Assembly: GCA_025923995.1 (NCBI GenBank)
Contig: JAICEW010000001.1
Location: 4,513-68,512, forward strand
Origin: Vicinamibacteria bacterium
GTDB lineage: Bacteria > Acidobacteriota > Vicinamibacteria > Fen-336
DNA length: 64,000 nucleotides
Reading direction: 5' to 3'
Within the stretch, counting starts at the first letter, position 1, and each line of letters starts with the position of its first letter. Under the pieces are notes generated by a model that worked only from the letters and a program-made list of their open reading frames with translations, was not told the origin of the DNA and ran no database searches. Both the position numbers and the translations under genes were made by a program. Shown here one piece after another: positions 1 to 64,000 of the stretch.

Positions 1-457
1 GACGCCCCTCGTTGTAGGCCGTGATCGCGGTGACGTGGGTCTCGCTGGCGACGGCCGCCTCGGCCAGCAGCTCGTAGTCGCCCGGCTCGGACGAGGGATT
101 GTCCGTCGACACCTTGAGGCGGTAGTCGCCTTCCTTCTGCGTGATCCAGACGAGCATCTCGCTGCCGCCGACCTGGACCCAGTCCTTCACCTCGATGAGC
201 GCGGTGCCGGCGGGATCGAGCAGCTCGAGCGTGAGGTCGATCCCGATCTGTGCGCCGGCCACCTTCAGGGCCTGCCCCGCCGCCAGCTCCAGCCGGTACT
301 CGTGGACCTCGTTCGCGGCGAGCCGGTGGCGGACCGGCACGGACGGAGCGAGCACGCCCTGGTCGACGGTGGAGCGCGGCGGCGGGCTCGGCGCGACGCT
401 CGGGCCCTGGGGCGCCAGGAGCCCGACCAGCGGGACGCACAGACCCAGTGCCCGCAT
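1..457 (-). CDS. 5' part (N-terminal 152 aa) of a secreted protein with a PPC-like beta-sandwich domain; the gene continues past the window start
   Basis: Reverse-complement of 1-457 is an uninterrupted reading frame from ATG (457-455): MRALGLCVPLVGLLAPQGPSVAPSPPPRS... (signal-peptide-like). It is followed by HEYRLELAAGQALKV...LLDPAGTALIEV...GDYRLKV...PGDYELL, which is alignable to the N-terminal domain of the CHAT protein at 8910-12026. GC3-rich codon usage. Not in the ORF track because it is truncated by the window edge. Confidence 0.5.
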   Translation of the reverse strand, partial: MRALGLCVPLVGLLAPQGPSVAPSPPPRSTVDQGVLAPSVPVRHRLAANEVHEYRLELAAGQALKVAGAQIGIDLTLELLDPAGTALIEVKDWVQVGGSEMLVWITQKEGDYRLKVSTDNPSSEPGDYELLAEAAVASETHVTAITAYNEGR

Positions 458-508
458 GACCGGCAAGGATGGAACACCCAATCCCCCGCGGGCGCAAGGG
501 CGCATGCG

Positions 509-2191
509 TCAGCGCGGTCGGTGCAGCATCGGCGAGTCGAAGCTGAAGCCGGTCGAGGGCTCGAGCGCCACCGTCTTGCCCGCCAGCGCGCCGTAGGGCG
601 CGTCGTGGACGGCCGTGATGGTCCCGCTGGCGCCCGCGAGGGCCGGGATCCCGGCCGTGGCCAGGACGAGCAGCCCCTTGGGCGGGAGTGGTGCGATCGG
701 CGAGTGCGTCGCCAGCAGGTCCCCGGCGGGCGACCAGAAGTACAGCGTGGCCGTCACGGGCTCCGCGGTCGGGTTCTGCAGCAGCACGACCGTCACCTGG
801 CTGCCCGCGTTGTTGAAGCGCGGGACGATCAGCGTCGTGTCCCACGCGCGCAGCCGGTAGGTGTCGTCCGCCCCGCTGGGCGGCGCGGCTCCCCGCGCGC
901 GCACGCGCACGAGCTGGTCCTCGATGGCGGTCGAGGTGGGATTGGCGAAGCGCAAGGCGCGCGCGGGACCCGTGCCCGCCGCCTGCGCGGACTGGAGGAC
1001 GGTCCCACCGGCGTCCACTCGCTCCAGCGCGGGACCCTCGCCCGTGCCCAGGTCGCCCGAGGCCGCGTCGACGACGACCTCGTACGAGGAGTGGGCGTCC
1101 TGCCGGATGCGGAAGTGGTCGCCGCCGCTCCCGGCGGCCGCGGGCAGCGCGCGCTCGACGCGCGTCCCGTGCGCGAGCTCGGCGAAGGCGGGCGGCGTCT
1201 GCACGGCGGTCACGGCCTGCGCCGCGTTGTTCGCGGCCACGGGATCCGTCGCGGCTCCGGCCACGGTCGCGTCGTTGACGATGGGTCCGGCGGCGGTGTC
1301 CTTGACGCGCACGTGCACCGTGACCACCGACGTCCCGCCGGGGTCGAGCGCGCCCAGCGCGCAGGTCAAGGCGTTGCTCGCGTACTGGCACGTGGGGGCC
1401 GCGGGGGAGGACGCCACGAAGTCCACCAGCAGCGGATCCGGTGTCGACACCAGCGTCATGCCGGGCGAGCGTGAGGGGCCGTCGTTCGTGACCGTGAGCG
1501 TGTATACGAGCGGCGCCCCCGGCGCGACCGGGTCGGGCGCATCGGCGATGGCGAGCGCCAGGTCGGCGCGCGGATCGAGCAGGTCGGAGTCGGTCGCCGA
1601 GTTGTTGCCCAGCGCGGGGTCGGTCACCCCCGACGGCGGCGTCAGGCCCGCGGTGTTCGCGAGGGTCCCCGTCGCCGCGGGATCGATGGTGCCCGTGAGC
1701 GCGAACGTGGCCGAGCCGCCGACCAGCAGGCTCACGGACGCGTTGATGAGCCCGGAGCCGGACGCCGGGCACGACGACCCGCCCGACGCCGTGCAGGTCC
1801 AGGTCACGCCGAGGAGCGCAGCGGGCGGCGTGTCCAGGACGGTCGCGGACGCGACGCTCGAGGGGCCGGCGTTCGAGGCCACGATCGTGTAGGTGAGGGC
1901 GGTGCCGGGCACCGCGGTCGCCTGGCCGTCCGTCTTCGTGAGCGACAGGTCGGCCTGCGGGCCGCCGCTGCCGGCCGCGAGCGACCAGAAGCCGGCGTGG
2001 AGGGCGAACGGGCTGCCGGCGAAGGGTCCTCCGGCGTCGGGCTGCCCGGCGGTGCCGTCGAGCGTGAACGTGCCGCCCGCGGCGCCCATGGCGCCGCCGC
2101 CATCCACCGTGGACCAGGAGATCGCGTAGGGCTGCGCCGAAGCGGCTGCGGCGGCCAGGCCGAAGACGATCGCCAGCGCGGCTTGCCTCAC
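509..2191 (-). CDS. secreted DUF11 (conserved repeat domain) protein with an uncharacterised C-terminal domain
   Basis: Real start re-anchored to GTG at 2191 (VRQAALAIVFGLAAAAASAQP signal peptide) with AGGAGG 6 nt upstream; the ORF-track N-terminal extension is Arg-rich junk. Contains two DUF11-like modules (LTKTDGQATAVPGTALTYTIVASNAGPS...; VYTLTVTNDGPSRSPG...). Lies 18 nt downstream of the preceding gene. Confidence 0.7.
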   Translation of the reverse strand: MRQAALAIVFGLAAAAASAQPYAISWSTVDGGGAMGAAGGTFTLDGTAGQPDAGGPFAGSPFALHAGFWSLAAGSGGPQADLSLTKTDGQATAVPGTALTYTIVASNAGPSSVASATVLDTPPAALLGVTWTCTASGGSSCPASGSGLINASVSLLVGGSATFALTGTIDPAATGTLANTAGLTPPSGVTDPALGNNSATDSDLLDPRADLALAIADAPDPVAPGAPLVYTLTVTNDGPSRSPGMTLVSTPDPLLVDFVASSPAAPTCQYASNALTCALGALDPGGTSVVTVHVRVKDTAAGPIVNDATVAGAATDPVAANNAAQAVTAVQTPPAFAELAHGTRVERALPAAAGSGGDHFRIRQDAHSSYEVVVDAASGDLGTGEGPALERVDAGGTVLQSAQAAGTGPARALRFANPTSTAIEDQLVRVRARGAAPPSGADDTYRLRAWDTTLIVPRFNNAGSQVTVVLLQNPTAEPVTATLYFWSPAGDLLATHSPIAPLPPKGLLVLATAGIPALAGASGTITAVHDAPYGALAGKTVALEPSTGFSFDSPMLHRPR

Positions 2192-2208
2192 CTCGCGCCT
2201 CCTGCGGG

Positions 2209-4131
2209 TCAGCGGCAGCTGTGGGTGCTGCACTTGGTCACCTTGAGCGTGCCCAGCGACGTCCCGTAGCTGATCACCGGCAGGCCGTCCGCGCCGAGCA
2301 CGACCGCCGAGTCGAAGCCCACGATGCCGCTTCCCGGCGCGAGGCTGTCCAGGCTCGTGAGGACGTTCCCCGCCGAGCAGGCCGCGTTGCCACACTTGGC
2401 GACGCGCAGCCCTTCGATGAACGAGCTGTAGAACGTCACGAGCGGGAGACCGTCCGCGCCGATCACGACCTGTCCCGTGGAGCCCAGGTCCGTGGCCAGC
2501 ACGGTGACGGTCGAGGTGCCCGTGCACGTGGCGTTCGCGCACTTCGCGGCCTTGAGGCTCAGGTCGGTGGCGAACTGCCCGAGGTAGCTCACGACGGGGA
2601 CGCCGTCGGCGCCGATCGCGATCGAGCTGTAGGCGCCGGCGAGCACACCCGCGCTCACCGGATCGTCGACCACCGTCAGCACGTTCCCCGCGCTGCACGC
2701 GGGCGTGCCGCAGTGCGCCACCTTGAGGACGCCCGCCGTCCGGTCGTGGTAGCTCACCACGGGCAGGCCGTCGGCCCCGACCGCGATGGCCGTGCCGTAG
2801 TCCACCGCGCCGATGGGATCATCCACGACCGTGATGGTGTTGGCGTTGCTGCAGGCGGCGTTCCCGCACTTCACCACCTTCAGCGTGCCCGCCGTCGTGT
2901 CGTTGTAGCTGACGACGGGCAGGCCGTCGGCGCCGATCGCGAGCGAGCTGCCCCGGCCCACCACGTTGACGGCGGGATCGTCCACGAAGGTGCGGGTGCT
3001 GACGCTGCAGAACGCGTTGGCGCACTTGGCGACCTTGAGCGCGCCCGCGCTCGCGTCGTGGTAGCTGATGACGGGGAGCCCGTCGGCGGGGACCGCGATC
3101 GACGTGTCGATGCCCACGACGGCCGCCGGGTCGTCCACCGTGACGGCGATGTTGCCCGCGCTGCAGGCCGGGTTGCCGCAGCGGAGGAACTTGAGCGCGC
3201 CGGCCGTCGCGTCGTGGTAGCTGACGACGGGCAGGCCGTCGGCGCCGATCGCGATCGAGGTGTCCTCGCCGACCTGGTTGACCGGATCGTCGGCGGTCGT
3301 GACCGCGGGCGGCACGAAGACGGCCTCGCAGACCACGGACCCGTCCGCGTTGATCCCGCGCAGGTACTGCCCGGCCGTGCACGCGCCGCTGACGCGCGCC
3401 TGCACCTGCGCGGTGTTGATCTGCGCGAGGCCGACGGCGCCGCCCGCGATCTTCGGCGACGTCACCGCCTGGGGCGCGATCAGGACCGTCGTGATTCCGG
3501 CGGCCGCGACCGCCAGCGTTCCCGTGCCCGTCACCGGTCCGCCGGTCAGCCCGGCGCCGGTGGCCACGGAGGTGACGGTGCCCCCGCTGTTGGCATCCGG
3601 TGCGCACGCCCACGCGGCGCCGTTCCACTTCGCGACCTGGCTGGGCGCGCAGGAGAGCGCGCCCAGCGCATCGTCGTCCGTGTCGTCGGCGAAGCCGGCC
3701 GGCTTGCCCGAGACGCCCGACCACGGCGCGGCTGCGCTCCACAGCGAGGCGGGCCCTGGCGTGAGCTCCTGCCGCGGCGCCAGGCTCGTGTAGCCGCCGG
3801 CGGACGCGCCCGGCCGGACGCCCACGTCCAGGAACCGCTGGCTGCCCGCGAACGCCGCCCCGAAGTCGAGCCTGACCGTGAACAGCCCGTTCGCGACCAC
3901 CACGTCGTCGCGCGCGACCGTCGGTCCGGACTGCGAGCCGCCGGCCACCGCGTCGAAGAGCCGGAACTGGAAGTCGAACGTGCCCTCGGCCGGCAGGCGG
4001 GCGTCCGTCAGCCGCCCCTGGTAGGTGAAGGCGGTGCCTTGCGGAGTCTGGGCCTGGACGGCGCCGGCGCCGGTGAGCACCGCGAGCGCGAACGCCGTCC
4101 GCGTGCGGCGGACTCGCGAGGGCATCGTCAT
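2209..4131 (-). CDS. secreted tail-fibre-like repeat protein, paralog A (shared N-terminal domain plus 8 x ~48-aa Cys-pair repeats)
   Basis: Start ATG at 4131 (MTMPSRVRRTRTAFALAVLTGAGAVQAQ signal peptide) overlapping the upstream stop as ATGA. The N-terminal ~230 aa are homologous to the N-terminus of the 4128-6233 product (FTYQGRL...FDFQF...GGSQ.GP...DDVVVA.GLFTV.LDFGA.FAGS...SGKPAGFADDTDDDALG...AKWNG..WACA). Then eight repeats of the form ...IAIGADGLPVVSY.D.TAG.LKV.KCGN.ACS...VVDDP. Confidence 0.7.
   Translation of the reverse strand: MTMPSRVRRTRTAFALAVLTGAGAVQAQTPQGTAFTYQGRLTDARLPAEGTFDFQFRLFDAVAGGSQSGPTVARDDVVVANGLFTVRLDFGAAFAGSQRFLDVGVRPGASAGGYTSLAPRQELTPGPASLWSAAAPWSGVSGKPAGFADDTDDDALGALSCAPSQVAKWNGAAWACAPDANSGGTVTSVATGAGLTGGPVTGTGTLAVAAAGITTVLIAPQAVTSPKIAGGAVGLAQINTAQVQARVSGACTAGQYLRGINADGSVVCEAVFVPPAVTTADDPVNQVGEDTSIAIGADGLPVVSYHDATAGALKFLRCGNPACSAGNIAVTVDDPAAVVGIDTSIAVPADGLPVISYHDASAGALKVAKCANAFCSVSTRTFVDDPAVNVVGRGSSLAIGADGLPVVSYNDTTAGTLKVVKCGNAACSNANTITVVDDPIGAVDYGTAIAVGADGLPVVSYHDRTAGVLKVAHCGTPACSAGNVLTVVDDPVSAGVLAGAYSSIAIGADGVPVVSYLGQFATDLSLKAAKCANATCTGTSTVTVLATDLGSTGQVVIGADGLPLVTFYSSFIEGLRVAKCGNAACSAGNVLTSLDSLAPGSGIVGFDSAVVLGADGLPVISYGTSLGTLKVTKCSTHSCR
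2212..3370 (-). repeat. in-frame tandem coding repeats (8 x ~144 nt) within the paralog A gene
   Basis: Periodic protein repeat GADGLPV(V/I)SY...LKV.KC(G/A)N..C seen eight times in the translation of 2209-4131; boundaries approximate. Confidence 0.5.
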
Positions 4132-6233
4132 GGCCGCGTGGCGGTGTGGCGCCGGTCGAGACCGCGCTCGGGCGGGGCGCCCCATGCGTCGGGGTGCAGG
4201 TAGGTCCCGCGCTCGTCGTCCGGCTTGTCTTCCTCGACCGGGATGCGGTGCTTCTCGGCGTACGCGTCCTGGCGTATCCCGGTCACCTGCCACGAGACCT
4301 CGATGCGCGGCAGGTCGGTCTGGACGACGAAGGTCCCGCCCGCCATCTTCCGCGAGACGCGTGCGCGCGCCCAGGCGCCGCCGCCGAGCACCGTGAGCTG
4401 GTAGCGGAAGTCGCGGTTCAAGGCCTCGAACCAGTCCGGCATCGTCACCGTCGCGTATCCCTGGTCGTCGGTGGTGACCACGCCGTCGTAGACGTTCTTC
4501 ATCTCCGGCGACTCGACGAACGAGTGGTACAGGTACCGGTTCTCGGGATCGAGCGGGTGGTCGATCTTGAACGAGCCCGCGCTCTTCGAGAGCGTCCCGT
4601 TCACGTGCAGGCGACCCGAGAAATAGCCGGCGTAGCCGGACGAGGAGCCCGAGAGCCCGTAGACGCCGACGTTGGCGCCGGTGGTTCCGGACGCCTGGCC
4701 GTAGACGCCGTACACCGTGCCCGTGCCGGTGGCCTCCCCGTGGACGCCGAAGCCGCGGACCACCTCGCCGTGCACGCCGGTCGCGACCCCGCCCGCCAGC
4801 GCCTGGCCCCGCACGCCGATGCCGACGCTGGACGTGCTGACGCCGTGCACGCCGACGATCGCGCCCGACGGCCAGTTCGCCTCGCCGTACACGCCGGTCG
4901 CTCCCACGGACTGGGCCCAGCCGTAGACGCCGAAGATGTCGCCGCTGCCTCCGAACGCGCGGCCCTGGACGCCGCGTCCGGCGCTGGACCAGCTCTCGCC
5001 CCACACGCCGGTCGTATTGCCCGAGGAGGCGAGCGCGTAGCCCACGACGCCGCGGCCTCCGGTCGACTCGGAGCGCCCCACCGCGCCGATCGTCGGCCCT
5101 CCGACGGTCGACGTCGCCCAGCCGTACACGCCCACGCCCTGGGTGGATTGCGACTGGCCCTCGACGCCGCGCGCGTCGCCGGAGCTCGCGAGCGCCACGC
5201 CCGACACGCCCCGCCCGAACGTCGACATGCTCCAGCCCTTCGCGCCGTACGTGAGCCCCGTGCTGGCCGTGTGCCAGCCGAACAGCGCGGAGCCGTAGCT
5301 GCTGCCGCTCTGTCCGCGCACGCCGAACTCGCCGCCCTCGGCGTAGACGCCGATGCCCTGGCTCGAGTCGCTCAGGCCGTAGACCCCGATGGTCGCGTTC
5401 GTGGTCGCGAGCGCGTGACCGTAGACGCCGACGCCGCTGGTCGAGCTGGTCTCGCCGACCACGCCGCGGCTGAAGCCACCGCCGGCTCCGGCGCGCGCCA
5501 GGAGGCCGGTGCCCGCGTTCGCCGTGCTCTCGACCGTGAGGCCGGTCGCGCTGCCCGCGTTCCAGGTCTGGCCGTGATGGTTGTGGTCGCTGCGCGCGAC
5601 CGTGGTCGACGCGCCGCCGCCGCCGAACGCGACGCTCAGCGTTCCCGTCGAGGTGATCGGCCCGCCCGCGAGGCCCGCCCCCGCCGCGACCGAGGTGACG
5701 GTGCCCGGGTTCACGCTGTCCACCGCGCACGCCCAGCCGTTGCCGTTCCACTTCGCGACCTCGCCGGCCGCGCAGGTGAGGCCGCCCAGCGCGTCGTCGT
5801 CCGTGTCGTCCGCGAAGCCGGCCGGCTTGCCCGAGACGCCGGTCCAGGGCGCGGCCGCGCTGAAGAGCGCGGTCGGGGTCGAGGTCAGCTCCTGGCGGGG
5901 CACGATCGGGGTGTAGGTGCCGGCGCTCGCGCCGGGCCGCACCGAGACGTCGAGCCAGCGCCGGCTCCCGGCGAAGGACGCGCCGAAGTCGAGCGCGACG
6001 GTGAAGAGCCCACCGGCCACCACCACGTCGTCGCGCAGCACGATGGGGCCGACCTGCGAGCCTCCCACCGCGGCGTCGTAGAGGATGAACTGGAAGTCGA
6101 ACGCGCCGTCGGCCGGCGCCCCACCGTCGGCCAGCCGGCCCTGGTAGGTGAAGCTCGAGCCCTGGGGAGTCTGGGCGGCGGCCGCCCCCCCCAGCAGGGC
6201 GGAGACGGCGGCCCCGACGATCGCGTAGCGCAT
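4128..6233 (-). CDS. secreted tail-fibre-like protein, paralog B (shared N-terminal domain, Gly-rich ~11-aa periodic repeats, conserved C-terminal IDHPLDPEN-type domain)
   Basis: Start ATG at 6233 (MRYAIVGAAVSALLGGAAAAQTPQG signal peptide) with AAGGAG upstream. The stop TGA (4130-4128) overlaps the next gene's ATG (4131-4129) as ATGA. The central region is a periodic G.GV(Y/W/H)G.(A/S)xxS repeat. The C-terminus reads SAGSFKIDHPLDPENRYLYHSFVESPEMKNVYDGVV... Confidence 0.7.
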   Translation of the reverse strand: MRYAIVGAAVSALLGGAAAAQTPQGSSFTYQGRLADGGAPADGAFDFQFILYDAAVGGSQVGPIVLRDDVVVAGGLFTVALDFGASFAGSRRWLDVSVRPGASAGTYTPIVPRQELTSTPTALFSAAAPWTGVSGKPAGFADDTDDDALGGLTCAAGEVAKWNGNGWACAVDSVNPGTVTSVAAGAGLAGGPITSTGTLSVAFGGGGASTTVARSDHNHHGQTWNAGSATGLTVESTANAGTGLLARAGAGGGFSRGVVGETSSTSGVGVYGHALATTNATIGVYGLSDSSQGIGVYAEGGEFGVRGQSGSSYGSALFGWHTASTGLTYGAKGWSMSTFGRGVSGVALASSGDARGVEGQSQSTQGVGVYGWATSTVGGPTIGAVGRSESTGGRGVVGYALASSGNTTGVWGESWSSAGRGVQGRAFGGSGDIFGVYGWAQSVGATGVYGEANWPSGAIVGVHGVSTSSVGIGVRGQALAGGVATGVHGEVVRGFGVHGEATGTGTVYGVYGQASGTTGANVGVYGLSGSSSGYAGYFSGRLHVNGTLSKSAGSFKIDHPLDPENRYLYHSFVESPEMKNVYDGVVTTDDQGYATVTMPDWFEALNRDFRYQLTVLGGGAWARARVSRKMAGGTFVVQTDLPRIEVSWQVTGIRQDAYAEKHRIPVEEDKPDDERGTYLHPDAWGAPPERGLDRRHTATRP
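4670..5620 (-). repeat. degenerate ~33-36 nt tandem coding repeats (Gly-rich beta-helix-like) within the paralog B gene
   Basis: DNA periodicity of gtagacgccg / gtgcacgccg / gtacacgccg units; the protein shows GVYG / GVHG / GVWG periodicity. Boundaries approximate. Confidence 0.45.
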
Positions 6234-6312
6234 GGCCACTCCTTGTGGGGTCCGTGCAAGGGTGACGCCGCGGCCGGAAACGTGTCGGGTGGGCGCCCGG
6301 GAAAACGCATCG

Positions 6313-6347
6313 GGGCCGGAGCGCGCTGGGGCGACGCGCTCCGGCCC
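6313..6347 (-). terminator. strong GC hairpin (13-bp perfect stem, 9-nt loop) between the Cys-rich gene and paralog B; possible terminator or attenuator
   Basis: gggccggagcgcg (6313-6325) and cgcgctccggccc (6335-6347) are exact reverse complements. On the minus-strand RNA it begins 7 nt after the TGA of 6355-7008 and is followed by CGAUGCGUUUUCC (a short U run 7 nt downstream). Confidence 0.3.
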
Positions 6348-6354
6348 GAACCCC

Positions 6355-7008
6355 TCACATCCAGGGGATGAACGGGTCCTCGTACGGCGGCTCCGGCAGC
6401 CCGACACACTCGCAGGTGAACGGGCACACGTAGCGCCAGCACTGCCCCCCTGAGTCCCACCACCAGTGACAGCTGCAGCTGAAGCCGGCCACGCCGCCCT
6501 GTGGCGCCAGGGGGTTGTTGCACCAGAGCTCACAGTAGTGCTCGATGCCCTCGCAGCTCTGGCTCGATCCCTGGCACCGCTGCCCATAGCTCACGGTGGC
6601 GCCGGTGGCCGGCGTCAGCTTGAACCGGTGGTGGGGGTCGACCGGCCCGACCGCCTTGCTGTCGAGGATCACCCGGGCGGTCTGCGTCTTGCCCGGATCG
6701 ATGTCGTACCCCTGTGCGACCTTCACGCGACGCACCAGCGTGCCGTCGGGCTTCGAGATGTCGAGCGACCAGCCGCCGGCCGTCACGAGCAGGTTGCTCG
6801 TGGTGTTGTGGACGCCGATCTGGAACCCGATCGAGTACTTGCCGCCCGCCTCGGGAATGAGGCGGGCGTCCCCGACCGTCAGCTTGAACGGCGCCTCGGG
6901 CGACGAGACGGCCTGGATCGTGATGGGGATCGGCTCCGCGGCCATCAGGATGGCGGCCACGGCAAGGGTCAGCGCGGCGGCGGCGGCAACGGCCGTTCGC
7001 GGGCGCAT
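6355..7008 (-). CDS. secreted Cys/Trp-rich protein (beta-sandwich N-terminal part plus a C-terminal ~70-aa domain with 12 Cys)
   Basis: Start ATG 7008-7006 (MRPRTAVAAAAALTLAVAAILMAAEP signal peptide) sharing one nt with the TGA of the metzincin gene (TGATG). The C-terminus reads RCQGSSQSCEGIEHYCELWCNNP...FSCSCHWWWDSGGQCWRYVCPFTCEC. Confidence 0.65.
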   Translation of the reverse strand: MRPRTAVAAAAALTLAVAAILMAAEPIPITIQAVSSPEAPFKLTVGDARLIPEAGGKYSIGFQIGVHNTTSNLLVTAGGWSLDISKPDGTLVRRVKVAQGYDIDPGKTQTARVILDSKAVGPVDPHHRFKLTPATGATVSYGQRCQGSSQSCEGIEHYCELWCNNPLAPQGGVAGFSCSCHWWWDSGGQCWRYVCPFTCECVGLPEPPYEDPFIPWM

Positions 7009-7961
7009 CAGAAGCACCCGTTCGTGTAGGTGGCCGTCCGGTTGCCGCGGCGGTAGCAGCTGCAGCCCGACGCGTTGCACGCGCGCACCCGCACGTACGC
7101 GGAGGCCACGACGTTCAGCGTGGTCATGGTGTCGGGCCCGGAATACACGAGCGTCTGTGTTCCGAAGCCGGAGCTGCTCGACCGGTACACCTCGTACCGC
7201 GTGGCGCCGGCCGAGGGAGCCCAATCGAGGTCGTTCAGCCCGTAACACATCGCCGGAGTCACGGTGAAGCTGGCGGGCGCGGGCGGAGCGCCCGTCGCGC
7301 CGCAGTACCGCTCCTGGGAGCACTTCAGGGCGTTGCGGTCGTCCGTCTCCAGGCTCCGCTGCTGCGTCCCGCCCCAGTACGTCGCGTCCATGGTGGGCGT
7401 CTGGTTGGTTGCGGCGGGCACCGAGAGCTCGGTGTGGTGGATGCCCAGCGCGTGGCCCAGCTCGTGGGCCGCGACCGCCTGCGTGTCGTTGTCCATTCCG
7501 TTCGTGAACCAGTTGACGTTGTCCTCGAACACGATGTCGGACTCGATGATGACCTGCCCCGGCTGCTGCAGGACGAGCTGGGTGAGAGCGATGCAGCCGT
7601 TGCACGGGATCGCCTGGGCCCAGGAGAGGGTGTTCTGCTGGTCCACGGTGAACCCCGCGTTGGTGGTGCCCGCGTACGTGAGCACGTGGTCGGCGCCGGG
7701 GACGTTCGTCCAGGACGTCATGGCCGCCGTGAGTGCTGCCGCCTTGCCGTTCCCCTGGCGGGCCAGGTTGTGGAACCAGTTGGTGAACGGCGTGTTCCAG
7801 TGGGTGAAGCCGCCCGGGTCGTTGCAGGGCACGCGAAGGCCGCTGGTCTGCGCGCCGGCATTCGTCTGCTGGATCAGGCGCGAGGCGTCCGATGGAACCG
7901 CGATGCCCGACAGCAGGATCGCGGCCGTGGCGAGTCTCGTGAGACGACGTGGGCGGGTCAT
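7008..7961 (-). CDS. secreted zinc metalloprotease of the metzincin class (HExxHxxGxxH) with a C-terminal Cys-containing FN3-like tail
   Basis: AAHELGHALGIHH motif plus a downstream Met-turn candidate (PTMDATY). Signal peptide MTRPRRLTRLATAAILLSG. Start ATG 7961-7959 with GAGGAGG upstream, overlapping the upstream gene's stop as ATGA. Confidence 0.8.
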   Translation of the reverse strand: MTRPRRLTRLATAAILLSGIAVPSDASRLIQQTNAGAQTSGLRVPCNDPGGFTHWNTPFTNWFHNLARQGNGKAAALTAAMTSWTNVPGADHVLTYAGTTNAGFTVDQQNTLSWAQAIPCNGCIALTQLVLQQPGQVIIESDIVFEDNVNWFTNGMDNDTQAVAAHELGHALGIHHTELSVPAATNQTPTMDATYWGGTQQRSLETDDRNALKCSQERYCGATGAPPAPASFTVTPAMCYGLNDLDWAPSAGATRYEVYRSSSSGFGTQTLVYSGPDTMTTLNVVASAYVRVRACNASGCSCYRRGNRTATYTNGCF

Positions 7962-8554
7962 CGCTGCACCTCCTCGGCGGGCCCCTGCCTCACGGCATCG
8001 AGGATCCGCTGCGTGAGCTCGTGAAGCGGGAGGCCGTCGGGGCCACCCGCGGGATCCCTGCGGCCGAACCGATCGGCCACGAGCGGATGGGACGCCGCCT
8101 GGCTCACGGCGTGCGTGACGCCGTCCGTGCCCTCGGCCAGGTCGAACACGCCCTGCGACAGGTAGCTGGGGGTGAGTGCGTCGGCCGCTCCCGGGAGCGT
8201 CCCGCGGCCGAGGAACAGCACGTAGCTGCGGCCTGTTTGAAGCGAGGCTCCGGCGACGATCATCGCCGTGCGGTCCCCGACCGTTCCTCCCAGCAGCGTG
8301 ACGGTGATCTCCGCCCCGGCGCTTCCCTTCAGCACCTCGGTCGGGGCGACCCGCACGTCGGTGAAGATCAGGCTCCGCGCCGCGTTCCAGTACGAGCGCG
8401 CTCCCATGACCTCGCCGACCACGACCGTCTCGTGGGCTGCGGTCAGGTCCTCCAGGCTGGCGCGAACCATCGTGGTCGCGTCCGCGGATGCCACACAGCC
8501 GAGCGCGAGCGCGATCGCGCCGGTGGCATGCCTCCATGTCTTGTTCGTGTGCAT
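7958..8554 (-). CDS. secreted hypothetical protein (198 aa); first gene of the coupled triad
   Basis: Start chosen at ATG 8554 (MHTNKTWRHATGAIALALGCVASADA signal peptide) preceded by GAGGAGGTGGACCAC. The ORF-track start at 8644 adds 30 non-hydrophobic residues. Confidence 0.6.
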   Translation of the reverse strand: MHTNKTWRHATGAIALALGCVASADATTMVRASLEDLTAAHETVVVGEVMGARSYWNAARSLIFTDVRVAPTEVLKGSAGAEITVTLLGGTVGDRTAMIVAGASLQTGRSYVLFLGRGTLPGAADALTPSYLSQGVFDLAEGTDGVTHAVSQAASHPLVADRFGRRDPAGGPDGLPLHELTQRILDAVRQGPAEEVQR

Positions 8555-8909
8555 GTGGTCCACCTCCTCGGCGAGACGGACGCGGGGTGAGGGCCGGCTC
8601 TCTCGGCACGAGGCGGGGGACGTGATGCGCCTCACCGCACGCACGTGTCACGCGTGCCTGGTGATCGCGGGATGACGAAGCTTCCGCGAAGCCGCCTGCG
8701 GGGGGACTGGGGGAGGAGGCTCGGCGGCTGGCGGGCCGGCGGAAGAGGGAGGCCGCCGCCCGCACCGGCCAGCCGACTCTTCCGCGGATCGGCTGCCCCG
8801 GCGCCACCCGGGCGGCGACGGTTCCCTACCCCTATGTGACGCGCGAAACCCATCCGTTACGTCTCAGGGGGGAAGCCTGGTCGTCCTAGAATGTCGGTGC
8901 CCTGGTCCC

Positions 8910-11900
8910 ATGCGCGGTCGAGCCCATTCGCCGGCTTGGACCCCTTTCCGGACGGTCCTGCTGTGCCTGGCGGCCTCGCCGTTCGTGGTCGCGCTCGAGG
9001 AGACGGTCGTCCCGAACGGCGTTCCCCTGCCCTTCGAGCTGACGGGCGGCGAGCCCAACCGCCACCCGTTGGCGCTCGAAGCGGGCCAGCTCCTGGACGT
9101 GGAGCTGCGCGAGAGATCGTCGCGGCTCGGCCTCGCCCTCCTCGATCCCTCGGGCGCCGTCGCCGCGCGACGTGAGGTGGCCGGAGAGAGCATCACGACG
9201 GTGCGCCTGCTCGCCGTGGCTCCGGTCGCGGGGCTCTACACGCTCGAGGTCCGGGCCCAGTCACCGGGCGCGCCGGGAGGCTACACGCTTGGCATCCAGC
9301 CGCCCCGTGCGGCCGGCACCGCCGAGCGGACGCGCGTCTCCGGCGACGAGGTGCATGCCGAAGCCCTCCGGGAGGCGGCCAAGGGCACGCCGGACGGCCG
9401 ACGCGGGGCGCTCGAGCGGCTGGCCGTCGCCGAGAAGGCGTTCGGCGAGACCGGCGACCGTCTCGGCCTCGCCCTCGTGCTCCAGGATCGCGGGACCGTG
9501 CAGCTCGCGCTCGGAGACCTCGCCGCCGGCCCGTCGTCGTATGAACGCGCGCTCGATCTGTTCCGCCGGATGGACCACGCCGAGGGCGAGGCGGCGGCGC
9601 TGTGCGGGCTGGGGCGCGCGAAGCTGGCCCAAGGTGAGCTGGAGCTGGCGGGACAGTTGTTCGATCGGGCGCTCGAACGTGCCGGCGCGGCCAATCCACG
9701 CACCGTCGCCTACTACACCAGCAACGCCGGGATCGTGCTGGCGCGCACTGGACGCTACGAAGGCGCGATCGCGCGTTTCTCCCGCGCGGCCGAGCTGGTG
9801 GCCCCGACGGGGGACGGGCGCGGCCAGGGCCGCGCGCTCACCAACCTGGCGAGCGCCCACAAGGAGCTGGGCGACTACGAGCGCGCGGCCGCCATCTACG
9901 ATCGCGCGCTCGCGGTGTGGGAGAAGGCCGGACAGCGCGACGGCATGCTGATGACGCTCGTCAACCTCGGCAACATGGCCCTGCTGCAGGACGACGTGGA
10001 GCGCGCACAGGCGCTGCTGGAGAAGGCCCTGCCGCTGGCGGAGGGCACGGGGACCGACGAGGAAGGCCGTCTCCTCATGAACCTGGCGGCGATCCATCGG
10101 CGGCGCGGGGACCTGCCGCGGGCCGTCCCTCTGGCCGAGCGGTCGCTCGAAATCAGGCGGCGCGCGGCCCAGCCGCGTGGCATCGCCAGTTCGCTGCAGA
10201 TCCTCGCGGACTGCGTACGCGACGCCGGCGACCCGGAGCTGGCCCTGCGCCACCTCACGGAGGCGCTGGCGCTGCAGCAGTCCATCCAGGACGCGTACCT
10301 GGGCTCGGAGACGCTCAGCCGCATGGCCGAGCTGGAGCGCTCCGGTGGCCGCCTGAAGGAGGCCGTGCAGCACGCCGAGCAGGCGGTGAGCCTTGTCGAG
10401 TCGCTGCGGGCTTCCGTGACGAACCCGGACCTGCGCGCTTCGTTCGTCGCGGTCGAGCGGGTCAAGTACGACCTGCTGGTCGACGTGCTGATGCGCCTGC
10501 ACGAGCAGGACCCGGCGGCGGGGCACGACGCGGCCGCCCTGGCCGTCAGCGAGCGCGCCAGCGCGCGCGTCCTTCTCGACTCGCTGGTGGAGGCGCGCGC
10601 CGACATCCGCGCCGGCGTGGACGCCGCGCTGCTGGCCCGCGAGCGGGAGCTCCAGAAGCGGATGACCGAGGGCTCCACGCGCCTGTCGTCGCTGCTCGCC
10701 CGGCAGGCCCCGGCCGGAGACGTGGAGCCCGCTCGCGCCGCACTCGAAGCCGCGTCCGAGGAGTACCGCCAGCTCCAGGCCACGATCAGGGCGCAGAGCC
10801 CCCGCTATGCCGCGCTCACCCAGCCCCAGCCCCCCACGCTGGAGCAGCTGCGGCAGGACGCGCTGGACGAAGGGACGCTCCTGCTGGAGTACTTCCTGGG
10901 CGACGACCGCAGTGTCCTCTGGGTCGTGGGCCGGAAGGAGCTCGTGAGCGTCTCGCTGCCCGCCCGCCGGAGGATCGAGGAGCCCGCCCGGCGCATCCAC
11001 GAGCTCCTGAGCGAGCGGCAGCGCTCGCGTGGTGCCGCCGCGCGCGCGGCCGACGAGCGCCTCCGCGCGGAGTCGGCGGCGCTGTCGGAGGTGCTGCTCG
11101 GGGGCATCGCGCCGCGGCTGCGGGCCGACTGGCGCGGCAAGCGCCTCCTGATCGTGGCGCCGGGCGCGCTGGCGTACGTTCCCTTCGCCGCGCTCCCGCT
11201 GCCCGGCGACGCCGGCGGCCGCCCCCTGTTGGACGGCCACGAGGTGGTCTACGCGCCGTCGGCCTCCGTGCTGATCGCCTTGCGCCGCGAGCCGCCCCCG
11301 GTCACGGAACGGTCGACGGTCGCCGTGCTGGCCGACCCGGTCTTCGAGGCGGACGACCCCCGCGTCGGCCGCTCGGGGGGGCACGCCTCGCGGGCGCCGC
11401 AACCGGTCGGGCTGGGCCGCGCGATGCGGAGCCTGGGGCGCGACCACTTCACGCGCCTGCCCTTCTCCCGCGCGGAGGCGGCGGCGCTCGCGTCGCTGGT
11501 GCCCGAGCGTGACCTGCTGCGCGCGACCGACTTCGCGGCGTCGCGCGCGCTCGTCGACGAGGGCGCGCTGGCGGGGCGACGCATCGTGCACTTCGCGACC
11601 CACGGCATCCTCGACACCGCGCACCCCGACCTGTCCGGCCTCGTGCTGTCGCTCGTGGACGAGAAGGGCCGGCCGCGCGACGGCTTCCTGCGCATGCACG
11701 AGATCTACAACCTGCGCCTGCCCGCGGACCTGGTGGTGCTGAGCGCGTGCCAGACCGCGCTCGGCCGCGAGGTGCGCGGCGAGGGGCTGGTCGGCCTCAC
11801 GCGCGGCTTCCTCTACGCCGGCGCGCGCCGCGTGATGGCCAGCCTCTGGCAGGTCGACGACGAGTCGAGCGCGGAGCTGATGAGGCGCTTCTATCGCGCC

Positions 11901-12026
11901 CACCTGCGCGACGGGCAGCCGCCGGCGGCCGCGCTGCGCGCCGCGCAGGCGGAGATGTCCCGCGACCGCCGGTTCGCCGCGCCGTTCTACTGGGCGGCGT
12001 TCACCCTCACCGGCGACTGGCGCTGA
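8910..12026 (+). CDS. multidomain CHAT (caspase-like) protease: N-terminal PPC-like domain, TPR repeats, coiled linker, C-terminal CHAT domain
   Basis: TPR-like segments (LGLALVLQDRG..., ALTNLASAHKELGDYERAAAIYDRAL..., LMNLAAIHRRRGDL...). The CHAT domain carries the His/Cys dyad (IVHFATHGILD ... LVVLSACQTALG). The N-terminus (FRTVLLCLAASPFVVALEE) may be a signal peptide. Start codon uncertain; the only in-frame ATG is at 8910. Confidence 0.85.
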   Translation: MRGRAHSPAWTPFRTVLLCLAASPFVVALEETVVPNGVPLPFELTGGEPNRHPLALEAGQLLDVELRERSSRLGLALLDPSGAVAARREVAGESITTVRLLAVAPVAGLYTLEVRAQSPGAPGGYTLGIQPPRAAGTAERTRVSGDEVHAEALREAAKGTPDGRRGALERLAVAEKAFGETGDRLGLALVLQDRGTVQLALGDLAAGPSSYERALDLFRRMDHAEGEAAALCGLGRAKLAQGELELAGQLFDRALERAGAANPRTVAYYTSNAGIVLARTGRYEGAIARFSRAAELVAPTGDGRGQGRALTNLASAHKELGDYERAAAIYDRALAVWEKAGQRDGMLMTLVNLGNMALLQDDVERAQALLEKALPLAEGTGTDEEGRLLMNLAAIHRRRGDLPRAVPLAERSLEIRRRAAQPRGIASSLQILADCVRDAGDPELALRHLTEALALQQSIQDAYLGSETLSRMAELERSGGRLKEAVQHAEQAVSLVESLRASVTNPDLRASFVAVERVKYDLLVDVLMRLHEQDPAAGHDAAALAVSERASARVLLDSLVEARADIRAGVDAALLARERELQKRMTEGSTRLSSLLARQAPAGDVEPARAALEAASEEYRQLQATIRAQSPRYAALTQPQPPTLEQLRQDALDEGTLLLEYFLGDDRSVLWVVGRKELVSVSLPARRRIEEPARRIHELLSERQRSRGAAARAADERLRAESAALSEVLLGGIAPRLRADWRGKRLLIVAPGALAYVPFAALPLPGDAGGRPLLDGHEVVYAPSASVLIALRREPPPVTERSTVAVLADPVFEADDPRVGRSGGHASRAPQPVGLGRAMRSLGRDHFTRLPFSRAEAAALASLVPERDLLRATDFAASRALVDEGALAGRRIVHFATHGILDTAHPDLSGLVLSLVDEKGRPRDGFLRMHEIYNLRLPADLVVLSACQTALGREVRGEGLVGLTRGFLYAGARRVMASLWQVDDESSAELMRRFYRAHLRDGQPPAAALRAAQAEMSRDRRFAAPFYWAAFTLTGDWR

Positions 12027-12114
12027 CCCCGACCGACCGATCGGTTTGACTGGCTCGCCGGAAGAGCGTAGCTTCGAGCGTACGGCCAACCCTCAGCGCG
12101 ATCCCATCCGTCTC

Positions 12115-14604
<2,490 letters not shown>

Positions 14605-14657
14605 GAACGAAAGGCTCGCCCTCGGTCCGGCGATCGGCCGGGAGGTAGTCTCTACTC

Positions 14658-16007
14658 GTGGTCCCGCAGGAGCTGCTCGAACGGATCCGGCTGCGGCTGG
14701 AGGAGAGCTTCGTCGGCATCGGCGCCCACGTGGCCGAGCTGGCCGACGTGGACGTGGCCGACCTGGTCAACGAGCTGACGCTCCAGGAGGGCGCGGCCGT
14801 CGTCTCGATGCTGCCGGTGGTGCGGGCGGTGGGCGTGCTGGACCAGCCCAGCCTGCGCCGGCGCAGCGCCATCGTGGAGCAGCTCGACCCGGGGCGGGCC
14901 GGGCAGCTGCTCGAGCAGCTCTCGGCCGACCAGCGCACCGAGATCGTCCGCGAGATGGGCCAGCTGGAGCGCCGGCGCGTCCTGCCCAAGCTGTCGGCCG
15001 CGGCCCAGGCCGAGCTGGAGGGCCTCCTGCAGTACCCGCCGCACTCGGCGGGCGGCATCATGACCACCGAGTTCGTGCGGCTCTCGCCCGGCCTGACCGT
15101 GGGCGAGGCGCTCAAGCACCTGCGCGCCGTGGCCCGCGAGAAGGAGTCGATCTACGCCTGCTACGTGATGGAGCCGGAGACGGGCCGGCTGCTCGGCGCC
15201 GTCTCGCTGCGCGACCTGGTGATGGCGGAGATGGGGAGCCCGCTGGTGGACGTCATGCGGCGCAAGCCGGTGACGGTGGCGGCGCTGGACGACCGCGAGC
15301 TGGTCGCCCAGAAGATCGCCAAGTACAACCTGCTGGCGGTGCCGGTGCTGGAGGCGGACGGCCGCGTGGTCGGCTTCGTCACCGTGGACGACGTCATCGA
15401 CGTCCTGGTCGAGGAGCAGACCGAGGACATCCTGCGCATGGCCGCCGTCGAGCCGGGCCTGGACAAGCCCTATTTCGACAACCCGATCTGGCGCGTGGTG
15501 CGCAAGCGCGTCGGCTGGCTGCTGCTGCTGTTCGTGGGCGGCACCCTCACCGGCACCGTCCTGCGGCACTTCGAGGGCGAGCTGTCGGCGGTGGTGGCGC
15601 TCAGCTTCTTCATCCCCATGCTCATCGGCACCGGCGGCAACGCCGGCGCGCAGACGGTGATGACGGTCATCCGCAGCCTGGCCCTCTCCGAGATCCGCTT
15701 CCGCGACGCCTGGAAGGTCGTGCTGCGCGAGGCGCTCACGGGGCTGACGGTGGGCGTGATGATCGCGACGGCCGCGCTGGGCCAGGCCCTGCTGACCGGC
15801 GCCTCGCTCACGCTCGCCATCACGGTCGCGCTCACCATGCTCGCCATCTGCCTGTGGTCGACGGCCGTCGGCGCGCTCATCCCGCTGGTGGCACAACGGG
15901 TGGGCCTGGACCCGGCCGTCCTCTCCGCCCCGCTCATCACCACGATGGTGGATGCGACGGGCCTGGTCATCTACTTCTTGATCGCAAAGACCGTTCTGGG
16001 GCTTTGA
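14658..16007 (+). CDS. mgtE: magnesium transporter MgtE (N-terminal domain, CBS pair, TM domain)
   Basis: Full-length similarity to the MgtE family (CBS pair ...[26 protein letters not shown]...; TM region [17 protein letters not shown]). GTG start. Confidence 0.85.
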
Positions 16008-16053
16008 GGCCCAGCTCTTTGCCGTAAAGCGCGTAAGGCGCGACACTCTAGCC

Positions 16054-18285
16054 ATGACCGACCCGGCCGAGGTCCTGCGCGCGGCGGCGCTGGACCTGGC
16101 GCGCACGCTCGACCTGGAGCGCGTGCTCGAACGGCTGCTCGACCACCTCGGCGTCCTGGTCGCCTACGACACCGCGAACGTGATGCTGCTGGCGGACGTC
16201 ACGCGGCTCGAGGTGCGCGCGGTCCGCGGCTACGAGCGATGGGGCACCGCCGAGACGGTCCGCCAGGGCGTCTTCGAGGCGAGGAACCACCCCGTGCTGA
16301 CGCCGATCCTCGACCGCCGCGCGAGCATCCTCATCGCGGACACGCAGACCGATCCCCACTGGCAGCGGCACGACGGCGCCGATCACGTGCGCAGCTGGAT
16401 GGGGGTCCCGCTGGTGGCGGGCGACGAGGTGTTCGGGCTCTTCTCGATCGACCGCTCGCTGCCCGGCGCGTTCGGGCCCCGCGACGTCGCGTCCACCGAG
16501 GCGCTGGCGCCGTTCGCCGCCATGGCCATCCGCAACGCGCGCCTGTTCGAGCGCCTGCGGGCGGAGGAGCAGCGCCACCGCGCGCAGGTGGGCGAGTTCC
16601 AGAAGCTGCTGGAGGTGATCCCGATCGGCATCGGGATCGCCCGCGACCCCTCCTGCACGGTGATCGAGAGCAACCCGTACCTGGCACGGCTGTTCGGCAC
16701 CCGCTCCGGCGACAACGTCTCGTTCTCGGGGCCGCCCGGCACGCTGCCGACGGGCGTCGGCCTCCATCACCACGGCGTCCCCATCCCGTCCGCGGACCTG
16801 CCCATGCAGCGCGCCGCGCGCACGGGGGAGGAGGTCGTGGACATGGAGATGGACCTCGTCCGCGACGGCGCCCAGGTGGCCACCATCCTCGGCTACGCGG
16901 GCCCGCTGCTGGACGACGAGGGCAAGCCGCGCGGCGCGATCGGCGTCTGCCTCGACATCACCGAGCGCAAGCGGGTGGAGGAGCAGGTGCGGAGCCTGGC
17001 CTACCGCGACTCGCTCACCGGCCTCCCCAACCGCCTGCTCTTCCACGACCGGCTCTCGGTGGCGGTGGCCAGCGCGCACCGCCATCGCCGCGGTGTCGCC
17101 GTGCTGTTCCTGGACCTCGACCGGTTCAAGGTCATCAACGACTCGCTCGGCCACTCGGTGGGCGACCGGCTGCTGCAGGAAGTCTCGGAGCGGCTCCGCG
17201 CCTGCGTGCGCGAGGGCGACAGCGTGGCCCGGCTGGGGGGCGACGAGTTCACCGTCCTGCTGCAGGACGTGGGGGCGCCCGCGGACGCCGCGCGCATCGC
17301 GGAGAAGGTGCTGGACGCCCTGCGCGCCCCCTTCCGGCTGGAGGGCCACGAGCTGTTCGTGACCGGCAGCGTGGGCGTCAGCCTGTTCCCCGAGGACGGG
17401 CAGTCCGCGGAGACGCTCATCAAGCACGCGGACACCGCCATGTACCGGGCCAAGGAGCAGGGCCGCGACGGGCTGCAGCTCTACACGCCGGTCATGAGCG
17501 TGGCGGCGCTGGAGCGGCTCGCGCTCGAGAGCGGGCTGCGGCGCGCGCTGGCGCGCAGCGAGTTCGTCCTCCATTACCAGCCCATCCTCGACATCGCCGG
17601 CCGCAGGCTGCACGGTGTCGAGGCCCTGCTGCGGTGGCGCCATCCCGAGCTGGGCCTGCTGGGGCCCGACCGCTTCCTGCCGCTCGCGGAGGCGACCGGC
17701 CTGGTGCTGCGCATCGGCCCCTGGGTCCTGGGCGAGGCCTGCCGGCAGGTGCGGGCGTGGCAGCAGCGCGGCCATCCCGAGCTGAGCCTCGCCGTCAACA
17801 TGAGCGCGCGGCAGTTCCTGCAGCCGGGGCTGCTGGGGACGGTCGCCGCGGTGCTCGACGAGACGGGCCTGGCGCCGGCGCACCTGGAGATCGAGATCAC
17901 CGAGACGGACGCCATGCAGAACGCCGACCTGATGGGCGAGACGCTGCGCGGCCTGGTGAGCCTGGGGGTGCGCCTCTCCATCGACGACTTCGGCACCGGC
18001 TACTCGTCGCTGGGCTACCTGAAGCGGTTCCCCATACAGACCCTCAAGATCGACCGCTCGTTCGTCGGCGACGTGGTGTCGGACCAGGACGATGCCGCGA
18101 TCGTCTCCGCCATCCTGGCCATGGCGCGCACGCTCAAGCTGCACGTGGTGGCGGAGGGGGTCGAGACGGCCGAACAGCTCGAGTTCCTCTCCGCGCGCGG
18201 CTGCGAGCGCGCGCAGGGCTTCTACCTCGGCCGGCCGCTCCCGCAGGAGGAGGTGGAGCGCGCCCTCGGCATCGGCGCGCTTTGA
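16054..18285 (+). CDS. GAF/PAS sensor protein with GGDEF diguanylate cyclase and EAL phosphodiesterase domains (c-di-GMP turnover)
   Basis: RLGGDEFTVLL (GGDEF), EALLRWRHPELG (EAL), DDFGTGYSSL, QGFY motifs. N-terminal GAF-like and PAS-like segments. Confidence 0.85.
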   Translation: MTDPAEVLRAAALDLARTLDLERVLERLLDHLGVLVAYDTANVMLLADVTRLEVRAVRGYERWGTAETVRQGVFEARNHPVLTPILDRRASILIADTQTDPHWQRHDGADHVRSWMGVPLVAGDEVFGLFSIDRSLPGAFGPRDVASTEALAPFAAMAIRNARLFERLRAEEQRHRAQVGEFQKLLEVIPIGIGIARDPSCTVIESNPYLARLFGTRSGDNVSFSGPPGTLPTGVGLHHHGVPIPSADLPMQRAARTGEEVVDMEMDLVRDGAQVATILGYAGPLLDDEGKPRGAIGVCLDITERKRVEEQVRSLAYRDSLTGLPNRLLFHDRLSVAVASAHRHRRGVAVLFLDLDRFKVINDSLGHSVGDRLLQEVSERLRACVREGDSVARLGGDEFTVLLQDVGAPADAARIAEKVLDALRAPFRLEGHELFVTGSVGVSLFPEDGQSAETLIKHADTAMYRAKEQGRDGLQLYTPVMSVAALERLALESGLRRALARSEFVLHYQPILDIAGRRLHGVEALLRWRHPELGLLGPDRFLPLAEATGLVLRIGPWVLGEACRQVRAWQQRGHPELSLAVNMSARQFLQPGLLGTVAAVLDETGLAPAHLEIEITETDAMQNADLMGETLRGLVSLGVRLSIDDFGTGYSSLGYLKRFPIQTLKIDRSFVGDVVSDQDDAAIVSAILAMARTLKLHVVAEGVETAEQLEFLSARGCERAQGFYLGRPLPQEEVERALGIGAL

Positions 18286-18334
18286 CGGGGTTTGATCGCC
18301 TCGGCGGTCCCCGATCTCGCGGTCCGCTGGACCG

Positions 18335-20389
18335 TCACGCCGTAGGGCCGGAGCCCGGCGCGGCCACCACCTCGAACGGCTCGCGGGCCCGCAGGGTCTC
18401 GCTCTTGCCGTCCGCCTGCACCGAGATCAGCAGCTCGTAGCTGCCGGCGGGCAGTCCCTTGAGCGGGATCGACCACTGCCGCGAGGGGGGCACCGCCGCG
18501 ATCGGGCTGTCCGGGATCTGCAGCAGGGTCTGCCCCGAGGCGTCGCGCAGCACGACGCCCGCCTGCACGGCCACGCCCGGCGCGCCCATCACCTGCACCA
18601 CGCAGTGGAGCGTGGAGTCGGCGGCGAACCGCCTCTCCGCGCGGGCCAGCGGCCGCTGCGCCTGCAGCACGTCGGTGAGGATGGGTGTCGTGATCCGGAA
18701 GGTGTCGAGCGGCTGCACCTCGAGCGTGTGGCGCACGCTGCCCAGGCGGTGGCCGCCGCTACGCTCGCGCACCACCAGGCGCGCCTGGTACGCGCCCACG
18801 TCCGCCTCGAAGTGCTGCTCGATCCGGACGCGGTTCCCGGCCGCGGCGACCGGGGCCGCCCGCACCACCTGCTGAGCGCGGCTGCTGCCCTGGCCCGTGA
18901 GCAGGAACACCGCGTCGAGTGTGTCGGGCGTGCTCATGCCGGTGGTGTCCACCTCCGCCACCAGGCGCACCACCGAGCCACCGCGAGGACCGCGCCCGAG
19001 CACGTACGAGGCGAGGTGGAAGGGCAGCCCCGTGACGTCGAAAGGCGAGACCAGCGCGGCCTCCAGCTCGGGGCGCGCGGAGGCGCGGCGGACGGACCGG
19101 GCCTCCGGCGCCGCCACCGCGAAGTAGCCGGGCCGCACGTCGAGCTTGAGGTCGGCGCCGCGTGCCGACACCCGGAGCTCGTGGTACCTGCCGTCGGCGC
19201 GCCCGCCCGGCGCGTAGCCCAGCAGGTAGTAGGTGCGCAGCTCGTTCCCGATGCGCGAGAACGCGTCGGGCAGGGCCTCCAGGCTGCGGACGATGCGGCC
19301 TCCGGTCGCGTGGGCGAGCGCGTCCGAGCCCTCGGCGTCCCGCTTCGCGTGCATCTGCGCGTCCAGGATGTCGCGCGTGTCGATGTCCCGCACGTAGTCG
19401 CCGGTGTCGTGGCCCAGCAAGCCCTGGTTGCGGGGGTCGATCACGTGCACCGCCGCCCGGGCGCGGCGCGCGGCCTCGACCAGCTCGCGATGCTCCAGGA
19501 TCGCCGGGTCGTGGATGAACCCCTCCGACACGAGGACCACCGCCTTGCGGCCCGGCCGCGCCGCCAGTCCCTGCAAGAGCTGCACGAGGCTCGCGAGCGT
19601 CGCCGCCTGGCGGCTGCGCGCCGCACGCCACTTCTGCTCGGCCTCCACCTTGATGGCGCCCTTGCCGATCGCCGGCGCGTCCCGCATGCCGTCGCTCTCG
19701 ACGCCACGCGGTCGCTTGGCCCCACCCCCGCCGTACACCTCGGGCAGGATGGGCGTCGGATCGGGCACGTAGCCCTGGTCCACGTAACGGCGGTAGACCT
19801 GCGTCAGCGTGGTGTCGTTGTTGCGGGCCGCGATCAGGAACGCCTCGTAGTCGGTCATGTACCCGGGCCGTTCGAACCGCGCGCCGCGGAAGCGATCGAG
19901 CGCGCGCTGCAGGCCCTCCGCGTCCTCGGGCAGACGTCCCAGCCACGAGCCGCCGCCGGCGGTGGACAGGAGCAGCACGTCCGCCGGTCCCAGCGAGCCC
20001 TCGCGCCAGACGGCGTCGAGCCGGCGCCGCACCTGCTCCGTCGTGGCCGGAGCCATGTGCAGCTCGTCGAACGCCACCACCAGCGTGGCCCGCGGCGTGG
20101 ACACGCCGGTGTTGGTGGACAGGACGCTCCTGCGCCTCTCCGCCTCCGAACCGGGCTGCGCCTCCAGGTCGACCGCCTCGAACGTCTCGACCTCCTGCGG
20201 CTTGCCGTCCTCGTACACCACGAAGTCGTCCTTCGTGAGCCCGCGCACGAGCTGCCCCTTCTCGTCCCTCACCACGACGTCCACGATGACCAGGTCGGCC
20301 TGGCTCGTGAACACCGGCGGCTCGGGGGGCTGCTGGGGAAGAAGGGAGGACGGCACGACGACGAGCGCGATCGCGAGGGGGGACCTCAT
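18335..20389 (-). CDS. VWFA-related acidobacterial-domain protein (TIGR03436-like), paralog 1
   Basis: Hallmark N-terminus FTSQADLVIVDVVVRDEKGQLVRGLTKDDFVVYEDGKPQEV. Signal peptide. ATG at 20389 with GGAGGTG RBS. ~55% alignable to the 21550-23607 product over the full length. Confidence 0.75.
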   Translation of the reverse strand: MRSPLAIALVVVPSSLLPQQPPEPPVFTSQADLVIVDVVVRDEKGQLVRGLTKDDFVVYEDGKPQEVETFEAVDLEAQPGSEAERRRSVLSTNTGVSTPRATLVVAFDELHMAPATTEQVRRRLDAVWREGSLGPADVLLLSTAGGGSWLGRLPEDAEGLQRALDRFRGARFERPGYMTDYEAFLIAARNNDTTLTQVYRRYVDQGYVPDPTPILPEVYGGGGAKRPRGVESDGMRDAPAIGKGAIKVEAEQKWRAARSRQAATLASLVQLLQGLAARPGRKAVVLVSEGFIHDPAILEHRELVEAARRARAAVHVIDPRNQGLLGHDTGDYVRDIDTRDILDAQMHAKRDAEGSDALAHATGGRIVRSLEALPDAFSRIGNELRTYYLLGYAPGGRADGRYHELRVSARGADLKLDVRPGYFAVAAPEARSVRRASARPELEAALVSPFDVTGLPFHLASYVLGRGPRGGSVVRLVAEVDTTGMSTPDTLDAVFLLTGQGSSRAQQVVRAAPVAAAGNRVRIEQHFEADVGAYQARLVVRERSGGHRLGSVRHTLEVQPLDTFRITTPILTDVLQAQRPLARAERRFAADSTLHCVVQVMGAPGVAVQAGVVLRDASGQTLLQIPDSPIAAVPPSRQWSIPLKGLPAGSYELLISVQADGKSETLRAREPFEVVAAPGSGPTA

Positions 20390-20532
20390 GCCTCACCTCC
20401 GGCGTCTGACGGCAGGCGCGATTCCCGATGGTAGTCCCGAAGGGAAGCCCCGCGCATCCCTTCGTCGAGGACTGGCCGGCCGGGCCGGCGGGCTGGTACC
20501 ATTCGGGGTTTGTAGGGGGCTCGAGGGGTCAC

Positions 20533-21540
20533 ATGTCGGTCGCGCGCGCGGTCTTCCTGGCTCTGTCGCTTTCGTCCGCCGCCGGAGCCTCGGCGCAGGA
20601 GTCGCTCAAGATCCAGCACCAGCCGCCGCAGTGCCTGGTTCCGGACCGCTACTCCGAGCTGCGCGCGAAGATCGACCCCATCAGCAACGTGCTGCGGGCC
20701 CGCATCCTCTTCCGTACGGACCCGCTGGCCGAGCCGCACGCGGTGCTGATGCGCCAGGACGGCCAGGAGTTCGTGGGCGTGCTGCCGCGCCCCCTGCCGA
20801 CCCTCACCCAGGTGCAGTACTGGGTGGAGGCCGCCGACCCGGCGCTGGTCGAGACGGTCTCGGACGAGGTCACGGTTCCCGTCCAGGCGAGCTGCGCCCA
20901 GGCGGCGAAGAACAAGAAGAGCGCCCGGACGGACGTGACGGCGCCGCTCGGAGCGCCGCTGGTCCCCGCCGGGTTCGGATCCGACGAGCAGGTGGCGGAT
21001 GCGACGTTCATGAAGGGTGGCTCGGGGCGTGCGGGCGTCTTCAACATCGGCGCCAAGACGTCGCTGATCGCCGCCCTCGGCGTCGGAGCGGGCGCGGTGG
21101 CGGTGGCCGCCGCCAACAACCCGGGCGGCAACCCGCCCGAGCGGCCCGTCGTGATGGAGCCGGTGGGCGTGACGTTCATCGAGTCGACGCCCGCGCCCGG
21201 GGGCACGGTCAGCCTGGGACAGGGGAGCTTCCGCGTCATGGTCCGCGTGGTGATCGGCAGCGGCATCGGCGGCGCGCCTTCGATCGAGTTCCGCCAGAAC
21301 CCCGGCGGGCCCGTCTGCATGACGAACGCGTTCCAGCTCCCGAACGAGTTCCTGGAGCCGCACGTCGGCCGGAACGTGCAGTTCAACCAGTTCCGGGCCA
21401 CCGGCGCCTGCGGCGACACGTTCGAGGTCGGCGTGGTGCGCGTGGCCCTGCGCGCGTCGTTCGGCGCCGGGGCGGAGATCTTCACGACGGGGACGGCCGA
21501 GGTCCCCGACCTGGCGCTGCGCTACCAGGTCACGCCCTAG
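20533..21540 (+). CDS. secreted hypothetical protein
   Basis: Start ATG 20533 (MSVARAVFLALSLSSAAGASAQ signal peptide) preceded by GAGGGG. GC3-rich. Sits between the two VWA paralogs on the opposite strand. Confidence 0.5.
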   Translation: MSVARAVFLALSLSSAAGASAQESLKIQHQPPQCLVPDRYSELRAKIDPISNVLRARILFRTDPLAEPHAVLMRQDGQEFVGVLPRPLPTLTQVQYWVEAADPALVETVSDEVTVPVQASCAQAAKNKKSARTDVTAPLGAPLVPAGFGSDEQVADATFMKGGSGRAGVFNIGAKTSLIAALGVGAGAVAVAAANNPGGNPPERPVVMEPVGVTFIESTPAPGGTVSLGQGSFRVMVRVVIGSGIGGAPSIEFRQNPGGPVCMTNAFQLPNEFLEPHVGRNVQFNQFRATGACGDTFEVGVVRVALRASFGAGAEIFTTGTAEVPDLALRYQVTP

Positions 21541-21549
21541 CGCACGCCG

Positions 21550-23607
21550 TCAGGGGGTCGTCGAGGCCGTCTGCGGGGCCACGACCTCGAACGCCTCGCG
21601 CGACTGCACGCCCTTGCCGCTCGGGTCCTTCACCGAGATCAGCACCTCGTAGGTCCCGGTCTCCAGCTGCTCGAGCGGGATCGACCAGTGCCGTGATGGC
21701 GGCGTCGAGGAGATGGGGGAGTCGGCCACCTGGAACACGGTGCGCCCGTCCGCCGCCTTCACCTCCAGGCCGGCCTGCACGGGCAGGCTGGCCGCGCCGA
21801 CCACCTCGACCAGGCAGTGCAGCGTCGACCCCTTCGCGAACTTGCGCTCGGCGCGCGCCAGCGGCGACTTGTCGGCCAGCAGGACGTCGGTGAGGATCGG
21901 CGTGGTCAGGCGGAACGCGTTCATCGGCTGCACCGTGACCGACTGCAGCACGCTGCCCACGCGCTTGGGCCCGCCACGCTCGCGCACGACGATCCGGGCC
22001 TGGTAGGCGCCCGCGGGCGCCTCGAACTGGCGCTCGAGCCGGATGCGGGCACCGCCCCCGGCGGTGACCGGCGCGGTCAGCGTCGCGTGCAGGGCCTGGC
22101 TGTCGTCCTGCTTCGCGAGCTGGAACAGCGCGTCCAGGCTCTCGGGTGCGGTGACCGCAGTCGCGTCCACTTCCGCCACCAGGCGGATCACCGACCCGCC
22201 CTCGGGCCCCTGGCCCAGGACGAACGCGGCCAGGTAGACGGGCAGGCCGGCCGCGTCGAAGGGTGACATCAGCGCCGCCTGCAAGGCGGTGCTCGGAGCC
22301 TCGCGCGCGGCCCGCTGCGCCGCCGGGGCCAGCGCAAAGTAGCCGGGCCGCGCCTCCAGCTTGAGGCCGGGGCGCTTCGCCTCCACCTGGAGCTTGTGGT
22401 ACTGGCCGTCATTGCGCGCGTTGGGCGGCGCGTAGCCGAGCAGGTAGTACGTCCGCAGCTCGCCGCCGATGCGTCCGAGCGTGTGGGCCAGGTTCTGGGA
22501 GGTGCGCACGATCCGGCCGCCGGTGGCGAGGGCGATGGCGTCGGATCCTTCGGCCTCGCGCGGCTGCCGCATCGAGAGCTGGATGGAGTCGCGCGAGTCC
22601 ACGACGTTGTCCATTTCGGCGTCCGGGCCCAGCGCCGCGGGCGTGCGCGGGTCGATGACGTGCACGGCCGCCCGCGCGGCGCGTGCGGCCTCGACCAGTG
22701 CGCGGTGCTCGAGCACCGCCGGGTCGTGCACGAACCCCTCGGTCACCAGCACCACCGCCTTGCGGCCCGGCGTCCCCGCCAGCCCGTTGAGCAGGCGCTG
22801 GAGGCTGGCCAGCGTGACCGCCTGGCGGCGCCGGGCCTCGGACCACTTCTGCTCGGCATCGGCCTGCACGAGGCTGCGGCCAGCGGGCGGCATCGACTTC
22901 TGCTGCTCGGACTGCTGGCCGTAGATCTGGCGCTCGCCGGTGTCGATCTGGGTCGGGTCGTGGATGATCCCCATGTCGAGGTACCGGCGGTAGACCTCGA
23001 CCAGCACCCGGTCGTCGCGGCGGGCCGTGATGAGGAAGGCTTCGTAGTCCGTGACCTTGCCCGGGTTCTCGGGCTGGCGTCCGCCCCGGAAGCGGAGCAG
23101 CGCCGATTGCATGCCCTCCGCCTCCTCCGGCAGCCGGCCGAGCCAGTTGCCTCCGCCGGCGGTGGAGACGAGGAGCACGTTCGCCGCGCCCAGCGACTTC
23201 CAGACCGGCTCCAGGCGGCGGCGCACCTCCTCGGTCTTGATCGACGACAGGTGCTGCTCGTCGAACACGACGATCATGGTGGCGCGCTCGGGCCCGGCGC
23301 CGGTGTTGCTGGCCAGCGCCGCGGTGACGGGAGCGGTCCCGCCGGGGGGCGTTGCCACCGCCGCCCCGGGTCGGTCGATGGCCTCGAAGGTCGCGATCTC
23401 CTGCGCGCGGCCGTCCTCCTTGACGACGAAGTCCTCGCGCGTGAGGCCGCGTACGGGCAGCCCCTTGTCGTCGGTGACCACGACGTCGACGATCACCAGC
23501 TCGGCCTCGCTCGCGAAGACCGGCGGGGCGGGCGTCGGCGGGGGCGGCTGGGCCAGCAGCGGTGGCGCGGCCAGGACCGCCAGGGCCAGGAAGCAAGCGC
23601 GCGTCAT
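21550..23607 (-). CDS. VWFA-related acidobacterial-domain protein (TIGR03436-like), paralog 2
   Basis: FASEAELVIVDVVVTDDKGLPVRGLTREDFVVKEDGRAQEI. Start ATG 23607 (MTRACFLALAVLAAPPLLAQ) with GGAGG RBS. Confidence 0.75.
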   Translation of the reverse strand: MTRACFLALAVLAAPPLLAQPPPPTPAPPVFASEAELVIVDVVVTDDKGLPVRGLTREDFVVKEDGRAQEIATFEAIDRPGAAVATPPGGTAPVTAALASNTGAGPERATMIVVFDEQHLSSIKTEEVRRRLEPVWKSLGAANVLLVSTAGGGNWLGRLPEEAEGMQSALLRFRGGRQPENPGKVTDYEAFLITARRDDRVLVEVYRRYLDMGIIHDPTQIDTGERQIYGQQSEQQKSMPPAGRSLVQADAEQKWSEARRRQAVTLASLQRLLNGLAGTPGRKAVVLVTEGFVHDPAVLEHRALVEAARAARAAVHVIDPRTPAALGPDAEMDNVVDSRDSIQLSMRQPREAEGSDAIALATGGRIVRTSQNLAHTLGRIGGELRTYYLLGYAPPNARNDGQYHKLQVEAKRPGLKLEARPGYFALAPAAQRAAREAPSTALQAALMSPFDAAGLPVYLAAFVLGQGPEGGSVIRLVAEVDATAVTAPESLDALFQLAKQDDSQALHATLTAPVTAGGGARIRLERQFEAPAGAYQARIVVRERGGPKRVGSVLQSVTVQPMNAFRLTTPILTDVLLADKSPLARAERKFAKGSTLHCLVEVVGAASLPVQAGLEVKAADGRTVFQVADSPISSTPPSRHWSIPLEQLETGTYEVLISVKDPSGKGVQSREAFEVVAPQTASTTP

Positions 23608-23687
23608 GGGACCTCCGGGAATGCCGCCAGGAAGTCCGATGTTAGCCCCGTGCACGGTCGCCGTGCACGGGGCTCACGGCGAAGCCG

Positions 23688-25040
23688 TCAGTTCCCGGTG
23701 TAGACCACGCGCCAGATGCGGCCGCCCTTGTCGTCGGTGATGTAGAGCGAGCCGTCCGGTCCCTGGGCCAGGCCGACCGGGCGATGCAGGGCCGTCTCCG
23801 GAGTGGGCTCGGGCGTGCCCGCGAAGCCGTCCGCGAACACCTCGAAGTCCCCGCTGGGCAGGCCGTTGTTCCCGAACGGCACGAACACCACGTTGTAGCC
23901 GGGTCCCTCGGGCTGGTTGACGGGGTCGAAGCGGGACCCGTGGAACGCGACGAACGCCCCGCGGCGATAGCGCTGCGGGAACTGGTGGCCGGTGTAGAAG
24001 AGCATCGACAGCGGCGCCCAGTGCGCGGGGAACCACGAGAGCGGCTCGCGCACCTGCGCGCAGCGTCCCTCGATCTCGCCGTCGCCGCCGTACTCGGGCG
24101 CCAGCACCTTGCCGCGCTCGGGATCGTGGAAGCAGTACGGCCACCCGTAGTCGGCGCCGAAATCGAGGCGGAACAGCTCCTCGGACGGGAGCACCAGGTC
24201 CTGCTGGGGCGTGAAGACGTCCGGCCAGAGCTCGTGCAGCTGGTCGCGGCCGTTCTGGACGCCGTAGAGCCGGCCGTTCCGCGGGTTGATGTCGAGCGCC
24301 ACCATGTTGCGCGCGCCCTTGACGAAGCGGCGGCCGTCGTCCTGCGTCTGGTTGGACCGGAACGCGAAGAACTGCCAGACGCCGGCCCGCACCGGGAGCT
24401 CGGGGCAGGGATCGATCCCGGGCGAGCCCTTCACGCGGTTCTCCTCCTGGCAGGCGTTGGACGCGGACCCGATGTTGAGGAACAGCGTGCCCAGGTAGCC
24501 GTCGAACCCGCCCAGGACCACCGTCTTGTTGACGTGGTCCCCGTCGGCGGGCAGGCCGGAGACGACCGTCTTGGGCTGGCCGATGGGCAGGAACCGCCAG
24601 GGCGGGAGCACGTAGCGGAGCAGGCGATCGTTCTGGGCGAAGAAGAGGTGCCCGAACCCGTAGGCGATCCCGTTGCCCCCCTTGTCGCCGAAGCGCTCCG
24701 TGACGTCGGCATCCCCGTCGCCGTCCGTGTCGCGCAGGGCCAGCACGCCGCCCAGCGCCGAGCCGTTGGGCGCGTCCGCCAGCGCGACGTACAACGACCC
24801 GTTGGGGCTGGTCACGATGTGTCGCGCCCGTCCGACCTGGTCCGCCACCACCGCGGCGCAGAAGCCCGGGGGGAGCGTGATGCCGCCATTGTCGGGGGCG
24901 CACTGGACATCGTGGTGATCGGGCGCGGGAGGCAGGCGCTGCTCGTCCTGCGCGGACGCGCCGAGGGCGAGCGCGAGGGTGAGCGAGGCCGCGCCGACGA
25001 GGCGCACCCCCGACGGATGCGAGAGGGAACGGACGGACAT
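23688..25040 (-). CDS. PQQ-dependent sugar dehydrogenase / sorbosone dehydrogenase-family beta-propeller (periplasmic)
   Basis: Family-typical segments (GSLYVALAD..., DGSLYITDDKGGRIWRVVY). Start ATG 25040 (MSVRSLSHPSGVRLVGAASLTLALALGASAQ) with GGAAGGAGAG RBS. Confidence 0.7.
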   Translation of the reverse strand: MSVRSLSHPSGVRLVGAASLTLALALGASAQDEQRLPPAPDHHDVQCAPDNGGITLPPGFCAAVVADQVGRARHIVTSPNGSLYVALADAPNGSALGGVLALRDTDGDGDADVTERFGDKGGNGIAYGFGHLFFAQNDRLLRYVLPPWRFLPIGQPKTVVSGLPADGDHVNKTVVLGGFDGYLGTLFLNIGSASNACQEENRVKGSPGIDPCPELPVRAGVWQFFAFRSNQTQDDGRRFVKGARNMVALDINPRNGRLYGVQNGRDQLHELWPDVFTPQQDLVLPSEELFRLDFGADYGWPYCFHDPERGKVLAPEYGGDGEIEGRCAQVREPLSWFPAHWAPLSMLFYTGHQFPQRYRRGAFVAFHGSRFDPVNQPEGPGYNVVFVPFGNNGLPSGDFEVFADGFAGTPEPTPETALHRPVGLAQGPDGSLYITDDKGGRIWRVVYTGN

Positions 25041-25285
25041 GGGACTCTCCTTCCCGGGGGCCGCGCCCCGGGGCACCAGACGTCGTCGAACACGTCGAGC
25101 CTGTGGCCGCGCCACCGCTCGTCTTGCCGGCCGGGCCTTACCTGTCGACGTGCTCGCGCGTCTTCGGGAGGGCAGGCGCAGAGAGACCTACGGCAATGGG
25201 CATGCCATCGCGAGGACGCGTTTCCGGGGTCCGCGCCGCGTCAAATCGGCGCGCGCGTGTAGATCGTGCCGGTGCGGGCTTGTAG

Positions 25286-25318
25286 GACGTGCTTGCGGCG
25301 CGGGGCCGCAAGCACGTC
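25286..25318 (-). terminator. perfect 13-bp GC-rich hairpin downstream of the lipoprotein gene (no U-tract)
   Basis: gacgtgcttgcgg ... ccgcaagcacgtc are exact reverse complements with a 7-nt loop, starting 10 nt after the stop at 25328-25330 on the minus strand. Confidence 0.3.
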
Positions 25319-25327
25319 GGTCCGCCG

Positions 25328-26224
25328 TCAGAACGCGGCGGGGTAGCAGGTCGAGCGGTACGAGCCCTCGCCGCGGCGCACGTTGCCCTCGGCGGTGGAG
25401 ATGTCGTAGTGCTCGGAGAACGTGTTGGCGTTCTTGACCACCAGCTCCTCGCCGTCGTGGCGCGAGCAGTAGCCGGCGCTCTTGAGGGCCTCGACCACGT
25501 AGTTGTCGTAGGCGGTCACGTTGACGATCTCGTACCAGCCTTCGGCGGGCTGCTTCCCGCCCAGGTTGAACACCTCGGGGTGCTCCCGCACGACCTTGTT
25601 GATGGCCGTCTCCACCGCGGCCAGGTGCGTGGAGCGCTCGCGGCCGCAGGTGACCTCGATGCTGTGGGGCAGCTCGCACCCGTTCTTCGGCGGATAACCG
25701 CGCGGCGCGCCCGGGAACGACGCCGGCGTGCAGGTGGCGCGATAGGAGGAGTCCCCGCGGCGGAGGATCAGGTCCGACGTGATCATGTGCCACTGCTCGC
25801 TGAAGGAGTCGGTGTTCTTCATCCCGACCTCCTCGCCGTCGAACTGCGCGCAGATCCCCCGCTGGTCCATCTTCTGCAGGAAGGCGACGTAGAACTGGCC
25901 GGTGCTCCTGACGCGCAGGCCGCCGTCGCTGTTCTCGAAGATCCCCGGCTTCTCCCGGATCAGCTCGCTCAGCACGGCGTCCACGTCGGTCATGAAGTTG
26001 GGCGACGTGCGCGAGCAGTTGCCCTCCCGTCCGGCGCCGAGCCTCGCGCAGGAGGACGCGCCCGGAATCGGGTCGAACGGCGGCGGCGTCGGCGTCGCTG
26101 CCACCTGGGGCGGCGACGTCACCGGCGGCGGGTTGTTCGTGACGTTGTTGTTGTCGCTGCCGCCACCGCAGGCCGACAGCAAGAGGAGGGAAGCGGCCGT
26201 GGCCGCGTACGCGCTACGGTTCAT
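25328..26224 (-). CDS. lipoprotein with an internally duplicated ~100-aa Cys-containing domain
   Basis: Lipobox LLLLSAC, then a Pro/Thr-rich linker. Two homologous halves, each ending ...GEE(V/L)..KN..(S/T)FSE......T......RRG..SYR(A/S)TC.PA(S/A)F. ATG 26224 with GGAAGG RBS. Confidence 0.6.
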   Translation of the reverse strand: MNRSAYAATAASLLLLSACGGGSDNNNVTNNPPPVTSPPQVAATPTPPPFDPIPGASSCARLGAGREGNCSRTSPNFMTDVDAVLSELIREKPGIFENSDGGLRVRSTGQFYVAFLQKMDQRGICAQFDGEEVGMKNTDSFSEQWHMITSDLILRRGDSSYRATCTPASFPGAPRGYPPKNGCELPHSIEVTCGRERSTHLAAVETAINKVVREHPEVFNLGGKQPAEGWYEIVNVTAYDNYVVEALKSAGYCSRHDGEELVVKNANTFSEHYDISTAEGNVRRGEGSYRSTCYPAAF

Positions 26225-26342
26225 GAAACAATGCCTTCCAGTCTGCGCCGCGACACATCGGTCCAGCGGTGCGTAAATCGGCGTGGATTATAGAGAAAAC
26301 CCCCGGCAGTGGCAAGTGCCGGTTCCTGGAGCCGTGAGCCTG

Positions 26343-27329
26343 ATGCGCGCTGTCCTCCAACGTCTCGCCCTCGCCGCGCTCGCGACGGCCGTCGCGGGGG
26401 CGCGCGCCGCCGATGCCCCGCCGACGCCCTCCCCGGTGGCGCCGCCAGAGCCCATGGCTCGCGTCGAGCAGTTCGTCGTGCGCGACGTCGTCCAGGCGGA
26501 CGGGAGCGTGGTGCGCTCGGAGGACGTGGTCGTGCAGGTGCACACCGCGATGGCGGTCAGCGCCTTCGGACAGGTCCCCGTGCCCTACGTCGACGGCTAC
26601 GGCGAGGTGACGCCGGGGGACCTGCCGGGCGCGGCCGCGGTGGCACGGGAGGCCGCCCCCCGCCTGTACGCCCATCTCGACGCCGATGATCCGACGCGCT
26701 TCGACGATCCCGCGCGGGAGCGCTTCGTGCTGGTGGTGGGAGAAGCGTGGCGCCTGCAGGGCGCGGCGGCGTTCGCGGCCGGCGACCGGGCCGCGGCCGA
26801 GCGCTACCTGGCCGCGGCCTGGCAGCTGGCCGGGACCCCTGACGGCGCGGTCGATCTGGCCCGACTCCGGCAGGCCCAGGGCCGCCACGAGGAGGCGATC
26901 GACGCCCTGCACCAGGCGTCGTACCTGCCCGCGTGGCGCGCCAACACGGCGAAGGTCGAGCTGGAGCGTGTCGTCACCGACGCGGGGCGGCGCCAGGAGG
27001 TCCTCGGCACCTCCCGCCGGGAGAAGGGGAAGCGCCACCTCTTCGACGTTCCGGGCGAGGCCCCGCCCGGCGGCGCGCAGCTCCGGCTGAAGCTGCTCGT
27101 CGACCAGCGCGGCCGGATCGTCGACGTCCGCGCCGCGCAGCCGGCGGACGCGGCGGCCCTCGATGCGTGGCGGGCGCGCGTCCTGCAGACGGCGCTACCC
27201 GCTTTCGACGTCGACGGCGCCGCGTTCAAGCTGGTACGGGCGGCGACGCTCAAGTGCGCCGCGGATCATGGCTGCCGGCTGGGCCTCAGCTACTACGGCG
27301 ACGAGGTGGCGACGGTCCTGGAGCGCTGA
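26343..27329 (+). CDS. secreted hypothetical protein with a TPR-like segment; translationally coupled to xthA
   Basis: Start ATG 26343 (MRAVLQRLALAALATAVAGARA). Its stop TGA overlaps the xthA ATG (TGATG at 27327-27331). Confidence 0.5.
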   Translation: MRAVLQRLALAALATAVAGARAADAPPTPSPVAPPEPMARVEQFVVRDVVQADGSVVRSEDVVVQVHTAMAVSAFGQVPVPYVDGYGEVTPGDLPGAAAVAREAAPRLYAHLDADDPTRFDDPARERFVLVVGEAWRLQGAAAFAAGDRAAAERYLAAAWQLAGTPDGAVDLARLRQAQGRHEEAIDALHQASYLPAWRANTAKVELERVVTDAGRRQEVLGTSRREKGKRHLFDVPGEAPPGGAQLRLKLLVDQRGRIVDVRAAQPADAAALDAWRARVLQTALPAFDVDGAAFKLVRAATLKCAADHGCRLGLSYYGDEVATVLER

Positions 27330-28207
27330 TGCGGATCGCGACCTGGAACGTGAACTCGCTGAGGGCGCGCCTGGACAAGGTGCGCTGGTGGCTGGACCGC
27401 GCGCGGCCCGACGTCCTCATGATGCAGGAGACCAAGCTCGCCGACGCGGACGCCCCCGCGGCCGCCTTCCGCGACGCGGGGTACGAGCTGGCGCATCACG
27501 GCGAGGGCCGCTGGAACGGCGTCGCCATCGCCAGCCGCTGTGGCGTCTCGGACGTGGTCACGAACTTCGGCCTGCCCCTGCAGCCGGCGCGCACCGAGGA
27601 CCAGGGCGACGACGAGCCCCTGGCCGAGGCGCGCATGATCGCGGCCCGCTGCGCGGGCGTGCGCGTGGTGTCCATCTACGCGCCCAACGGCCGCGTGGTC
27701 GGCTCGCCGTTCTACGAGGCGAAGCTCGTCTGGTACGACCGGCTCGCGCGCTGGTTCGCGGAGGCGGCCTCGCCCGAGGACGCGCTGGTGCTGGGGGGCG
27801 ACTTCAACGTCGCTCCCACCGACGAGGACGTCTGGGACCCGCGCGCCTGCCACGGCGGCACGCACGTCTCGCCCGAGGAGCGCACCGCGTTCGCGCGGCT
27901 GGGCGCCTGGGGCCTCCAGGACGCGTACCGGCACCATCGGACCGAGCCGGGCCGCTACACGTGGTGGGACTATCGCGCGGGCAACTTCCACAAGAACTTC
28001 GGCATGCGCATCGACCACCTGCTGACGACGCCTCCGCTGCTCGCGCGGACGGTCTGGGCCGAGATCGACCGCGAGGCGCGCAAGGGCAAGCCGATCCCGT
28101 CCGACCACGCGCCGCTCCTGATCGACGTGGACGAGCCGGGCCATCCCTTCGACGCGGGCTGGAGCTCCGCGGAGGGCCGCATCGCCGCCCGGCGGGCCAA
28201 GGGCTGA
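27329..28207 (+). CDS. xthA: exodeoxyribonuclease III (AP endonuclease, EEP family)
   Basis: MRIATWNVNSLRARL...MMQETK...DFNVAP...SDHAPL: classic ExoIII signature across the full length. Confidence 0.85.
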   Translation: MRIATWNVNSLRARLDKVRWWLDRARPDVLMMQETKLADADAPAAAFRDAGYELAHHGEGRWNGVAIASRCGVSDVVTNFGLPLQPARTEDQGDDEPLAEARMIAARCAGVRVVSIYAPNGRVVGSPFYEAKLVWYDRLARWFAEAASPEDALVLGGDFNVAPTDEDVWDPRACHGGTHVSPEERTAFARLGAWGLQDAYRHHRTEPGRYTWWDYRAGNFHKNFGMRIDHLLTTPPLLARTVWAEIDREARKGKPIPSDHAPLLIDVDEPGHPFDAGWSSAEGRIAARRAKG

Positions 28208-29277
28208 TGGCGTTCACGATCGCGCCGCCGGTCGAGCCCATGCTGGCCAAGCTCACCGACGCCCTGCCGCCGGGCGACGGCTGGCTGTTCGAGCCCAAGT
28301 GGGACGGGTTCCGCGCGATCGTGTTCAAGGACGGCGACGAGGTGTACATCCAGAGCCGGGACCTCAAGCCCTTCAACCGCTACTTCCCCGACGTCGAGGA
28401 GATCCTGCGCGCGTCGCTGCCCCCGCGCGTGGTGGTGGACGGCGAGATCGTGATCGCGACGCCCGGCGGTCTCGACTTCGACGCGCTGCAGCTCCGCATC
28501 CATCCTGCGGCTTCGCGCGTCCAGAAGCTGGCGGCGGAGATGCCCGCCTCTTTCGTCGCGTTCGACCTGCTGGCGGAGGGCGACGCGGACCTCTGCGGCG
28601 TCCCGCTCTCGGTGCGGCGCGAGCGGCTCTCGCGTGCGCTCGCGTCGGTGGCCGGGCGCGTGCACGTGACGCCGTGCAGCCGCGACCGCGCGGTGGCGGC
28701 GGAGTGGTTCGAACACTTCGAGGGCGCGGGGCTCGACGGCGTCATCGCCAAGCACGAGTCGCTCACGTACCAGCCGGGCAAGCGCGCGATGGTGAAGGTC
28801 AAGCACGTGCGCACCGCGGACTGCGTGGTGGCCGGCTTCCGCTGGCACAAGAACGGGCCGGGCACGCTGATCGGGTCGCTGCTGCTCGGCCTATTTGACG
28901 CCGACGGCCGCCTCCATCACGTCGGCGTGACCTCCTCCTTCCCGATGGCGGAGCGCCGCCGGCTGGCCTCCGAGCTCCAGCCGCTGCGGGAGAACGCGCT
29001 CGACGCCCACCCCTGGCGCGAGTGGGCGCGGATGATGGACGGGCACCAGCGCATGCCCGGGATGCAGAGCCGCTGGAGCGCCGGCAAGGACCTCTCGTGG
29101 GAGCCCCTGCGCATCGAGCGGGTGTGCGAGGTGAAGTACGACCACCTGCAGGGCGACCGCTTCCGCCACGCGGCCGTCTTCCTGCGCTGGCGGACGGACA
29201 AGGCGCCCGCGGACTGCCGCTACGACCAGCTCGAAGTGGTGGCGCCCGCGGAGCTGAACGAGCTCTTCGGGACCTAG
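28207..29277 (+). CDS. ligD: ATP-dependent DNA ligase (LigD ligase-domain type, stand-alone)
   Basis: Adenylation motif EPKWDGFRAI (KxDG). OB-fold C-terminus. Start ATG overlaps the xthA TGA (TGATG at 28205-28209). Confidence 0.8.
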   Translation: MAFTIAPPVEPMLAKLTDALPPGDGWLFEPKWDGFRAIVFKDGDEVYIQSRDLKPFNRYFPDVEEILRASLPPRVVVDGEIVIATPGGLDFDALQLRIHPAASRVQKLAAEMPASFVAFDLLAEGDADLCGVPLSVRRERLSRALASVAGRVHVTPCSRDRAVAAEWFEHFEGAGLDGVIAKHESLTYQPGKRAMVKVKHVRTADCVVAGFRWHKNGPGTLIGSLLLGLFDADGRLHHVGVTSSFPMAERRRLASELQPLRENALDAHPWREWARMMDGHQRMPGMQSRWSAGKDLSWEPLRIERVCEVKYDHLQGDRFRHAAVFLRWRTDKAPADCRYDQLEVVAPAELNELFGT

Positions 29278-30701
29278 CTCTTCTTCGCTTCTCGGCGGGC
29301 CTTGGCCTTGGCGCGCTGGCTCTGCTTCCAGGCCGCGACCTGCTCTTCCGTGAAGGTCTGGCCGGCCCAGGGGTCGTAATCGGACTCGAGCGCTTCCTGG
29401 GGCGGCCGCTTCTCCTCGGGCACGTGCTCGAGGTTCACGCGCACGCGGTACCAGACGGACGAGCGGCCGCGCATCCCGTCCACCAGGTAGTCCTTCTCCT
29501 GGAGGTGCGCGGCGGCCTCGGGGTGCTTCGCCTTCCACCGCTCGAGCCCGCTGAGCGCGTCCTCCTTCTTCTGCGCCTTGGCGATCTCGAGCAGCGGCTT
29601 GGTGGAGACGCGCCGGCCGGTCGGGCCCTTGGCGCGCTTGCTGGGCTGCACGCGCGGCGGCTCGCCCGCCTGCTTCTGGTAGTGCGGCGGCCAGGGCGCG
29701 TCGCCCTGCCCTTCGGCTTCCTGCTTCGCGGACAGCTCCAGCAGCGGCTCGAGCGAGCAGGGATGCGCGTCGATGTCGGCGTGGCGGTCGCCGATCTCCG
29801 CGAACCGCTTCGGCATCGTGCGCAGCGTGAAGTCGCCCGGATCGCAGGCGTCGAGCTCCGGCCAGGTCACGGGCGCGGAGACGCGCGCGTCGGGCTTCGG
29901 GCGCACCGAGTACGCGCTGCAGACGGTGCGGTCCTTCGCGTTCTGGTTGTAGTCGAGGAACACCCCGTGCCGCTCCTCCTTCCACCACTTGCTGGTGGCG
30001 ATGGCGGGGGCTCGCCGTTCGACCTCCCTGGCGATCGCGAGCGCGGCCCGGCGGACCTTTTCGAAGCTCCACCTGGGGTGGATGCGGATGTTGATGTGGA
30101 TGCCGCGCGAGCCGGACGTCTTGGGCCAGCCGACCAGCTTCAGGTCGGCGAGGACCTCGTGGACGACGCGCGCGACCGCCTGGAGCTGCGGCCACTCGAC
30201 GCCCGGCACCGGATCGAGGTCGACGCGCAGCTCGTCGGGGTGGTCGAGGTGGTCGGCTCGCACCGGATGCGGATGCAATTCGAGGCACCCCAGGTTCGCC
30301 ATCCACGCCAGCGCGGCCGCGCTCCTGGGCACGACCTCCTCCGCGATCCGTCCGGAGGGGAACTTGAGCGCGATCACGTCCACGAAGTCCGGACGCTTCT
30401 CGGGCGCGCGCTTCTGGTAGAAGAACTCGCCGTGGATGCCGTTCGCGTAGCGCACGAGCACGTTGGGCCGCCCGCCCGCGTGCCTGAGCGCGCCCTCCGC
30501 GACGCTCAGGTAGTACTGCACGACCTCGAGCTTCGTGATGCCGGCCTCGGGGAAGTACACCTTGTCGGGGTTGGTGACGGTCACGTCGTGCCCGGCGACG
30601 TGGAGGACGGTCGAGGGAGACTTGGACGGCACGCTCGCAGCATACGGCAGGCGCGTGGCGTCTCGCTGTAGAGTCTCGCGCATGAAACGACTCGCACTCA
30701 T
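29274..30701 (-). CDS. NHEJ primase-polymerase (LigD PolDom-like, stand-alone) with a Lys/Glu-rich C-terminal tail
   Basis: LHVAGHDVTVTNPDKVYFPEAGITKLEVVQYYLSVAEG...GRPNVLVRYANG..FYQKRAP...LELHPH...KTSGSRGIHI. Start ambiguous: ATG 30701 (GAGAGGA upstream) or ATG 30683. The stop shares CTAG with the ligase stop. Confidence 0.75.
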   Translation of the reverse strand: MSASRFMRETLQRDATRLPYAASVPSKSPSTVLHVAGHDVTVTNPDKVYFPEAGITKLEVVQYYLSVAEGALRHAGGRPNVLVRYANGIHGEFFYQKRAPEKRPDFVDVIALKFPSGRIAEEVVPRSAAALAWMANLGCLELHPHPVRADHLDHPDELRVDLDPVPGVEWPQLQAVARVVHEVLADLKLVGWPKTSGSRGIHINIRIHPRWSFEKVRRAALAIAREVERRAPAIATSKWWKEERHGVFLDYNQNAKDRTVCSAYSVRPKPDARVSAPVTWPELDACDPGDFTLRTMPKRFAEIGDRHADIDAHPCSLEPLLELSAKQEAEGQGDAPWPPHYQKQAGEPPRVQPSKRAKGPTGRRVSTKPLLEIAKAQKKEDALSGLERWKAKHPEAAAHLQEKDYLVDGMRGRSSVWYRVRVNLEHVPEEKRPPQEALESDYDPWAGQTFTEEQVAAWKQSQRAKAKARREAKKS

Positions 30702-31083
30702 CGGGCTGGTGATCCTCTCGGGCTGCCGGGCGCCCGAGGACGCCCTCGTCTCGAGCTGCACCACGTCGGTGCTGTCGCTCAGCACCGAGTGCAAGCTGAG
30801 GGCGACGAAGCTGCCGGCGGTGCGGAGCTCCTGGATCGACGCCAACACCAAGAACTTCAAGGTGCGCGTCTCCGGGACGTTCTCGGTGCAAAAGGGCCGG
30901 GTGACCGTGACGCTCCCCGGTTGCAGGGAGGGAGGCAGTGCCGAGGCGACCGCCGCGCGCCCGGCGTCGCTCGAGTGCGATGCCGCGATCAGCCGCTCCG
31001 ACTTCACCTTCGCGGTGCGAGCGAGTCCCGTCGACGGGGTCGCGGAGGGCTTTGCAGGACAGCTGAGCTTCAAGCCGATCTGA
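30682..31083 (+). CDS. small lipoprotein (133 aa)
   Basis: MKRLALIGLVILSGC lipobox. GC3-rich real-gene codon usage; mixed composition (K, F, I). Its ATG (30682-30684) overlaps the alternative ATG of the divergent PolDom gene within CATG. Occupies the spurious N-terminal extension of ORF 29274-31235. Confidence 0.5.
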   Translation: MKRLALIGLVILSGCRAPEDALVSSCTTSVLSLSTECKLRATKLPAVRSSWIDANTKNFKVRVSGTFSVQKGRVTVTLPGCREGGSAEATAARPASLECDAAISRSDFTFAVRASPVDGVAEGFAGQLSFKPI

Positions 31084-31086
31084 TTC

Positions 31087-31108
31087 CCATCCGCCCCGGG
31101 GCGGATGG
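31087..31108. terminator. 22-nt perfect palindrome (bidirectional terminator-like hairpin) between convergent genes
   Basis: ccatccgccccggggcggatgg equals its own reverse complement (9-bp stem, 4-nt loop). Flanked by the TGA of 30682-31083 and the TAG of 31120-31725. Confidence 0.35.
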
Positions 31109-31119
31109 AAGCGACGCGT

Positions 31120-31725
31120 CTACCGCGGGAATCCGAAGCTGACTCCCAGCGTCGCGCGCCAGAAGCCGTAGTCCTCGGAACGAATGCCGTCGGGCTCGTC
31201 TTCGTCGGCCAGCGCGCGGAAGTACCGCAGGTCACCTCGAAGCCCCACGCGCCGGCTCAGCGCGAACATCACGCCGCCGCCGGCGTCGAATGCGAGGTCG
31301 TCCTGGTCCCTGGACGGCTCATTGGTCCAGGCGTGCACCAGCCCGAACCCGGCTGACCCGTAGGGTCGCCACTTCGGCGCGCTTGGAATGCGAATGGGCA
31401 CCACCACGTTGGCCATGAAGCCCATGGCGTCGGTGTTGATGTCCTTGCAGGGCCCCGGCATCCCGGTGCAGTTGGGCGGAGCCGCCGGGTCCAGCGGGAC
31501 GACCTCGGAATCCTTGAAGAAGTGCTGGTACCGCTGGAGATCGAGCTCGAACCCGAGCCAGCCGCCGAACCAGGCGATGGTACCGCCGGGCCCCCCTTTG
31601 CCGTGCTCGACGTCGCCTGCCACGTTCAACCCGAGTTGCGGCGTGATCACCCACTGCGCTTGCGCCGGCGCCGTCAACCAGACGACGACCGGAACCGTGA
31701 GAAGAACCGAGCGATATCGGGCCAC
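31120..31725 (-). CDS. outer-membrane beta-barrel-like protein (201 aa)
   Basis: GTG start at 31725 (VARYRSVLLTVPVVVWLTAPAQAQ signal peptide, AQA|QW cleavage). Alternating amphipathic strands, Gly/aromatic-rich, C-terminal ...LGVSFGFPR. Confidence 0.5.
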   Translation of the reverse strand: MARYRSVLLTVPVVVWLTAPAQAQWVITPQLGLNVAGDVEHGKGGPGGTIAWFGGWLGFELDLQRYQHFFKDSEVVPLDPAAPPNCTGMPGPCKDINTDAMGFMANVVVPIRIPSAPKWRPYGSAGFGLVHAWTNEPSRDQDDLAFDAGGGVMFALSRRVGLRGDLRYFRALADEDEPDGIRSEDYGFWRATLGVSFGFPR

Positions 31726-31904
31726 CGATTCACCCCGTCGTCGCCACTCGCCCCTCTCGGGCGACGGTCGGGCGTGTATGCAGCCCTGATGCCGTCGGAC
31801 ACCTGTGGTGCAGGCCTGGCAAGCCGACGACTGGCTCCCGGTGTTGTCCACACGGGACGACGTCAGCGATCTCACGCTGACCACCCGAGATGACAGCCGC
31901 TCTT

Positions 31905-31944
31905 CCGAAACGAAAACGCCCGCGGGCCGAGGGGCCCGCGGGCG
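31905..31944 (-). terminator. intrinsic terminator of rpoD
   Basis: 12-bp perfect stem cgcccgcgggcc / ggcccgcgggcg (31917-31944) with a 4-nt loop. Followed on the minus-strand RNA by UUUUCGUUUCGG, about 40 nt after the rpoD stop. Confidence 0.6.
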
Positions 31945-31985
31945 GTCGATTCAATGGCGCGGCGCCGGCGGCGCCGTCCGGAGCG

Positions 31986-33656
<1,671 letters not shown>

Positions 33657-33689
33657 TCGTTCCCTTTCCTTCTTCCTCTATGAATCCCG

Positions 33690-35447
33690 TTACAGGCCCG
33701 CGATCTGGCGGGCGATCTCGTTCTTCTCGCGCAGCAGCTCGTCCTCACGCCCGTCCCGGGCGGCGGCGATCTGCTGGCGCAGCGCGCTCAGGCGCGACTC
33801 CAGCTCCAGGCGGCGCAGCTCACGAACGCACTCGGCGGGGCTGACGCCGCTCCCCGGCGCCGCCTCCACGGCCACTTCGGTCACGATGCGTCGCGCGTCC
33901 TCGTCCGGCAGGGCTTCCAGCAGGGCCGACGCGCTCACGGCCGCGCCGGACGCCGTGAGGCGCTTGGCCGCGGCCAGCACGTCCCCCGCGCCGAGGCGGG
34001 CCAGGCTCTCGTCCGGCAGCGCCTGCAGGGCGTCGGCGATCCCCTCGGCGCTCGTCACCGTCAGCGACACCAGCCAGCGCTCCGCGGGCAGCAGCCGTGC
34101 GCGCGTCGGGGAGGCGGGCGGCGGTGCGCTGGGCTCCGGCAGCGTCATGCGGTCGCGTCCCGCGGTGAGCGCACGCCGCAGCTCCTCCTGCGCCGCGCGC
34201 TCGTCCAGTCCGCCCGCCTCCACGATCGCGGGCATCCAGGCCGCGCGCTCCACCGCGCTCTCGATGCGCGCGACGCTCGGCAGCAGCGCGGCCAGGAACG
34301 CCGCCTTGCCCGCCGGCGTCCGGGTGTCGTTCTCGGCCGCCGCGCGTCGGATCAGCCACTCCATGTAGCCGGGCGCCTCGTCCAGGCGACGCCGGTACGC
34401 GTCCGCGCCGAACTGCTTCAGGAAGCTGTCGGGGTCGTGCCCCTCCGGCAGCTCGACCACCTGCACCTTGAAGCCCTCTTCCAGCAGGATGTCGAGCCCC
34501 TTGCGCGCGGCGCGCTGGCCGGCCGCGTCCTGGTCGAAGTTCACGACCACGTGGTCGGTGAAGCGGCGCAGCAGCCGCGCGTGCGCGGGCGTCAGCGCGG
34601 TGCCGCAGGTGGCGACGGCGCCCTCGACTCCCGCCTCCAGCGCGCGGGCGACGTCGAGGTAGCCCTCCATCAGCACCGCGCGCCCGTCCTTGCGGATCGC
34701 GTCCTTGGCCCAGTGCAGGCCGTAGAGCACCCGGCTCTTCTGGTAGACGGGCCCCTCGGGCGAGTTCAGGTACTTCGGCTCCGAGCCGTCCAGGCTGCGC
34801 GCGCCGAACGCGACCACCTTGCCGCCCTCCGCGAAGATGGGGAACACGGCCCGGCTGCGGAACCGGTCGTAGAGGCGGTCGGTGCCTTCCTTCTGCACCA
34901 CCAGCCCGACGGTCTTGAGCGCGGCCTCCGGGAAGCGTCGCTTCATCGCGTCGAGCAGGTCGGTCCAGCCTTCCCGTGCCGCCCCGGCGCGGATGCGCTC
35001 CAGCGTCTCCTGCTTGAACCCGCGGCCCAGCAGGTACTCCCGCGCCTTCTCCCCGGGAGCCGTCCAGAGATGACGCGTGAAATGCTGGGCGGCCGCCTCG
35101 AGCAGCCCCAGCAATTCCTCGCGCTCCTTGCGGTCGGCCCCGCCGTCCCACCGGCTCTCCGGGACGGTCAGCCCGAAGTGCTTCGCCACCAGCTCGATCG
35201 ACTCGGGGAAGCCGACGCGCTCGTGCAGCATCACGAACTTGAACACGTCGCCGCCCTGGCCGCAGCCGAAGCAGTGGAACACCGGCGGCTCCTGGCGAAC
35301 GGTGAACGAGGGGGTCTTCTCGTTGTGGAACGGGCACAGCCCCTTCCAGGACGCGCCCGCCTTGCGCAGGGCGACGTGCTCCGAGATGTAGCGGACGATG
35401 TCCGCCGTGCGGCGGACCTCCTCGACGAAGGAATCGGGCAGCGCCAT
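33690..35447 (-). CDS. dnaG: DNA primase
   Basis: Zinc-ribbon CPFHNEKTPSF...HCFGCG and a TOPRIM region. Start ATG 35447 lies 2 nt after the mutS2 stop. The 1292-aa ORF-track ORF is a read-through in another frame of mutS2. Confidence 0.9.
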   Translation of the reverse strand: MALPDSFVEEVRRTADIVRYISEHVALRKAGASWKGLCPFHNEKTPSFTVRQEPPVFHCFGCGQGGDVFKFVMLHERVGFPESIELVAKHFGLTVPESRWDGGADRKEREELLGLLEAAAQHFTRHLWTAPGEKAREYLLGRGFKQETLERIRAGAAREGWTDLLDAMKRRFPEAALKTVGLVVQKEGTDRLYDRFRSRAVFPIFAEGGKVVAFGARSLDGSEPKYLNSPEGPVYQKSRVLYGLHWAKDAIRKDGRAVLMEGYLDVARALEAGVEGAVATCGTALTPAHARLLRRFTDHVVVNFDQDAAGQRAARKGLDILLEEGFKVQVVELPEGHDPDSFLKQFGADAYRRRLDEAPGYMEWLIRRAAAENDTRTPAGKAAFLAALLPSVARIESAVERAAWMPAIVEAGGLDERAAQEELRRALTAGRDRMTLPEPSAPPPASPTRARLLPAERWLVSLTVTSAEGIADALQALPDESLARLGAGDVLAAAKRLTASGAAVSASALLEALPDEDARRIVTEVAVEAAPGSGVSPAECVRELRRLELESRLSALRQQIAAARDGREDELLREKNEIARQIAGL

Positions 35448-35449
35448 CC

Positions 35450-37867
35450 CTATTCCTTGAGCTCCACGACCGTCACCCCGCCGCGTCCCTCCGCCCCCAC
35501 GCGGAACGAGGCCACGTGCGGGTGGCCGTCCAGGAACTGCGCGACCGCCTTGCGCAGGCGTCCGGCGCCGAAGCCGTGGATGACCCGCAGCTCCTTGCGG
35601 TCGGAGAGGGCGGCGTCGTCCAGCAGCTTGTCGACGCGCGGCAGCGCCTCGTCCACGGTCAGGCCCACCAGGTTGATCTCGGCCGGGACCGCGGGACGCA
35701 TGCCCTTGGCGGGCCCCTCGACGCGCGCCGTCTTCGGCGCCGCGCCCGCGAGCGCGATCAGCTCCGCCCGCGGGACGCGGAGGCGCTTGCCGCTCACGGC
35801 CAGCTCCACGTCGTCGCCGGCGAGCGCCATCACGTCGCCCACCACGCCCAGCGAGCGGACGCGCGCGCGTCCTCCCACCGCCAGCGGGGTCTCGGCCGCG
35901 GCAGGCTCGGGGGCCGCCTCGGCTCCATCCAGCCCCTGAGGCGCCAGCGCCTCGCTGCGCGCTTCCCGGATGGCGGTGACCGCCTCGCTGCGCGCCCGGG
36001 CCGCCGCCGTCCTGGCCGGACGCGCGGCCTGCTCCTCGAGCTTGCGCACGGCGGCCGCGATCGCGTCCGCCGCCTGCCGCGCGAGCAGCTCCGCCCGGCG
36101 GTCCAGCTCCTTGTGGAAGGACTCGATCTCCTTGCGCCGGCGCACGGCCATCGCCTGCTCGACGTCGCGCTGGCGCACGCGCTCGTCGTGCAGCTCGGAC
36201 TGCTCGTGGGCCAGCCGCGCCTGGTCGTGGCGCAGGCGCGCCTGTTCCGTCTCCAGCTGCTTGAGGAGCGCTTCCGCCTGCGCGTCCTTGCGGTCGAGGC
36301 GCGTGCGCGCGTCGGCCACGACGGAGGGCTCGAGGCCGAGGCGTTCCGCCATCTCCAGGGCCAGGCTCCGGCCGGCCACGCCCAGCGCCAGCCGATACGT
36401 GGGCTCGTAGGTGGCCGGGTCGTACCCGAAGGAGGCGCACGCGACGTCCGGCGTCGACTGCGCATAGGCCTTGAGCAGGCCGTGGTGCGTGGTCGCGACC
36501 ACCATCGCGCCGCGCACGCGGAAGTGATCGACCACGGCGGTCCCCAGCGCGCCGCCCTCGGCCGGGTCGGTGCCCGCGCCCACCTCGTCCAGCAGCACGA
36601 GCGCGGGCGTCTGCAGGTCGCGCGTCATCTCCACGATGCCCGCCAGGTGCGCGGAGAAGGTCGAGAGGTTGGCCGCGATCGACTGCTCGTCGCCGATGTC
36701 GGCGAAGACCCGCTTGAACACCGGCAGCACGCTGCCCTCGGCCGCGGGCACGTGCAGGCCGCACTGCGCCATGAGCGCCAGCAGGCCGACCGTCTTGAGC
36801 GCGACCGTCTTGCCGCCCGTGTTGGGCCCGCTGATCACGAGCACCGGCTTGCCGAAGCCGACCGTGATGCTGACCGGCACCGGCTCGCGCGTCGTGCGGC
36901 GCTGCAGGCCCAGCCGCTCGACCAGCACCGGCATCAGCAGCGGATGGCGCGCGTCGCGCAGGTCCAGGTCCAGGTGTCCCTTGTCCGCGATCACGGGGCA
37001 CACCGCGTTCATGTCGCGCGCGCACAGCGCCCGCGCCTGCACCGCGTCCAGCTCGCCCAGGACCTCCACCGTGCGGGCGAGGTCGCGCGACCGGGCGCCC
37101 ACGCGCGACGTCAGGTCGCGCAGGATCCGCACCACCTCGGCCCGCTCCTCCTCCTGCAGCGAGACGATGTCGTTGTTGAGCTCGACCGCCGGCATGGGCT
37201 CGACGAAGAGGCTGGCGCCCGAGCCCGAGCCGCCGTGGATGATCCCGGGGATCTGGCCCCGGTGCTCGGCCTTGAGCAGCAGCACGTAGCGGTCGTTGCG
37301 CGTGGTGACCAGCTTGTCCTGCAGCAGGCGATCGGCGTCCTTGCCGCGGAGGAACCCCTCCATCACGGACTGCAGCTGCGCGCGCAGGCGGGTGAGGGCG
37401 CGTCGCGTCTCCTGCAGCTTGGGGGAGGCGTCGTCCGCCACCTCTCCGGTCGGCAGGATCGCGCGCCGGAGGAGCACCGCCAGGTCGGTCATGTCCGGCA
37501 CGACCGAGGCGTCGCGCGCGAGGCCCGGCGCGCTCTCCACCCGCGCCACGCGCTGGGCGATCTCGCACCCGCCCTCGACGAACGACGCGACGTCGAGCAG
37601 CGCGGCCGGCTCCAGGTGCGCGCCCTCGACCCGCGCGGCCGGGAGCAGGTCGGTCAGGTCCGGCAGGTCGTGGTAGGGCTGCCGCCCGAGGCCACGGAGG
37701 AGGCGGACGCCCTCCGTCGTTTTTTCGAGCGCCTCCCGGACCTCCGCTGGCGTGCTCAGGGGAGAGAGTGTACGGACGCGGTCCCGACCCGCTGCCGAGC
37801 CGGTATGGCTGAGCAGCAGGGCGCGCACGGTCTCGAATTCCAGCGTACGGAAAGTGTTCGCGTTCAC
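35450..37867 (-). CDS. mutS2: endonuclease MutS2 (MutS domains plus C-terminal Smr)
   Basis: Walker A GPNTGGKT, LLDEVGAGTDP, C-terminal Smr (LRVIHGFGAGRLRKAV). GTG start at 37867 with AAAAGG RBS. Confidence 0.9.
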   Translation of the reverse strand: MNANTFRTLEFETVRALLLSHTGSAAGRDRVRTLSPLSTPAEVREALEKTTEGVRLLRGLGRQPYHDLPDLTDLLPAARVEGAHLEPAALLDVASFVEGGCEIAQRVARVESAPGLARDASVVPDMTDLAVLLRRAILPTGEVADDASPKLQETRRALTRLRAQLQSVMEGFLRGKDADRLLQDKLVTTRNDRYVLLLKAEHRGQIPGIIHGGSGSGASLFVEPMPAVELNNDIVSLQEEERAEVVRILRDLTSRVGARSRDLARTVEVLGELDAVQARALCARDMNAVCPVIADKGHLDLDLRDARHPLLMPVLVERLGLQRRTTREPVPVSITVGFGKPVLVISGPNTGGKTVALKTVGLLALMAQCGLHVPAAEGSVLPVFKRVFADIGDEQSIAANLSTFSAHLAGIVEMTRDLQTPALVLLDEVGAGTDPAEGGALGTAVVDHFRVRGAMVVATTHHGLLKAYAQSTPDVACASFGYDPATYEPTYRLALGVAGRSLALEMAERLGLEPSVVADARTRLDRKDAQAEALLKQLETEQARLRHDQARLAHEQSELHDERVRQRDVEQAMAVRRRKEIESFHKELDRRAELLARQAADAIAAAVRKLEEQAARPARTAAARARSEAVTAIREARSEALAPQGLDGAEAAPEPAAAETPLAVGGRARVRSLGVVGDVMALAGDDVELAVSGKRLRVPRAELIALAGAAPKTARVEGPAKGMRPAVPAEINLVGLTVDEALPRVDKLLDDAALSDRKELRVIHGFGAGRLRKAVAQFLDGHPHVASFRVGAEGRGGVTVVELKE

Positions 37868-38133
37868 GCCTTTTCTGTAGGGAACCAGAAACCTGGCGTC
37901 CGCACCCTTCCGCTCAACCGGACATCGCGTTCGCCCGTCTGGAGGGGGCTAAGGCGTTGCTTTGGCTAGCTTTGAAGGGAGGGACGCGGTGGGATCCTGC
38001 CCCTTGCCTCCGTCCGCCTTACACCCGCCTCGGGCCCAGGACAGGACTCTTCCCCAAAAATGAGAAGAATCAACGAGTTTGTCAAGGTCGAGGGCGTGGA
38101 AATTGCCCTCTTTGGAGGACGATTGGAAGTCCC

Positions 38134-38892
38134 TTAGGGCCGGGCTCCGGTCCGCAGGATCGAGCACGCCAAGTAGCCCGCTCCGAAGCCGTTGTCGATG
38201 TTCACGACGGCGACCCCCGAGGCGCACGTGTTGAGCATGGCGAGCAGCGCCGCCAGCCCGTGGAAGGAGGCGCCGTACCCGACCGACGTGGGCACCGCGA
38301 TCACCGGGGCCTCGACCAATCCTCCCACGACGGAAGGAAGTGCCCCCTCCATGCCGGCCACCACGATCACGACCTTCGCGCGGCGGATCTCCTCGGTGCG
38401 GCCCAGCAGCCGGTGCAGCCCGGCGACCCCCACGTCGAAGTAGCGGTCCACGGTCGCGCCCAGGAACGACGCCGTGACCGCGGCCTCCTCGGCCACCGGC
38501 TGGTCCGACGTGCCGGCGGACACGATCGCCACCCGTCCCACGAGGCTCTCGGTCGCGCGCACCGCGAGCGTGAGGCACCTCGCGGACGGATGGTGCTCGA
38601 CGGGCAGGCCGCGTGCGAGCACGGCGTCGCGTGCCTCTTCGGAGGCACGCGTGACGAGGACGTTGTGGCCGGCGGCCGCCATGCGCTCGACGATGGACGC
38701 GACCTGCTCCGGCGTCTTTCCGCCTCCGTAGACCACTTCGGGCGCGCCCCGGCGCAAGGCCCGGTGGTGGTCGATCGTCGCGAACCCGAGATCCTCGTAG
38801 GGAAGGGCGCGCAGCCGCTCCAGCGCGTCGTCGGGCGAGACCCGGCCATCCTTGACGGCGCCGAGCAAATCGTGCAAATCTCCCGGATTCAT
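38134..38892 (-). CDS. larB: PurE-like nickel-pincer cofactor biosynthesis protein LarB family
   Basis: IVSAGTSDQPVAEEAAVTASFLGA and MEGALPSVVGGL..PVIAVPTSVGYG match the LarB/PurE-like fold. No larC/larE seen in the window. Confidence 0.65.
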   Translation of the reverse strand: MNPGDLHDLLGAVKDGRVSPDDALERLRALPYEDLGFATIDHHRALRRGAPEVVYGGGKTPEQVASIVERMAAAGHNVLVTRASEEARDAVLARGLPVEHHPSARCLTLAVRATESLVGRVAIVSAGTSDQPVAEEAAVTASFLGATVDRYFDVGVAGLHRLLGRTEEIRRAKVVIVVAGMEGALPSVVGGLVEAPVIAVPTSVGYGASFHGLAALLAMLNTCASGVAVVNIDNGFGAGYLACSILRTGARP

Positions 38893-38917
38893 CCCAGGGC
38901 CTTCTGATACGCTCGGA

Positions 38918-38945
38918 TTGACGGGGTCAGGAGCGCGGGTAAACT
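38918..38945 (+). promoter_or_regulatory. candidate sigma-70-type promoter for the GT2 gene (-35 TTGACG, 16-nt spacer, -10 TAAACT) inside an AT-richer patch
   Basis: TTGACG at 38918-38923 and TAAACT at 38940-38945. Followed by inverted repeats AAACT-ATAG-AGTTT and GTGCC-tagttg-GGCAC. Divergent region between larB and the GT2 gene. Confidence 0.3.
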
Positions 38946-39109
38946 ATAGAGTTTGTGCCTAGTTGGGCACAACGCCCCCCTTGAGGATCGCCCGGGGGGA
39001 CCCGAAAGAGACCCCGGGGCGGTCCCGTTCGTGCAAGCAGGTTGGCATGGCCCTCGAGCAACGGGGTCAGACTGTGGCCGCCTGCGGAGGAGGCTAACGT
39101 CCCGAAGTC

Positions 39110-40597
39110 ATGAGCCCACTTGAATACGCCATCCTTGGTGCCTACTTCCTGACGCTCGTCATCCTGGCTGTCTTCGGCCTCCATCGTTACGTCATGGTCT
39201 ACCTGTACTATCGGCACCGGGACCGGCGTGCGCTTCCCGCGCCGCTGCCGGCTCGGCTGCCCCGGGTGACCGTCCAGCTCCCTCTCTACAACGAGATGTA
39301 CGTCGTGGACCGCCTCTTGGAGAGCGTCACCTCGATCCGCTATCCGCGCGAGCTGCTGGAGATCCAGGTGCTCGACGACTCCACCGACGAGACGCGCGCG
39401 ATCGCGTCGGCCGCCGTGGCGCGGTACGCGGAACAGGGCTTCGACATCCACTACCTCCATCGCGCGGACCGCGAGGGCTACAAGGCGGGCGCGCTCGACG
39501 CGGGCCTCAAGGTCGCGAAGGGCGAGTTCGTGCTCATCTTCGACGCGGACTTCATCGCGCCGCCGGACATCCTCGAGAAGACGCTCGGGCACTTCGACGA
39601 CGCGGGGGTCGGCATGGTGCAGGTGCGTTGGGGGCACATCAACCGCGACTACTCGCTGCTGACCCAGGTGCAGTCGGTGCTGCTCGACGGCCACTTCATC
39701 CTGGAGCACGGCGGGCGCAACCGCTCGGGCCGCTTCTTCAACTTCAACGGGACCGCGGGGGTCTGGCGGCGCGAGGTCATCACCGACGCCGGCGGCTGGC
39801 AGCACGACACGCTGACCGAGGACCTGGACCTCAGCTATCGCGCCCAGATGAAGGGCTGGCGTTTCGTGTTCGTGCAGGACGTGGTCTCGCCGGCCGAGGT
39901 GCCGGTGGAGATGAACGCCTTCAAGAGCCAGCAGCACCGCTGGGCCAAGGGCTCCATCCAGACCTGCAAGAAGCTGCTGCCGCGCATCCTGGCCTCGGCC
40001 CAGCCCCTGCACATCAAGGCGGAGGCCGCGTTCCACCTGACGGCCAACTTCGCCTACCCGCTCATGATCGTGCTCTCGCTGCTCATGTTCCCGGCCATGG
40101 TCATCCGCTACAACATGGGCTTCTACGAGATGATGATCGTGGACGTGCCGCTGTTCCTGGGCGCGACCATGAGCGTCTGCTCGTTCTACCTGATGAGCCA
40201 GCGCGAGGTGTTCGGCGAGGGCTGGCGCGCGCGCATCCGCTACCTGCCGGCGGTGCTCGCGGTCGGCATCGGGATCTCCGTGAACAACGCCAAGGCCGTG
40301 CTGGAGGCGCTGCTGGGGATGCAGTCGGAGTTCACGCGCACGCCCAAGTACCGGGTGGAGGGCACCTCCGACGACTGGAAGCTGAAGCGCTATCGCGGCA
40401 ACGTCACGCTGGTGCCCTTCATCGAGCTGCTGCTGGGCGCCTACTTCAGCCTCATGGCGTGGTACGCGGTGAGCAACGGCATCTACGGCACGCTGCCGTT
40501 CATCTTCCTGTTCCAGGCAGGCTTCCTGTACGCGGCGTTCCTCTCGCTGTTCGAGAACGTCGGCAAGGTGGGCCTGGTGCAGGAACAGGAGGCCTGA
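39110..40597 (+). CDS. family-2 glycosyltransferase, processive cellulose-synthase-like (membrane)
   Basis: DDSTDE, FDADF, Q(Q)HRWAKG (QxxRW) motifs. N- and C-terminal TM helices. Confidence 0.85.
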   Translation: MSPLEYAILGAYFLTLVILAVFGLHRYVMVYLYYRHRDRRALPAPLPARLPRVTVQLPLYNEMYVVDRLLESVTSIRYPRELLEIQVLDDSTDETRAIASAAVARYAEQGFDIHYLHRADREGYKAGALDAGLKVAKGEFVLIFDADFIAPPDILEKTLGHFDDAGVGMVQVRWGHINRDYSLLTQVQSVLLDGHFILEHGGRNRSGRFFNFNGTAGVWRREVITDAGGWQHDTLTEDLDLSYRAQMKGWRFVFVQDVVSPAEVPVEMNAFKSQQHRWAKGSIQTCKKLLPRILASAQPLHIKAEAAFHLTANFAYPLMIVLSLLMFPAMVIRYNMGFYEMMIVDVPLFLGATMSVCSFYLMSQREVFGEGWRARIRYLPAVLAVGIGISVNNAKAVLEALLGMQSEFTRTPKYRVEGTSDDWKLKRYRGNVTLVPFIELLLGAYFSLMAWYAVSNGIYGTLPFIFLFQAGFLYAAFLSLFENVGKVGLVQEQEA

Positions 40598-40656
40598 CGG
40601 CCGAGGACGTCCTCCGCTCCCCCGGACAGGACGAAGGCGCCCTCACCGGCGCCGCC

Positions 40657-41493
40657 GTGCGGCGCGTGCTCGGGCTGACCCTGCTGCTCAACGTCCTGGT
40701 GAGCGCCGGCAAGATCGTCGTCGGCAACATGTCCGGCAGCCTGTCGATGGTGGCCGACGGCTACCACAGCATGACCGACGGGCTCAACAACGTCGTGGGC
40801 CTGGTCGTCGCCTCCTTCGCCTACAAGCCGCCCGACGCCGGCCACCCCTACGGCCACCGCAAGTTCGAGACGGCGGCCACGCTCCTGATCGGGCTCGCGC
40901 TGCTGGTCGTCGCCTACCACGTGATCGAGCAGGCGCTGACGCAGGTGCAGGGCGCGCGGCAGCCCGAGGTGGGCGCGCTCAACTGGATCGTCATGGGCGT
41001 CACCCTGCTCGCGAACGTGTTCGTGGCCTGGTACGAGCGCCGTGAAGGACGACGCCTCAACAGCCCCTTCCTCATCGCGGACTCGGCCCACACGCGCTCG
41101 GACATCTACGTCACGCTCGGGGTCGTGGCGTCGTTCGCCGGCGCCCGCGCCGGCCTGCCCTGGATGGACGGGCTGGTGGCGGCCGGCATCGCCGCCTTCA
41201 TCGCGTTCCTGGCCGTGCAGATCCTGATCGGCTCGTTCAACACGCTCACCGACCGCGCGGTCCTGTCCAGCGAGGCGCTGCAGGCGGTGGTCCGGGCCGT
41301 CCCCGGGGTGCGCGCCTGCCGCGAGATCCGGACGCGGGGAGGGGAGGGCGCCGTCTACGTCGACCTCACCGTCCACGTCGACGGCGACATGCGGCTGCGC
41401 GCCGCCCACGACGTCGCCGACCGCATCGAAGCCGCGCTGCAGGAGGCCCACCCCGAGATCGTGGACGTGGTGGTCCACGTCGAGCCGGCCTGA
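40657..41493 (+). CDS. cation diffusion facilitator (CDF) family metal efflux transporter
   Basis: LNVLVSAGKIVVGNMSGSLSMVADGYHSMTDG..., HPYGHRKFE, C-terminal cytoplasmic domain. Start uncertain (GTG 40657 or 40666; no in-frame ATG upstream). Confidence 0.75.
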   Translation: MRRVLGLTLLLNVLVSAGKIVVGNMSGSLSMVADGYHSMTDGLNNVVGLVVASFAYKPPDAGHPYGHRKFETAATLLIGLALLVVAYHVIEQALTQVQGARQPEVGALNWIVMGVTLLANVFVAWYERREGRRLNSPFLIADSAHTRSDIYVTLGVVASFAGARAGLPWMDGLVAAGIAAFIAFLAVQILIGSFNTLTDRAVLSSEALQAVVRAVPGVRACREIRTRGGEGAVYVDLTVHVDGDMRLRAAHDVADRIEAALQEAHPEIVDVVVHVEPA

Positions 41494-41504
41494 ATCAAGT
41501 GAAG

Positions 41505-41831
41505 CTAGCGCTTCTCCCCGCCGCAGTCGTCGCACGGACACAACCCACGCAACAGCCGGAAGGTGTAGATGCCGGTGCTGTGGTTGTCGGCCCAGGTCGG
41601 CGCCAGCGCGTAGTTGCCGACGCCCTCGACGTGCAGGAGATCCTGCCCGGACAGGTCCAGGTAGCGGGCCACCGGCGCGTGGCCCTGGCAGCCCGCGCAG
41701 GGACACCAGCTGCGCAGGTAGTCGAGCCCGTACGTCGAGACGTGGCCGTCGTCCCAGGTGACGACCAGCCGCCGCGCGCCCTTCTCGTGGCGGACCTCGA
41801 CGGGCTCGGGATACGGCGGGGCGGGGGGCAT
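41505..41831 (-). CDS. DUF971 (gamma-butyrobetaine hydroxylase-like N-terminal domain) protein
   Basis: RLVVTWDDGHVSTYGLDYLRSWCPCAGC...LCPCDDCGG. ATG 41831, 5 nt after the FHA gene stop. Confidence 0.7.
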   Translation of the reverse strand: MPPAPPYPEPVEVRHEKGARRLVVTWDDGHVSTYGLDYLRSWCPCAGCQGHAPVARYLDLSGQDLLHVEGVGNYALAPTWADNHSTGIYTFRLLRGLCPCDDCGGEKR

Positions 41832-41836
41832 CGTGG

Positions 41837-43216
41837 CTACGGGATGTCGACGGCCGCAGTGTGCTCGATCCGGCCGCCGCCCACCAGGTCGCGCACGGTC
41901 AGCTTCACCATGTAGGTGCCGGGCACCGAGTTGGGATCCATCGTCAGGTTGGTGGTGAAGCTCGCGAACGCGCCCGTGGCCAGCGACGTGTTGCCCGCGA
42001 AGCGCTCGACGTCCGGCCGCGAGAGGCCTTCGATCACCACGCCGTCGGGGCCGATCGTCTCCACGTCCTCGGCCAGGTCGATCGCGAACACGTTCCCCTC
42101 CGGGCGCACCTTGAAGCCGGTCACCTGGATGCGGACGGTGACGCGCAGCGTTCCGCCCTCCCGCCGCTTCTCGACACCCAGGGGCTCGATGGTCATCACC
42201 CCGGTGCCGGTGTCGGGGATCGCGTTCTGCGGACGCTCGCCGCCCACCTCGATGTCGGTGATCTTCCAGGCGCCGCCCTGGTGCACGAGCTGGAACGACG
42301 CGTCCTCGGACTCGCCGCCCGTGCTGCGGAGCGACCCGCCCAGCGTCGCCGTCTCGTTCTGGATGTTGATGTTGGAGAAGCTCGAGTCCGCGTTCTGCGA
42401 GAACGAGGCGTGTTTCGCGGCGAAGGCCTGGAACGCCTCCTTCGACACCTCGGACTGGTAGGGCGGCGCCAGCCGCGCGTACGCCGCGTCGAGGTTGCCC
42501 GCCTTCACGTCGGCCAGCTGGGCCTTCACCTCGGCGGCGGGCGCCTGGATCGCGCGGTAGCCCTTGTAGACCGCGAAGCCGATCCCGCCCGCGATGAGCG
42601 AGCCGATCAGCAGGATGCTGCCGCAGCCGATGGCGACCCAGAACCAGACGCTGCGCCCCGAGCGCGCGGGTGCGGCCGCGGGCGCCTCGGCCGGCCCGAC
42701 GGGGCGCGGCGGACGCGCGGCGGGCGCGTGCCCGGGCGGTGGCGGCGGCAACGGCGGCGCGCCGGGAGCGGCCGCCGCGGGACGCGGAGCCGGAGGATAG
42801 GCCGGGGGAGCGACGGCGGCCGGCGGTGGCGGCGGGTGCGCGGGAGGAGGTGGCGGAGCGGCCGGTCGGACGGGCGGCGGCGCCGCCATGGGCGTGCCGC
42901 CCAGGATGGTGCCGTCCGTCTCGAAGCCGGGCGCACCCGCGATCTCGACGCGGAACGGGACCGCGCCGAAGCGGACCTCCTGGCCCGGACGCAGCAGCGC
43001 GTCGGCCACCCGCTGGCTGTCGAGGAACGTGCCGTTGGCGCTGCCCTCGTCGACCACGAAGTAGGCTGCGCCCCGCCGCTCGATGCGGGCGTGGCGGCGC
43101 GAGACCGAGCCGTCGTTGACGTAGATCTCGCACCCGGGCTCGCGGCCCACGACCGACACGTCCTGGCTGATGACGATGGGGGCGCCGATCGGTGGGATGA
43201 GCCGCAGACCAACCAT
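41837..43216 (-). CDS. FHA-domain membrane protein (N-terminal FHA, Pro-rich linker, one TM, periplasmic domain)
   Basis: FHA signature GREPGCEIYVNDGSVSRRHARIERRGAAYFVVDEGSANGTFLDSQRV. Pro-rich segment. TM helix VWFWVAIGCGSILLIGSLIAGGIGFAV. Confidence 0.75.
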   Translation of the reverse strand: MVGLRLIPPIGAPIVISQDVSVVGREPGCEIYVNDGSVSRRHARIERRGAAYFVVDEGSANGTFLDSQRVADALLRPGQEVRFGAVPFRVEIAGAPGFETDGTILGGTPMAAPPPVRPAAPPPPPAHPPPPPAAVAPPAYPPAPRPAAAAPGAPPLPPPPPGHAPAARPPRPVGPAEAPAAAPARSGRSVWFWVAIGCGSILLIGSLIAGGIGFAVYKGYRAIQAPAAEVKAQLADVKAGNLDAAYARLAPPYQSEVSKEAFQAFAAKHASFSQNADSSFSNINIQNETATLGGSLRSTGGESEDASFQLVHQGGAWKITDIEVGGERPQNAIPDTGTGVMTIEPLGVEKRREGGTLRVTVRIQVTGFKVRPEGNVFAIDLAEDVETIGPDGVVIEGLSRPDVERFAGNTSLATGAFASFTTNLTMDPNSVPGTYMVKLTVRDLVGGGRIEHTAAVDIP

Positions 43217-43293
43217 TCGCGATGACCTCCGCGACCCGAAGTGGCCGAGATTCTAGGGGCCCCCGTGAGGCGAGGTCAAACGTGGGCCCCTGG

Positions 43294-43322
43294 TTGACCC
43301 GGGTCGCCCCTGCGGATAGAAC
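43294..43322 (+). promoter_or_regulatory. candidate promoter of the ccm operon (-35 TTGACC, 17-nt spacer, -10 TAGAAC); would give a near-leaderless ccmA mRNA
   Basis: TTGACC at 43294-43299 and TAGAAC at 43317-43322. ccmA ATG at 43329. Confidence 0.25.
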
Positions 43323-43328
43323 GCCTTG

Positions 43329-44012
43329 ATGGGCTCATCGGACCTCGCGGTCGAGACGCACGACCTCGGTCGCCGCTTCGGCCGCCGCTGGGCGCTGGCC
43401 GAGGTGACCCTCGGCGTGCCCGCGGGCGCGCGCGTGATGGTCACTGGCCGCAACGGGTCCGGCAAGTCGACGCTGCTGCGCGTGCTGGCGACCGCCAGCC
43501 GCGTCGACCGGGGCCTGGCGCGGGTGGCGGGGTTCGACGTCAAGCGCCAGCGCAGTCAGGTGCGCCAGCGCGCCGCGCTGCTCGGTCACCACTCGTACCT
43601 GTACGAGGCGTTCTCCGCGCGGGACAACCTCACCGCGGCGGCCCGCTTCCTGGGCGCGCCCGCGGAGCGGGTCGAAGGGCTGCTCGAGCGGGTGGGCCTG
43701 GCCGCGCGGGCGGAGGACCCCGTCTCCGTGTTCTCCGCGGGGATGCGCAAGCGCCTCTCGCTGGCCCGGGCGCTGCTGCAGGAGGCGGACGTCCTTCTGC
43801 TGGACGAGCCGTACGGCGAGCTGGACCCGGCCGGGTTCGCGCTGCTCGACCGCGTGCTGGACGAGCAGCGGTCGCGGGGCCGGACGGTGCTGCTGGCCAC
43901 GCACCTGCTGGAGCACGGCCGCGAGCGGTGCGATCAGGCCATCGCACTCGACGAGGGACGGCTGGTGTGGTCGGGCCCGGCGAAGGACCTGCCGGTGCCG
44001 GGCGCGCCGTGA
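43329..44012 (+). CDS. ccmA: heme exporter ATP-binding protein CcmA
   Basis: Walker A GRNGSGKST, ABC signature SAGMRKRLSLA, Walker B LLLDEP. Context with ccmB and ccmC. Confidence 0.85.
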   Translation: MGSSDLAVETHDLGRRFGRRWALAEVTLGVPAGARVMVTGRNGSGKSTLLRVLATASRVDRGLARVAGFDVKRQRSQVRQRAALLGHHSYLYEAFSARDNLTAAARFLGAPAERVEGLLERVGLAARAEDPVSVFSAGMRKRLSLARALLQEADVLLLDEPYGELDPAGFALLDRVLDEQRSRGRTVLLATHLLEHGRERCDQAIALDEGRLVWSGPAKDLPVPGAP

Positions 44013-44031
44013 GGCCCGGGGGGCGCGCGAA

Positions 44032-44700
44032 GTGATGACGCACCTGCTGGCCGCCCTGCGCAAGGACTTCCTGCTGCAATGGCGCACGCGGGCGCAGGCG
44101 ATCGCCGTCTACGCCTTCGGCGCGTCCGCCCTGCTCCTCTTCAGCTTCGCGGTCGGTCCGGTGGCGGCGACCCTGCGCGAGCACGCGGCCGGCTTCCTGT
44201 GGCTGGGGCTGCTGCTCTCGTCGACCTTGACGCTCGCGGAGAGCTTCCACGCGGAGGCGGAGCAGCACGCGCTGGAGGGGCTGCTGCTGCTGCCCGTGGC
44301 CCCCGCCGCGCTGTACTACGCCAAGGCGCTCGCGAACGCCGCGGCGCTTTCCTTGATGGGAGCCGCCCTCATCCCCGTGATGGTGATACTGTACGATGCG
44401 GCGACGCCGCGGGTCCCGGCCCTCCTCGGGATCGTGCTGCTCGGCTCGGCAGGCCTCTCGGCGCCCGGAACCCTTTACGCGGCCATGACCTCCCAGGCCC
44501 GAGCCCGGCAGACCCTGCTCCCGCTCCTGCTGTTCCCGCTCGTGGTGCCCGTTCTGCTCGCGGCGGTCAAGGCCACGTCCCTGATCATTCACGGCGATCC
44601 CATGGGCCAGATCCGGTCCTGGTCGCTGCTGCTCGTCTGCTTCAACGTCATCCATTGGTCGTTGTGCGGGCTGCTGTTCGAGCGGGTGGTGGAGGACTGA
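44032..44700 (+). CDS. ccmB: heme exporter membrane protein CcmB
   Basis: Six-TM CcmB-like sequence; position between ccmA and ccmC. Confidence 0.85.
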   Translation: MMTHLLAALRKDFLLQWRTRAQAIAVYAFGASALLLFSFAVGPVAATLREHAAGFLWLGLLLSSTLTLAESFHAEAEQHALEGLLLLPVAPAALYYAKALANAAALSLMGAALIPVMVILYDAATPRVPALLGIVLLGSAGLSAPGTLYAAMTSQARARQTLLPLLLFPLVVPVLLAAVKATSLIIHGDPMGQIRSWSLLLVCFNVIHWSLCGLLFERVVED

Positions 44701-44702
44701 CG

Positions 44703-45413
44703 ATGGCCACAAGCAAGACGCCGTACGCCTGCATCGGCCTGGCGGTGACGCTCCTCGTCTGGGGCTCCGTCTGGGGCCTGTTCTACGCACCGGCCGAGAC
44801 CTACATGGGGGACGTGCAGCGCATCATGTACGCCCACGTTCCCACCGCGTGGAACGCGATGCTGGCACTCAGCTTCGCCTTCCTGTGCGCCCTGATGTCG
44901 CTCTGGCGATCGGAGATGGCCTGGGACAACCGTCTCGAGGCCGCGCTGGAGGTGGGGGTCGTCCTCTCCGCGCTGCTGTGCATGCAGGGCGCGATCTGGG
45001 CCAAGCCCACCTGGGGCGTGTGGTGGGACTGGGATCCCCGGCTCACCACCACCGCCGTGATGGTCTTCGCGTTCGGGGCCATCCTGGCCCTGCGCCAGTT
45101 CGTCGAGGACCCCGTGAAGCGCGCCACCTGGTCGGCGGTGGCCACCGTCATTGCGTTCGCCGACGTGCCGATCGTCTACTTCTCGGTGCGCTGGTGGAAC
45201 TCGCTGCACCAGCTCCAGTCGTCGCCGGAGACGGTCTCGAAGGCGTTCCACTGGCCGCTGCGCATCAACGCGTTCGGCATCCTGTTCCTCATGATCGGGC
45301 TCATCTCGTTGCGCACGCGCGTGGCCGCGCTGCGCCGCGAGGAGGAGCTGGCCCCGCCGTTGCCCGAGACCGCGCCCCGGCGCGCGCCGATCGCGGAAGG
45401 AGCTCGCTCGTGA
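44703..45413 (+). CDS. ccmC: heme exporter protein CcmC
   Basis: WWD motif WGVWWDWDPRLT and conserved His residues. Confidence 0.9.
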   Translation: MATSKTPYACIGLAVTLLVWGSVWGLFYAPAETYMGDVQRIMYAHVPTAWNAMLALSFAFLCALMSLWRSEMAWDNRLEAALEVGVVLSALLCMQGAIWAKPTWGVWWDWDPRLTTTAVMVFAFGAILALRQFVEDPVKRATWSAVATVIAFADVPIVYFSVRWWNSLHQLQSSPETVSKAFHWPLRINAFGILFLMIGLISLRTRVAALRREEELAPPLPETAPRRAPIAEGARS

Positions 45414-45565
45414 ACACCGGTGTCATCCAGGGCGGATGGGAGTTCGTGTGGGCCGCGTACGCGGTGACCGCGACTATACTGACGGGCTATGGCCTCTCGA
45501 TCTTCTCCCGCTACCGCGCGGCGCTGCGCCGCCGCTCCGCGGCGGGTCCGGGGGTGACGCGATGA
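45410..45565 (+). CDS. ccmD: heme exporter protein CcmD (51 aa, single TM)
   Basis: GTG start overlapping the ccmC stop (GTGA) with GGAAGGAG 7 nt upstream. Hydrophobic WEFVWAAYAVTATILTGYGL followed by an Arg-rich tail. Its stop overlaps the ccmE ATG (ATGA). Confidence 0.6.
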   Translation: MNTGVIQGGWEFVWAAYAVTATILTGYGLSIFSRYRAALRRRSAAGPGVTR

Positions 45566-46035
45566 GCCGCGGGCGCTGGGCCGCGATCGGCGCGCTGGTG
45601 GCCGCCGGCGCCGCCCTGCTCGCCATCACGGCGGGCGGGATCGGCCAGAACCTCGTCTACTACTGGGGGCCCACCGAGCTGCACGCGGCGGGGCCCAAGG
45701 CGGTCGGCGCCAGCATCCGCCTCGGCGGGCTGGTGGCGCCCGGGTCCATCAAGAAGGGCGAGGGCGCCTCGCACGTCGAGTTCGACGTCATCGACCGGCC
45801 CGGCGGCCGCGTGCACGTGAAGTGCACCGGCGTCCCGCCGCAGATGTTCCGCGAGCAGATCGGCGTGGTGGTGGAGGGCACCATGGACAAGGCGGGCTAC
45901 TTCGACGGCCGCCGGCTCATGGTGTCGCACAGCAACGAGTACCGCGTGCCCGGGGACGGCGAGGCGGTCGACGTCCAGAAGGCGATGCGCTCGACGCAGG
46001 GGCTGGACGAGCGCCCGAAGCCGAAGGAACCGTGA
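45562..46035 (+). CDS. ccmE: cytochrome c-type biogenesis heme chaperone CcmE
   Basis: N-terminal TM anchor, OB-fold, conserved heme-binding His in ...VMVSHSNEY. Confidence 0.9.
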   Translation: MSRGRWAAIGALVAAGAALLAITAGGIGQNLVYYWGPTELHAAGPKAVGASIRLGGLVAPGSIKKGEGASHVEFDVIDRPGGRVHVKCTGVPPQMFREQIGVVVEGTMDKAGYFDGRRLMVSHSNEYRVPGDGEAVDVQKAMRSTQGLDERPKPKEP

Positions 46036-48034
46036 CCGCCGCCGCCGGACGCTTCCTCATCCTGATCGCGCTGCTCGTCTCCTCGGCGGGCGCGATCGTC
46101 GGCTTCGCGGCCGGAGCCCGCGGCTCGGCCGCCGGCTGGCGGCTGACCCGCGGGTTCGCGTACGCGTTCGCGGCGGCCATGGCCGCCGCCAACGTCCTCA
46201 TGATGGCGGCCCTGCTGCTGCGCGACTTCAGCGTCAGCTACGTGGCCCACGTCGGATCGCGCTCCGTGCCCGACTGGGTCGCGCTCGTCAGCCTGTGGTC
46301 CTCGCTGGAGGGATCGATCCTCTTCTGGGGCCTGATCATCGGCGCGTACGTCGCGGTCGCCACCTGGCGCAACCGCGCGCTGCACCCCGAGTACATGCCG
46401 TACGCCACGGCGGTGTGGCTCGCCTGCGGCGCGTTCTTCAGCTTCCTGCTGGCCGGCCCCGCCCAGCCCTTCGGCAGCGTCTTCCCGGTGCCCGCGGACG
46501 GCCCGGGCCCGAACCCGCTGCTGCAGAACCACGTGCTGATGATCGTGCACCCGCCGTTCCTCTACCTGGGCTACGTGGGGATGACGATCCCGTTCGGCCT
46601 GGCCTCGGCCGCGCTGCTCACCGGACGGCTCGGCCACGACTTCCTGCGCCCCCTGCGCAACTGGCTGCTGCTGCCCTGGGTCTTCCTCACGGTCGCGATC
46701 GTGCTGGGCGGATGGTGGGCCTACGAGGTGCTGGGCTGGGGCGGCTACTGGGCGTGGGATCCGGTGGAGAACGCGTCGTTCCTGCCCTGGCTGACCGCGA
46801 CCGCGGCGCTGCACTCGGCGCTGCTCACCGAGCGCAAGGGCGCGCTCAAGGGCTGGACGGTCACGCTGGTCATGGCCACGTTCCTGCTCACGATCCTGGG
46901 GACGTTCATGACCCGCTCGGGCGTCTTCAACTCGGTGCACTCGTTCACGCAGAGCGCGATCGGCCCCACCATCCTGGTCTTCCTGGCGCTGGCGCTGTTC
47001 TGGTCGGTCGGCCTGCTGGCGATGCGCATCGACCGCCTCACGGCGGAGGGATCGCTGTCGGTCGGGGCCAGCCGTGACTCGATGTTCCTGGTCAACAACC
47101 TGCTCTTCGTGCTGTTCACGTTCACGGTCCTCATCGGCACCACCTTCCCGCTGATCGTCGAAGCGGTGCGCGACGTGCAGATGAGCGTCGGGCGGCCGTA
47201 CTTCGACCGCATGGCGGTCCCGGTGGGCGTGAGCCTGCTGCTGCTCATGGGCGTGGGGCCGGCGCTGCCTTGGGGGCGGGCCACCGCGGAGCAGGTGCGG
47301 CGCGCGCTGCTGGCTCCCATCGGCGCCGGCCTGGTGGTGGCCGCGATCGCGTTCGCGCTGGGCGTGCGTGTGCCCTGGACGCTGGTGACGCTCTGCTTCG
47401 CCGGCTTCACCGCCTTCGTCACGCTGCGGGAGCTGGCGGTACCGCTCCTGCGCCGGATGCACGCGCACGGCGAAGGGTTCGGCCAGGCGCTGCTCGAGTC
47501 GCAGGTCCTCCGCGGCCACCGCCGCACGGGGGCGTACGTGGTGCACGCGGGCGCCGTGATCGCGTTCTCCGCCATCGCCGTCAGCAGCACCATGGGCACC
47601 TCGATCGAGGTGCAGCTGAGCGAAGGACAGACCGCGAAGCTGGGCGCGTACGAGCTGACCTTCCTCAAGGCGGAGCGCGTGCAGGAGCCCCATCGCGAGG
47701 CGCTGGTGGCGCGCGTGGCCGTCACGCGCGGCGGCCGCGACCTGGGCACGCTCAGCCCCGGCATGAACCAGTACGAGAACCAGCGCGAGCCCATCGGCAC
47801 GCCGGACGTGCGCACGTCGCTGTTCGAGGACCTGTACCTCTCGGCACTCAACGTCGATCCCGAGGGCCAGACCCTGGGCCTGCACGCGATGATCAACCCG
47901 ATGGTCGCCTGGATCTGGGCGGCAGCCGCGATCATGGCGCTGGGCGGGCTGGTCGCGCTGGTGCCCGCGCGGCGCCTGGCGCAGAGTCCGCAGGTCCAGC
48001 CGGCGGTGACGACCGCGCCGGTGGCGACGCAGGG

Positions 48035-48038
<4 letters not shown>
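46032..48038 (+). CDS. ccmF: cytochrome c-type biogenesis protein CcmF
   Basis: WWD motif WGGYWAWDPVEN; multi-TM. GTG start overlapping the ccmE stop (GTGA). Confidence 0.9.
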
Positions 48039-48591
<553 letters not shown>

Positions 48592-48595
<4 letters not shown>

Positions 48596-49191
48596 GGGGA
48601 CTGCGCGCGGCGCTGGTGGCGGGCGTGCTGGGGGCAGCGACGATGTCCTCGGGCCAGGAGGCGAAGCCGGCGGCCGATCCGTCGACCGTGGTGGGCCCCC
48701 CGCGCGCGGGCGCGCTCACCGGCGACGCCCTCGAGAAGCGAACGCACGAGGTGGCGGCGCTGCTGCGCTGCCCCGTCTGCCAGGGCCTCTCGGTGGCCGA
48801 CTCGCCGTCCACCATGGCCACCAACATGCGTGGACAGGTGCGCGACCTGGTCGCGGCCGGCTACGACCAGGAGCAGATCCTCGCCTACTTCGAGCGCTCG
48901 TACGGCGAGTTCGTGCGGCTGCAGCCGCCGCTGCGCGGCGTGAACTGGCTGGTCTGGCTCGCACCCATCGTGGGGCTGCTGGGCGGCGGTGCCGTCGTCT
49001 GGTGGGCGCTGCGCCGGCCGCACGCGGGGGACGCCGTGACGACCGAGCCGTTGGGCGAGGTGCCGGGCCGCGACACCCTGCCCGAGGATTCCGGCCTCGC
49101 GCCCTTCGTCCTGCGCATCCGTGAGCGCGCCTACGGCTGGCCGGGCGGCGTCTCGCCCGGGGCGAAGACCGCGGCGGAGCCGGTCGCCTAG
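48592..49191 (+). CDS. ccmH: cytochrome c-type biogenesis protein CcmH
   Basis: LRCPVCQ motif, C-terminal TM. ATGA overlap with the ccmG stop. Confidence 0.8.
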
Positions 49192-50576
49192 TGGAGCAAG
49201 TCGCGTGGGGCTGGCCGGTCGGCATGCTGGCCGCCGGCCTGTTGATCGGCCTGGCGCTCCTGTGGCGCATGCGCGCGGGCGCGCCGGAGGCGGCTCCGGC
49301 GGCCGCGATACCGCTCGAGCTGCGTGACCTCGATGGGCGGCTGGAGGCGCTGCTGCGACAGCTGCGCGAGATCGAGGACCTGGCCGACAAGCGCAGCCCG
49401 GAGCAGGTGGCGCGCGAGCGGTACGCGCTCGAGCTGGAAGCCGCGACGGTCCTCCGCGACCGCGAGCGCGGCCTGGCGCGGCTCGGGTCGCCGTCGAAAA
49501 AGGCCAAGGCGGGCCCGGCTCCCGCCGCGGCGGCGGCTCCGCCGCCGGCGCCGACCGGCTTCCTGGCCACGCGTCCGGGGCTCCGTGGCTTCGTGTGGGG
49601 CACGGTGACGGCGGCGTCGCTGGCGGCGCTGGTCTTCGTCGTGTGGCGCCAGGCCAAGCCCCGCGAGGAGGGTGGCAGCGTGACGGGCGAGATCCCGACG
49701 GCAGGCCGCGGCGCGGCGACGGCTCCGGACGACGAAATGGCGCAGCTCACGGCCGCGATCGCCGAGCATCCCGCGGACCTGGAGCTGCGCATGGCGCTGG
49801 CGCAGCTCCATCTCCGGCGGCGCGACCTCATGGGCGTGTGGAACGAGACGCAGCTGATCCTCGAGAAGCAGCCAGGCCATCCGCGCGCGCTGGCCTACCA
49901 GGCGCTGGTGCGCCTCGCGATGGGCCAGGCGGAGGTGGCGGACTCGATGCTGCAGCAGGCGATCAAGAGCGACCCGAACCTGGTCGAGGGCTACCTCCAC
50001 CTCGCGCTCGTCTACATGCGCACCGGCCGCGAGAAGGAGGCGGACGCGCTCATGAAGCAGGCCTCGCAGCGATTCCCCGCGCAGGCGCCGATGTTCGCGC
50101 GCGCGATGGCCGAGATGCGGGCGGCCGGGGCCGAGCCGGCCCCGGAGGGCGACCCGCACGCGGATGTTCCCGCTCCCGGGTCCCAGGCGGACGCGGGGAC
50201 CTCTTCTGCGCCCGCCCCGCCCCCGCGAGCCGCGGAGGCCCCGCCCGCCGGCCCCGGTCTCTCCGGCGTCATCGAGCTGCCGGACGCCCTGCGCGCGCGC
50301 GTCGGTCCCGGGGCGCTGGTGTTCCTGACCGTGCGCGAGTCCGGCGCGACCGAAGGCCCGCCGGTCGCGGTCAAGCGGCTCCCGGCGTCGTTCCCGCTGG
50401 CGTTCGCGGTCGGCCCCGGCGACTCGATGATGGGCCAGCCGCTGCCCGCGCGCGCTCGGGTGGAGGCGCGCGTCGACTCGGACGGGGATCCGCTCACGCG
50501 GGTCGCCACCGATCCGTCGGCCCGGCTCGACGGCGTGGCCGCCGGCAGCACCAAGCTGCGCCTGGTGCTCCAGTAG
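49191..50576 (+). CDS. ccmI: cytochrome c-type biogenesis protein CcmI/CycH-like (TM plus TPR)
   Basis: N-terminal TM segments, TPR-like C-terminal region. GTG start overlapping the TAG of ccmH (TAGTG). Confidence 0.65.
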   Translation: MEQVAWGWPVGMLAAGLLIGLALLWRMRAGAPEAAPAAAIPLELRDLDGRLEALLRQLREIEDLADKRSPEQVARERYALELEAATVLRDRERGLARLGSPSKKAKAGPAPAAAAAPPPAPTGFLATRPGLRGFVWGTVTAASLAALVFVVWRQAKPREEGGSVTGEIPTAGRGAATAPDDEMAQLTAAIAEHPADLELRMALAQLHLRRRDLMGVWNETQLILEKQPGHPRALAYQALVRLAMGQAEVADSMLQQAIKSDPNLVEGYLHLALVYMRTGREKEADALMKQASQRFPAQAPMFARAMAEMRAAGAEPAPEGDPHADVPAPGSQADAGTSSAPAPPPRAAEAPPAGPGLSGVIELPDALRARVGPGALVFLTVRESGATEGPPVAVKRLPASFPLAFAVGPGDSMMGQPLPARARVEARVDSDGDPLTRVATDPSARLDGVAAGSTKLRLVLQ

Positions 50577-51856
50577 TGGCGAAGCCACCCGCGTCGACCG
50601 CGCCGGCGGTCCCGGTGAAGCGCGTGCACCTCGTCCTGCTGACGCTGCTGGGCGCGGCCGTCGCCGCCTGGTCGTTCGTCCTGCTGCGCGCGCAGAACGC
50701 GCCCGAGACCGTCTGCACCGAGGGGGGCGGCTGCGCGAGCCTGTGGACCGCGCCGTTCGCGCTCACCGTGCAGCGGATCACGAGCGTGCCCGTCGCGGGC
50801 TGGGGGCTGGTGTGGGGGCTGGCCGCGGCGGGGCTGGGCCTCGCCGCCCTCGTCCGCCTCGGGCGCCGGCCCATCGACGCCATCGTCACCTCGCTGCGCC
50901 TGCTCTCGGCCGCGGGGCTGCTGGGCGTGTTCGCGCTGGTGGGGGTGATCGTCTCCGAGCGCACGTTCTGCCCGCCATGCGCCGGAGCGCACGCGCTGGT
51001 GCTGGCGCACGCGGGCGTGGCGCTGTTCGCCTGGCGGCGGCTGGGCCTCGAGCGGCCGGGGCCGGGCGCCGTCCTGGCCGGGGGCTCGCTGCTGTGGGCC
51101 TACCTGGTCGTCGCGTTCACCGCGGGCTCGGTGCCCGCGAGCGCGGTCCCGGCGGCGAAGCCCGACGCCACCGCGGACGCGGCGCTGCGTGAGTTCATCG
51201 AGAAGATGCCACCCCCGGGACGGCAGGCGCTGGCCGACGCGCTCGGGCGGATGCGGCGCGGCCCCGCGCTCACGCTGCCGCCGCCGCGGACGCTGCGCGG
51301 GCCCGCGACCGCTCCCGTGCGCTTCACCGAGTTCACGGACGTGCGCTGCAGCCACTGCGCGGAGCTGCACCAGGTCTGGGAGCGGCTGGAGCCGACGCTA
51401 CCGGCCGGCAGCTTCAACGTCGAGTCGCGCTTCTACCCGCTGGACGGCGGCTGCAACCCGGCCATGCGAGGCCCGGCGCGCGACCCCGTGCGCTGCCTCG
51501 CCCCGCGGGTGCAGATCTGCCGCGAGAAGGAGCCGGGCGGCGGGCCGGCACTGGCCGGCACGCTCTTCAAGGAGCAGCGGACGCTCACGCCCGAGCGGGT
51601 GTACGAGCTGGCCGGAGGCGACCGCGCGGCGCTCGACGCGTGCGCCTCCAGCGCAGAGACGCGCTCGAAGCTGGAGGGCGACGTCGCGCTTGCACAGCAA
51701 TACGACCCGGACGGCACGCCGCTGGTCCTGGTCAACGGTCGGCTGGGCAGCGCGCAGCCTCCGTTCCTGTACGCGATCGTGCTGGCCCAGGGCTCTCCGG
51801 ACCACCCGGCGTTTTCCGTGCTGCCGCCCGCCGACCCCAACGCCCACATCCACTAA
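50576..51856 (+). CDS. VKOR (vitamin K epoxide reductase-like) and DsbA-like thioredoxin fusion protein
   Basis: VKOR CxxC (CTEGGGC) in a multi-TM N-terminal half. DsbA-like half with CSHC. GTG start overlapping the ccmI TAG. Confidence 0.75.
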   Translation: MAKPPASTAPAVPVKRVHLVLLTLLGAAVAAWSFVLLRAQNAPETVCTEGGGCASLWTAPFALTVQRITSVPVAGWGLVWGLAAAGLGLAALVRLGRRPIDAIVTSLRLLSAAGLLGVFALVGVIVSERTFCPPCAGAHALVLAHAGVALFAWRRLGLERPGPGAVLAGGSLLWAYLVVAFTAGSVPASAVPAAKPDATADAALREFIEKMPPPGRQALADALGRMRRGPALTLPPPRTLRGPATAPVRFTEFTDVRCSHCAELHQVWERLEPTLPAGSFNVESRFYPLDGGCNPAMRGPARDPVRCLAPRVQICREKEPGGGPALAGTLFKEQRTLTPERVYELAGGDRAALDACASSAETRSKLEGDVALAQQYDPDGTPLVLVNGRLGSAQPPFLYAIVLAQGSPDHPAFSVLPPADPNAHIH

Positions 51857-51892
51857 CATGGAAGCCGTCCCGCTCTTGCTGGAGGTCTGGCC

Positions 51893-52636
51893 ATGAAGCG
51901 CCTGCTCGCATCCGGTCTGGTCCTGTTCGCGCTGGCGGCGGCGAACGCCGCGGGGGCCGCCGAGCAGAAGGTCTCGTTCGGGACCGGCGGCTCGGGCCTG
52001 CTGGTGACGCCGGAGGGCAAGGGCCCGAGCCCGGCCATGATCGTGATCCAGGAGTGGTGGGGGCTCGACGACTGGGTCAAGGACCAGGCGCGCGCGCTGG
52101 CGAAGGAAGGCTACGTCGCGCTGGCCGTGGACCTCTACCGCGGCAAGGTCACGAGCAAGCAGGAAGAGGCGCACCAGTTCATGATGGGCCTGCCGCCGGA
52201 GCAGGCGATGGGGGACCTGAAGGCGGCGTACGCGCTGCTGTCGGCGCGGCCCGACGTGAAGAAGGACCGCATCGGCGCGATCGGCTGGTGCATGGGCGGG
52301 AAGTACACGCTGGCACTCGCCACCGAGGAGCCGAGGCTGGCGGCCGCCGTGCCGTACTACGGCGCGCCTCCGACGGACCCCGCGGCCATCGGCCGGATCG
52401 CGGCGCCCGTCCTCGGCAACTACGGCGGCGAGGACAAGGGGCCGTCGCCCGAGCAGGTGAAGACGTTCGAGGCCGAGATGAAGAAGCAGGGCAAGAGCGT
52501 CGACATCAAGATCTACGAGGGAGCGCCCCACGCCTTCGCCAACCCCAACAATCCCTGGGGCGGCTACCGCGAGGCGGCCGCGAAGGACGCCTGGTCCCGC
52601 ACGACCGCGTTCCTGGCGAAGAACCTGAAGAAGTAG
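51893..52636 (+). CDS. dienelactone hydrolase family protein (secreted)
   Basis: Signal peptide. Nucleophile elbow GWCMGG; DLH-family length and order of catalytic residues. Confidence 0.8.
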   Translation: MKRLLASGLVLFALAAANAAGAAEQKVSFGTGGSGLLVTPEGKGPSPAMIVIQEWWGLDDWVKDQARALAKEGYVALAVDLYRGKVTSKQEEAHQFMMGLPPEQAMGDLKAAYALLSARPDVKKDRIGAIGWCMGGKYTLALATEEPRLAAAVPYYGAPPTDPAAIGRIAAPVLGNYGGEDKGPSPEQVKTFEAEMKKQGKSVDIKIYEGAPHAFANPNNPWGGYREAAAKDAWSRTTAFLAKNLKK

Positions 52637-52645
52637 GGCCGGCCC

Positions 52646-53626
52646 TCAGGGCGCGGCCGCGGCGCCTTCGACGGCGGCCACCGCCTCCGGCCGCGGGAAG
52701 CACAGCCGGCGGAAGTTGCACCGCCGGCACCGGCGCGGCCGGTCGATCATGGGGAAGTCCTCGAGCCGGCCGCGGTTGCCGATCGGGTCGAGCAGCAGGG
52801 ACTTCATGGTGCCGGCACTCTTGAGGATGTACCGACGCGCGTGCTCCAGCTTCCGCGCGTCGACCGTGCGGCGCACGTAGCGCGGGACCGCGAGGTAGGC
52901 GAGCTCGGTGCGCAGCTCCTCGGGCGAGCCCACCCAGCCCTTCTCGGCCGCGCACAGCGCGTAGCCGGCCAGCTGGACCTCGCTGAAGCGGCCCTCGTTG
53001 CGGCCGGTCTTCCAGTCCACGATGACCACGCGGCCCGACCGGTCGCGGAACGCGAGGTCCATGCGCAGCAGGACCTCGACGTCGCCCACGTGGAAGGACA
53101 CCAGGTCCTCCACCGTGAGCCACTGCGCGCGGCCCACGGCGAACGCCTCGTGCAGCGTCTCCGAGCGGAAGAAGTTCCGCAGCGAGCGCATCACGATGCC
53201 CACCGCGATCTTCTTGTCCTCCGGCTCGACGGGCGTGCCGTATTCGTGCTCGAAGAGCCGGAACTCGGGCGAGGCCGCCTCGCTCAGCCGCCAGTCCGCG
53301 AGCATCCGCGAGTGGACGGCCGCCCGCACGATCGCCTCCTGCTCGGTCTCGGACGGCAGGGCGTCGCGCGTCTTCAGCAGCTCCTCGATCGTCTCGTGCA
53401 CCACGCTGCCCGCCCACAGTGGCAGCGCGGAGAGGCGCTTCAGGCGGCGGACTTCCTCGTCCTCGGGCGCCACGTAGTACGAATAGAAGTAGCGGCGGCG
53501 GCACGACTGGAACGCGTCGTGGCGCGAGATGGACCAGGAGAAGCCGCTGCGCGCGTCCGCCGGAGCGTCGCCGGGTGCCACGAGGTCCGTGTCGAGCGGA
53601 ACGACGTCGCTGGCGGGGGCGTCCAC
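52646..53626 (-). CDS. PD-(D/E)XK nuclease, RecB-family / Cas4-like with a 4-Cys Fe-S motif
   Basis: Nuclease motif VVIVDWKTG. Cys near the N-terminus (FQSCRRRY) plus a C-terminal CRRCNFRRLC (CxxCx5C) cluster. No CRISPR/cas context. Confidence 0.65.
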   Translation of the reverse strand: MDAPASDVVPLDTDLVAPGDAPADARSGFSWSISRHDAFQSCRRRYFYSYYVAPEDEEVRRLKRLSALPLWAGSVVHETIEELLKTRDALPSETEQEAIVRAAVHSRMLADWRLSEAASPEFRLFEHEYGTPVEPEDKKIAVGIVMRSLRNFFRSETLHEAFAVGRAQWLTVEDLVSFHVGDVEVLLRMDLAFRDRSGRVVIVDWKTGRNEGRFSEVQLAGYALCAAEKGWVGSPEELRTELAYLAVPRYVRRTVDARKLEHARRYILKSAGTMKSLLLDPIGNRGRLEDFPMIDRPRRCRRCNFRRLCFPRPEAVAAVEGAAAAP

Positions 53627-53663
53627 GGCCCGGAGGCTAACACGCGCCCCTGCCGGGCCGGGT

Positions 53664-55742
53664 CTATTTCGGGCTGACCGCGAGGGCGCGCTGGGCGGCG
53701 TCGAGCAGCGGCTGCGCGGAGAGGGGGGCGCCCACCGCCTGGCGCATCCAGGCGTCGGGCGTCACCGACCCGATGCGCGTGACCCGCTCGAACTCGGGGC
53801 CCAGCGGGCCCTTCACCTTCGCGAAGTGCTCCTCCACCTGAAACGCGATCAGGTGCCCCAGCCCGTAGTCGGGGAGGTAGAGGCCCGAGTCGACGGCGTG
53901 CGAGTAGATGCCGAGCAGCGTGACGTCGCGCTGTCCGAACAGCGAGGCGAAGTGGCGGTTCCAGACGTCCTTCGCGATCCCGACCACCGCCTCGCGGAAC
54001 CGGGCCGGCGTCGCGTCGGGGTTCGCGTAGAGCCAGCGCCAGGCGGCCATGTCCACGAGCCCCACCGCCGCGATCTCGCGCGTGGCCCAGAACTCCTCCA
54101 GCGCGCGCAGCCGTTGCGCCTCCGGGTCGGGCTCGCCCAGGCCGAGCAGGGGCAGGTCGCGCGCCTGGAAGACGAAGGCCAGCGCCTCGGTGAACGCGGT
54201 GTTGGGCACGCCCATCAGCAGCGTGTGGTCGATGGTGGAGACGGAGAACACCTGCTCGACGTTGTGGCCCATCTCGTGGATGGCGATGTTGTAGCCCTTG
54301 TAGTCCATGCCGCCCGCGCCGATGCGCGTGCGCAGGTGCGCCTTGTCGTCGCGGCGGGCGCCGCCGAAGGCGTGGCCCGAGCCACGCGCGGCCTCCACCA
54401 CGATCCGCGCGGCCAGGAAGCGCGCCTTCTCGTCGGAGAAGCCGAGGCCCTTCAGCAGGCGCGGGATGTCGGCCGCGTAGTCGGAGGGGCTGGGGTAGCG
54501 CTTGCGCGTCAGCGCGTCCAGGTCGGCCTCGGTGTGCTTCGCGCGCGGCTTGAACCCGGCGTACCAGATGTCGAAGGGCTCCAGCTTGCGGCCCAGGCGC
54601 TTCTCGATCAGGCGGGCGGTGGGCTCGGCCAGGGGTGACGTGAGCACCGCCTCCAGCAGCTTCGTGACCTCGGCCTCGGGGATCTCGCGATTCAGGTTGA
54701 ACCGCCGGTCGATGAAGGTGGGGTTGCGCGGATGGTACGGGTCGGCCTTGCGCTCGGCCTGGAACACCCCCATCCAGCGCCGGTAGCGCTCGTCGTCCTC
54801 GCCATCCCCCGACGGGGTCGCGATCGCGCCGCCGGGAGGATCGGCGTCCTTGACGGGAGACAGGACGACCGCGCCCGTCTCGGGTGTCCAATCCATGAGC
54901 GGGTTGTTCACGACCGCGGCCGGGATCGTCTGCCGCACGATCGCGTCCATCACCTTCGCGACCAGCCGCTGCTTCGGCGCGCCGTCGGAGTCGGCGTAGC
55001 GCGCCTTGATCTCGTCGCGCAGGTTCCAGTGGCTGAGCAGGCGCTGGCCGGCGGGGAAGAGGCGCTGGCCGTCCGCGGTCAGGACGTGGTGCGTGTAGAT
55101 GTTGTAGGCCGCGATGTAGGACCCCGCCTCGGCATAGGCCCGCGCGGTGGCGGCGTTGACCTCGGCCGGCACGCGCGTGTCGAAGCGCTGAGCGAGACGC
55201 GCCTCCGCCCACTGCCGACGCGTCCAGCCGCCACCGTCCTTGAGCCGCTGCTCGAGCGTCGTGAGCGGGAAGTTGAGCAGCGCCACGAACGCGATCCGCC
55301 CCTGGAAGAGGTCCTCGGACAGGTGCGCGCTGGGGTCGAAGCCCGCCAGCCGCTCGTCGAGCGGGATCAGCGGTCCGATCTCCAGGTCGGCGCCGCGGCG
55401 GAGGTCCCGGACCATCGACGTGAAATAGCCGCCCAGCGCCTCCAGCGCGGACTCGAGCCGCCCGAACGCCGCGTCCAGCGCCTCGCCCTTCGGCAGGAAC
55501 TCGGCGGCCACGAACGACCGGAACGCGGCGGCGTCGCCATCGGTGGCGCGCCACAGCGAGCGGACCTGGTCGACGCCGCGCTCGATGCGCGCGCGCTCGC
55601 CCTCCCCGTGCTTCGCCACGAGCGCCGCCTTGGCCTCGGCCGCGACCGCGTCGGTGACAGGGGAAGGCGGCTGCGCGGAGGCGGGGTCGGGTCGGGTCAT
55701 GGCGATCACCACGGAGAGGACGCGGAGCGAGTGCCTCGTCAT
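53664..55742 (-). CDS. secreted gluzincin metallopeptidase (HEMGH...E), peptidase M2 (ACE-like)-type
   Basis: IAIHEMGHNVEQ with FTEALAF 24 residues downstream (HExxH+E). Signal peptide MTRHSLRVLSVVIAMTRPDPASAQ. Start ATG 55742 preferred over 55775. Family assignment tentative. Confidence 0.55.
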   Translation of the reverse strand: MTRHSLRVLSVVIAMTRPDPASAQPPSPVTDAVAAEAKAALVAKHGEGERARIERGVDQVRSLWRATDGDAAAFRSFVAAEFLPKGEALDAAFGRLESALEALGGYFTSMVRDLRRGADLEIGPLIPLDERLAGFDPSAHLSEDLFQGRIAFVALLNFPLTTLEQRLKDGGGWTRRQWAEARLAQRFDTRVPAEVNAATARAYAEAGSYIAAYNIYTHHVLTADGQRLFPAGQRLLSHWNLRDEIKARYADSDGAPKQRLVAKVMDAIVRQTIPAAVVNNPLMDWTPETGAVVLSPVKDADPPGGAIATPSGDGEDDERYRRWMGVFQAERKADPYHPRNPTFIDRRFNLNREIPEAEVTKLLEAVLTSPLAEPTARLIEKRLGRKLEPFDIWYAGFKPRAKHTEADLDALTRKRYPSPSDYAADIPRLLKGLGFSDEKARFLAARIVVEAARGSGHAFGGARRDDKAHLRTRIGAGGMDYKGYNIAIHEMGHNVEQVFSVSTIDHTLLMGVPNTAFTEALAFVFQARDLPLLGLGEPDPEAQRLRALEEFWATREIAAVGLVDMAAWRWLYANPDATPARFREAVVGIAKDVWNRHFASLFGQRDVTLLGIYSHAVDSGLYLPDYGLGHLIAFQVEEHFAKVKGPLGPEFERVTRIGSVTPDAWMRQAVGAPLSAQPLLDAAQRALAVSPK

Positions 55743-55813
55743 GACGGCTATCCTACGCGGACTCGGCGCCGTCACGCGCTATCCTTGCGCGCAGGTTGCG
55801 ATCGGGAGGATCC

Positions 55814-57139
55814 ATGAAGCGCTTCCTGGGGCTGGCCCTGCTGCTGGCGGCGACGCCGGCGCGGGCGCAGGTGACCGCACTCGTGGGCGGCACGCTCGTC
55901 GACGGCACGCTGCGCGCGCCGATCGACGACAGCGTGGTGCTGATCGAGGGCCAGCGCATCAAGGCCGTGGGGCGGGTGGGCGAGCTGGCGGTGCCCCCCG
56001 GCGCGACCGTGGTCTCGACCGAGGGCATGACCGTGCTGCCCGGCCTGTGGGACATGCACGTGCACCTGATGATCAACGGGCACGCCGACTACACCCACTG
56101 GGACAAGACGTACCCCTCGCAGTTCCGCCCGGTGATCATGCCCGCCTCCGCGAAGCAGCTCCTGCACGCGGGGGTCACCGGCGCGCGCGACCTGGGCGGG
56201 CCGCTCGAGGACTCGATCGCCGTGCGCAAGGCGATCGCGGACGGCGCCATCGAGGGGCCGACGCTGTTCGTGTCTGGTCCGTTCATCCAGAAGAAGCCGT
56301 ACCCGGGCACCGAGCTGTTCCGCTGGGGCGTCGACGGCGCCGCGGACGCGCGGGCGAAGGTCAAGCGCCTGGCGGACGCGGGCGTCGACGTGATCAAGCT
56401 CATCGACCAGGACGAGATGACGGTGGCCGAGGTGGAGGCGGTCGTGGCCGAGGCCCACGCGCACAAGCTGCCGGTCGTCGCGCACTCGCACCGGCCGGAG
56501 GAGATCCGGCGCGGCCTGGCGGCGGGCGCCGACTGCTTCGAGCACACGGGCCTCTCGGCCGCGCCCGAGTACCCCGAGGACGTGATCGCCGCCCTGCGCG
56601 CGCGCACGTCGCAGATGTCGAAGGGGCCGCTGTTCTGGACGCCCACCATCGAGGGGCTCTGGAACTTCCCCTACGTCGTCCAGCACCACGAGTTCCTGGA
56701 CAACACGTCGTGGCACGAGGGGCTGACGCCCGAGATCGTCGCGGACATCAAGCGGTCGATCGCGCACCCCGAGCGCATCGCCTACTTCCAGCAGACGCCG
56801 CAGCGCTTCCCGACGCTCAAGCGGAAGTTCCAGCAGCTGCGGGAGTCGGGCGTGGTGATGCTCGTCGGCACGGACTCGGGCATTCCGATGAAGTTCCACA
56901 GCCAGAGCACGTGGAACGAGCTGGACGTGTGGGTGCGCGAGCTGGGCGTGCCCGCGCTGGACGCGATCCGGTCGGCCACCTACTGGCCCGCGGTCGCGAT
57001 GAAGCGCGACGCCGACTACGGGACCGTGACCGAGGGCAAGTACGCCGACGTGATCGCGGTGCGCGGCGACGTGCTGAAGCACATCGCCCTGCTCCAGCGG
57101 GTGGACCTGGTCATCAAGCACGGCCGGCGCGTGAAGTAG
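55814..57139 (+). CDS. amidohydrolase-family metallo-dependent hydrolase (secreted)
   Basis: HVHLM metal-binding motif, downstream His/Asp ligands, TIM-barrel-hydrolase length. Signal peptide MKRFLGLALLLAATPARAQ. GGGAGGA RBS. Confidence 0.8.
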   Translation: MKRFLGLALLLAATPARAQVTALVGGTLVDGTLRAPIDDSVVLIEGQRIKAVGRVGELAVPPGATVVSTEGMTVLPGLWDMHVHLMINGHADYTHWDKTYPSQFRPVIMPASAKQLLHAGVTGARDLGGPLEDSIAVRKAIADGAIEGPTLFVSGPFIQKKPYPGTELFRWGVDGAADARAKVKRLADAGVDVIKLIDQDEMTVAEVEAVVAEAHAHKLPVVAHSHRPEEIRRGLAAGADCFEHTGLSAAPEYPEDVIAALRARTSQMSKGPLFWTPTIEGLWNFPYVVQHHEFLDNTSWHEGLTPEIVADIKRSIAHPERIAYFQQTPQRFPTLKRKFQQLRESGVVMLVGTDSGIPMKFHSQSTWNELDVWVRELGVPALDAIRSATYWPAVAMKRDADYGTVTEGKYADVIAVRGDVLKHIALLQRVDLVIKHGRRVK

Positions 57140-57148
57140 CGCTCAGCG

Positions 57149-57601
57149 CTAGACGGTCTCGAAGGCCACCTCCGCACCGCGGACGCGCAGCAGGTAGCGC
57201 GCGACGTCGATGCCGGGAACGATGCGGTCCACGGCCAGGACCGCCTTCCGCAGGTCGTCGACCTGCTCCGCCTCGGCCTCGTCCGGCGTCAACCGGAGCC
57301 GGTGCGAGTAGTAGGCGCATCCCACGTGGGCGATGAGGACGACCTTGCGGATCTCGTGGACCTGCGCGAGGAATCGGAGCTGCTCCTCCACTCCCCGCGC
57401 CTCCCAGTGCGCGGCGAGGCGCCCTGTGAGCGCCACCGGACCGCCCGGACACGCCAGCCGGTCGTAGCGGGGGAGGCCGAGGCCGTTGTGGAGGAAGTCG
57501 TCCACGTGATCGCCCAGGCGGCCGTCGGAGCAGTAGACCGCGGCCGCGTAGATCCGCGCCGGCTCGTAGGGCAGCGCGCTCAGGTACCGCGGAGCCGTCA
57601 T
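57149..57601 (-). CDS. hypothetical 150-aa protein with beta-carbonic-anhydrase-like CSDGR / H..GC motifs
   Basis: AVYCSDGRL and IAHVGCAYY resemble the CxDxR / HxxC zinc ligands of the beta-CA fold. ATGA overlap with the preceding DinB_2 gene. Confidence 0.4.
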   Translation of the reverse strand: MTAPRYLSALPYEPARIYAAAVYCSDGRLGDHVDDFLHNGLGLPRYDRLACPGGPVALTGRLAAHWEARGVEEQLRFLAQVHEIRKVVLIAHVGCAYYSHRLRLTPDEAEAEQVDDLRKAVLAVDRIVPGIDVARYLLRVRGAEVAFETV

Positions 57602-58152
57602 CGGGCCGTCCGGCGTGGCCGATCACGCGCGGGCCGCGCCGCGGACTCCCTGGCGCGCTGCTTCCACTGCCACAGGCCGTGCCGGACCTCGGGAGGCAGC
57701 CGGTAGCCGAGGTGTCGGGCGGCCAGGCAGAGCTGTCCGCGATGGTGCGCCTCGTGCGACACGAAGTAGCTCAGGAAGTGCGCGAGGTCGGTGGGGAAGT
57801 TCTGCCAGGTCGCGGGGGGAACCGCGCCGCCCCGGGAGAGCCCGAGATCGATCAGCCTCAGCATGCCGTCGCTGCTCCTTGAAAGGGCTCGCACCAGCTC
57901 GCGCGGCCGCACGCGGCGCGCGGCGACCCGCTCCGGCGCCTGGACGCCGTGGCGCGCGCCGATGCTCTTGATCCACATGCAGCGCGCGTTGTGGATGTGG
58001 GCCGCCAGCATCCCGAAGGTCCAACGCGGGTTCCCCGGGACGCGCTCGGACCAGAGCGGGGCGGGCAGCCCCTCGACGAGGAAGCGCGTGACCCGGTCGT
58101 TGGTTCGCCACGCGTCCGCCAGCGCCCGGCCCAGGTCGAGTCCTTCCGCCAT
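57598..58152 (-). CDS. DinB/YfiT-like (DinB_2 superfamily) metal-dependent protein
   Basis: Four-helix-bundle family signature ...FLSYFVSHEAHHRGQL. 13 nt after polB. Confidence 0.7.
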   Translation of the reverse strand: MAEGLDLGRALADAWRTNDRVTRFLVEGLPAPLWSERVPGNPRWTFGMLAAHIHNARCMWIKSIGARHGVQAPERVAARRVRPRELVRALSRSSDGMLRLIDLGLSRGGAVPPATWQNFPTDLAHFLSYFVSHEAHHRGQLCLAARHLGYRLPPEVRHGLWQWKQRARESAARPARDRPRRTAR

Positions 58153-58165
58153 CCGCCACCTCCCG

Positions 58166-60475
58166 TCAGAAGGCCAGGCTCAGCTGCCTCTCGTCGCCCA
58201 CGACGCGCGCGAAGTCGAGGCCGAGCAGCGCCAGCACCGGCTCCGCCACCGCGCGCACCTGCTTCTGCACGTAGTGCTCGTGGTCGATCGGGTGCGCTCG
58301 CGACGCCGCGGGCTCCGCTCCCGCCGTGGTGATCACGTAGGCCACGCGGCCCCGCGCGCGGCGGCCCTGCTTGCGCGCGGCGGCGACGTGCGGCGGGGTC
58401 GTCGCCGTGTAGGACTCGGGGGCCTTGCGCAGGACCTTGCGGTACACGAGCCGGTCGTCGTGGCGCCCGGCGCGCAGCTCCGCGACCAGCCCGCGCAGCC
58501 ACTCGTCCACCGGCTGGTCCGCGAACAGCCGCGCGTAGAGCTCCCGCTGCACGTCGCGCGCGAGCGGCGTCCAGTCGCCCCGCACGGCCTCCATGCCGGT
58601 GAAGAGGACGCGCCCGTCGTCCACCAGCCCGACGTAACGCTTGCGCGCCCCGCCGCCGCCGTGGCGCATCTGCGGGAAGAACAGCCGGCGGTAGAGGCGG
58701 TCGAACGTGAGGTCCAGCCGGCTCTCCACCTGCCAGCGGGAGCGGACGTGTTCCGCGAGGTCGCGGTTGAGTCGCAAGGCCAGGCGGACGCCCCAGGCGC
58801 GCGCCGCTTCGGGGTCGGGCTCGCCCGTCTCGACGAAGAGGCTGTCGGTGTCGCCGTAGAGCACGCGCCGTCCGTCCGACTCGATGCGGTCGCGGCACCA
58901 CAGCAGCAGCTCCTGGCCGAAGCTCGTGATGGCGTTGGCCAGCCGCGGCTCGTAGAAGCGGCAGGCCGGCGTGCCCAGCACGCCGTAGAACGAGTTCATC
59001 AGGATCTTGATGGCGTGGCTCTTCACGCCGTCGCCGGCGCGCCGCGCCGCCTCGCGCCTGGGCATGAGGTCGTCGAGCAGCTCGGTCAGGATGCCGCGCT
59101 CGCGGCGGAAGGCGGCGCCATTGGGCGCCAGGAGCGCGTCGGGAACGGAGCCCGAGCGCACCAGGTTCAGCGGGTCGATCTGGAACGTCCGGATCACGGT
59201 GGGATAGAGGCTGCGGAAGTCCAGCACGGCCACGTTCGCGTGCAGCCCCGCCGCCGGCTCCATCACGTAGCCGCCGGCCTGCGGCTCGTCCTCGACCGCG
59301 GACGAGCCCACGGTCGGAGCGACCACTCCGCGCCGCCCCAGCTCGGTCAGGTAGCGGAAGTCGAAGGCCGCGATCGCGGAGCTGACGCGGTCGAGCGGCA
59401 TGCCCGTGAGCAGGCTGCGCGCAACCGCCAGCTCGACCACCCGCAGCTTCTCCAGGATCTCGAGCGCCAGGCGGGCGTCCGTCCGGTTGTACTCGACGAA
59501 GCGGGCGCGGTCGTCCCGGTAGAGGCGCAGGACCTCCTGCGCACGCGCACGGCCCGAGAGGCGGCGGCTGTCGATGGCCTTGCCCTCGCCCAGTACGGTG
59601 CGGGCCACGGCGTCCAGCCCGTAGTCCTCCATCCTGATGAAAGCGCCCCGCAGGAGCTGGATTCCGTCCAGCACCACACGGCCGGGGACGTGCACCTGGC
59701 GCATCGCGCGCGGGCCGATGCCCGGACGGACGTGCAGGCCCTCGGGCCCGCGCCCCAGGGCCAGCGACAGGCCGTTGCGCCAGGCCGCGCGCGCGAGCAC
59801 CGCGAAGTCGAAGTCCACCACGTTCCAGCCGGTCAGCACGTCGGGGTCGATCGCGTGCACGCGCTGCTCGAACGCCTGCAGCATCTCCCGCTCGCTCGCG
59901 CAGGAGACGGCGCCCGGTCCTCCGCCGAGGGCCAGCACCTCGGAGGTGCCGTCTCCGTGGAGCGCGATGGAAAGGACGGTGCGCGCCTGCGGGTCGGTCT
60001 CGATGTCGAGCGACAGGACCCGCAGGCGCGGCGACCACTCCGCGGGTCGGACGTCGGGGTCGTCGAAGACGACGCCGAACGCGGGATCCTCGCGAGCCTC
60101 GCCCGCGATCGCCAGGGCGCCCCGGATTCCACGGTCGATGAGGTAGCGCATGGCGAAGCGGACGTCGGCCTCGTGGCACGCGATGCCCTGGCGCAACAGG
60201 CGGTCCCGCAGCAGGGGCGCGTCGGCCGGCAGCGCGACCTCGACGCGGCTCACCGGCTGCCCGGTCATCGTGACCCGCGCTTCCGGCGTGAGCGGGCCGG
60301 CGCCGAGCGAGCGCGCGCGCCCGGCGTCGCGCGTCTCCACGTGGAAGCGCGGGATCTCGCGGCCGTCGCGCACCAGGAAGGGCCGACCGTCCTCCAGCCG
60401 GCCGAAGAGGTGCACGACCGCTCGTCCCGCGGAGGTGCGATAGGTCGGCTCCAGGATGAAGCCGCGGACCGCCAT
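58166..60475 (-). CDS. polB: family B DNA polymerase (DNA polymerase II)
   Basis: Exo I LSLDIETD, motif A DFRSLYPTVI, motif C YGDTDS, KILMNSFYG (motif B). Confidence 0.9.
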   Translation of the reverse strand: MAVRGFILEPTYRTSAGRAVVHLFGRLEDGRPFLVRDGREIPRFHVETRDAGRARSLGAGPLTPEARVTMTGQPVSRVEVALPADAPLLRDRLLRQGIACHEADVRFAMRYLIDRGIRGALAIAGEAREDPAFGVVFDDPDVRPAEWSPRLRVLSLDIETDPQARTVLSIALHGDGTSEVLALGGGPGAVSCASEREMLQAFEQRVHAIDPDVLTGWNVVDFDFAVLARAAWRNGLSLALGRGPEGLHVRPGIGPRAMRQVHVPGRVVLDGIQLLRGAFIRMEDYGLDAVARTVLGEGKAIDSRRLSGRARAQEVLRLYRDDRARFVEYNRTDARLALEILEKLRVVELAVARSLLTGMPLDRVSSAIAAFDFRYLTELGRRGVVAPTVGSSAVEDEPQAGGYVMEPAAGLHANVAVLDFRSLYPTVIRTFQIDPLNLVRSGSVPDALLAPNGAAFRRERGILTELLDDLMPRREAARRAGDGVKSHAIKILMNSFYGVLGTPACRFYEPRLANAITSFGQELLLWCRDRIESDGRRVLYGDTDSLFVETGEPDPEAARAWGVRLALRLNRDLAEHVRSRWQVESRLDLTFDRLYRRLFFPQMRHGGGGARKRYVGLVDDGRVLFTGMEAVRGDWTPLARDVQRELYARLFADQPVDEWLRGLVAELRAGRHDDRLVYRKVLRKAPESYTATTPPHVAAARKQGRRARGRVAYVITTAGAEPAASRAHPIDHEHYVQKQVRAVAEPVLALLGLDFARVVGDERQLSLAF

Positions 60476-60502
60476 GCCGAGAGCCTACCGCGAGCGGCGG
60501 CG

Positions 60503-62506
60503 CTACCGGGGCAGGCTGCGGACCTCGTCGTCGAGCGCGCGCGCCTCGGCGGGAAGCGGCGGACGCCCGGCGAACGCCGCGTGGTACACGGCCTGGACCA
60601 CCCGCTCGCTGGCGCTGCGCAGCTCGGCCGAGAGGGCCTGCGCCGGCATGGCGTCGAGGTGCTCGCGCAGGCCACGCGACGGCGGCCGCGGCCGGCCGGC
60701 ACGCGCCCAGTCCTCCTCGATCCGCGCCAGCGCGGCCTCCAGCTCGGGCGCGAGCGTGGCGCGCGGCCGCTCGGGGGGGCTCCCGGGCGGGGGGCGCAGG
60801 CGCACGAGCGCCAGCACGACCAGGGCCGCGGAGAGCGCGCCGAGCACGACCCGATGGTGCACCGTGAGGAGGCGGCCCAGCTCGGCGAAGCCCGACGTCA
60901 TCCGCGGCCAGCTCTCCTGCCACCAGCGGGCCCAGGCCTGCGCGACGCCGGCGGCCGCGCGCTCCCACAGCGTGGCGAGGAAGCCGGGCGGCACCGCCGG
61001 ATGCGTGGCCGCCCAGCCGTCCGGGGGCGTGGGATCCACTTCCGTCCAGCCCGTCTCCGCGGTCCACACCTCCGCCCAGGCGTGCGCGTCCCACTCGCGC
61101 ACGACGTAGTGCGAGCCCACGAGCGCGTCGTGCCGCACGGCGACGCCCTTCACGTACCGGGCGGGCACGCCCTGGAGGCGGAGCAGGACCACGGCCGCGG
61201 TCGCGAAGTACTCGCAGTAGCCGGCGCGCTTGTCGAACAGGAACTCCGCCAGCGGGTCGCGCGAGACGAAGCGGTCGATGTCGAGGGTGTAGCGGTAGCG
61301 CGTGCGCAGGTGGTCGACGGTGCGGGCCACCACGGCGCGTCCGGGCGCCTCGCCTGCCCGGAGCGAGTCCGCCAGCTCGCGCAGGCGCGGGTCGACGCGG
61401 ACAGGCAGCGACAGCTCGAGGTCGGTGGGCGGCACCGCGACGCCGGCCAGCGGACGGTTGGCGACGCCGTAGAGCTGTGCCCAGGAGCCGCCCGTCGTGA
61501 TGAGGCCGCGGTCGTCCATCGCCACGCCCTCGTCGGGCCAGGCGAGGAACAGCGGCCCGCTGGGCGCGAGCAGCCCCCAGCCGTCGTCCATCCACAGCTC
61601 GGGCATGACGCGCGTCTCCGCCAGGCCGCCGACACGGCTCGGGGCGGGGCCGCTCGCGTAGGTCAAGCCGGGCACGGAGGCGAGCAGCGGTCCCAGCCGG
61701 CCACGCGCGACGGGCTCCAGGCGGCGTCCGGCACGGGGGAACGCGGCCCATCGTCGTCCGTCGAACTGCGCGAACACCTGCATGCGCAGCAGCTGGGGCC
61801 GGTCGGTCCACACGCGCGCCACCACCCGGCGCGACCGCGCGAGCGACGCGACCTCGCCCAGCTCCGAGCGGTCGGAGAGCCCGGTCTGGCCCCACCGATA
61901 CGCGCGCGCGAGCATCTCCTGGACGACCGGCTGGGCCGCCGGGAGGAGCCAGACGATGCCGGCGGCCAGCACGAGGCTGGCCGCGCCGGCGACGACGACG
62001 GGCAGGCCGGCCCGTCGCGGGCCGCCGGTGCGGAAGGCGTCGATCCAGGCGGCCAGGCCCGCCGTGCCGGCCAGCCAGACGTATCCGGGCGCGTTGCGCT
62101 CGAGCCCTGCCGCCACCAGCACGCCCGCCAGGGCGAGCACGAGGTGGGTGTGCACGCGCAGCGCGCGCCGGCTGGCGAGGAAGCCCAGCGCCAGCAGCAC
62201 GAGCGCGCCGCCGACGACGGCGCCCAGGCGCCGCGCGTCGGTGTGGCGCAGGAGCGGGAACTGCCGCGCGAACACGACCAGCGAGCCGGCCGCGATCAGC
62301 AGCAGGCGCAGGACAAGGCCGGCTCCACGCGCGACGCGTGGCGACACGGCGGGAATGCGGACGGCCCAGGCGAGCGCGGCCAGGGCGCAGGCCCCCACCG
62401 CAGTTCCCCAGCGCAGCCCGGCCGGCGCGCCCTGGAGGTAGGCGAGGGCATACGCGCTGAGCGCCGCCGCGGTGGCCACGGCCAGCTCCACGCGGCCCGA
62501 GCTCAC
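60503..62506 (-). CDS. membrane transglutaminase-like protein (TgpA-type: multi-TM N-terminus, transglutaminase core, C-terminal TM)
   Basis: Cys-His-Asp core: GYCEYFATAAVVLLRLQGVPARYVKG ... DAHAWAEVW ... WTEVDPT. GTG start at 62506 overlapping the DUF58 stop (GTGA). The upstream ~300 codons in the ORF track are Arg/Gly-rich junk. Confidence 0.8.
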   Translation of the reverse strand: MSSGRVELAVATAAALSAYALAYLQGAPAGLRWGTAVGACALAALAWAVRIPAVSPRVARGAGLVLRLLLIAAGSLVVFARQFPLLRHTDARRLGAVVGGALVLLALGFLASRRALRVHTHLVLALAGVLVAAGLERNAPGYVWLAGTAGLAAWIDAFRTGGPRRAGLPVVVAGAASLVLAAGIVWLLPAAQPVVQEMLARAYRWGQTGLSDRSELGEVASLARSRRVVARVWTDRPQLLRMQVFAQFDGRRWAAFPRAGRRLEPVARGRLGPLLASVPGLTYASGPAPSRVGGLAETRVMPELWMDDGWGLLAPSGPLFLAWPDEGVAMDDRGLITTGGSWAQLYGVANRPLAGVAVPPTDLELSLPVRVDPRLRELADSLRAGEAPGRAVVARTVDHLRTRYRYTLDIDRFVSRDPLAEFLFDKRAGYCEYFATAAVVLLRLQGVPARYVKGVAVRHDALVGSHYVVREWDAHAWAEVWTAETGWTEVDPTPPDGWAATHPAVPPGFLATLWERAAAGVAQAWARWWQESWPRMTSGFAELGRLLTVHHRVVLGALSAALVVLALVRLRPPPGSPPERPRATLAPELEAALARIEEDWARAGRPRPPSRGLREHLDAMPAQALSAELRSASERVVQAVYHAAFAGRPPLPAEARALDDEVRSLPR

Positions 62507-63771
62507 GCGGTGGCCTCGGCCGCGACCAGGCGGGCCTCGATCTCGGACGGCGCGATGCGGGTGATGGTGCCCAGCGCGTCCGACGCGGCCGCGAAGGGTT
62601 GCCGTGCCGGTCCCTCGCGCACCAGGAACGTCACCACCGCGACGCCCATCCGGCGCACCGAGCGCAGGAACGCCTCCCGCTCGTCGTCCCAGTCGAGCAC
62701 CACCGCCACGATCGTGGTGAGTTGCGAGAGCCGGGCGAGCAGTGGCGCCGCCACCACTTCGAACGGCGGCTCGGCGCACGGCTCGATGCACGCCAGCACG
62801 TCGAGCACGTTCCCGAGGAAGCCCAGGCTGCGCCCGGCGCTCACCTCGTAGAGGTCGGGGCCCGCCGCCAGCACGTCGACCACCTCCTCGCTGCGGCTCA
62901 TGCGGTCGGCGATGGACGCGAGCAGGGAGAGGGCCGCTTCGAAGGCCAGCCGGTCCGCCGCCCGCGGCCGGGGCGGGAGGTAGGTGTCGAGCACCAGCGC
63001 GACGCGCGAGAAGTACTCGTCGTGGTACTCCTTGACCACCGGCTGGCCGCGCCGGGCCCACGAGCGCCAGTGCACGCGCCGCAGCGGGTCGCCCTCGCGG
63101 AAGTCGCGCGTGCCGACGAACTCCGTCGAGTCGCCCAGGCTCGACGCCAGCGGGATGCCCCCCGGCTGGTAGCGCCGGCCCACGGGCAGCGACAGCGAGT
63201 CGAGCCCGTAGAAGCGGGGATACGCGAGCACGACCTGCTCCGGGTGGACCAGGCGGCGCGTCGACACCAGGCCGAGGGGATCGGTCCGTCCGGCGCCGAT
63301 CGACGGCAGGGTGAACCGGCCCCGGGCCGGGGGCCGGACCATCAGGCGGCCCTGCGCTTCGCGTCCCGGTCCGGGCGCCAGGTAGATCTCCGGCGTCTCG
63401 CGCACCAGCTCCGGCGACCCGCCCCACCGCCAGCCCACGACCAGCGGAACCGTGCGCCCGTCGAGCGAGGCGGTGTTGACGTCCACGAGGCCCGCGCGTC
63501 CGGCGGTGAGCCGCGCGGGCGCCGCGACGGTCAGGGAGGCGTGCGGCCTCCTCCTCAGGGCGAGGGGCAGGGCGGCCAGCAGGGGGCCCGCCGCGACGGC
63601 GAACAGCACGAAGACGTAGGCCTGCAGCGTGTCGATGCCCACGAACCCGAGCGCGAGCGCCATCCAGAGCACGTAGCGCCCGCGCCGCGTCAGCCGCTCG
63701 TGGTAGAGCCGCGAGACCAGGCGCGCGAGCCGGGAGGCCCGCAGCGCCCGCGAGAGGAACCCGCCGGACAT
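62503..63771 (-). CDS. DUF58-domain protein (MoxR-associated)
   Basis: FREGDPLRRVHWRSWARRGQPVVKEY motif. ATG 63771 overlapping the upstream stop (TGATG). Confidence 0.8.
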   Translation of the reverse strand: MSGGFLSRALRASRLARLVSRLYHERLTRRGRYVLWMALALGFVGIDTLQAYVFVLFAVAAGPLLAALPLALRRRPHASLTVAAPARLTAGRAGLVDVNTASLDGRTVPLVVGWRWGGSPELVRETPEIYLAPGPGREAQGRLMVRPPARGRFTLPSIGAGRTDPLGLVSTRRLVHPEQVVLAYPRFYGLDSLSLPVGRRYQPGGIPLASSLGDSTEFVGTRDFREGDPLRRVHWRSWARRGQPVVKEYHDEYFSRVALVLDTYLPPRPRAADRLAFEAALSLLASIADRMSRSEEVVDVLAAGPDLYEVSAGRSLGFLGNVLDVLACIEPCAEPPFEVVAAPLLARLSQLTTIVAVVLDWDDEREAFLRSVRRMGVAVVTFLVREGPARQPFAAASDALGTITRIAPSEIEARLVAAEATA

Positions 63772-64000
63772 CAGACGGGAACGACGACCTGGCCCAGGAC
63801 GTCCCGCACGACCGACTCCTTCGACACCCCGGAATAGCGCGCCTTGGTCTCCAGCCCCAGCCGGTGGGCCAGCACGGGCAGGGCCTCGGCCTTCACGTCC
63901 TCCGGCACCGCGTAGTCGCGGCCCGCGAGGAGCGCGCGCGCCTGGGCGACGCGGAACAGCGCCAGCGTGCCGCGCGGCGAGCAGCCCAGCTGCACCGACG
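63771..64000 (-). CDS. 3' end of a MoxR-like AAA+ ATPase gene (5' part outside the window)
   Basis: C-terminal ...YAVPEDVKAEALPVLAHRL... typical of the MoxR C-terminus. Context with DUF58 and transglutaminase. Confidence 0.6.
   Translation of the reverse strand, partial: SVQLGCSPRGTLALFRVAQARALLAGRDYAVPEDVKAEALPVLAHRLGLETKARYSGVSKESVVRDVLGQVVVPV

Follow-up and report, generated by a model that had tools for sequence, protein, structure and literature searches.

The question raised by this locus is whether two adjacent genes that look like tail-fibre genes belong to a phage or to the cell that carries them, and what their products, alike at one end and unlike at the other, might do. The genes lie in a 64,000-nucleotide stretch of Vicinamibacteria DNA, analysed as a whole and called the window here. 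The original prediction described them as paralogues with a common N-terminal anchor and variable C-terminal 'warheads', built by the logic of phage tail fibres. The paralogy and the anchor with its variable ends were borne out. That the genes are phage genes was not: the products have signal peptides, the setting is chromosomal and the shared N-terminal domain was not found in phage genomes.

Both open reading frames are on the minus strand, gene B at 4128-6233 (701 aa) and gene A at 2209-4131 (640 aa). The GC content by codon position follows the pattern of real genes, GC3 being 0.96 in each, and AAGGAG stands 7 nt before the ATG of B. A and B are real genes. B has an identical entry in the NCBI protein collection (P0121), A has more than 1850 homologues, most of them full length, and the named relatives, at ∼50% identity, are Vicinamibacteria. 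The TGA of B overlaps the ATG of A at 4128-4131, minus strand (CGG CCA TGA CG; CCATGACG). The ATGA coupling that had been proposed is thus present as an overlap but is a local feature, not kept in relatives, and the fibre genes of the closest relatives occur in other orders and other numbers. No further copies of the A and B modules were found within the window. Neither A nor B could be assigned to a family in Pfam, NCBIfam or PHROGs, barring a sub-threshold match to DUF1936 and a weak PHROG tail match, and sequence and profile searches of the PDB with A, B, the A repeat, the B C-terminal domain, the N-terminal domain and the GQ module of the neighbouring gene returned nothing meaningful. The window DNA is 73% GC, and a scan for promoters and terminators was uninformative there.

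A signal peptide can be read from each sequence, at aa 1-20 of B (6174-6233, minus strand; MRYAIVGAAVSALLGGAAAA followed by Q, that is, a hydrophobic core and then AAA before the Q) and at aa 1-27 of A (4051-4131, minus strand; ending in AFALAVLTGAGAVQA followed by Q). After the signal peptides the two proteins are 73% identical over 185 aa without a gap (BLASTP E 5e-79). Outside these 185 aa nothing aligns and the distal parts are unrelated. The shared N-terminal part had been put at ∼230 aa; it exists, with a length of about 185 aa, and the motifs quoted for the pair (FTYQGRL, FDFQF, GKPAGFADDTDDDALG, AKWNG..WACA and FKIDHPLDPENRYLYHSFVESPEMKNVYDGV) are all present. It begins with what we call the N-domain (B, aa 21-121, 5871-6173; A, aa 28-128, 3748-4050; both minus strand), for which an Ig/FN3-like beta-sandwich of six or seven strands is predicted in B with pLDDT 88-98; the N-domain of A, 73% identical to it, has pLDDT 80-96. 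The N-domain of B had no sequence match in Pfam, NCBIfam or the PDB. Linker modules follow in both (B, aa 122-205, 5619-5870; A, aa 129-212, 3496-3747; minus strand), comprising in B GKPAGFADDTDDD, a Cys-pair mini-domain (C154, C169) and TVTSVxAGxGLxGGP, and including in A the Cys pair C161/C176. The proximal modules common to A and B are therefore the Ig-like N-domain, an acidic linker, a disulfide-type mini-domain and a tail-fibre-like GxGLxGG motif. The linker sub-module is present up to 29 times in giant proteins. Orthologous N-domains in one relative are 83% identical while the paralogues are 67-73% identical, so the duplication giving A and B is old; gene conversion between the two was rejected on the same comparison.

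The cluster representatives found for the N-domain and its linker region number 25,798. In 139 representatives the N-domain was always N-terminal, starting at residue 12-53 in every one, and the C-termini were varied, with an A-type propeller in only 14 and a B-type C-terminal domain in only 10. Among representatives having neither of these, 64 relatives were sampled and 20 carried Peptidase_S74. The N-domain is the mark of a very large and unannotated family whose C-termini are interchangeable, as the idea of an anchor with variable warheads had supposed. Soil and sediment metagenomes are very rich in members of the family, which bear no functional annotation there. Tail-fibre-like cellular proteins are very common in environmental bacteria, almost all of them annotated as hypothetical.

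The linker modules of A lead into a middle module (aa 213-275; 3307-3495, minus strand) with an invariant Cys pair, C251/C268; Q244, R246, C251, G264 and C268 do not vary among 103 homologues. The remainder of A (aa 276-640; 2212-3306, minus strand) is repetitive, with a periodicity at lag 52 (z = 16.5) far above shuffled controls. It had been described as eight repeats of ∼48 aa, each with a C-x(2,4)-C pair. The periodic repeats and the regular Cys pair stand, although the repeats number seven with a period of 52 aa (51-55), and the pair is always C-x4-C and never C-x2-C. The seven pairs are invariant across 103 aligned homologues, and the 18 Cys of A make up nine local pairs. The repeats are 37-65% identical to each other, or about 50%, and residues conserved throughout the family (DGxP, SY, LKV, CxxxxC, DDP) recur in every one. 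The AlphaFold2 monomer model of aa 280-640 has pLDDT ∼97 with four strands per blade, so that A is predicted with confidence to end in a seven-bladed beta-propeller, the last blade of which is probably completed by the N-terminal strand (276-281). In the model the C-x4-C of each blade falls in the hairpin that joins strands 3 and 4. The Cys pairs are unlikely to bind metal, since a blade has only two Cys, no two pairs share a blade and there is no conserved His.

When the predicted propeller was compared with the PDB using Foldseek, the 21 best matches were all seven-bladed lectins of the PLL/PHL type (E 7e-14 to 2e-11, TM 0.72-0.80). The earlier description of the repeats as propeller-like or YVTN-like thus agrees with the predicted fold and its lectin matches, but not with the Pfam searches, where YVTN, NHL and BNR repeat models gave no match in A at E ≤ 1. 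No Pfam or NCBIfam family matched the A repeat above threshold, in line with the suggestion that a repeat with this Cys pair lies outside the named families, and no solved structure was found for it by sequence. Pfam DUF1936 (PF09151) scored 23.3 bits against a gathering cut-off of 25 and covered 13 of its 34 positions, around one Cys hairpin; given that the match comprises this hairpin only, DUF1936 was rejected as the identity of the repeat. With the repeat profile, Ta0289 (PDB 1PVM/2QH1), the protein on which DUF1936 was built, gave a local match that was only marginal (E 1.1-1.2), at its C-terminal end. A literature search on DUF1936 found nothing.

The closest structural counterparts of the predicted head of A, at E 7e-14 and TM 0.75-0.80, are the 'bangle' lectins of Photorhabdus (for example PDB 5C9O, 5MXE, 6RFZ and 8Q83), which like A have seven highly similar, four-stranded blades of ∼50 aa. 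Their sugar sites lie between the blades (PMC5584973). The likeness is one of predicted structure: phmmer with A against the PDB gave nothing at E ≤ 1, the repeat profile found no PLL/PHL lectin at E ≤ 10, and identity in the structural alignments is only 13-15%. The Photorhabdus lectins are free-standing proteins of ∼40 kDa whereas in A a fibre-like N-terminal part of 275 aa precedes the propeller. The sole disulfide reported for them links subunits (PMC5584973) and they do not have the C-x4-C pair found in each blade of A.

The distal part of B is of another kind. It includes a conserved motif, ARSDHxHxGQxW (H217-x-H219; 5562-5594, minus strand), in which 71 of 75 aligned homologues retain His217 and 70 of the 75 retain His219 (∼94%). 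The H-x-H sites of tail fibres coordinate metal on the axis of the trimer (PMC11705849, PMC6363177). A Gly-rich region follows (aa 249-540; 4614-5489, minus strand). Checked for periodicity, as had been proposed, it gave by autocorrelation a signal at lag 26 (z = 7.6) that was far above shuffled controls. The Gly-rich periodicity claimed originally is therefore real but is made of ∼22 units of 12 and 14 aa, alternating to give a 26-aa super-repeat (family consensus GVxGxSxSxxGxGVxGxAxAxxGxxx), rather than of ∼30 units of ∼11 aa. A beta-helix, also proposed for these repeats, is not established, the model confidence being only ∼50.

B finishes with a C-terminal domain (aa 541-701; 4131-4613, minus strand), correctly picked out beforehand as conserved, that is homologous by sequence to the C-terminal ends of proteins annotated in cyanophages and actinophages as tail fibre or minor tail proteins. 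Tblastn matched it to the C-termini of the P-SSM2 tail fiber PSSM2_295 (33% identity, E 3e-8), of S-TIM virion proteins and of Mufasa8 gp19, over an E range of 3e-8 to 1e-3. The homology takes in the final ∼155 aa of B, which match Mufasa8 gp19 and the final ∼150 aa of PSSM2_295. There are 4517 homologues of the domain, none of them with a Pfam domain, and identity is unusually high, at 60-80% across phyla. Such conservation, far greater than that of typical receptor-binding tips, fits a role in folding or structure better than that of a variable tip. The best-modelled part (aa ∼560-690) has eight or nine predicted strands with pLDDT mostly 90-97, and Foldseek of B against the PDB gave nothing better than E 7e-3. 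The named kin of B are the phage tail fibres with a C-terminal receptor-binding foot, namely PSSM2_295 of P-SSM2, the R-type pyocin fibre and AP22 gp53. Like B they have the H-x-H motif upstream of a fibrous repeat region. Unlike them, B has a signal peptide, a chromosomal cellular setting and an N-terminal attachment domain not found in phages.

The gene after A begins 17 nt past its stop (509-2191, minus strand; AGGAGG before the start). This partner gene encodes 560 aa with a signal peptide, a GQ module (1970-2149, minus strand; YAISWSTVDGGG...GTAGQPDAG...HAGFW; jackhmmer E 1.7e-24) and DUF11/CLIPPER repeats. The GQ module is a conserved stretch of ∼55 aa at the beginning of the gene that comes after the last fibre gene, and the partner gene was found in that position in four of four close relatives. 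It is the one conserved neighbour of the pair and had been overlooked in the original prediction. More widely, a GQ gene lay within ∼350 bp downstream of N-domain genes in 21 loci and immediately upstream in three or four more, and was absent in about four; the module thus adjoins N-domain genes in 24-25 of ∼29 usable loci. In the cultured Aquimonas voraii DSM 16957, for instance, an A-like gene has a GQ gene directly after it. In the reciprocal test on metagenomes the pairing was found in 20 of 24 cases. The pairing of fibre genes with a conserved GQ gene is new here and holds, in most loci, across three phyla. However many fibre genes a cluster has, from one to three, there is only one GQ gene, and no fusion of N-domain and GQ module occurred among 351 N-domain proteins. 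By hhalign, no two of the N-domain, the B C-terminal domain and the GQ module are related. Most GQ proteins are small (70-110 aa), with signal peptides and putative sorting motifs, and their C-terminal tails are lineage-specific: a YLP-box, on which a literature search found nothing, a GFE motif, a dockerin-like tail or, as here, DUF11.

Neighbours of the pair encode an M10 peptidase, DUF11, TPR-CHAT, a Ser/Thr kinase, MgtE, GGDEF-EAL, LigD and RpoD. CHAT proteins were near fibre genes in close relatives and were not found at distant fibre loci, which indicates shared synteny, and CHAT was set aside as a functional associate.

These results suggest that A and B are probably modular, secreted, lectin-like fibres that dock through their shared N-domain onto a GQ adaptor. 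They are cellular proteins, constructed like phage tail fibres, that would be exported by Sec and act as binding fibres outside the cell or at its surface. In an oxidising compartment the C-x4-C pairs of A could form one disulfide staple per blade, and by analogy with PLL/PHL the propeller might be a multivalent lectin-like head with ligand between the blades. B may be a trimeric fibre, for which its conserved H-x-H motif speaks indirectly, with metal bound at that site and a jellyroll 'foot' that binds surface polysaccharide. Going by gene adjacency, the N-domains of both A and B would dock onto the same partner, the GQ-module protein, whose variable C-terminal tail would tie the assembly to the envelope or matrix. 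With two fibres on a common GQ anchor, the organism would display two different binding specificities. Thousands of proteins share the one N-terminal module and a dedicated small partner gene, so that in place of a set of unconnected domains the family offers an assembly logic open to test. Should the heads prove to be lectins, they would make a large and so far unused supply of multivalent glycan binders stabilised by disulfides.

Other explanations of the pair have to be weighed against this one. That A and B are true tail-fibre genes of a phage, prophage or tailocin, whose products assemble onto a baseplate, is hardly credible even though the B C-terminal domain ends annotated phage tail fibres, residues 179-239 of B have a weak match to the tail protein PHROG 10588 (E 7.6e-6) and Peptidase_S74 is frequent in N-domain relatives. 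Phage fibres would be expected to be without an export signal, yet A and B both have Sec signal peptides. No phage gene was seen near the pair or in the scanned 14-34 kb stretch, and the locus is syntenic with chromosomal regions of relatives. The N-domain was absent from 50,697 phage genomes and from the 13 viral contigs in IMG/VR that bear the B C-terminal domain, and the search of phage genomes with A gave no match for its distal domain. It is very unlikely, if less so, that A and B are non-adhesive scaffold proteins of an envelope, S-layer or matrix with incidental lectin-like folds. The abundance of this functionally unannotated family in soil and sediment would suit a scaffold, as would the DUF11 repeats of the partner, typical of surface-layer-like proteins. 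However, the distal modules are of ligand-recognition kinds, and their exchange between paralogues at one locus is a trait of binding specificity and not of scaffolds.

The two remaining alternatives concern the head of A and the role of the GQ protein. The propeller could be a carbohydrate-active enzyme of the GH145, PL24/25/42 or BNR_4 type, making A a secreted, stalked depolymerase instead of a lectin. Tailspikes often bear depolymerases. At lower ranks the Foldseek search matched glycoside hydrolases and lyases, including BT3686, ulvan lyases and a rhamnose-glucuronate lyase, as well as sialidases (E 1e-10 to 1e-7), and one homologue of A, P0033, reached 78 bits on BNR_4 as the sum of weak stretches. 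A itself had no BNR_4 match at E ≤ 1, the top 21 structural matches are lectins without exception, and near-copy blades having the same conserved residues in each are the pattern of a multivalent lectin and not of a single active site, so that an enzyme is unlikely. Somewhat less improbable, though still not favoured, is that the GQ protein serves not as an anchor but as an assembly chaperone or distal tip subunit, or that the set makes a pilus of the donor-strand-exchange type, akin to the Pam system of CPR bacteria. The position of the GQ gene directly downstream recalls the tail fibre assembly (tfa) genes of phages, and the small size of most GQ proteins is compatible with such a role; their anchor-like or sorting-like tails, differing by lineage, suit an anchor better. 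As to Pam, the tip pilin PamT is likewise a small Sec-exported protein encoded with surface-filament genes, and pam neighbourhoods have a conserved tail fibre-like protein (bioRxiv 10.64898/2026.03.03.709456). Three GQ proteins of different phyla weakly matched CPR_pilus_PamT (NF058579; E 1e-3 to 9e-3), but at 15-18 bits against a cut-off of 240 and over a stretch that includes the signal peptide, and the GQ protein of the window did not match it. Pam pilins, chaperones and usher genes were not seen near A and B, and the likeness to PamT is a lead only.

If the reading as lectin-like fibres on a GQ adaptor is extended to the whole family, the N-domain fibres and GQ protein may constitute a widespread, undescribed, Sec-dependent surface-display system. 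In it, a small adaptor with the GQ module and a lineage-specific C-terminal tail for sorting or anchoring would fix to the cell surface between one and three tail-fibre-like lectins, interchangeable and made partly of phage-shared modules, in at least Gammaproteobacteria, Chloroflexota and Acidobacteriota. The system would possibly be related to the tip of the CPR Pam pilus, and one of its heads, the Cys-stapled 52-aa propeller, would represent a new family of lectin repeats. We put this forward tentatively, as a conjecture that is less likely than not to be right. Pfam, NCBIfam and the PDB all lack three modules that are abundant, namely the N-domain, the propeller repeat with its C-x4-C and the C-terminal domain shared with phages, and naming them would improve the annotation of soil and sediment metagenomes. 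The last of the three connects cellular surface fibres with phage receptor-binding proteins and bears on the traffic of binding modules between phage and host.

Two known groups of cellular proteins invite comparison. The 'tail fiber domain-containing proteins' of NCBI (PF13884, Peptidase_S74) share the N-terminal modular superfamily with A and B, which themselves had no match to PF13884 at E ≤ 1 and end in a propeller and an unnamed phage-shared domain. Fibrillar and trimeric autotransporter adhesins likewise combine a repetitive stalk with a distal binding domain. Neither Pfam nor NCBIfam matched the YadA anchor, head or stalk domains in A or B, and the two proteins lack LPXTG, a membrane anchor at the C-terminus and any other known anchor. 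Several homologues of B are nevertheless labelled as trimeric autotransporter adhesins by JGI.

Genes A and B encode exported paralogues in which a common set of proximal modules carries unrelated distal modules: in A a Cys-paired seven-blade propeller, and in B an H-x-H motif, Gly-rich repeats and a C-terminal domain with phage relatives. Both belong to a very large family linked to a partner gene encoding the GQ module. The genes lie on the minus strand of a window with a GC content of 73%. Gene B (6233 to 4128, 701 aa) has AAGGAG seven bases 5' of its ATG, and its TGA overlaps the ATG of A (4131 to 2209, 640 aa) in CCATGACG. GC3 was 0.96 for A and B and codon-position GC marks them as real genes; long plus-strand ORFs across this DNA were rejected as high-GC artefacts. 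Each product carries a typical Sec signal peptide at its start, MRYAIVGAAVSALLGGAAAA/Q or ...AFALAVLTGAGAVQA/Q, and mature A and mature B start QTPQG(T/S)xFTYQGRL. As predicted, the N-termini are paralogous and the remainder is not: A 28-212 and B 21-205 aligned without gaps at 73% identity (BLASTP, E 5e-79) and nothing outside this 185-aa region aligned. No additional copy of any A or B module was found elsewhere in the window. The 18 Cys of A form nine local pairs while B has one pair. Given that orthologous N-domains (the shared N-terminal module) in the nearest relative are 83% identical and paralogous ones 67-73%, the duplication is old, and these identities gave no sign of gene conversion between the paralogues.

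An exhaustive search with the 185-aa region gave 25,798 cluster representatives with a limit of E <= 1e-3, of which 507 reached E <= 1e-30. The N-domain, predicted to be an Ig/FN3-like sandwich, had no match by sequence in Pfam, NCBIfam or the PDB; residues 129-185 are a separable sub-module present in up to 29 copies in giant proteins. In every one of the 139 best representatives that has the N-domain, it begins between residues 12 and 53; the C-termini differ. The A propeller was found in 14, the B C-domain in 10, and Peptidase_S74, which acts as intramolecular chaperone in the trimeric spikes and fibres of phages, in 20 of a subset of 64 with neither. The N-domain proteins are thus a polymorphic, tail-fibre-like family, as the original prediction had it.

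Protein A had been credited with eight repeats of ~48 aa, each with a C-x(2,4)-C pair. There are really seven, spaced 52, 52, 52, 55, 51 and 55 aa, and every one contains a single C-x4-C. Self-comparison confirmed the expected periodicity in both proteins, the autocorrelation of residues in A peaking at lag 52 (z = 16.5 versus shuffles). More than 1850 homologues of A were found, all named hypothetical, most spanning 95-100% of A at 45-55% identity; all seven Cys pairs, together with C251/C268 of the middle module, were invariant in 103 aligned homologues. The AlphaFold2 model, with pLDDT about 97 across aa 280-640 and four strands per repeat, is the beta-propeller suggested for A. A ends right after the last C-x4-C, so an extra N-terminal strand (276-281) probably serves to complete the final blade. 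Because A is exported and each Cys pair lies in a hairpin turn, every blade would hold one disulfide staple.

The top 21 Foldseek matches of the A model in the PDB were all Photorhabdus PLL/PHL lectins (E 7e-14 to 2e-11, TM 0.72-0.80, identity 13-15%). In PHL, fucose and galactose are bound between the blades, and the single disulfide reported joins subunits (PMC5584973). A sequence relation of A to these lectins was undetectable: phmmer gave no match of A to the PDB and a single-repeat profile no real match. The profile did give a marginal local match at the C-terminal end of Ta0289 (PDB 1PVM/2QH1), the protein from which Pfam DUF1936 was built. DUF1936 itself was rejected for A, scoring 23.3 bits against a cut-off of 25 and matching no more than 13 of its 34 positions, those about a single Cys hairpin. 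The A-type propeller is a mobile module, found in Gammaproteobacteria, Acidobacteriota, Nitrospirota, Chloroflexota, Actinomycetes, several CPR phyla and archaea, with the N-domain absent from 45 of 72 loci carrying it. No match to A was found in phage genomes.

The Gly-rich region of B (aa 249-540) was expected to hold ~30 units of ~11 aa, but consists of about 22 units alternating between 12 and 14 residues (GV.G.S.S..G. and GV.G.A.A..G...), with an autocorrelation peak at lag 26 (z = 7.6). The model of B is confident in the N-domain and most of aa 560-690; the beta-helix proposed for the repeats is not established because confidence there is only about 50. B has 889 homologues, and P0121 is identical to it; the family consensus comprises a double repeat of 26 aa and, at the C-terminus, a strongly conserved domain. 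About 94% of homologues keep an ARSDHxHxGQxW motif ahead of the repeats. In T4 gp37 and pyocin fibres H-x-H coordinates a metal on the trimer axis (PMC11705849, PMC6363177), and B may likewise be trimeric. When 50,697 phage genomes were searched by tblastn, B 542-696 matched the extreme C-terminus of the Prochlorococcus phage P-SSM2 tail fiber PSSM2_295 (33% identity, E 3e-8). Cyanophage S-TIM virion proteins and the Arthrobacter phage Mufasa8 minor tail protein gp19 also matched, and the invariant HP...H...E...P...Y.G residues are preserved in the alignment. The C-terminal domain of B therefore has a counterpart in phage tail fibres. Its 4517 homologues, 60-80% identical across phyla, contain no Pfam domain, and no solved relative was found by sequence; the 13 IMG/VR contigs carrying it all lack the N-domain.

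A DUF11/CLIPPER gene (2191 to 509, minus strand) starts 17 nt after the A stop, preceded by AGGAGG, and such a gene lies immediately 3' of the last fibre gene in all four close relatives. The first ~55 residues after its signal peptide (about 1970-2149, minus strand) form the GQ module, consensus YxLxWxTxDGGGGxSxGGxYxLxGTxGQPDAxxLxGGxYxLxGGFW, with no match in Pfam or the PDB. In an iterative HMM search over all retrieved loci, 21 had the module on the strand of the last N-domain gene and no more than about 350 bp downstream of it. It was immediately upstream of N-domain genes in 3-4 further loci, missing in about 4, and present in only 4 of ~50 loci without an N-domain. The loci are from Lysobacterales, Chloroflexota and Acidobacteriota. 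Reciprocally, among 120 metagenome loci selected solely by the peptide GTIGQPDAG, 119 contained the module. Where 4 kb or more of upstream sequence was available, 20 of 24 loci had a same-strand N-domain gene on that side; for 2.5 kb or more the figure was 28 of 39. There is one GQ gene per cluster of two or three fibre genes and no fusion to N-domain proteins (0/351). Across phyla, no neighbour of the N-domain fibre genes other than the GQ module is conserved.

GQ proteins are mainly small, outside the window usually 70-110 aa and secreted, and their tails vary. Chloroflexota proteins end in an ultrashort YLPLVxR (NCBIfam matches at or near cut-offs), in NCBIfam the YLP-box putative sorting motif; Lysobacterales proteins end in FxNGFE, those of the window's lineage carry DUF11 repeats, and others (L099-L218) have a ~75-aa domain ending FYRLxxP or a dockerin-like D-x-D-G-D-V-D tail. 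The tail looks like a lineage-specific anchoring module. In cultured Aquimonas voraii DSM 16957 (L056, NZ_FNAG01000003.1) an A-like gene with N-domain and propeller is directly followed by a small GQ gene whose product ends DGFEAP, making this strain a usable experimental model for the pair.

The heads of A and B may be lectin-like, and the GQ protein would be the common anchor on which the shared N-domain docks. For A, the main rival is an enzymatic propeller: seven-bladed glycoside hydrolases, lyases and sialidases follow the lectins in the Foldseek search, and one A homologue reaches BNR_4 as summed weak stretches. Against this, the 21 best matches are lectins, and the blades, mutually 37-65% identical, all conserve the same positions, as multivalent lectins do and an enzyme with a single active site does not. 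For the GQ protein the main rival to an anchor is a chaperone or tip. Three GQ proteins match NCBIfam CPR_pilus_PamT weakly, with 15-18 bits where the cut-off is 240. PamT, predicted to be the tip pilin of CPR Pam pili, was noted to have a conserved tail fibre-like neighbour (bioRxiv 10.64898/2026.03.03.709456); the possible GQ-PamT relation is a lead only. Secreted fibre-like adhesins reusing phage fibre modules are a known kind of protein. The propeller repeat with C-x4-C, the N-domain as handle for a family and its conserved pairing with GQ appear undescribed, being absent from Pfam, NCBIfam and the PDB, with nothing found in the searchable literature.

A true phage origin of A and B is effectively excluded. 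The region is ordinary chromosome, not prophage, flanked by genes for an M10 peptidase, a Cys-rich protein, TPR-CHAT proteins, a Ser/Thr kinase, MgtE, GGDEF-EAL, LigD and RpoD, and the GGDEF-EAL/MgtE/kinase backbone is kept in four close relatives. Their fibre genes vary (A, CHAT, B; A only; B only; a short B-like gene and B), so while the predicted ATGA overlap of B and A is present, the coupling is local to this genome. The stretch beyond the backbone block is a variable island that differs in fibre number, type and order among L001, L083, L084, L085 and the window, the GQ-DUF11 gene remaining constant.

TPR-CHAT (caspase-like) proteins are encoded on both sides of the locus, at 8910-12026 (+), with an apparently signal-peptide-like N-terminus, and at 2-508 (-), running off the window start; the PPC-like N-terminus of the latter resembles the PPC-TPR-CHAT gene next after the DUF11 gene in L083. 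Directly upstream of B, 6355-7008 (-) encodes a protein of 217 aa, predicted to be secreted, that matched no family and has a dense Cys/Trp cluster in its last ~70 residues, CQGSSQSCEGIEHYCELWCNN...CSCHWWWDSGGQCWRYVCPFTCEC. Upstream of this Cys-rich gene, a secreted matrixin-like M10 metallopeptidase (7008-7961, minus strand, HELGHALGIHH) and a 198-aa unknown protein (7958-8554, minus strand) form a chain in which start and stop codons overlap; neither gene shows conserved adjacency to fibre genes in the relatives. Five sizeable ORFs with gene-like codon bias, 18335-20392 (-), 20410-21540 (+), 21550-23673 (-), 25328-26287 (-) and 26277-27329 (+), had no Pfam match at E <= 1e-5. Composition outliers were seen at 32001-34000 (GC 0.66, AT skew -0.25), around rpoD (31986-33677), and at 60001-64000, with a strongly positive AT skew (+0.17 to +0.25).

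Follow-up and report, generated by a model that had tools for sequence, protein, structure and literature searches.

Organization of the locus

The window, a stretch of 64,000 nucleotides from a Vicinamibacteria bacterium (assembly GCA_025923995.1, contig JAICEW010000001.1), holds on its minus strand three consecutive genes that we named A, B and C in their 5′ to 3′ order, with a hairpin between C and the next gene, D.

8563..8567, minus strand: Shine-Dalgarno of A, GGAGG, 8 nt 5′ of the ATG (read from the sequence)
7958..8554, minus strand: gene A, 198 aa (open reading frame and translation)
7969..7973, minus strand: Shine-Dalgarno of B, GGAGG, 7 nt 5′ of the B start, within the 3′ end of A
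7008..7961, minus strand: gene B, 317 aa (open reading frame and translation)
6355..7008, minus strand: gene C, 217 aa (open reading frame and translation)
6313..6347, minus strand: GC-rich hairpin with a 13-14 bp stem, between C and D

The stop codon of A overlaps the start codon of B in ATGA (7961-7958) and the stop codon of B overlaps the start codon of C in TGATG (7010-7006), as read from the sequence; C has no Shine-Dalgarno site of its own, its start being preceded by a weak GGGTG alone. The preliminary description of this DNA had pointed to these overlaps, to strong Shine-Dalgarno sites before A and B only, and to three secreted products. The layout was confirmed from the sequence, and inspection and alignment placed signal-peptide-like sequences at the N-termini of A, B and C. 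GC3 is 0.88 in A and 0.93 in both B and C, in a window with 72.5% GC. Homologues were found for each of the three, which indicates that all are real genes.

The hairpin had been proposed to separate these genes from the following ones as a 13-bp structure. It exists (−38.6 kcal/mol, z −1.5, marginally better than shuffled sequences) and its stem is kept in locus L001, but we discarded it as a canonical intrinsic terminator, given that it lacks a T-run, was not called by the terminator scan and has a z-score of only −1.5; it may nonetheless be a transcript end or a stabiliser. A phage or mobile origin, which an earlier mention of fibre genes had prompted us to consider, was rejected as A had no tblastn match in 50,697 phage records, and a comparison with PHROGs gave no meaningful matches supporting a phage origin of the locus. 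CHAT-TPR was also discarded as part of the module, as no CHAT domain occurs in the flanks of L001-L098. The flank of L099 has one, just 30% identical to the CHAT of the window.

B is an M10 metzincin without a latency propeptide

B scores 33.3 bits (E 5.5e-8) with PF00413 (Peptidase_M10), whose gathering cutoff is 24, in a match that spans only the C-terminal half of the model. Its layout comprises a signal peptide, a catalytic domain of ~190 aa and, at the C-terminus, a domain of ~95 aa that contains Cys residues.

7434..7466, minus strand: zinc-binding motif HELGHALGIHH of B, residues 166-176, matching HExxHxxGxxH
7389-7391, minus strand: Met-turn Met191 of B (TPTMDATY), invariant in alignment A3
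7011..7298, minus strand: C-terminal beta-rich, Fn3-like domain of B, residues ~222-317 (alignment A3; putative fold)

None of the residues H166, E167, G169, H170, G173, H176 and M191 varies among 30 homologues (alignment A3). More than 419 homologues were found, several of them titled 'matrixin family metalloprotease [Thermoanaerobaculia]'; protein P0056 is 100% identical to B. The C-terminal region, which carries conserved Cys residues (RACNASGCS...GCF) and gave weak Ig/Fn3-like matches in Pfam and PHROGs, is missing from the short paralogue type of 215 aa. According to the 30-sequence alignment, the mature N-terminus lies ~25 residues before the catalytic domain, leaving no room for a long propeptide, and the PRCGxPD cysteine-switch motif of an MMP-type propeptide is absent from B. 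Four Cys are invariant (46, 120, 123 and 214, with Cys46 within VPCNDPGG), and they are most simply read as two disulfides rather than as a cysteine switch. The zinc motif, the PF00413 match and the position of the mature start bear out the earlier view of a metzincin that lacks an obvious long propeptide. Judged by these sequence features, B is a Sec-exported, matrixin-like M10 zinc endopeptidase without a latency propeptide.

A has a predicted NTR/TIMP-like fold

A belongs to no Pfam or NCBIfam family, and a Pfam search returned nothing at E-values up to 1; 51 homologues were found. Residues 1-26 form the signal peptide, with predicted cleavage between ADA and TT (from the A-x-A rule and the alignment), and in the close family the residues around this site are conserved: A24 in 87%, A26 in 97%, T27 in 82%, T28 in 89% and R31 in 100%. 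The homologues do not conserve the lipobox-like LALGC that holds Cys20 in the window protein, so we rejected A as a potempin-like lipoprotein. In the predicted structure, the mature protein starts with an NTR/TIMP-like OB-fold domain and ends in a helical extension at the C-terminus.

8150..8476, minus strand: NTR/TIMP-like OB-barrel core of A, residues ~27-135 (secondary-structure order from the model)

The core includes the conserved mature N-terminus, TT[M/L]xR, and an invariant GG-x-V loop (G89, G90, V92), whose two glycines occur in 100% of 66 A-like domains drawn from many phyla. The extension beyond it is conserved as well (RAVSQA, G164/G170/G174), and there is no conserved cysteine among 41 homologues. 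In a Foldseek search with the AlphaFold2 model (pLDDT 88.3, pTM 0.80), the top 22 matches were all NTR/TIMP modules, with a probability of ~1.0 against NtA, TIMP-1 and TIMP-2. Foldseek thus arrived independently at the families of a separate structural ranking, which placed N-TIMP-3, TIMP-1, TIMP-2, agrin NtA, PCOLCE NTR and C345C ahead of other OB folds, and agrin NtA and PCOLCE scored equal to or above the TIMPs. At the sequence level, homology to solved structures was discarded, as a PDB profile search returned noise. Homology to TIMPs, for which we used verified TIMP-1, -2 and -3 N-domains, was rejected too: hhalign of A against TIMP/NTR gave a probability of 0.2% when the profile was built from the close family and 0.8% when it was built from 66 sequences, and the best hit of a TIMP HMM among the 66 A-like sequences (E 0.016) was not significant. 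We conclude that A is predicted to be a Sec-exported, disulfide-free OB barrel of the NTR/TIMP type.

A shares its predicted fold, an NTR-type OB barrel flanked by helices, with the NTR module and with the TIMPs of animals (MEROPS I35, Pfam PF00965); like TIMPs, it begins with this domain at the mature N-terminus (predicted cleavage site before T27) and is partnered with an M10/MMP-like protease. Unlike them, it has no significant sequence similarity to TIMPs, it lacks Cys1/Cys3 and the three N-domain disulfides, with T-T-[L/M]-x-R as its mature N-terminus, and it has no TIMP C-terminal domain; it is bacterial, encoded in an operon or fused to the protease, and its role as an inhibitor is putative.

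A and B form a widely conserved pair

A directly precedes B in every close-relative context (L001, L006, L007/8, L009, L010/11 and L012), and the genes flanking the pair are unrelated between these contexts. The junctions between the two genes measure from −4 to +11 nt in L001, L006, L007, L009, L010 and L012. The same adjacency was seen in 20 of 20 loci (L013-L032), with A-B,A-B tandem arrays in L018 and L029. Among 80 genome loci, the A-like domain adjoins an M10-like ORF in 56 with the narrow profile and in 59 with the broad one, and none of the A-like matches among the 4955 ORFs searched lay more than 300 nt from an M10 ORF. Moreover, 10-11 loci from other phyla, L034, L054 and L068 among the fusions, encode the A domain and M10 in one ORF, the A domain being N-terminal and joined to the protease through a long linker; these fusions constitute Rosetta-stone evidence for a direct functional link. 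Whether stand-alone or fused, the A-like domain always starts 1-4 residues after the predicted signal-peptidase site. The family is tied to M10-like proteases in Acidobacteriota, Chloroflexota, Verrucomicrobiota (including Akkermansia muciniphila), Planctomycetota, Gemmatimonadota, Myxococcota, Bacillota and others. A and B are therefore a widely conserved bacterial pair, in which A is the obligate upstream partner in every relative examined. The earlier suggestion that A is a chaperone or a propeptide acting in trans is supported in spirit by this obligate pairing, by the N-terminal M10 fusions and by the TIMP/NTR predicted fold.

A as a putative inhibitor of B

We favor, as the probable reading of the predicted structure and the gene pairing, that the locus is an A-B module in which A binds and blocks B in trans, with a lineage-specific C on the same transcript. 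A would be made first from the shared mRNA and coupled to B by the ATGA overlap, and signal peptidase, cutting at A-x-A, would expose its free N-terminus. In the periplasm A would bind B 1:1 and block or shield its active site, acting as a latency factor or inhibitor in trans and possibly as a folding chaperone too. The likeliest binding surface would be a TIMP-like wedge formed by the N-terminal segment T27-T28-M-V-R and the neighboring invariant GG-x-V loop. In the fusion form of other phyla, the A domain would serve as a tethered prodomain on the protease. C would be translated by re-initiation at the stop codon of B, as an accessory secreted protein that may be a substrate of B.

This arrangement resembles that of the Tannerella forsythia potempins and the serralysin inhibitors (AprI/Inh), in which a small inhibitor gene adjoins, and is co-transcribed with, the protease gene, and whose role is to guard the producer's own envelope (PMC9890683). 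Potempins are co-transcribed inhibitors encoded upstream of the KLIKK peptidases, a group to which the M10 enzyme karilysin belongs (PMC9890683). A is likewise adjacent to and co-oriented with B (the two overlap by ATGA in the window, and their junctions measure −4 to +11 nt in six relatives), and PotA, as A, is an OB-type barrel encoded upstream of an M10 protease. In contrast to A, which has no conserved lipobox Cys, potempins are outer-membrane lipoproteins of 98-132 residues. PotA works by a 'bilobal' mechanism and not by an N-terminal wedge, karilysin keeps a short propeptide, and both PotA and the serralysin inhibitors are absent from the top structural matches of A.

The fold alone is no proof of inhibition, because NTR modules other than TIMPs, agrin NtA and PCOLCE among them, serve for binding or enhancement rather than inhibition. 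A might instead be a non-inhibitory accessory in the manner of the NTR modules of PCOLCE, an enhancer, or agrin NtA, a laminin binder, and work either as a chaperone for folding or secretion or as an adaptor that targets B by binding a substrate or surface; the scores of these two proteins, at least equal to those of TIMPs, point in this direction, as do the missing TIMP cysteines. We consider it unlikely, since the strict placement of A right after the signal peptide in all forms and the conservation of its first mature residues are expected of a TIMP-like or prodomain role, whereas a targeting domain needs neither feature and is usually C-terminal in bacterial secreted proteases. B, moreover, lacks any other means of latency.

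A different role is suggested by Listeria monocytogenes, where a secreted metzincin, Mtz, is encoded beside a predicted TIMP-like protein, Tim (LMRG_00714), in a pair conserved across many Gram-positive bacteria, and where Tim is a substrate of Mtz and not a demonstrated inhibitor (PMC8235301). The two systems can be likened by predicted fold and pairing, as each joins a secreted metzincin gene to a predicted TIMP-like gene. Similarly, A could be a substrate or pro-factor of B, cleavage of which would free an active NTR-like fragment directed against another target, such as the envelope or a competitor. This would agree with the cleavage of the Listeria protein by its metzincin and with a phenotype that needs both (PMC8235301), in what is the one bacterial metzincin/TIMP-like pair studied by experiment, and the conserved C-terminal extension of A could hold a processing site. 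Nevertheless, we regard it as quite unlikely. Tim is a lipoprotein with a lipobox, cleaved by Mtz, whereas A has a type-I signal peptide and is no lipoprotein, its Cys20 not being conserved; the gene order is opposite, the metzincin preceding Tim in Listeria and A coming first in the window; N-terminal fusions to the protease would be less expected of an independent effector than of a prodomain or inhibitor; and B would be left with no other latency device. The two loci also differ in that the Listeria one is under a phage-derived CI/Cro-like switch, while A-B has neither XRE neighbors nor a phage link. We retain the reading of A as an inhibitor of B acting in trans.

The usual view of TIMPs and the NTR module is that they are animal proteins. 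A belongs to an unannotated domain family without a Pfam or NCBIfam model that is genetically locked to M10-like proteases. If A is an inhibitor, it would explain the latency of propeptide-less bacterial matrixins, it would supply a TIMP-like scaffold free of disulfides, simple to express and open to engineering into MMP inhibitors, and the origin of the MMP/TIMP system would become testable. In mammals, TIMPs are described as the sole endogenous proteins that inhibit MMPs (PMC9890683), and the authors of the 2021 Listeria report found no other record of TIMP-like bacterial proteins (PMC8235301). It could be further proposed that the A-like domain is a true prokaryotic NTR/TIMP homologue and the ancestral and dedicated latency device of bacterial M10 (MMP-like) proteases, inhibiting through its free N-terminal alpha-amino group, a proposal that we view as doubtful. 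If true, this ancestral device would work in trans, from an operon, or in cis, as a 'TIMP prodomain' in the fusions, and the MMP-TIMP partnership would be older than animals, or have travelled along with transferred MMP genes, and would not have originated in metazoans.

C is a lineage-specific addition with a novel Cys-rich domain

C is rare. We found 4 homologues among 5.8 billion proteins and 18 family representatives among 1.84 billion, and neither Pfam, NCBIfam nor PHROG has a family for it. The C profile also matched the giant proteins P0185, P0187 and P0191, by summed weak similarities to Ig-like repeats of the MBG, PKD or cadherin type, and we rejected these matches as uninformative. 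C comes after B in the window's clade alone (the window, L001-L003 and L098, the last with a homologue 68% identical to C and coupled to B); its profile has no match in L006-L092, and no other A-B locus has C downstream of B, for which reason we discarded C as a conserved third partner. Most members of the family are stand-alone genes (L004/5, P0176, L093/94, L095-97, L099); in L099 the C homologue lies ~4.5 kb from a distant A-like gene. Constant pairing of C with a downstream D-type gene did not hold either, being true for the window, L002 and L004 and false for L093-L097 and L099 (the L098 sequence is not long enough to show this). A, B and C are not conserved together and hence do not form one conserved triad, a condition on which the preliminary description had itself made its proposal depend, and the candidate role of C as cognate inhibitor of B is not supported, given its absence after B outside the clade of the window and its mostly stand-alone occurrence. 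That A, B and C still work together as a unit, in which C would inhibit B as its cognate partner, be a pro-toxin or serve B as a dedicated substrate, might be argued from the TGATG coupling of C, without a Shine-Dalgarno site of its own, in the window, L001-L003 and L098, from a low-confidence linker between the two domains of the C model (residues 138-141) that could be a processing site, and from the A-like neighbor in L099, but is very unlikely given that C is missing after B in all other A-B loci, that its relatives stand alone, that its family is tiny (18 representatives) while A-B is widespread, and that the conserved partner suited to an inhibitor role is A. C is a rare lineage-specific add-on outside the conserved A-B system, possibly a substrate or a pro-toxin.

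6598..6936, minus strand: N-terminal Ig-like beta-sandwich of C, residues ~25-137 (AlphaFold2 pLDDT ~90)
6406..6576, minus strand: Cys-rich domain of C, residues 145-201, with 10 Cys and an NNPL motif (alignment A4)
6358-6405, minus strand: Pro/aromatic tail of C, GLPEPPYEDPFIPWM, directly after the Cys-rich domain

The model agrees with the earlier description of C as a beta-sandwich followed by a Cys/Trp-rich C-terminal domain, in which the count of 6 Trp was right and that of 12 Cys has to be corrected to 10. The cysteines are spaced C-6-C-6-C-3-C-14-C-1-C-9-C-4-C-3-C-1-C, and 12 of the 15 family members scanned have 10 Cys with near-identical spacing. P0186 and P0189 show fewer because the 95-residue scan window cut off their first cysteines, which are present in alignment A4, and P0190 lacks both C159 and C199, a joint loss in one member which suggests that these two pair. 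The domain has ~57 residues, is acidic (net charge −7) and Trp-rich, and was modeled as a helix (155-163) and four strands at pLDDT 65-82, with C159xxxC163 in the helix and C199xC201 in strand 197-201; the structural comparison yielded no match for it. Like (cis-)defensins and knottins, it is small, secreted and disulfide-rich, and its CxxxC in the predicted helix (C159/C163) and CxC in the predicted last strand (C199/C201) may correspond to those of (cis-)defensins. A knottin is a module of ~30 residues with three knotted disulfides; this domain has 10 Cys in ~57 residues. It differs from both in its 10 Cys, its net charge of −7, its Trp content and its connection to an Ig-like domain of ~110 residues. 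The published defensin framework is C-X(2,18)-C-X3-C-X(2,12)-C-X(4,17)-C-X-C (PMC11561630). We rejected the defensin pattern for C, as its strict form fails in 15 of 15 members, owing to loops of 14 and at least 18 residues, and just a relaxed pattern matches. The Cys-rich domain of C is a novel domain with a new, rigidly spaced cystine framework, a small curiosity separate from the A-B pair.

Organization of the three genes

Three adjoining minus-strand ORFs were found at the positions proposed in the preliminary description:

8554..7958, minus strand, gene A, 198-aa ORF (presumed partner protein)
7961..7008, minus strand, gene B, 317-aa ORF (metzincin, family M10)
7008..6355, minus strand, gene C, 217-aa ORF (Cys-rich protein)

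The junctions were also as described, with an ATGA overlap between A and B and a TGATG overlap between B and C, and a Shine-Dalgarno motif is present only before the first two genes (GGAGG, 8 nt from the start of A and 7 nt from that of B), C having no comparable site. Each of the three products, described as secreted, has a signal-peptide-like start. The GC3 of the ORFs (0.88-0.93, in a window of 72.5% GC) and the homologues found for all three indicate that A, B and C are real genes. Named homologues came from MAGs of Thermoanaerobaculia and Holophagales, which makes Acidobacteriota the probable origin of the DNA, and no phage signal was found. The earlier observation on these genes is confirmed with minor corrections: the tail of C holds 10 cysteines instead of 12, and the hairpin at 6313-6347 exists but has no T-run, was not called by the terminator scan and folds with a marginal gain over shuffled sequence (z -1.5).

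Pairing of A and B across genomes

In every retrieved context of B homologues (L001, L006, L007/8, L009, L010/11 and L012, loci of relatives), an A-family gene of 180-200 aa immediately precedes the B homologue in the same orientation, with junctions spanning -4 to +11 nt and flanking genes that differ each time. Scanning with the B alignment, one genome per species, yielded 80 loci from many phyla, and the A, B and C profiles were run against all their stop-to-stop ORFs (4955). A was upstream in 20 of 20 close relatives (L013-L032), and an A-like domain adjoined the M10 ORF in 56 of the 80 loci with the narrow profile and in 59 with a wider profile of 66 sequences; every A-like match among the 4955 ORFs lay within 300 nt of an M10 ORF. 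The C profile matched none of the 80 loci. The reading of A-B-C as a triad is supported only in part: A-B is a real unit, but C is an accessory outside the conserved pair. The tandem arrays of L018 (208-4066; A-B, A-B and an extra B) and L029 (2370-4863; A-B, A-B) show that the pair was duplicated locally as a unit.

A MAG of Akkermansia muciniphila (L035, 1979-4188) carries an A-like gene (E 1e-15) directly 5′ of an M10 protease gene (PF00413, E 1e-10); this species is culturable and medically studied, and the pair is testable in it. An A-like subfamily (P0053-P0055, 277-311 aa) has an extra conserved C-terminal domain of ~80 residues (...IQIPHGLN.PVSIA.TESRGTGRMHVYG...), and at least one protein of this kind, in L083 (1484-2416), is encoded upstream of an M10 gene.

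Gene B encodes a metzincin without a propeptide

The product of B has the HELGHALGIHH motif, a Met-turn (M191, invariant in an alignment of 30 homologues) and a PF00413 match above threshold, features which agree with its description as a metzincin and by which it belongs to family M10. In the same alignment the signal peptide is followed almost at once by a conserved mature N-terminus ([F/Y]RMIQNT...) and then by the catalytic domain, with neither an MMP-type propeptide nor a PRCGxPD switch. The invariant cysteines 46, 120, 123 and 214 would form two structural disulfides. The homologues come in a 315-aa type, which has a C-terminal domain of ~95 residues, and a 215-aa type, which lacks it. 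A weak NCBIfam match pointed to a myxosortase-dependent metalloprotease family.

Predicted fold and conserved residues of A

No Pfam, NCBIfam or PHROG family was found for A, nor did its profile retrieve a sequence relative in the PDB. We modeled A with AlphaFold2 from 41 homologues (pLDDT 88.3, pTM 0.80, core above 95), and Foldseek, independently, ranked agrin NtA, TIMP-1, TIMP-2, PCOLCE and C3 first (probability about 1.0), all carriers of the NTR module. The N-domain sequences of TIMP-1, -2 and -3 were checked against the PDB before comparison. Aligned with them by hhalign, A gave a probability of 0.2% (close family) or 0.8% (broad profile); the best local alignment paired helix 1, strand A and strand B as the structures would lead one to expect and was not significant, and a TIMP HMM run on the A-like proteins reached at best E 0.016. 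The alignment of A shows no conserved cysteine. Given the lack of significant sequence similarity and of a conserved cysteine, A resembles TIMP/NTR modules in its predicted fold, but membership in the TIMP family is not demonstrable. The boldest reading, that A is a true homologue of the animal TIMPs, with an MMP-TIMP partnership that predates metazoans, seems to us unlikely. The best, non-significant HMM match (E 0.016) is a distant A-like protein of L045 (2368-2883) in which SDLVIRAK, identical to an octapeptide of TIMP-1, stands at the structurally equivalent helix-1/strand-A position; this may be a mere curiosity or else a weak sign of homology.

In the close family, the conserved A-x-A signal-peptidase site (A24 87%, A26 97%) is followed by conserved first mature residues (T27 82%, T28 89%, L/M29, R31 100%), a pattern not usually seen where a secreted protein begins. 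In a set of 66 A-like domains covering all phyla, stand-alone and fused alike, the domain starts 1-4 residues past the predicted cleavage site, and the next residues are small or beta-branched (for example A|IMV, A|TVVK, G|STVV, A|TSVV). G89-G90 is 100% invariant in these 66 domains, and K76-G77, W56 and F114-L115 are >80% conserved. Judging by the order of secondary structure elements, the GG-x-V loop would correspond to the C-D connector of TIMPs, which adjoins the N-terminus in the inhibitory ridge. TIMPs inhibit with residue 1, whose free alpha-amino group sits on the catalytic zinc, and with residues 2-4, which occupy the primed subsites (PMC9890683). That A might block B by such an N-terminal zinc-wedge mechanism is a tentative idea, and one we consider doubtful.

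A-like domains fused to M10 proteases

An A-like domain and an M10 domain occur in one ORF in 10-11 loci (L033, L034, L054 with two genes, L062, L063, L064, L067, L068, L078 and L081) from Anaerolineae and Chloroflexia (Chloroflexota), Phycisphaerales (Planctomycetota), Acidobacteriota, Heliomicrobium (Bacillota) and an actinomycete. After the signal peptide come the A-like domain, a long low-complexity linker, the M10 catalytic domain and C-terminal modules of several kinds (dockerin, FG-GAP, Ig-like); the N-terminal domains matched no family in Pfam, NCBIfam or PHROG. Gene fusions are classical evidence of direct functional interaction, and these argue for one between A and B; these natural fusions would also be very well suited to modeling the complex in cis. 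A Myxococcaceae MAG (L069, 2503-3906) shows the reversed order, in frame without a stop codon: the M10 domain comes first and closes with a Cys-Gly/TM/Arg tail resembling MYXO-CTERM, followed by a second signal-peptide-like stretch and the A-like domain.

Role of A and comparison with known systems

We consider that A probably acts as a latency factor or inhibitor of B. Four points speak for this: B has no propeptide, A is the first product of their shared mRNA, A and B are both exported, and the fold of A, its N-terminal placement and its N-terminal fusions all fit this role. Co-transcribed protease/inhibitor pairs such as the potempins and the serralysin inhibitors are well known, and the potempin genes lie upstream of KLIKK peptidases in Tannerella forsythia, including the M10 enzyme karilysin (PMC9890683). 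The sole bacterial metzincin/TIMP-like pair that we found in the literature is Mtz-Tim of Listeria, where Tim is a downstream lipoprotein cleaved by Mtz (PMC8235301); A, encoded upstream, could possibly be a substrate or pro-factor in the same way. Alternatively, A may serve B as a chaperone or adaptor and not inhibit it, in the manner of other NTR modules. The resemblance of Tim to TIMP rested on a Phyre2 prediction (~60% confidence), and its authors knew no other bacterial TIMP-like protein (PMC8235301); a 2025 study on MMP horizontal transfer makes no mention of TIMP-like partners (PMC12587646), and our search for literature on the A-like domain family found nothing. The A-like domains thus form an NTR/TIMP-like family without disulfides that is widespread and unannotated, and that is linked to bacterial M10 proteases both as operon genes and as fusions. 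The weight of the finding lies in this A-B module rather than in C, the Cys-rich protein that prompted it.

Gene C as an accessory

Four homologues of C were found in an index of 5.8 billion proteins, and searching 1.84 billion proteins exhaustively with an HMM gave a family of 18 representatives. They consist of a signal peptide, a domain of ~110 residues and one of ~57 residues with ten rigidly spaced cysteines (C-6-C-6-C-3-C-14-C-1/2-C-9-C-4-C-3-C-1-C), together with an NNPL motif and a Pro/aromatic tail. According to the model (pLDDT 78), the Cys domain would fold into one helix with CxxxC followed by four strands, the last with CxC, and it recalls cysteine-stabilised alpha-beta motifs. 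We do not class C as a defensin, because it lacks the published defensin pattern and the domain is acidic (net charge -7). One distant member lacks both C159 and C199, and this joint loss suggests a C159-C199 disulfide.

The window, L001-L003 (89% identity) and L098 (68%) all have C behind B, joined by the TGATG overlap. Homologues at 65%, 61%, 37%, 34% and 30% identity (L004/5, L099, P0176, L093/94, L095-97) are not behind a protease, and their neighbours are mostly divergent or convergent. On this distribution, C is a passenger that the A-B operon carries in one lineage; the coupling to B hints that C may be co-expressed with B and possibly processed by it.

Neighboring genes

The surroundings of the three genes contain:

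8910-12026, plus strand, TPR-CHAT protein, 1038 aa, divergently adjoining gene A
4128-6233, minus strand, gene D, 701 aa, secreted
2209-4005, minus strand, gene E, ~598 aa, secreted
509-2150, minus strand, gene F, ~546 aa, secreted, repeated 'LTKTDGQ...TYTIVASNAGPS'-type domains

In L099, a distant A-like gene (3-413, minus) is divergent from a CHAT protein gene (512-3964, plus), followed by an ECF-sigma-like gene (3968-4741, plus) and the C homologue (4950-5576, plus). The CHAT proteins of the window and L099 are only 30% identical and none was seen in the flanks of L001-L098; the recurrence of CHAT beside an A-like gene may be chance. D and E, the genes described earlier as fibre genes, are paralogues: behind the signal peptide, both have a shared type of N-terminal domain, ~170 aa long (AQTPQGxxFTYQGRLxD...GKPAGFADDTDDD). 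The rest of D consists of numerous GVYG-type repeats and a conserved C-terminal domain, that of E of about eight 48-aa repeats in tandem (DDP..VG..TSIA.GADGLPV.SY.D...G.LKV.KC.N..C). No significant Pfam family was found for D or E, and F has no Pfam match. A D-like gene is also found 3′ of the C homologue in L004. With F added to D, E, C, B and A, the minus strand between 500 and 8554 encodes a run of six secreted proteins.

Follow-up and report, generated by a model that had tools for sequence, protein, structure and literature searches.

Gene content of the locus and domain organization of the CHAT protein

The genes described here lie within a stretch of 64 kb, probably from a Vicinamibacteria/Acidobacteriota MAG, whose full length is referred to as the window. 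The ORF at 8910–12026 on the plus strand, taken as the frame from first start to stop, encodes a protein of 1038 aa ending in a caspase-like CHAT domain, and its product is identical to a database protein (P0001). Directly downstream on the same strand follows a gene for a Hanks-type Ser/Thr kinase. The following features were assigned to the CHAT gene:

8910–12026, plus strand: gene for the PPC-TPR-CHAT protein, 1038 aa (ORF and translation; GC3 0.91; Pfam; 425 homologs at E ≤ 1e-10)
8910–8996, plus strand: signal-peptide-like N-terminus, aa 1–29 (basic MRGRAHSPAWTPFR, hydrophobic TVLLCLAASPFVVA, possible cleavage site between VVA and LEE)
9012–9314, plus strand: PPC-like eight-stranded beta-sandwich, aa ~35–135 (AF2, Foldseek, weak Pfam PPC match)
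9318–10409, plus strand: TPR-like solenoid of 18 helices or ~9 hairpins, aa 137–500 (Pfam TPR_12, AF2 secondary structure)
10410–11075, plus strand: long-helix scaffold and beta-hairpin linking the TPRs to CHAT, aa 501–722 (AF2, alignment)
11076–12017, plus strand: CHAT caspase-like domain, aa 723–1036 (Pfam PF12770, E 3.9e-68; Foldseek)
11601–11603, plus strand: codon for His898, predicted as catalytic (HFATH-G), where strand 892–896 ends in AF2 (codon checked)
11748–11750, plus strand: codon for Cys947, predicted as catalytic (LSAC-QT), immediately behind strand 941–945 in AF2 (codon checked)

An earlier note on this DNA had described the protein as a PPC-like beta-sandwich followed by at least six TPR-like repeats and a CHAT domain whose His/Cys dyad is intact, and this organization was borne out. 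For the N-terminal domain, Pfam gave only weak matches to PPC (PF04151), namely a sub-threshold one in the window copy (17.1 bits vs. a cut-off of 25.9, E 0.01) and matches at E ≤ 1 in 12 of 24 homolog domains (best E 6.7e-5). Its AF2 model (pLDDT 88, eight strands) was matched by Foldseek to the C-terminal domain of Tk-SP (E 6e-5), the collagen-binding domains of ColH/ColG, and the PPC domain of a B. anthracis collagenase, with TM scores of 0.62–0.70 against 3jqw, 1nqd, and 5sv5 (0.65–0.70 for the ColH/ColG domains); GOLD domains scored like PPC, the fold class being generic. In the full-length AF2 model (pLDDT 86), the 18 helices between aa 137 and 500 formed about nine TPR-like hairpins, and TPR_12 was found in six stretches, so that the count of at least six repeats turned out to be conservative. 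The region linking the TPRs to CHAT was modelled as helices (506–637) and strands (656–683) and displays conserved motifs including LRASF and SPRYAALTQP in the homolog alignment. The notion that this architecture represents a tripartite sensor is incorrect, and a STAND/NLR-like sensor was rejected as an identity, since Pfam and NCBIfam revealed no NACHT, NB-ARC, or AAA_16 P-loop NTPase as a central module and the AF2 model placed helical repeats and long helices between PPC and CHAT.

The match to the CHAT model was above threshold and covered the whole domain (230.5 bits vs. a cut-off of 24; model positions 5–289 of 289). Its two dyad motifs, HFATHG (aa 894–899) and SACQT (aa 945–949), place His898 and Cys947 behind the core strands 892–896 and 941–945 of the AF2 model, and both residues (His898 together with Gly899) were invariant in 30/30 aligned CHAT homologs. 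A flexible loop of low pLDDT (aa 949–958) lies behind Cys947. Peptidase activity of the CHAT domain is predicted from homology. When the whole protein was compared by Foldseek, the top matches were Csx29 (8eey_B, E 1.3e-15), DdvA (8rw5/8rot, E 4e-14), and separase (E ~2e-13), with alignments covering 850–1150 columns and global TM scores of 0.23–0.38, low as expected for flexible solenoids. The protein accordingly displays the separase/craspase/DdvA-type architecture: its single chain unites a TPR scaffold with CHAT, and the overall fold matches. Separase and Csx29, both characterised TPR-CHAT proteins, are narrow-specificity regulatory proteases.

In regard to localization, the N-terminal segment reached a Kyte–Doolittle hydropathy of 1.94 (aa 16–34) and was modelled with a pLDDT below 50 (aa 1–31). 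A basic-then-hydrophobic N-terminus with the PPC-like domain next to it was present in 28/30 CHAT homologs, and PPC domains are typical of secreted proteins and proteases. Export by a cleaved Sec-type signal peptide is predicted from these features, and the protein is most likely a periplasmic sensor-protease. The possible export put forward in the earlier note is thereby supported, and for a periplasmic caspase-like protease, which the note called unusual, DdvA of Myxococcus with its periplasmic TPR-CHAT part now provides a precedent (PMC11506125).

The kinase gene and its conserved neighbours

Downstream of the CHAT gene, the following features were assigned:

12027–12114, no strand: spacer of 88 nt between CHAT stop and kinase ATG (synteny and evolutionary-rate boundary)
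12115–14604, plus strand: gene for a soluble Hanks Ser/Thr kinase with TolB-like/TPR C-terminal region, 829 aa (Pfam, NCBIfam, ortholog lengths)
12151–12939, plus strand: protein kinase domain, aa 13–275 (Pkinase E 4.4e-42; VIK, HRD, DFG, and SPE motifs)
13216–13644, plus strand: alpha/beta 'TolB-like' module, aa ~368–510, motif VAVMPFKNLAGDP (weak assignment)
13672–14553, plus strand: C-terminal TPR array and TPR end-of-group domain, aa ~520–813 (Pfam TPR_19, TPR_16, TPR_2)
14658–16007, plus strand: gene for MgtE Mg2+ transporter (Pfam MgtE_N, CBS, MgtE)
16054–18285, plus strand: gene for a GAF-PAS-GGDEF-EAL protein, as context (Pfam; close-relative conservation)

The kinase ORF extends from 12046 to 14604 with ATG 12115 as its most likely start and TTG 12046 as an alternative; the orthologs listed have lengths of ~808–845 aa, the closest ones of 825–829 aa. 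The distance to the CHAT stop is 88 nt from the ATG or 19 nt from the TTG. The kinase domain is of the Hanks type (144.7 bits vs. a cut-off of 31.7; VIK at aa 40–42, HRD at 133, DFG at 153, SPE at 190). Regarding the C-terminal region, the TPRs of the earlier note were confirmed, including an NCBIfam match to NF047558 at aa 760–813, but for a TolB-N-like module there were only weak hints, namely the JGI name 'TolB-like protein' of the orthologs, an NCBIfam alignment of aa 340–716 to the C-terminal region of HilA/EilA, and FlgO (E 0.021) as the sole Pfam match; a sequence search revealed no PDB relative of this module.

The most constant neighbour of the kinase is MgtE, which was located directly 3' on the same strand in 46/50 metagenomic orthologs with enough downstream sequence. 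The same order was found in all seven annotated contexts, including orthologs of 65–66% identity, and in two of the relatives (L087 and L088) both genes overlap by 4 nt. In close relatives, the GGDEF-EAL gene is part of this conserved block as well (91.5% identical in L001; present in L085 and L086).

It had been suggested that kinase and CHAT protein are dedicated partners in signalling or conflict, the CHAT protein being a phosphorylation target of the kinase, or the kinase or its substrates being processed by the protease. Both genes indeed lie on the same strand only 88 nt apart, and neither a promoter-like nor a terminator-like site was detected in this spacer. Since the closest relative, L001, also retains the order, the two genes may be co-transcribed in this lineage. 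However, a CHAT gene was located 5' of the kinase in only 1/33 metagenomic orthologs, this copy being truncated and on the opposite strand, and from the side of the CHAT gene, any Hanks kinase within 10 kb was found in 11 of 80 family loci. Even relatives with a kinase of 91–93% identity show a broken adjacency: the P0003 contig carries an opposite-strand gene of 641 aa between both genes, the CHAT gene is reduced to a minus-strand fragment of 281 aa in L084, and it is absent from the kinase locus in L085 and L086. Only truncated, inverted CHAT fragments remain in L084 and L090 at the place of the window gene, and no kinase adjoins the CHAT ortholog on the contigs of P0004, P0006, P0007, and P0008.

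A further difference was detected in evolutionary rates. Compared to L001, amino acid identity amounts to 68% for the CHAT protein (dN/dS 0.36), as opposed to 94% for the kinase, 95% for MgtE, and 91.5% for the GGDEF-EAL protein (dN/dS 0.10–0.12), resulting in a boundary at the CHAT/kinase junction across which dN/dS differs about 3-fold. Within the CHAT protein, the TPR solenoid is the fastest-evolving large domain (dN/dS 0.44, compared to 0.26 for CHAT), and the PPC and TPR parts diverge most, with dN/dS far below 1 in every domain. In addition, a 19-aa hydropathy scan revealed no transmembrane segment in the kinase (maximum 1.32; highest value among 107 orthologs 1.88), so that it is predicted to be cytoplasmic and thus in a compartment different from that of the export-like CHAT protein.

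Ser/Thr kinases do adjoin CHAT genes elsewhere in the family, but they differ in type. At L009 and L024, the CHAT gene lies beside an ECF sigma and a single-TM kinase, on the P0005 contig beside an ECF sigma and a Pkinase-AAA_16 kinase, and a similar single-TM kinase was found near the CHAT gene in L078 and L040. The pairs at L009, L024, and P0005 resemble known ECF sigma/Ser-Thr kinase modules (TIGR02999/PF07638-type sigma), whereas the window lacks such a sigma and its kinase, without a TM segment, belongs to a separate MgtE-linked ortholog group. The CHAT–kinase idea hence survives in small part at the family level, in a minority of loci, with a different kinase type and, at L009, L024, and P0005, together with a sigma factor. 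For the window itself, proteolysis and phosphorylation as a pair is highly improbable, because the pairing is not conserved; CHAT gene and kinase are probably chance neighbours representing two functionally separate units, and the conserved partner of the kinase is MgtE, not the CHAT protein.

Sigma/anti-sigma cassettes and comparison with known TPR-CHAT systems

The CHAT family is large and mainly found in Acidobacteriota. Sampling of 80 family loci, a paralog-rich set with 33–47% identity to the window protein, revealed a same-strand cassette of the CHAT gene with genes for an ECF sigma and an anti-sigma of about 300 aa in 33/80 loci (27/55 among loci flanked by 2.5 kb or more on each side). 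In the anti-sigma, a zf-HC2 match is combined with a single TM segment and a beta-domain at the C-terminus. L083, harboring a CHAT ortholog of 52% identity, carries this cassette (sigma E 2e-61, anti-sigma E 1e-45), which neither the window nor L001 or L082 contains. As family HMMs and a broader ECF HMM (E ≤ 10) identified no sigma or anti-sigma gene within the 64-kb window, the CHAT gene is an orphan in this respect, and we infer its likely background from the cassette context of the family.

The cassette is reminiscent of DdvA, an anti-sigma fused to a periplasmic TPR-CHAT part, for which cleavage by CHAT as a site-1 protease is a hypothesis of its authors, who reported the fused type only from Myxococcota and one Comamonas species (PMC11506125). 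Though no sequence similarity between the window protein and DdvA was detected by HMMER, DdvA revealed the highest sequence identity (17%) among the top structural matches. Both have a large TPR-CHAT module of about 900 aa outside the cytoplasm (predicted for the window protein), similar overall length and CHAT position (702–991 in DdvA, 723–1036 here), and comparable dyads (H862/C907 vs. H898/C947). A further parallel, at the family level, is that the genes are linked to those of an ECF sigma and a zinc-finger anti-sigma domain. While DdvA is a single-chain fusion of ZAS, TM helix, and TPR-CHAT, the window protein starts with the 29-aa signal-peptide-like segment and the beta-sandwich, without any zf-HC2 or anti-sigma match in Pfam or NCBIfam, and the anti-sigma of its relatives is a separate protein that has a small periplasmic domain of its own. 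Moreover, the DdvA type is based in Myxococcota, unlike the family described here. Identity of the window protein as a DdvA-type transmembrane anti-sigma was therefore rejected, as it has neither a ZAS domain nor an adjacent ECF sigma.

Csx29 of the type III-E CRISPR craspase, the best structural match (~890 aligned columns), shares the TPR and CHAT architecture at a sequence identity of 12–14%. Its known biology likewise ends in ECF-type sigma control, through Csx30 and RpoE (PMC10028731). Csx29 is cytoplasmic, bound to Cas7-11, and activated by target RNA, in contrast to the window protein with its export-like N-terminus and PPC-like domain. The nine neighbouring ORFs scanned (2209–23655, ~7 kb upstream and 12 kb downstream) revealed only MgtE, GGDEF-EAL, and a weak matrixin match, with six ORFs lacking a Pfam assignment; no Cas domain was found by Pfam in these or in the two proteins, and PADLOC gave no Csx29-type match. 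Craspase identity was rejected on the basis of this missing association with Cas7-11/gRAMP or Csx30/Csx31. Separase likewise combines a helical-repeat scaffold with a caspase-fold protease domain, but the similarity is one of fold only, separase being eukaryotic, nuclear or cytoplasmic, much larger, and regulated by securin and phosphorylation.

The kinship to Csx29 and DdvA raises the question of an anti-phage or conflict system, with the CHAT protein as sensor or effector in the manner of craspase, of proteases that activate gasdermins, or of the defence islands under DdvA control. The DdvA-controlled island is of the CBASS/CRISPR kind (PMC11506125), one cassette sigma cluster weakly resembles a type III-E CRISPR-associated sigma (E 6e-4), and the rapid divergence of the sensor domains would also suit such a role. 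PADLOC, however, returned merely a generic TPR model and no CHAT-type defence match, the genes annotated nearby encode MgtE, a GGDEF-EAL protein, and secreted proteins, no NTPase or gasdermin Pfam domain occurs in either of the two proteins or in the nine ORFs scanned, and the low dN/dS of every domain speaks against it as well, so that we regard this as very unlikely.

Even less probable is that the gene represents a decaying, functionless remnant of a former cassette. The cassette partners are missing from the window, L084 and L090 have just the truncated, inverted fragments, and the CHAT dN/dS is raised relative to its neighbours. Yet the ORF of 1038 codons is intact with a GC3 of 0.91, neither the dyad nor any of the 63 family-invariant positions has been lost, the AF2 model is of high confidence, and the dN/dS values, both overall and in the CHAT domain, indicate that the gene is still under purifying selection.

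Proposed roles of the two units

Altogether, we favour the explanation, at a probability of roughly 60%, that the locus comprises two separate units, an exported orphan TPR-CHAT sensor-protease and a cytoplasmic kinase–MgtE unit concerned with MgtE, Mg2+, or a shared signal. In the first unit (8910–12026), a Sec-type signal peptide would take the protein into the periplasm, where the PPC-like beta-sandwich and the fast-evolving TPR solenoid would serve to bind a protein, be it ligand or target, and the separase/craspase/DdvA-type CHAT domain with His898/Cys947 would, by homology, make a specific cut. As the family cassette consists of a sigma and a single-pass ZAS anti-sigma with a short periplasmic beta-domain, the likeliest ancestral mechanism would be that of a 'split DdvA': the soluble periplasmic TPR-CHAT protein would sense a signal and either clip the periplasmic part of the anti-sigma as a site-1 protease in trans or shield it, thereby gating RseP-type intramembrane proteolysis and sigma release. 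In the window copy, the linkage to any sigma/anti-sigma pair would have been lost; this protein probably continues to act as a periplasmic sensor-protease, with envelope proteins or an unlinked membrane regulator as its targets.

A secreted or periplasmic protease that works alone and has no sigma role, processing the neighbouring secreted families or other envelope or extracellular substrates, would also account for a window devoid of sigma and anti-sigma genes, for the PPC domain known from secreted proteases, and for a fast evolution like that of many exported proteins. In the window, L001, the P0003 contig, and L084, the CHAT gene adjoins a cluster of signal-peptide-bearing paralogs (N-terminus AQTPQGTxFTYQGRL) as well as a CLIPPER-domain protein. 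We nevertheless consider this unlikely: the dominant conserved neighbours in the family are sigma/anti-sigma pairs rather than secreted substrates, the secreted-paralog cluster remains in L085 despite loss of the CHAT gene, and separase and Csx29, as noted, are regulatory proteases of narrow specificity.

For the second unit (12115–16007), the soluble Hanks kinase would form a strongly conserved two-gene unit with MgtE and most likely serve MgtE/Mg2+ homeostasis or a signal common to the nearby c-di-GMP enzyme, not the CHAT protein. The proposal of a CHAT–kinase conflict or signalling pair can be dropped. A soluble Hanks kinase almost always directly 5' of MgtE hints that Ser/Thr phosphorylation and Mg2+ transport may be coupled in a way not yet studied.

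Periplasmic TPR-CHAT proteins were previously known only from DdvA, reported for Myxococcota and one Comamonas. The relatives of the window protein, though not the window itself, lead to an Acidobacteriota-centred family in which the DdvA logic appears split over three genes for a sigma, a small anti-sigma, and an exported CHAT-TPR protein. We tentatively put forward, as a possibility and with less confidence than the two-unit explanation, that the PPC-TPR-CHAT proteins of Acidobacteriota and neighbouring groups may act in trans in the periplasm, as site-1 proteases or as sensors for anti-sigmas of the single-pass type, i.e., a far more widespread two-polypeptide version of DdvA, the window gene being an orphan that would still act on an unlinked anti-sigma or other membrane regulator. 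If true, caspase-like control of ECF sigma factors would be more widespread than thought, and with protease and presumed substrate on separate proteins, the site-1-protease hypothesis for DdvA would become directly testable in vitro by mixing both.

Architecture and fold of the CHAT protein

At a GC content of about 73% in the window, the true reading frames were picked out by third-position GC, and the two genes that the earlier note had read as a signalling pair from sequence alone were found as described, together with the genes downstream of them:

8910-12026, + strand: CHAT protein gene, ORF of 1038 aa
11601-11603, + strand: codon of His898 (position checked)
11748-11750, + strand: codon of Cys947 (position checked)
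12115-14604, + strand: Hanks kinase gene, 829 aa, start ATG 12115, 88-nt gap after the CHAT gene
14658-16007: MgtE gene, downstream of the kinase
16054-18285: gene for a GAF-PAS-GGDEF-EAL protein, downstream of MgtE

In Pfam searches, CHAT was matched over its full length at aa 723-1036 (E 3.9e-68), and TPR_12 in six places. The dyad motifs HFATHG (aa 894-899) and SACQT (aa 945-949) were intact, and His898 and Cys947 were invariant in all 30 aligned homologs. The N-terminus consists of basic residues (MRGRAHSPAWTPFR) and then a hydrophobic segment (TVLLCLAASPFVVA), and an equivalent start in 28 of the 30 homologs is consistent with the possible signal peptide noted before.

In the full-length AF2 model (pLDDT 86, pTM 0.82), residues 1-31 were disordered and were followed by a beta-sandwich. 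A separate AF2 model of aa 26-140 (pLDDT 88) showed this sandwich to have eight strands, and its best solved matches were the jelly-roll at the C-terminus of Tk-SP subtilisin, the collagen-binding domains of ColH/ColG (TM 0.65-0.70), and a collagenase PPC domain; 12 of 24 homolog domains gave weak matches to the Pfam profile for PPC. Eighteen helices at aa 137-500 make up about nine TPR-like hairpins, followed by long scaffold helices (aa 506-637) and beta-hairpins in front of the alpha/beta CHAT domain. Therein, a core strand precedes each of His898 and Cys947, and a flexible loop (949-958) lies directly after the latter. The PPC-like domain and the minimum of six TPRs proposed earlier were thus recovered along with the CHAT domain and its dyad.

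Comparison of the model with the PDB via Foldseek placed Csx29, the TPR-CHAT protein of the type III-E CRISPR craspase, at rank 1 (E 1.3e-15), followed by the Myxococcus anti-sigma factor DdvA (8rw5/8rot, E ~4e-14), whose identity of 17% was the highest among the top matches, and by separase. HMMER searches of the PDB with the CHAT domain, as a single sequence and as a 10-sequence profile, resulted in no relevant relative, and the kinship with Csx29 and DdvA, as seen in the predicted model, is detectable at the fold level only. Since no NTPase module was revealed by Pfam, NCBIfam, or the AF2 model, the protein does not qualify as a tripartite sensor of the STAND type. No CHAT-type defence model of PADLOC was matched.

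Probable separate units around the CHAT gene and the kinase

The start of the kinase was set at ATG 12115 because of the lengths of its orthologs (about 808-845 aa among the matches listed, 825-829 aa for the closest). The motifs VIK, HRD, DFG, and SPE are all present, and beyond the catalytic domain come a linker rich in proline and arginine, an alpha/beta module bearing the motif VAVMPFKNLAGDP, and a TPR array at the C-terminus. For the TolB-N-like module, a relaxed Pfam scan gave FlgO as the sole, weak match (E 0.021), and phmmer found no match in the PDB. Matches of the kinase to the PADLOC models PD-T4-6 and mad6 were dismissed as generic, reflecting a shared kinase fold and not membership. 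A hydropathy scan revealed no membrane-spanning hydrophobic segment (maximum over 19 residues 1.32, and 1.88 among 107 orthologs), so that the kinase is predicted to be cytoplasmic. Judged by their sequences, the two proteins would thus reside in different compartments, with the CHAT protein apparently exported.

The order CHAT, kinase, MgtE, GGDEF-EAL was kept in the related locus L001, which carries a CHAT ortholog of 68-69% identity. In the contig of a 67% ortholog (P0003), CHAT gene and kinase are separated by an oppositely oriented gene of 641 aa; the contig of a 56% ortholog had no kinase, and no kinase adjoined the CHAT gene of two 52% orthologs and one 50% ortholog. The 54% ortholog (P0005 contig) is followed by an ECF sigma factor (PF07638) and a different kinase of 1293 aa (Pkinase-AAA_16). 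Of 80 loci of the CHAT family, drawn from GTDB species representatives, only 11 had a Hanks kinase within 10 kb of the CHAT gene. This corresponds to about one per 120 kb sampled and was not judged a general enrichment; the specific association with a kinase is limited to a small sigma-kinase-CHAT subset of the family.

Seen from the kinase, any CHAT match upstream was found in only 1 of 33 metagenomic orthologs with at least 1.2 kb of upstream sequence, and there it was inverted. Upstream of kinases with 91% identity (L085, L086), the CHAT gene was absent and five helical proteins of about 300 aa were found instead, and at 65-66% identity (L087, L088) the upstream genes were unrelated. Locus L084 (kinase 93% identical) harbored the CHAT gene only as a 281-aa fragment on the opposite strand. 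Such a fragment of about 281 aa, which begins at the position matching residue ~777 of the window protein, lies amid secreted-protein paralogs in L084 (4053-4898, -) and L090 (759-1730, -), whose kinases are 93-95% identical, and looks like a rearranged remnant. The pairing of CHAT gene and kinase is not conserved, and the CHAT gene is located at a synteny breakpoint. Overall, the domains, the dyad, and the probable export put forward in the earlier note stood, and its functional pair was abandoned along with the tripartite sensor.

What is conserved lies on the other side of the kinase. The kinases form a tight ortholog group, with hundreds of clusters sharing 65-70% identity across the last 499 aa. 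In the loci surveyed for kinase and MgtE (window 12115-16007, L087, L088, and L089-L167), MgtE was found immediately 3' of the kinase on the same strand in 46 of the 50 metagenomic orthologs that had 700 nt or more of downstream sequence; both genes overlap by 4 nt in L087 and L088. Since MgtE is kept beside the kinase orthologs and the CHAT gene is variable, the conserved unit is kinase-MgtE. The function of the kinase is most likely tied to MgtE, or to a signal common to both. In the top-ranked 10 of 131 papers matched, no description of a kinase-MgtE link was found. A PAS/GAF-GGDEF-EAL gene was often present near this unit in varying orientation.

Comparison of the window genes with their L001 counterparts (CHAT gene 8910-12026 versus L001 5200-8331) revealed a sharp difference in evolutionary rates, an independent sign that CHAT gene and kinase are separate units.

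Table. Amino-acid identity and dN/dS of window genes compared with L001
Kinase: 94%, dN/dS 0.12
MgtE: 95%, dN/dS 0.10
GGDEF-EAL: 91.5%, dN/dS 0.12
CHAT protein, whole: 68%, dN/dS 0.36
CHAT protein, PPC part: 53%, dN/dS 0.41
CHAT protein, TPR part: 62%, dN/dS 0.44
CHAT protein, CHAT domain: 80%, dN/dS 0.26

Divergence within the CHAT protein was greatest in the PPC and TPR parts. The dS of its gene was also raised (0.62 versus 0.30-0.43 for kinase, MgtE, and GGDEF-EAL). Together with the raised dN/dS, this points to recombination or allelic replacement at this locus, or else to regimes of mutation or selection that differ between the genes. The dN/dS values of 0.26-0.44 indicate purifying selection and, together with the retention of all 63 family-invariant residues, argue that the CHAT protein of the window is still functional.

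Upstream of the CHAT gene, an ORF of 599 aa (7008-8807, -) with a weak matrixin (Peptidase_M10) match was rejected as a single gene, as the GC3 signal changes frame near 7950-8050: GC3 is high in the frame of the ORF only from about 7950 to 7008, and 7958-8647 (-) codes in another frame. Either a metalloprotease gene with a frameshift or two distinct genes occupy the region, and the stretch of about 2 kb containing it has no counterpart in L001. Beyond it, a cluster of genes for secreted proteins (512-6233, -) has its transcription pointing away from the CHAT gene:

512-2191, - strand: CLIPPER-domain protein
2212-4125 and 4131-6233, - strand: two signal-peptide-bearing paralogs of 640-700 aa (N-terminus AQTPQGTxFTYQGRL)

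The two paralogs matched no Pfam family; their evolution is fast, with 57-79% identity to relatives, and their copy number differs between genomes. In L085 (1991-6789, -), the variable slot upstream of the kinase is filled by tandem acidic proteins of about 300 aa, predicted to be all-helical, with faint Apolipoprotein matches. Such arrays, of four or five copies, were detected in L085 and L086 and upstream of the CHAT gene on the P0008 and P0003 contigs, and are absent from the window. A promoter and terminator scan of 8500-14800 revealed no promoter-like site and nothing between CHAT gene and kinase, but was uninformative because of the genomic GC content of 73%.

A sigma/anti-sigma cassette in the CHAT family

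When every ORF lying up to 5 kb from the CHAT gene was clustered for the 80 family loci (L002-L081), three same-strand neighbors recurred, namely proteins of about 300 aa (33 loci), 195 aa (20 loci), and 200 aa (9 loci); a further cluster (cluster 2, 32 loci) was discarded as a TPR-similarity artefact mixing unrelated proteins, among them CHAT paralogs, kinases, and GGDEF proteins. The two smaller proteins are ECF-type sigma factors, one cluster scoring above threshold for Sigma70_r2 and TIGR02937, the other being divergent (TIGR02989, E 3.5e-15). The divergent sigma (cluster 3, e.g., L046 7861-8451) stayed below all curated cut-offs and weakly resembles the type III-E CRISPR-associated RpoE-like sigma (NF041236, E 6e-4), an echo of the Csx29-Csx30-sigma link. 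In the ~300-aa protein, a zf-HC2-like anti-sigma motif at the N-terminus (E 4e-6) is combined with a single TM segment and, at the C-terminus, a beta-domain of about 100 aa; a sigma gene was also present in 29 of these 33 loci. Genes were arranged with short gaps, either as CHAT, sigma, anti-sigma or as sigma, anti-sigma, CHAT, for example:

L003, 8265-12953: cassette
L074, 10001-14348: cassette
L083, 4825-9458: cassette

Where the flanking sequence reached at least 2.5 kb on each side (55 loci), the cassette was present in 27; 10 of the 28 loci without it were taken as cyanobacterial, and when these are left aside the proportion is 27/45. In L083, which encodes a 52% CHAT ortholog, sigma (E 2e-61) and anti-sigma (E 1e-45) lie directly upstream of the CHAT gene, the anti-sigma stop overlapping the CHAT start. 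Both 52% orthologs (L083 9532-12600; P0007 contig) have a gene for a 1022-aa DnaE-type polymerase (PHP, DNA_pol3_alpha) directly after the cassette. In a minor variant, a single-TM Ser/Thr kinase takes the place of the anti-sigma factor beside a TIGR02999-type sigma (L009, L024); L078 and L040 harbor a similar single-TM kinase near the CHAT gene, the sigma assignment covering L009 and L024 only. The P0005 contig, with its PF07638 sigma and a kinase of other architecture, is analogous.

The periplasmic beta-domain of the anti-sigma factor (motif GDYxLxL...YxFxV) matched the C-terminal half of the PPC-like domain (window 8985-9329) marginally in a profile-profile comparison (hhalign probability 73%, E 3e-5, 65 columns), which hints at related or interacting beta-sandwiches. 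No description of the split cassette was found among the best-ranked literature results, and CHAT is not mentioned in the main text of the ECF re-classification paper. Neither the sigma and anti-sigma genes of the cassette nor the genes of its kinase variant were detectable in the 64-kb window or in the related loci L001 and L082, so that the CHAT gene of the window is an orphan, its partner genes missing.

Relation to DdvA and Csx29

The study on DdvA (PMC11506125) was the sole description of a periplasmic TPR-CHAT protein found in our literature search. DdvA is an anti-sigma factor whose periplasmic part of about 900 aa is a TPR-CHAT with the dyad H862/C907; its authors proposed that the CHAT domain acts as a site-1 protease clipping DdvA, which would enable RseP to cleave and the ECF sigma DdvS to be set free, a proposal beyond their testing because the signal is not known (PMC11506125). 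This fused type was found in Myxococcota and one Comamonas species only (PMC11506125). In the family of the window protein, these parts are distributed over several genes, and a PPC-like N-terminal domain is added. Unlike a DdvA-type anti-sigma, the window protein has neither a ZAS domain nor an adjacent sigma, and unlike craspase, its locus showed no Cas genes among CHAT gene, kinase, and the nine neighboring ORFs scanned; the fold is common to all three, and probably the compartment logic too.

The putative signal peptide would export the CHAT protein, the PPC/TPR part may bind a ligand or target, and the CHAT domain would make a specific cleavage. Ancestrally, the CHAT-TPR protein may have served as a trans-acting site-1 protease or as a sensor for the single-pass anti-sigma factor.

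The two leads that emerge are the kinase-MgtE operon and the cassette at the level of the family. With its parts on separate genes, the CHAT family represents a new variant of the periplasmic TPR-CHAT system known from DdvA. The Csx29 pathway of craspase likewise ends in control of an ECF-type sigma (PMC10028731); with DdvA, the split family, and Csx29 all linked to ECF sigma factors, control of these factors by TPR-CHAT proteins recurs.
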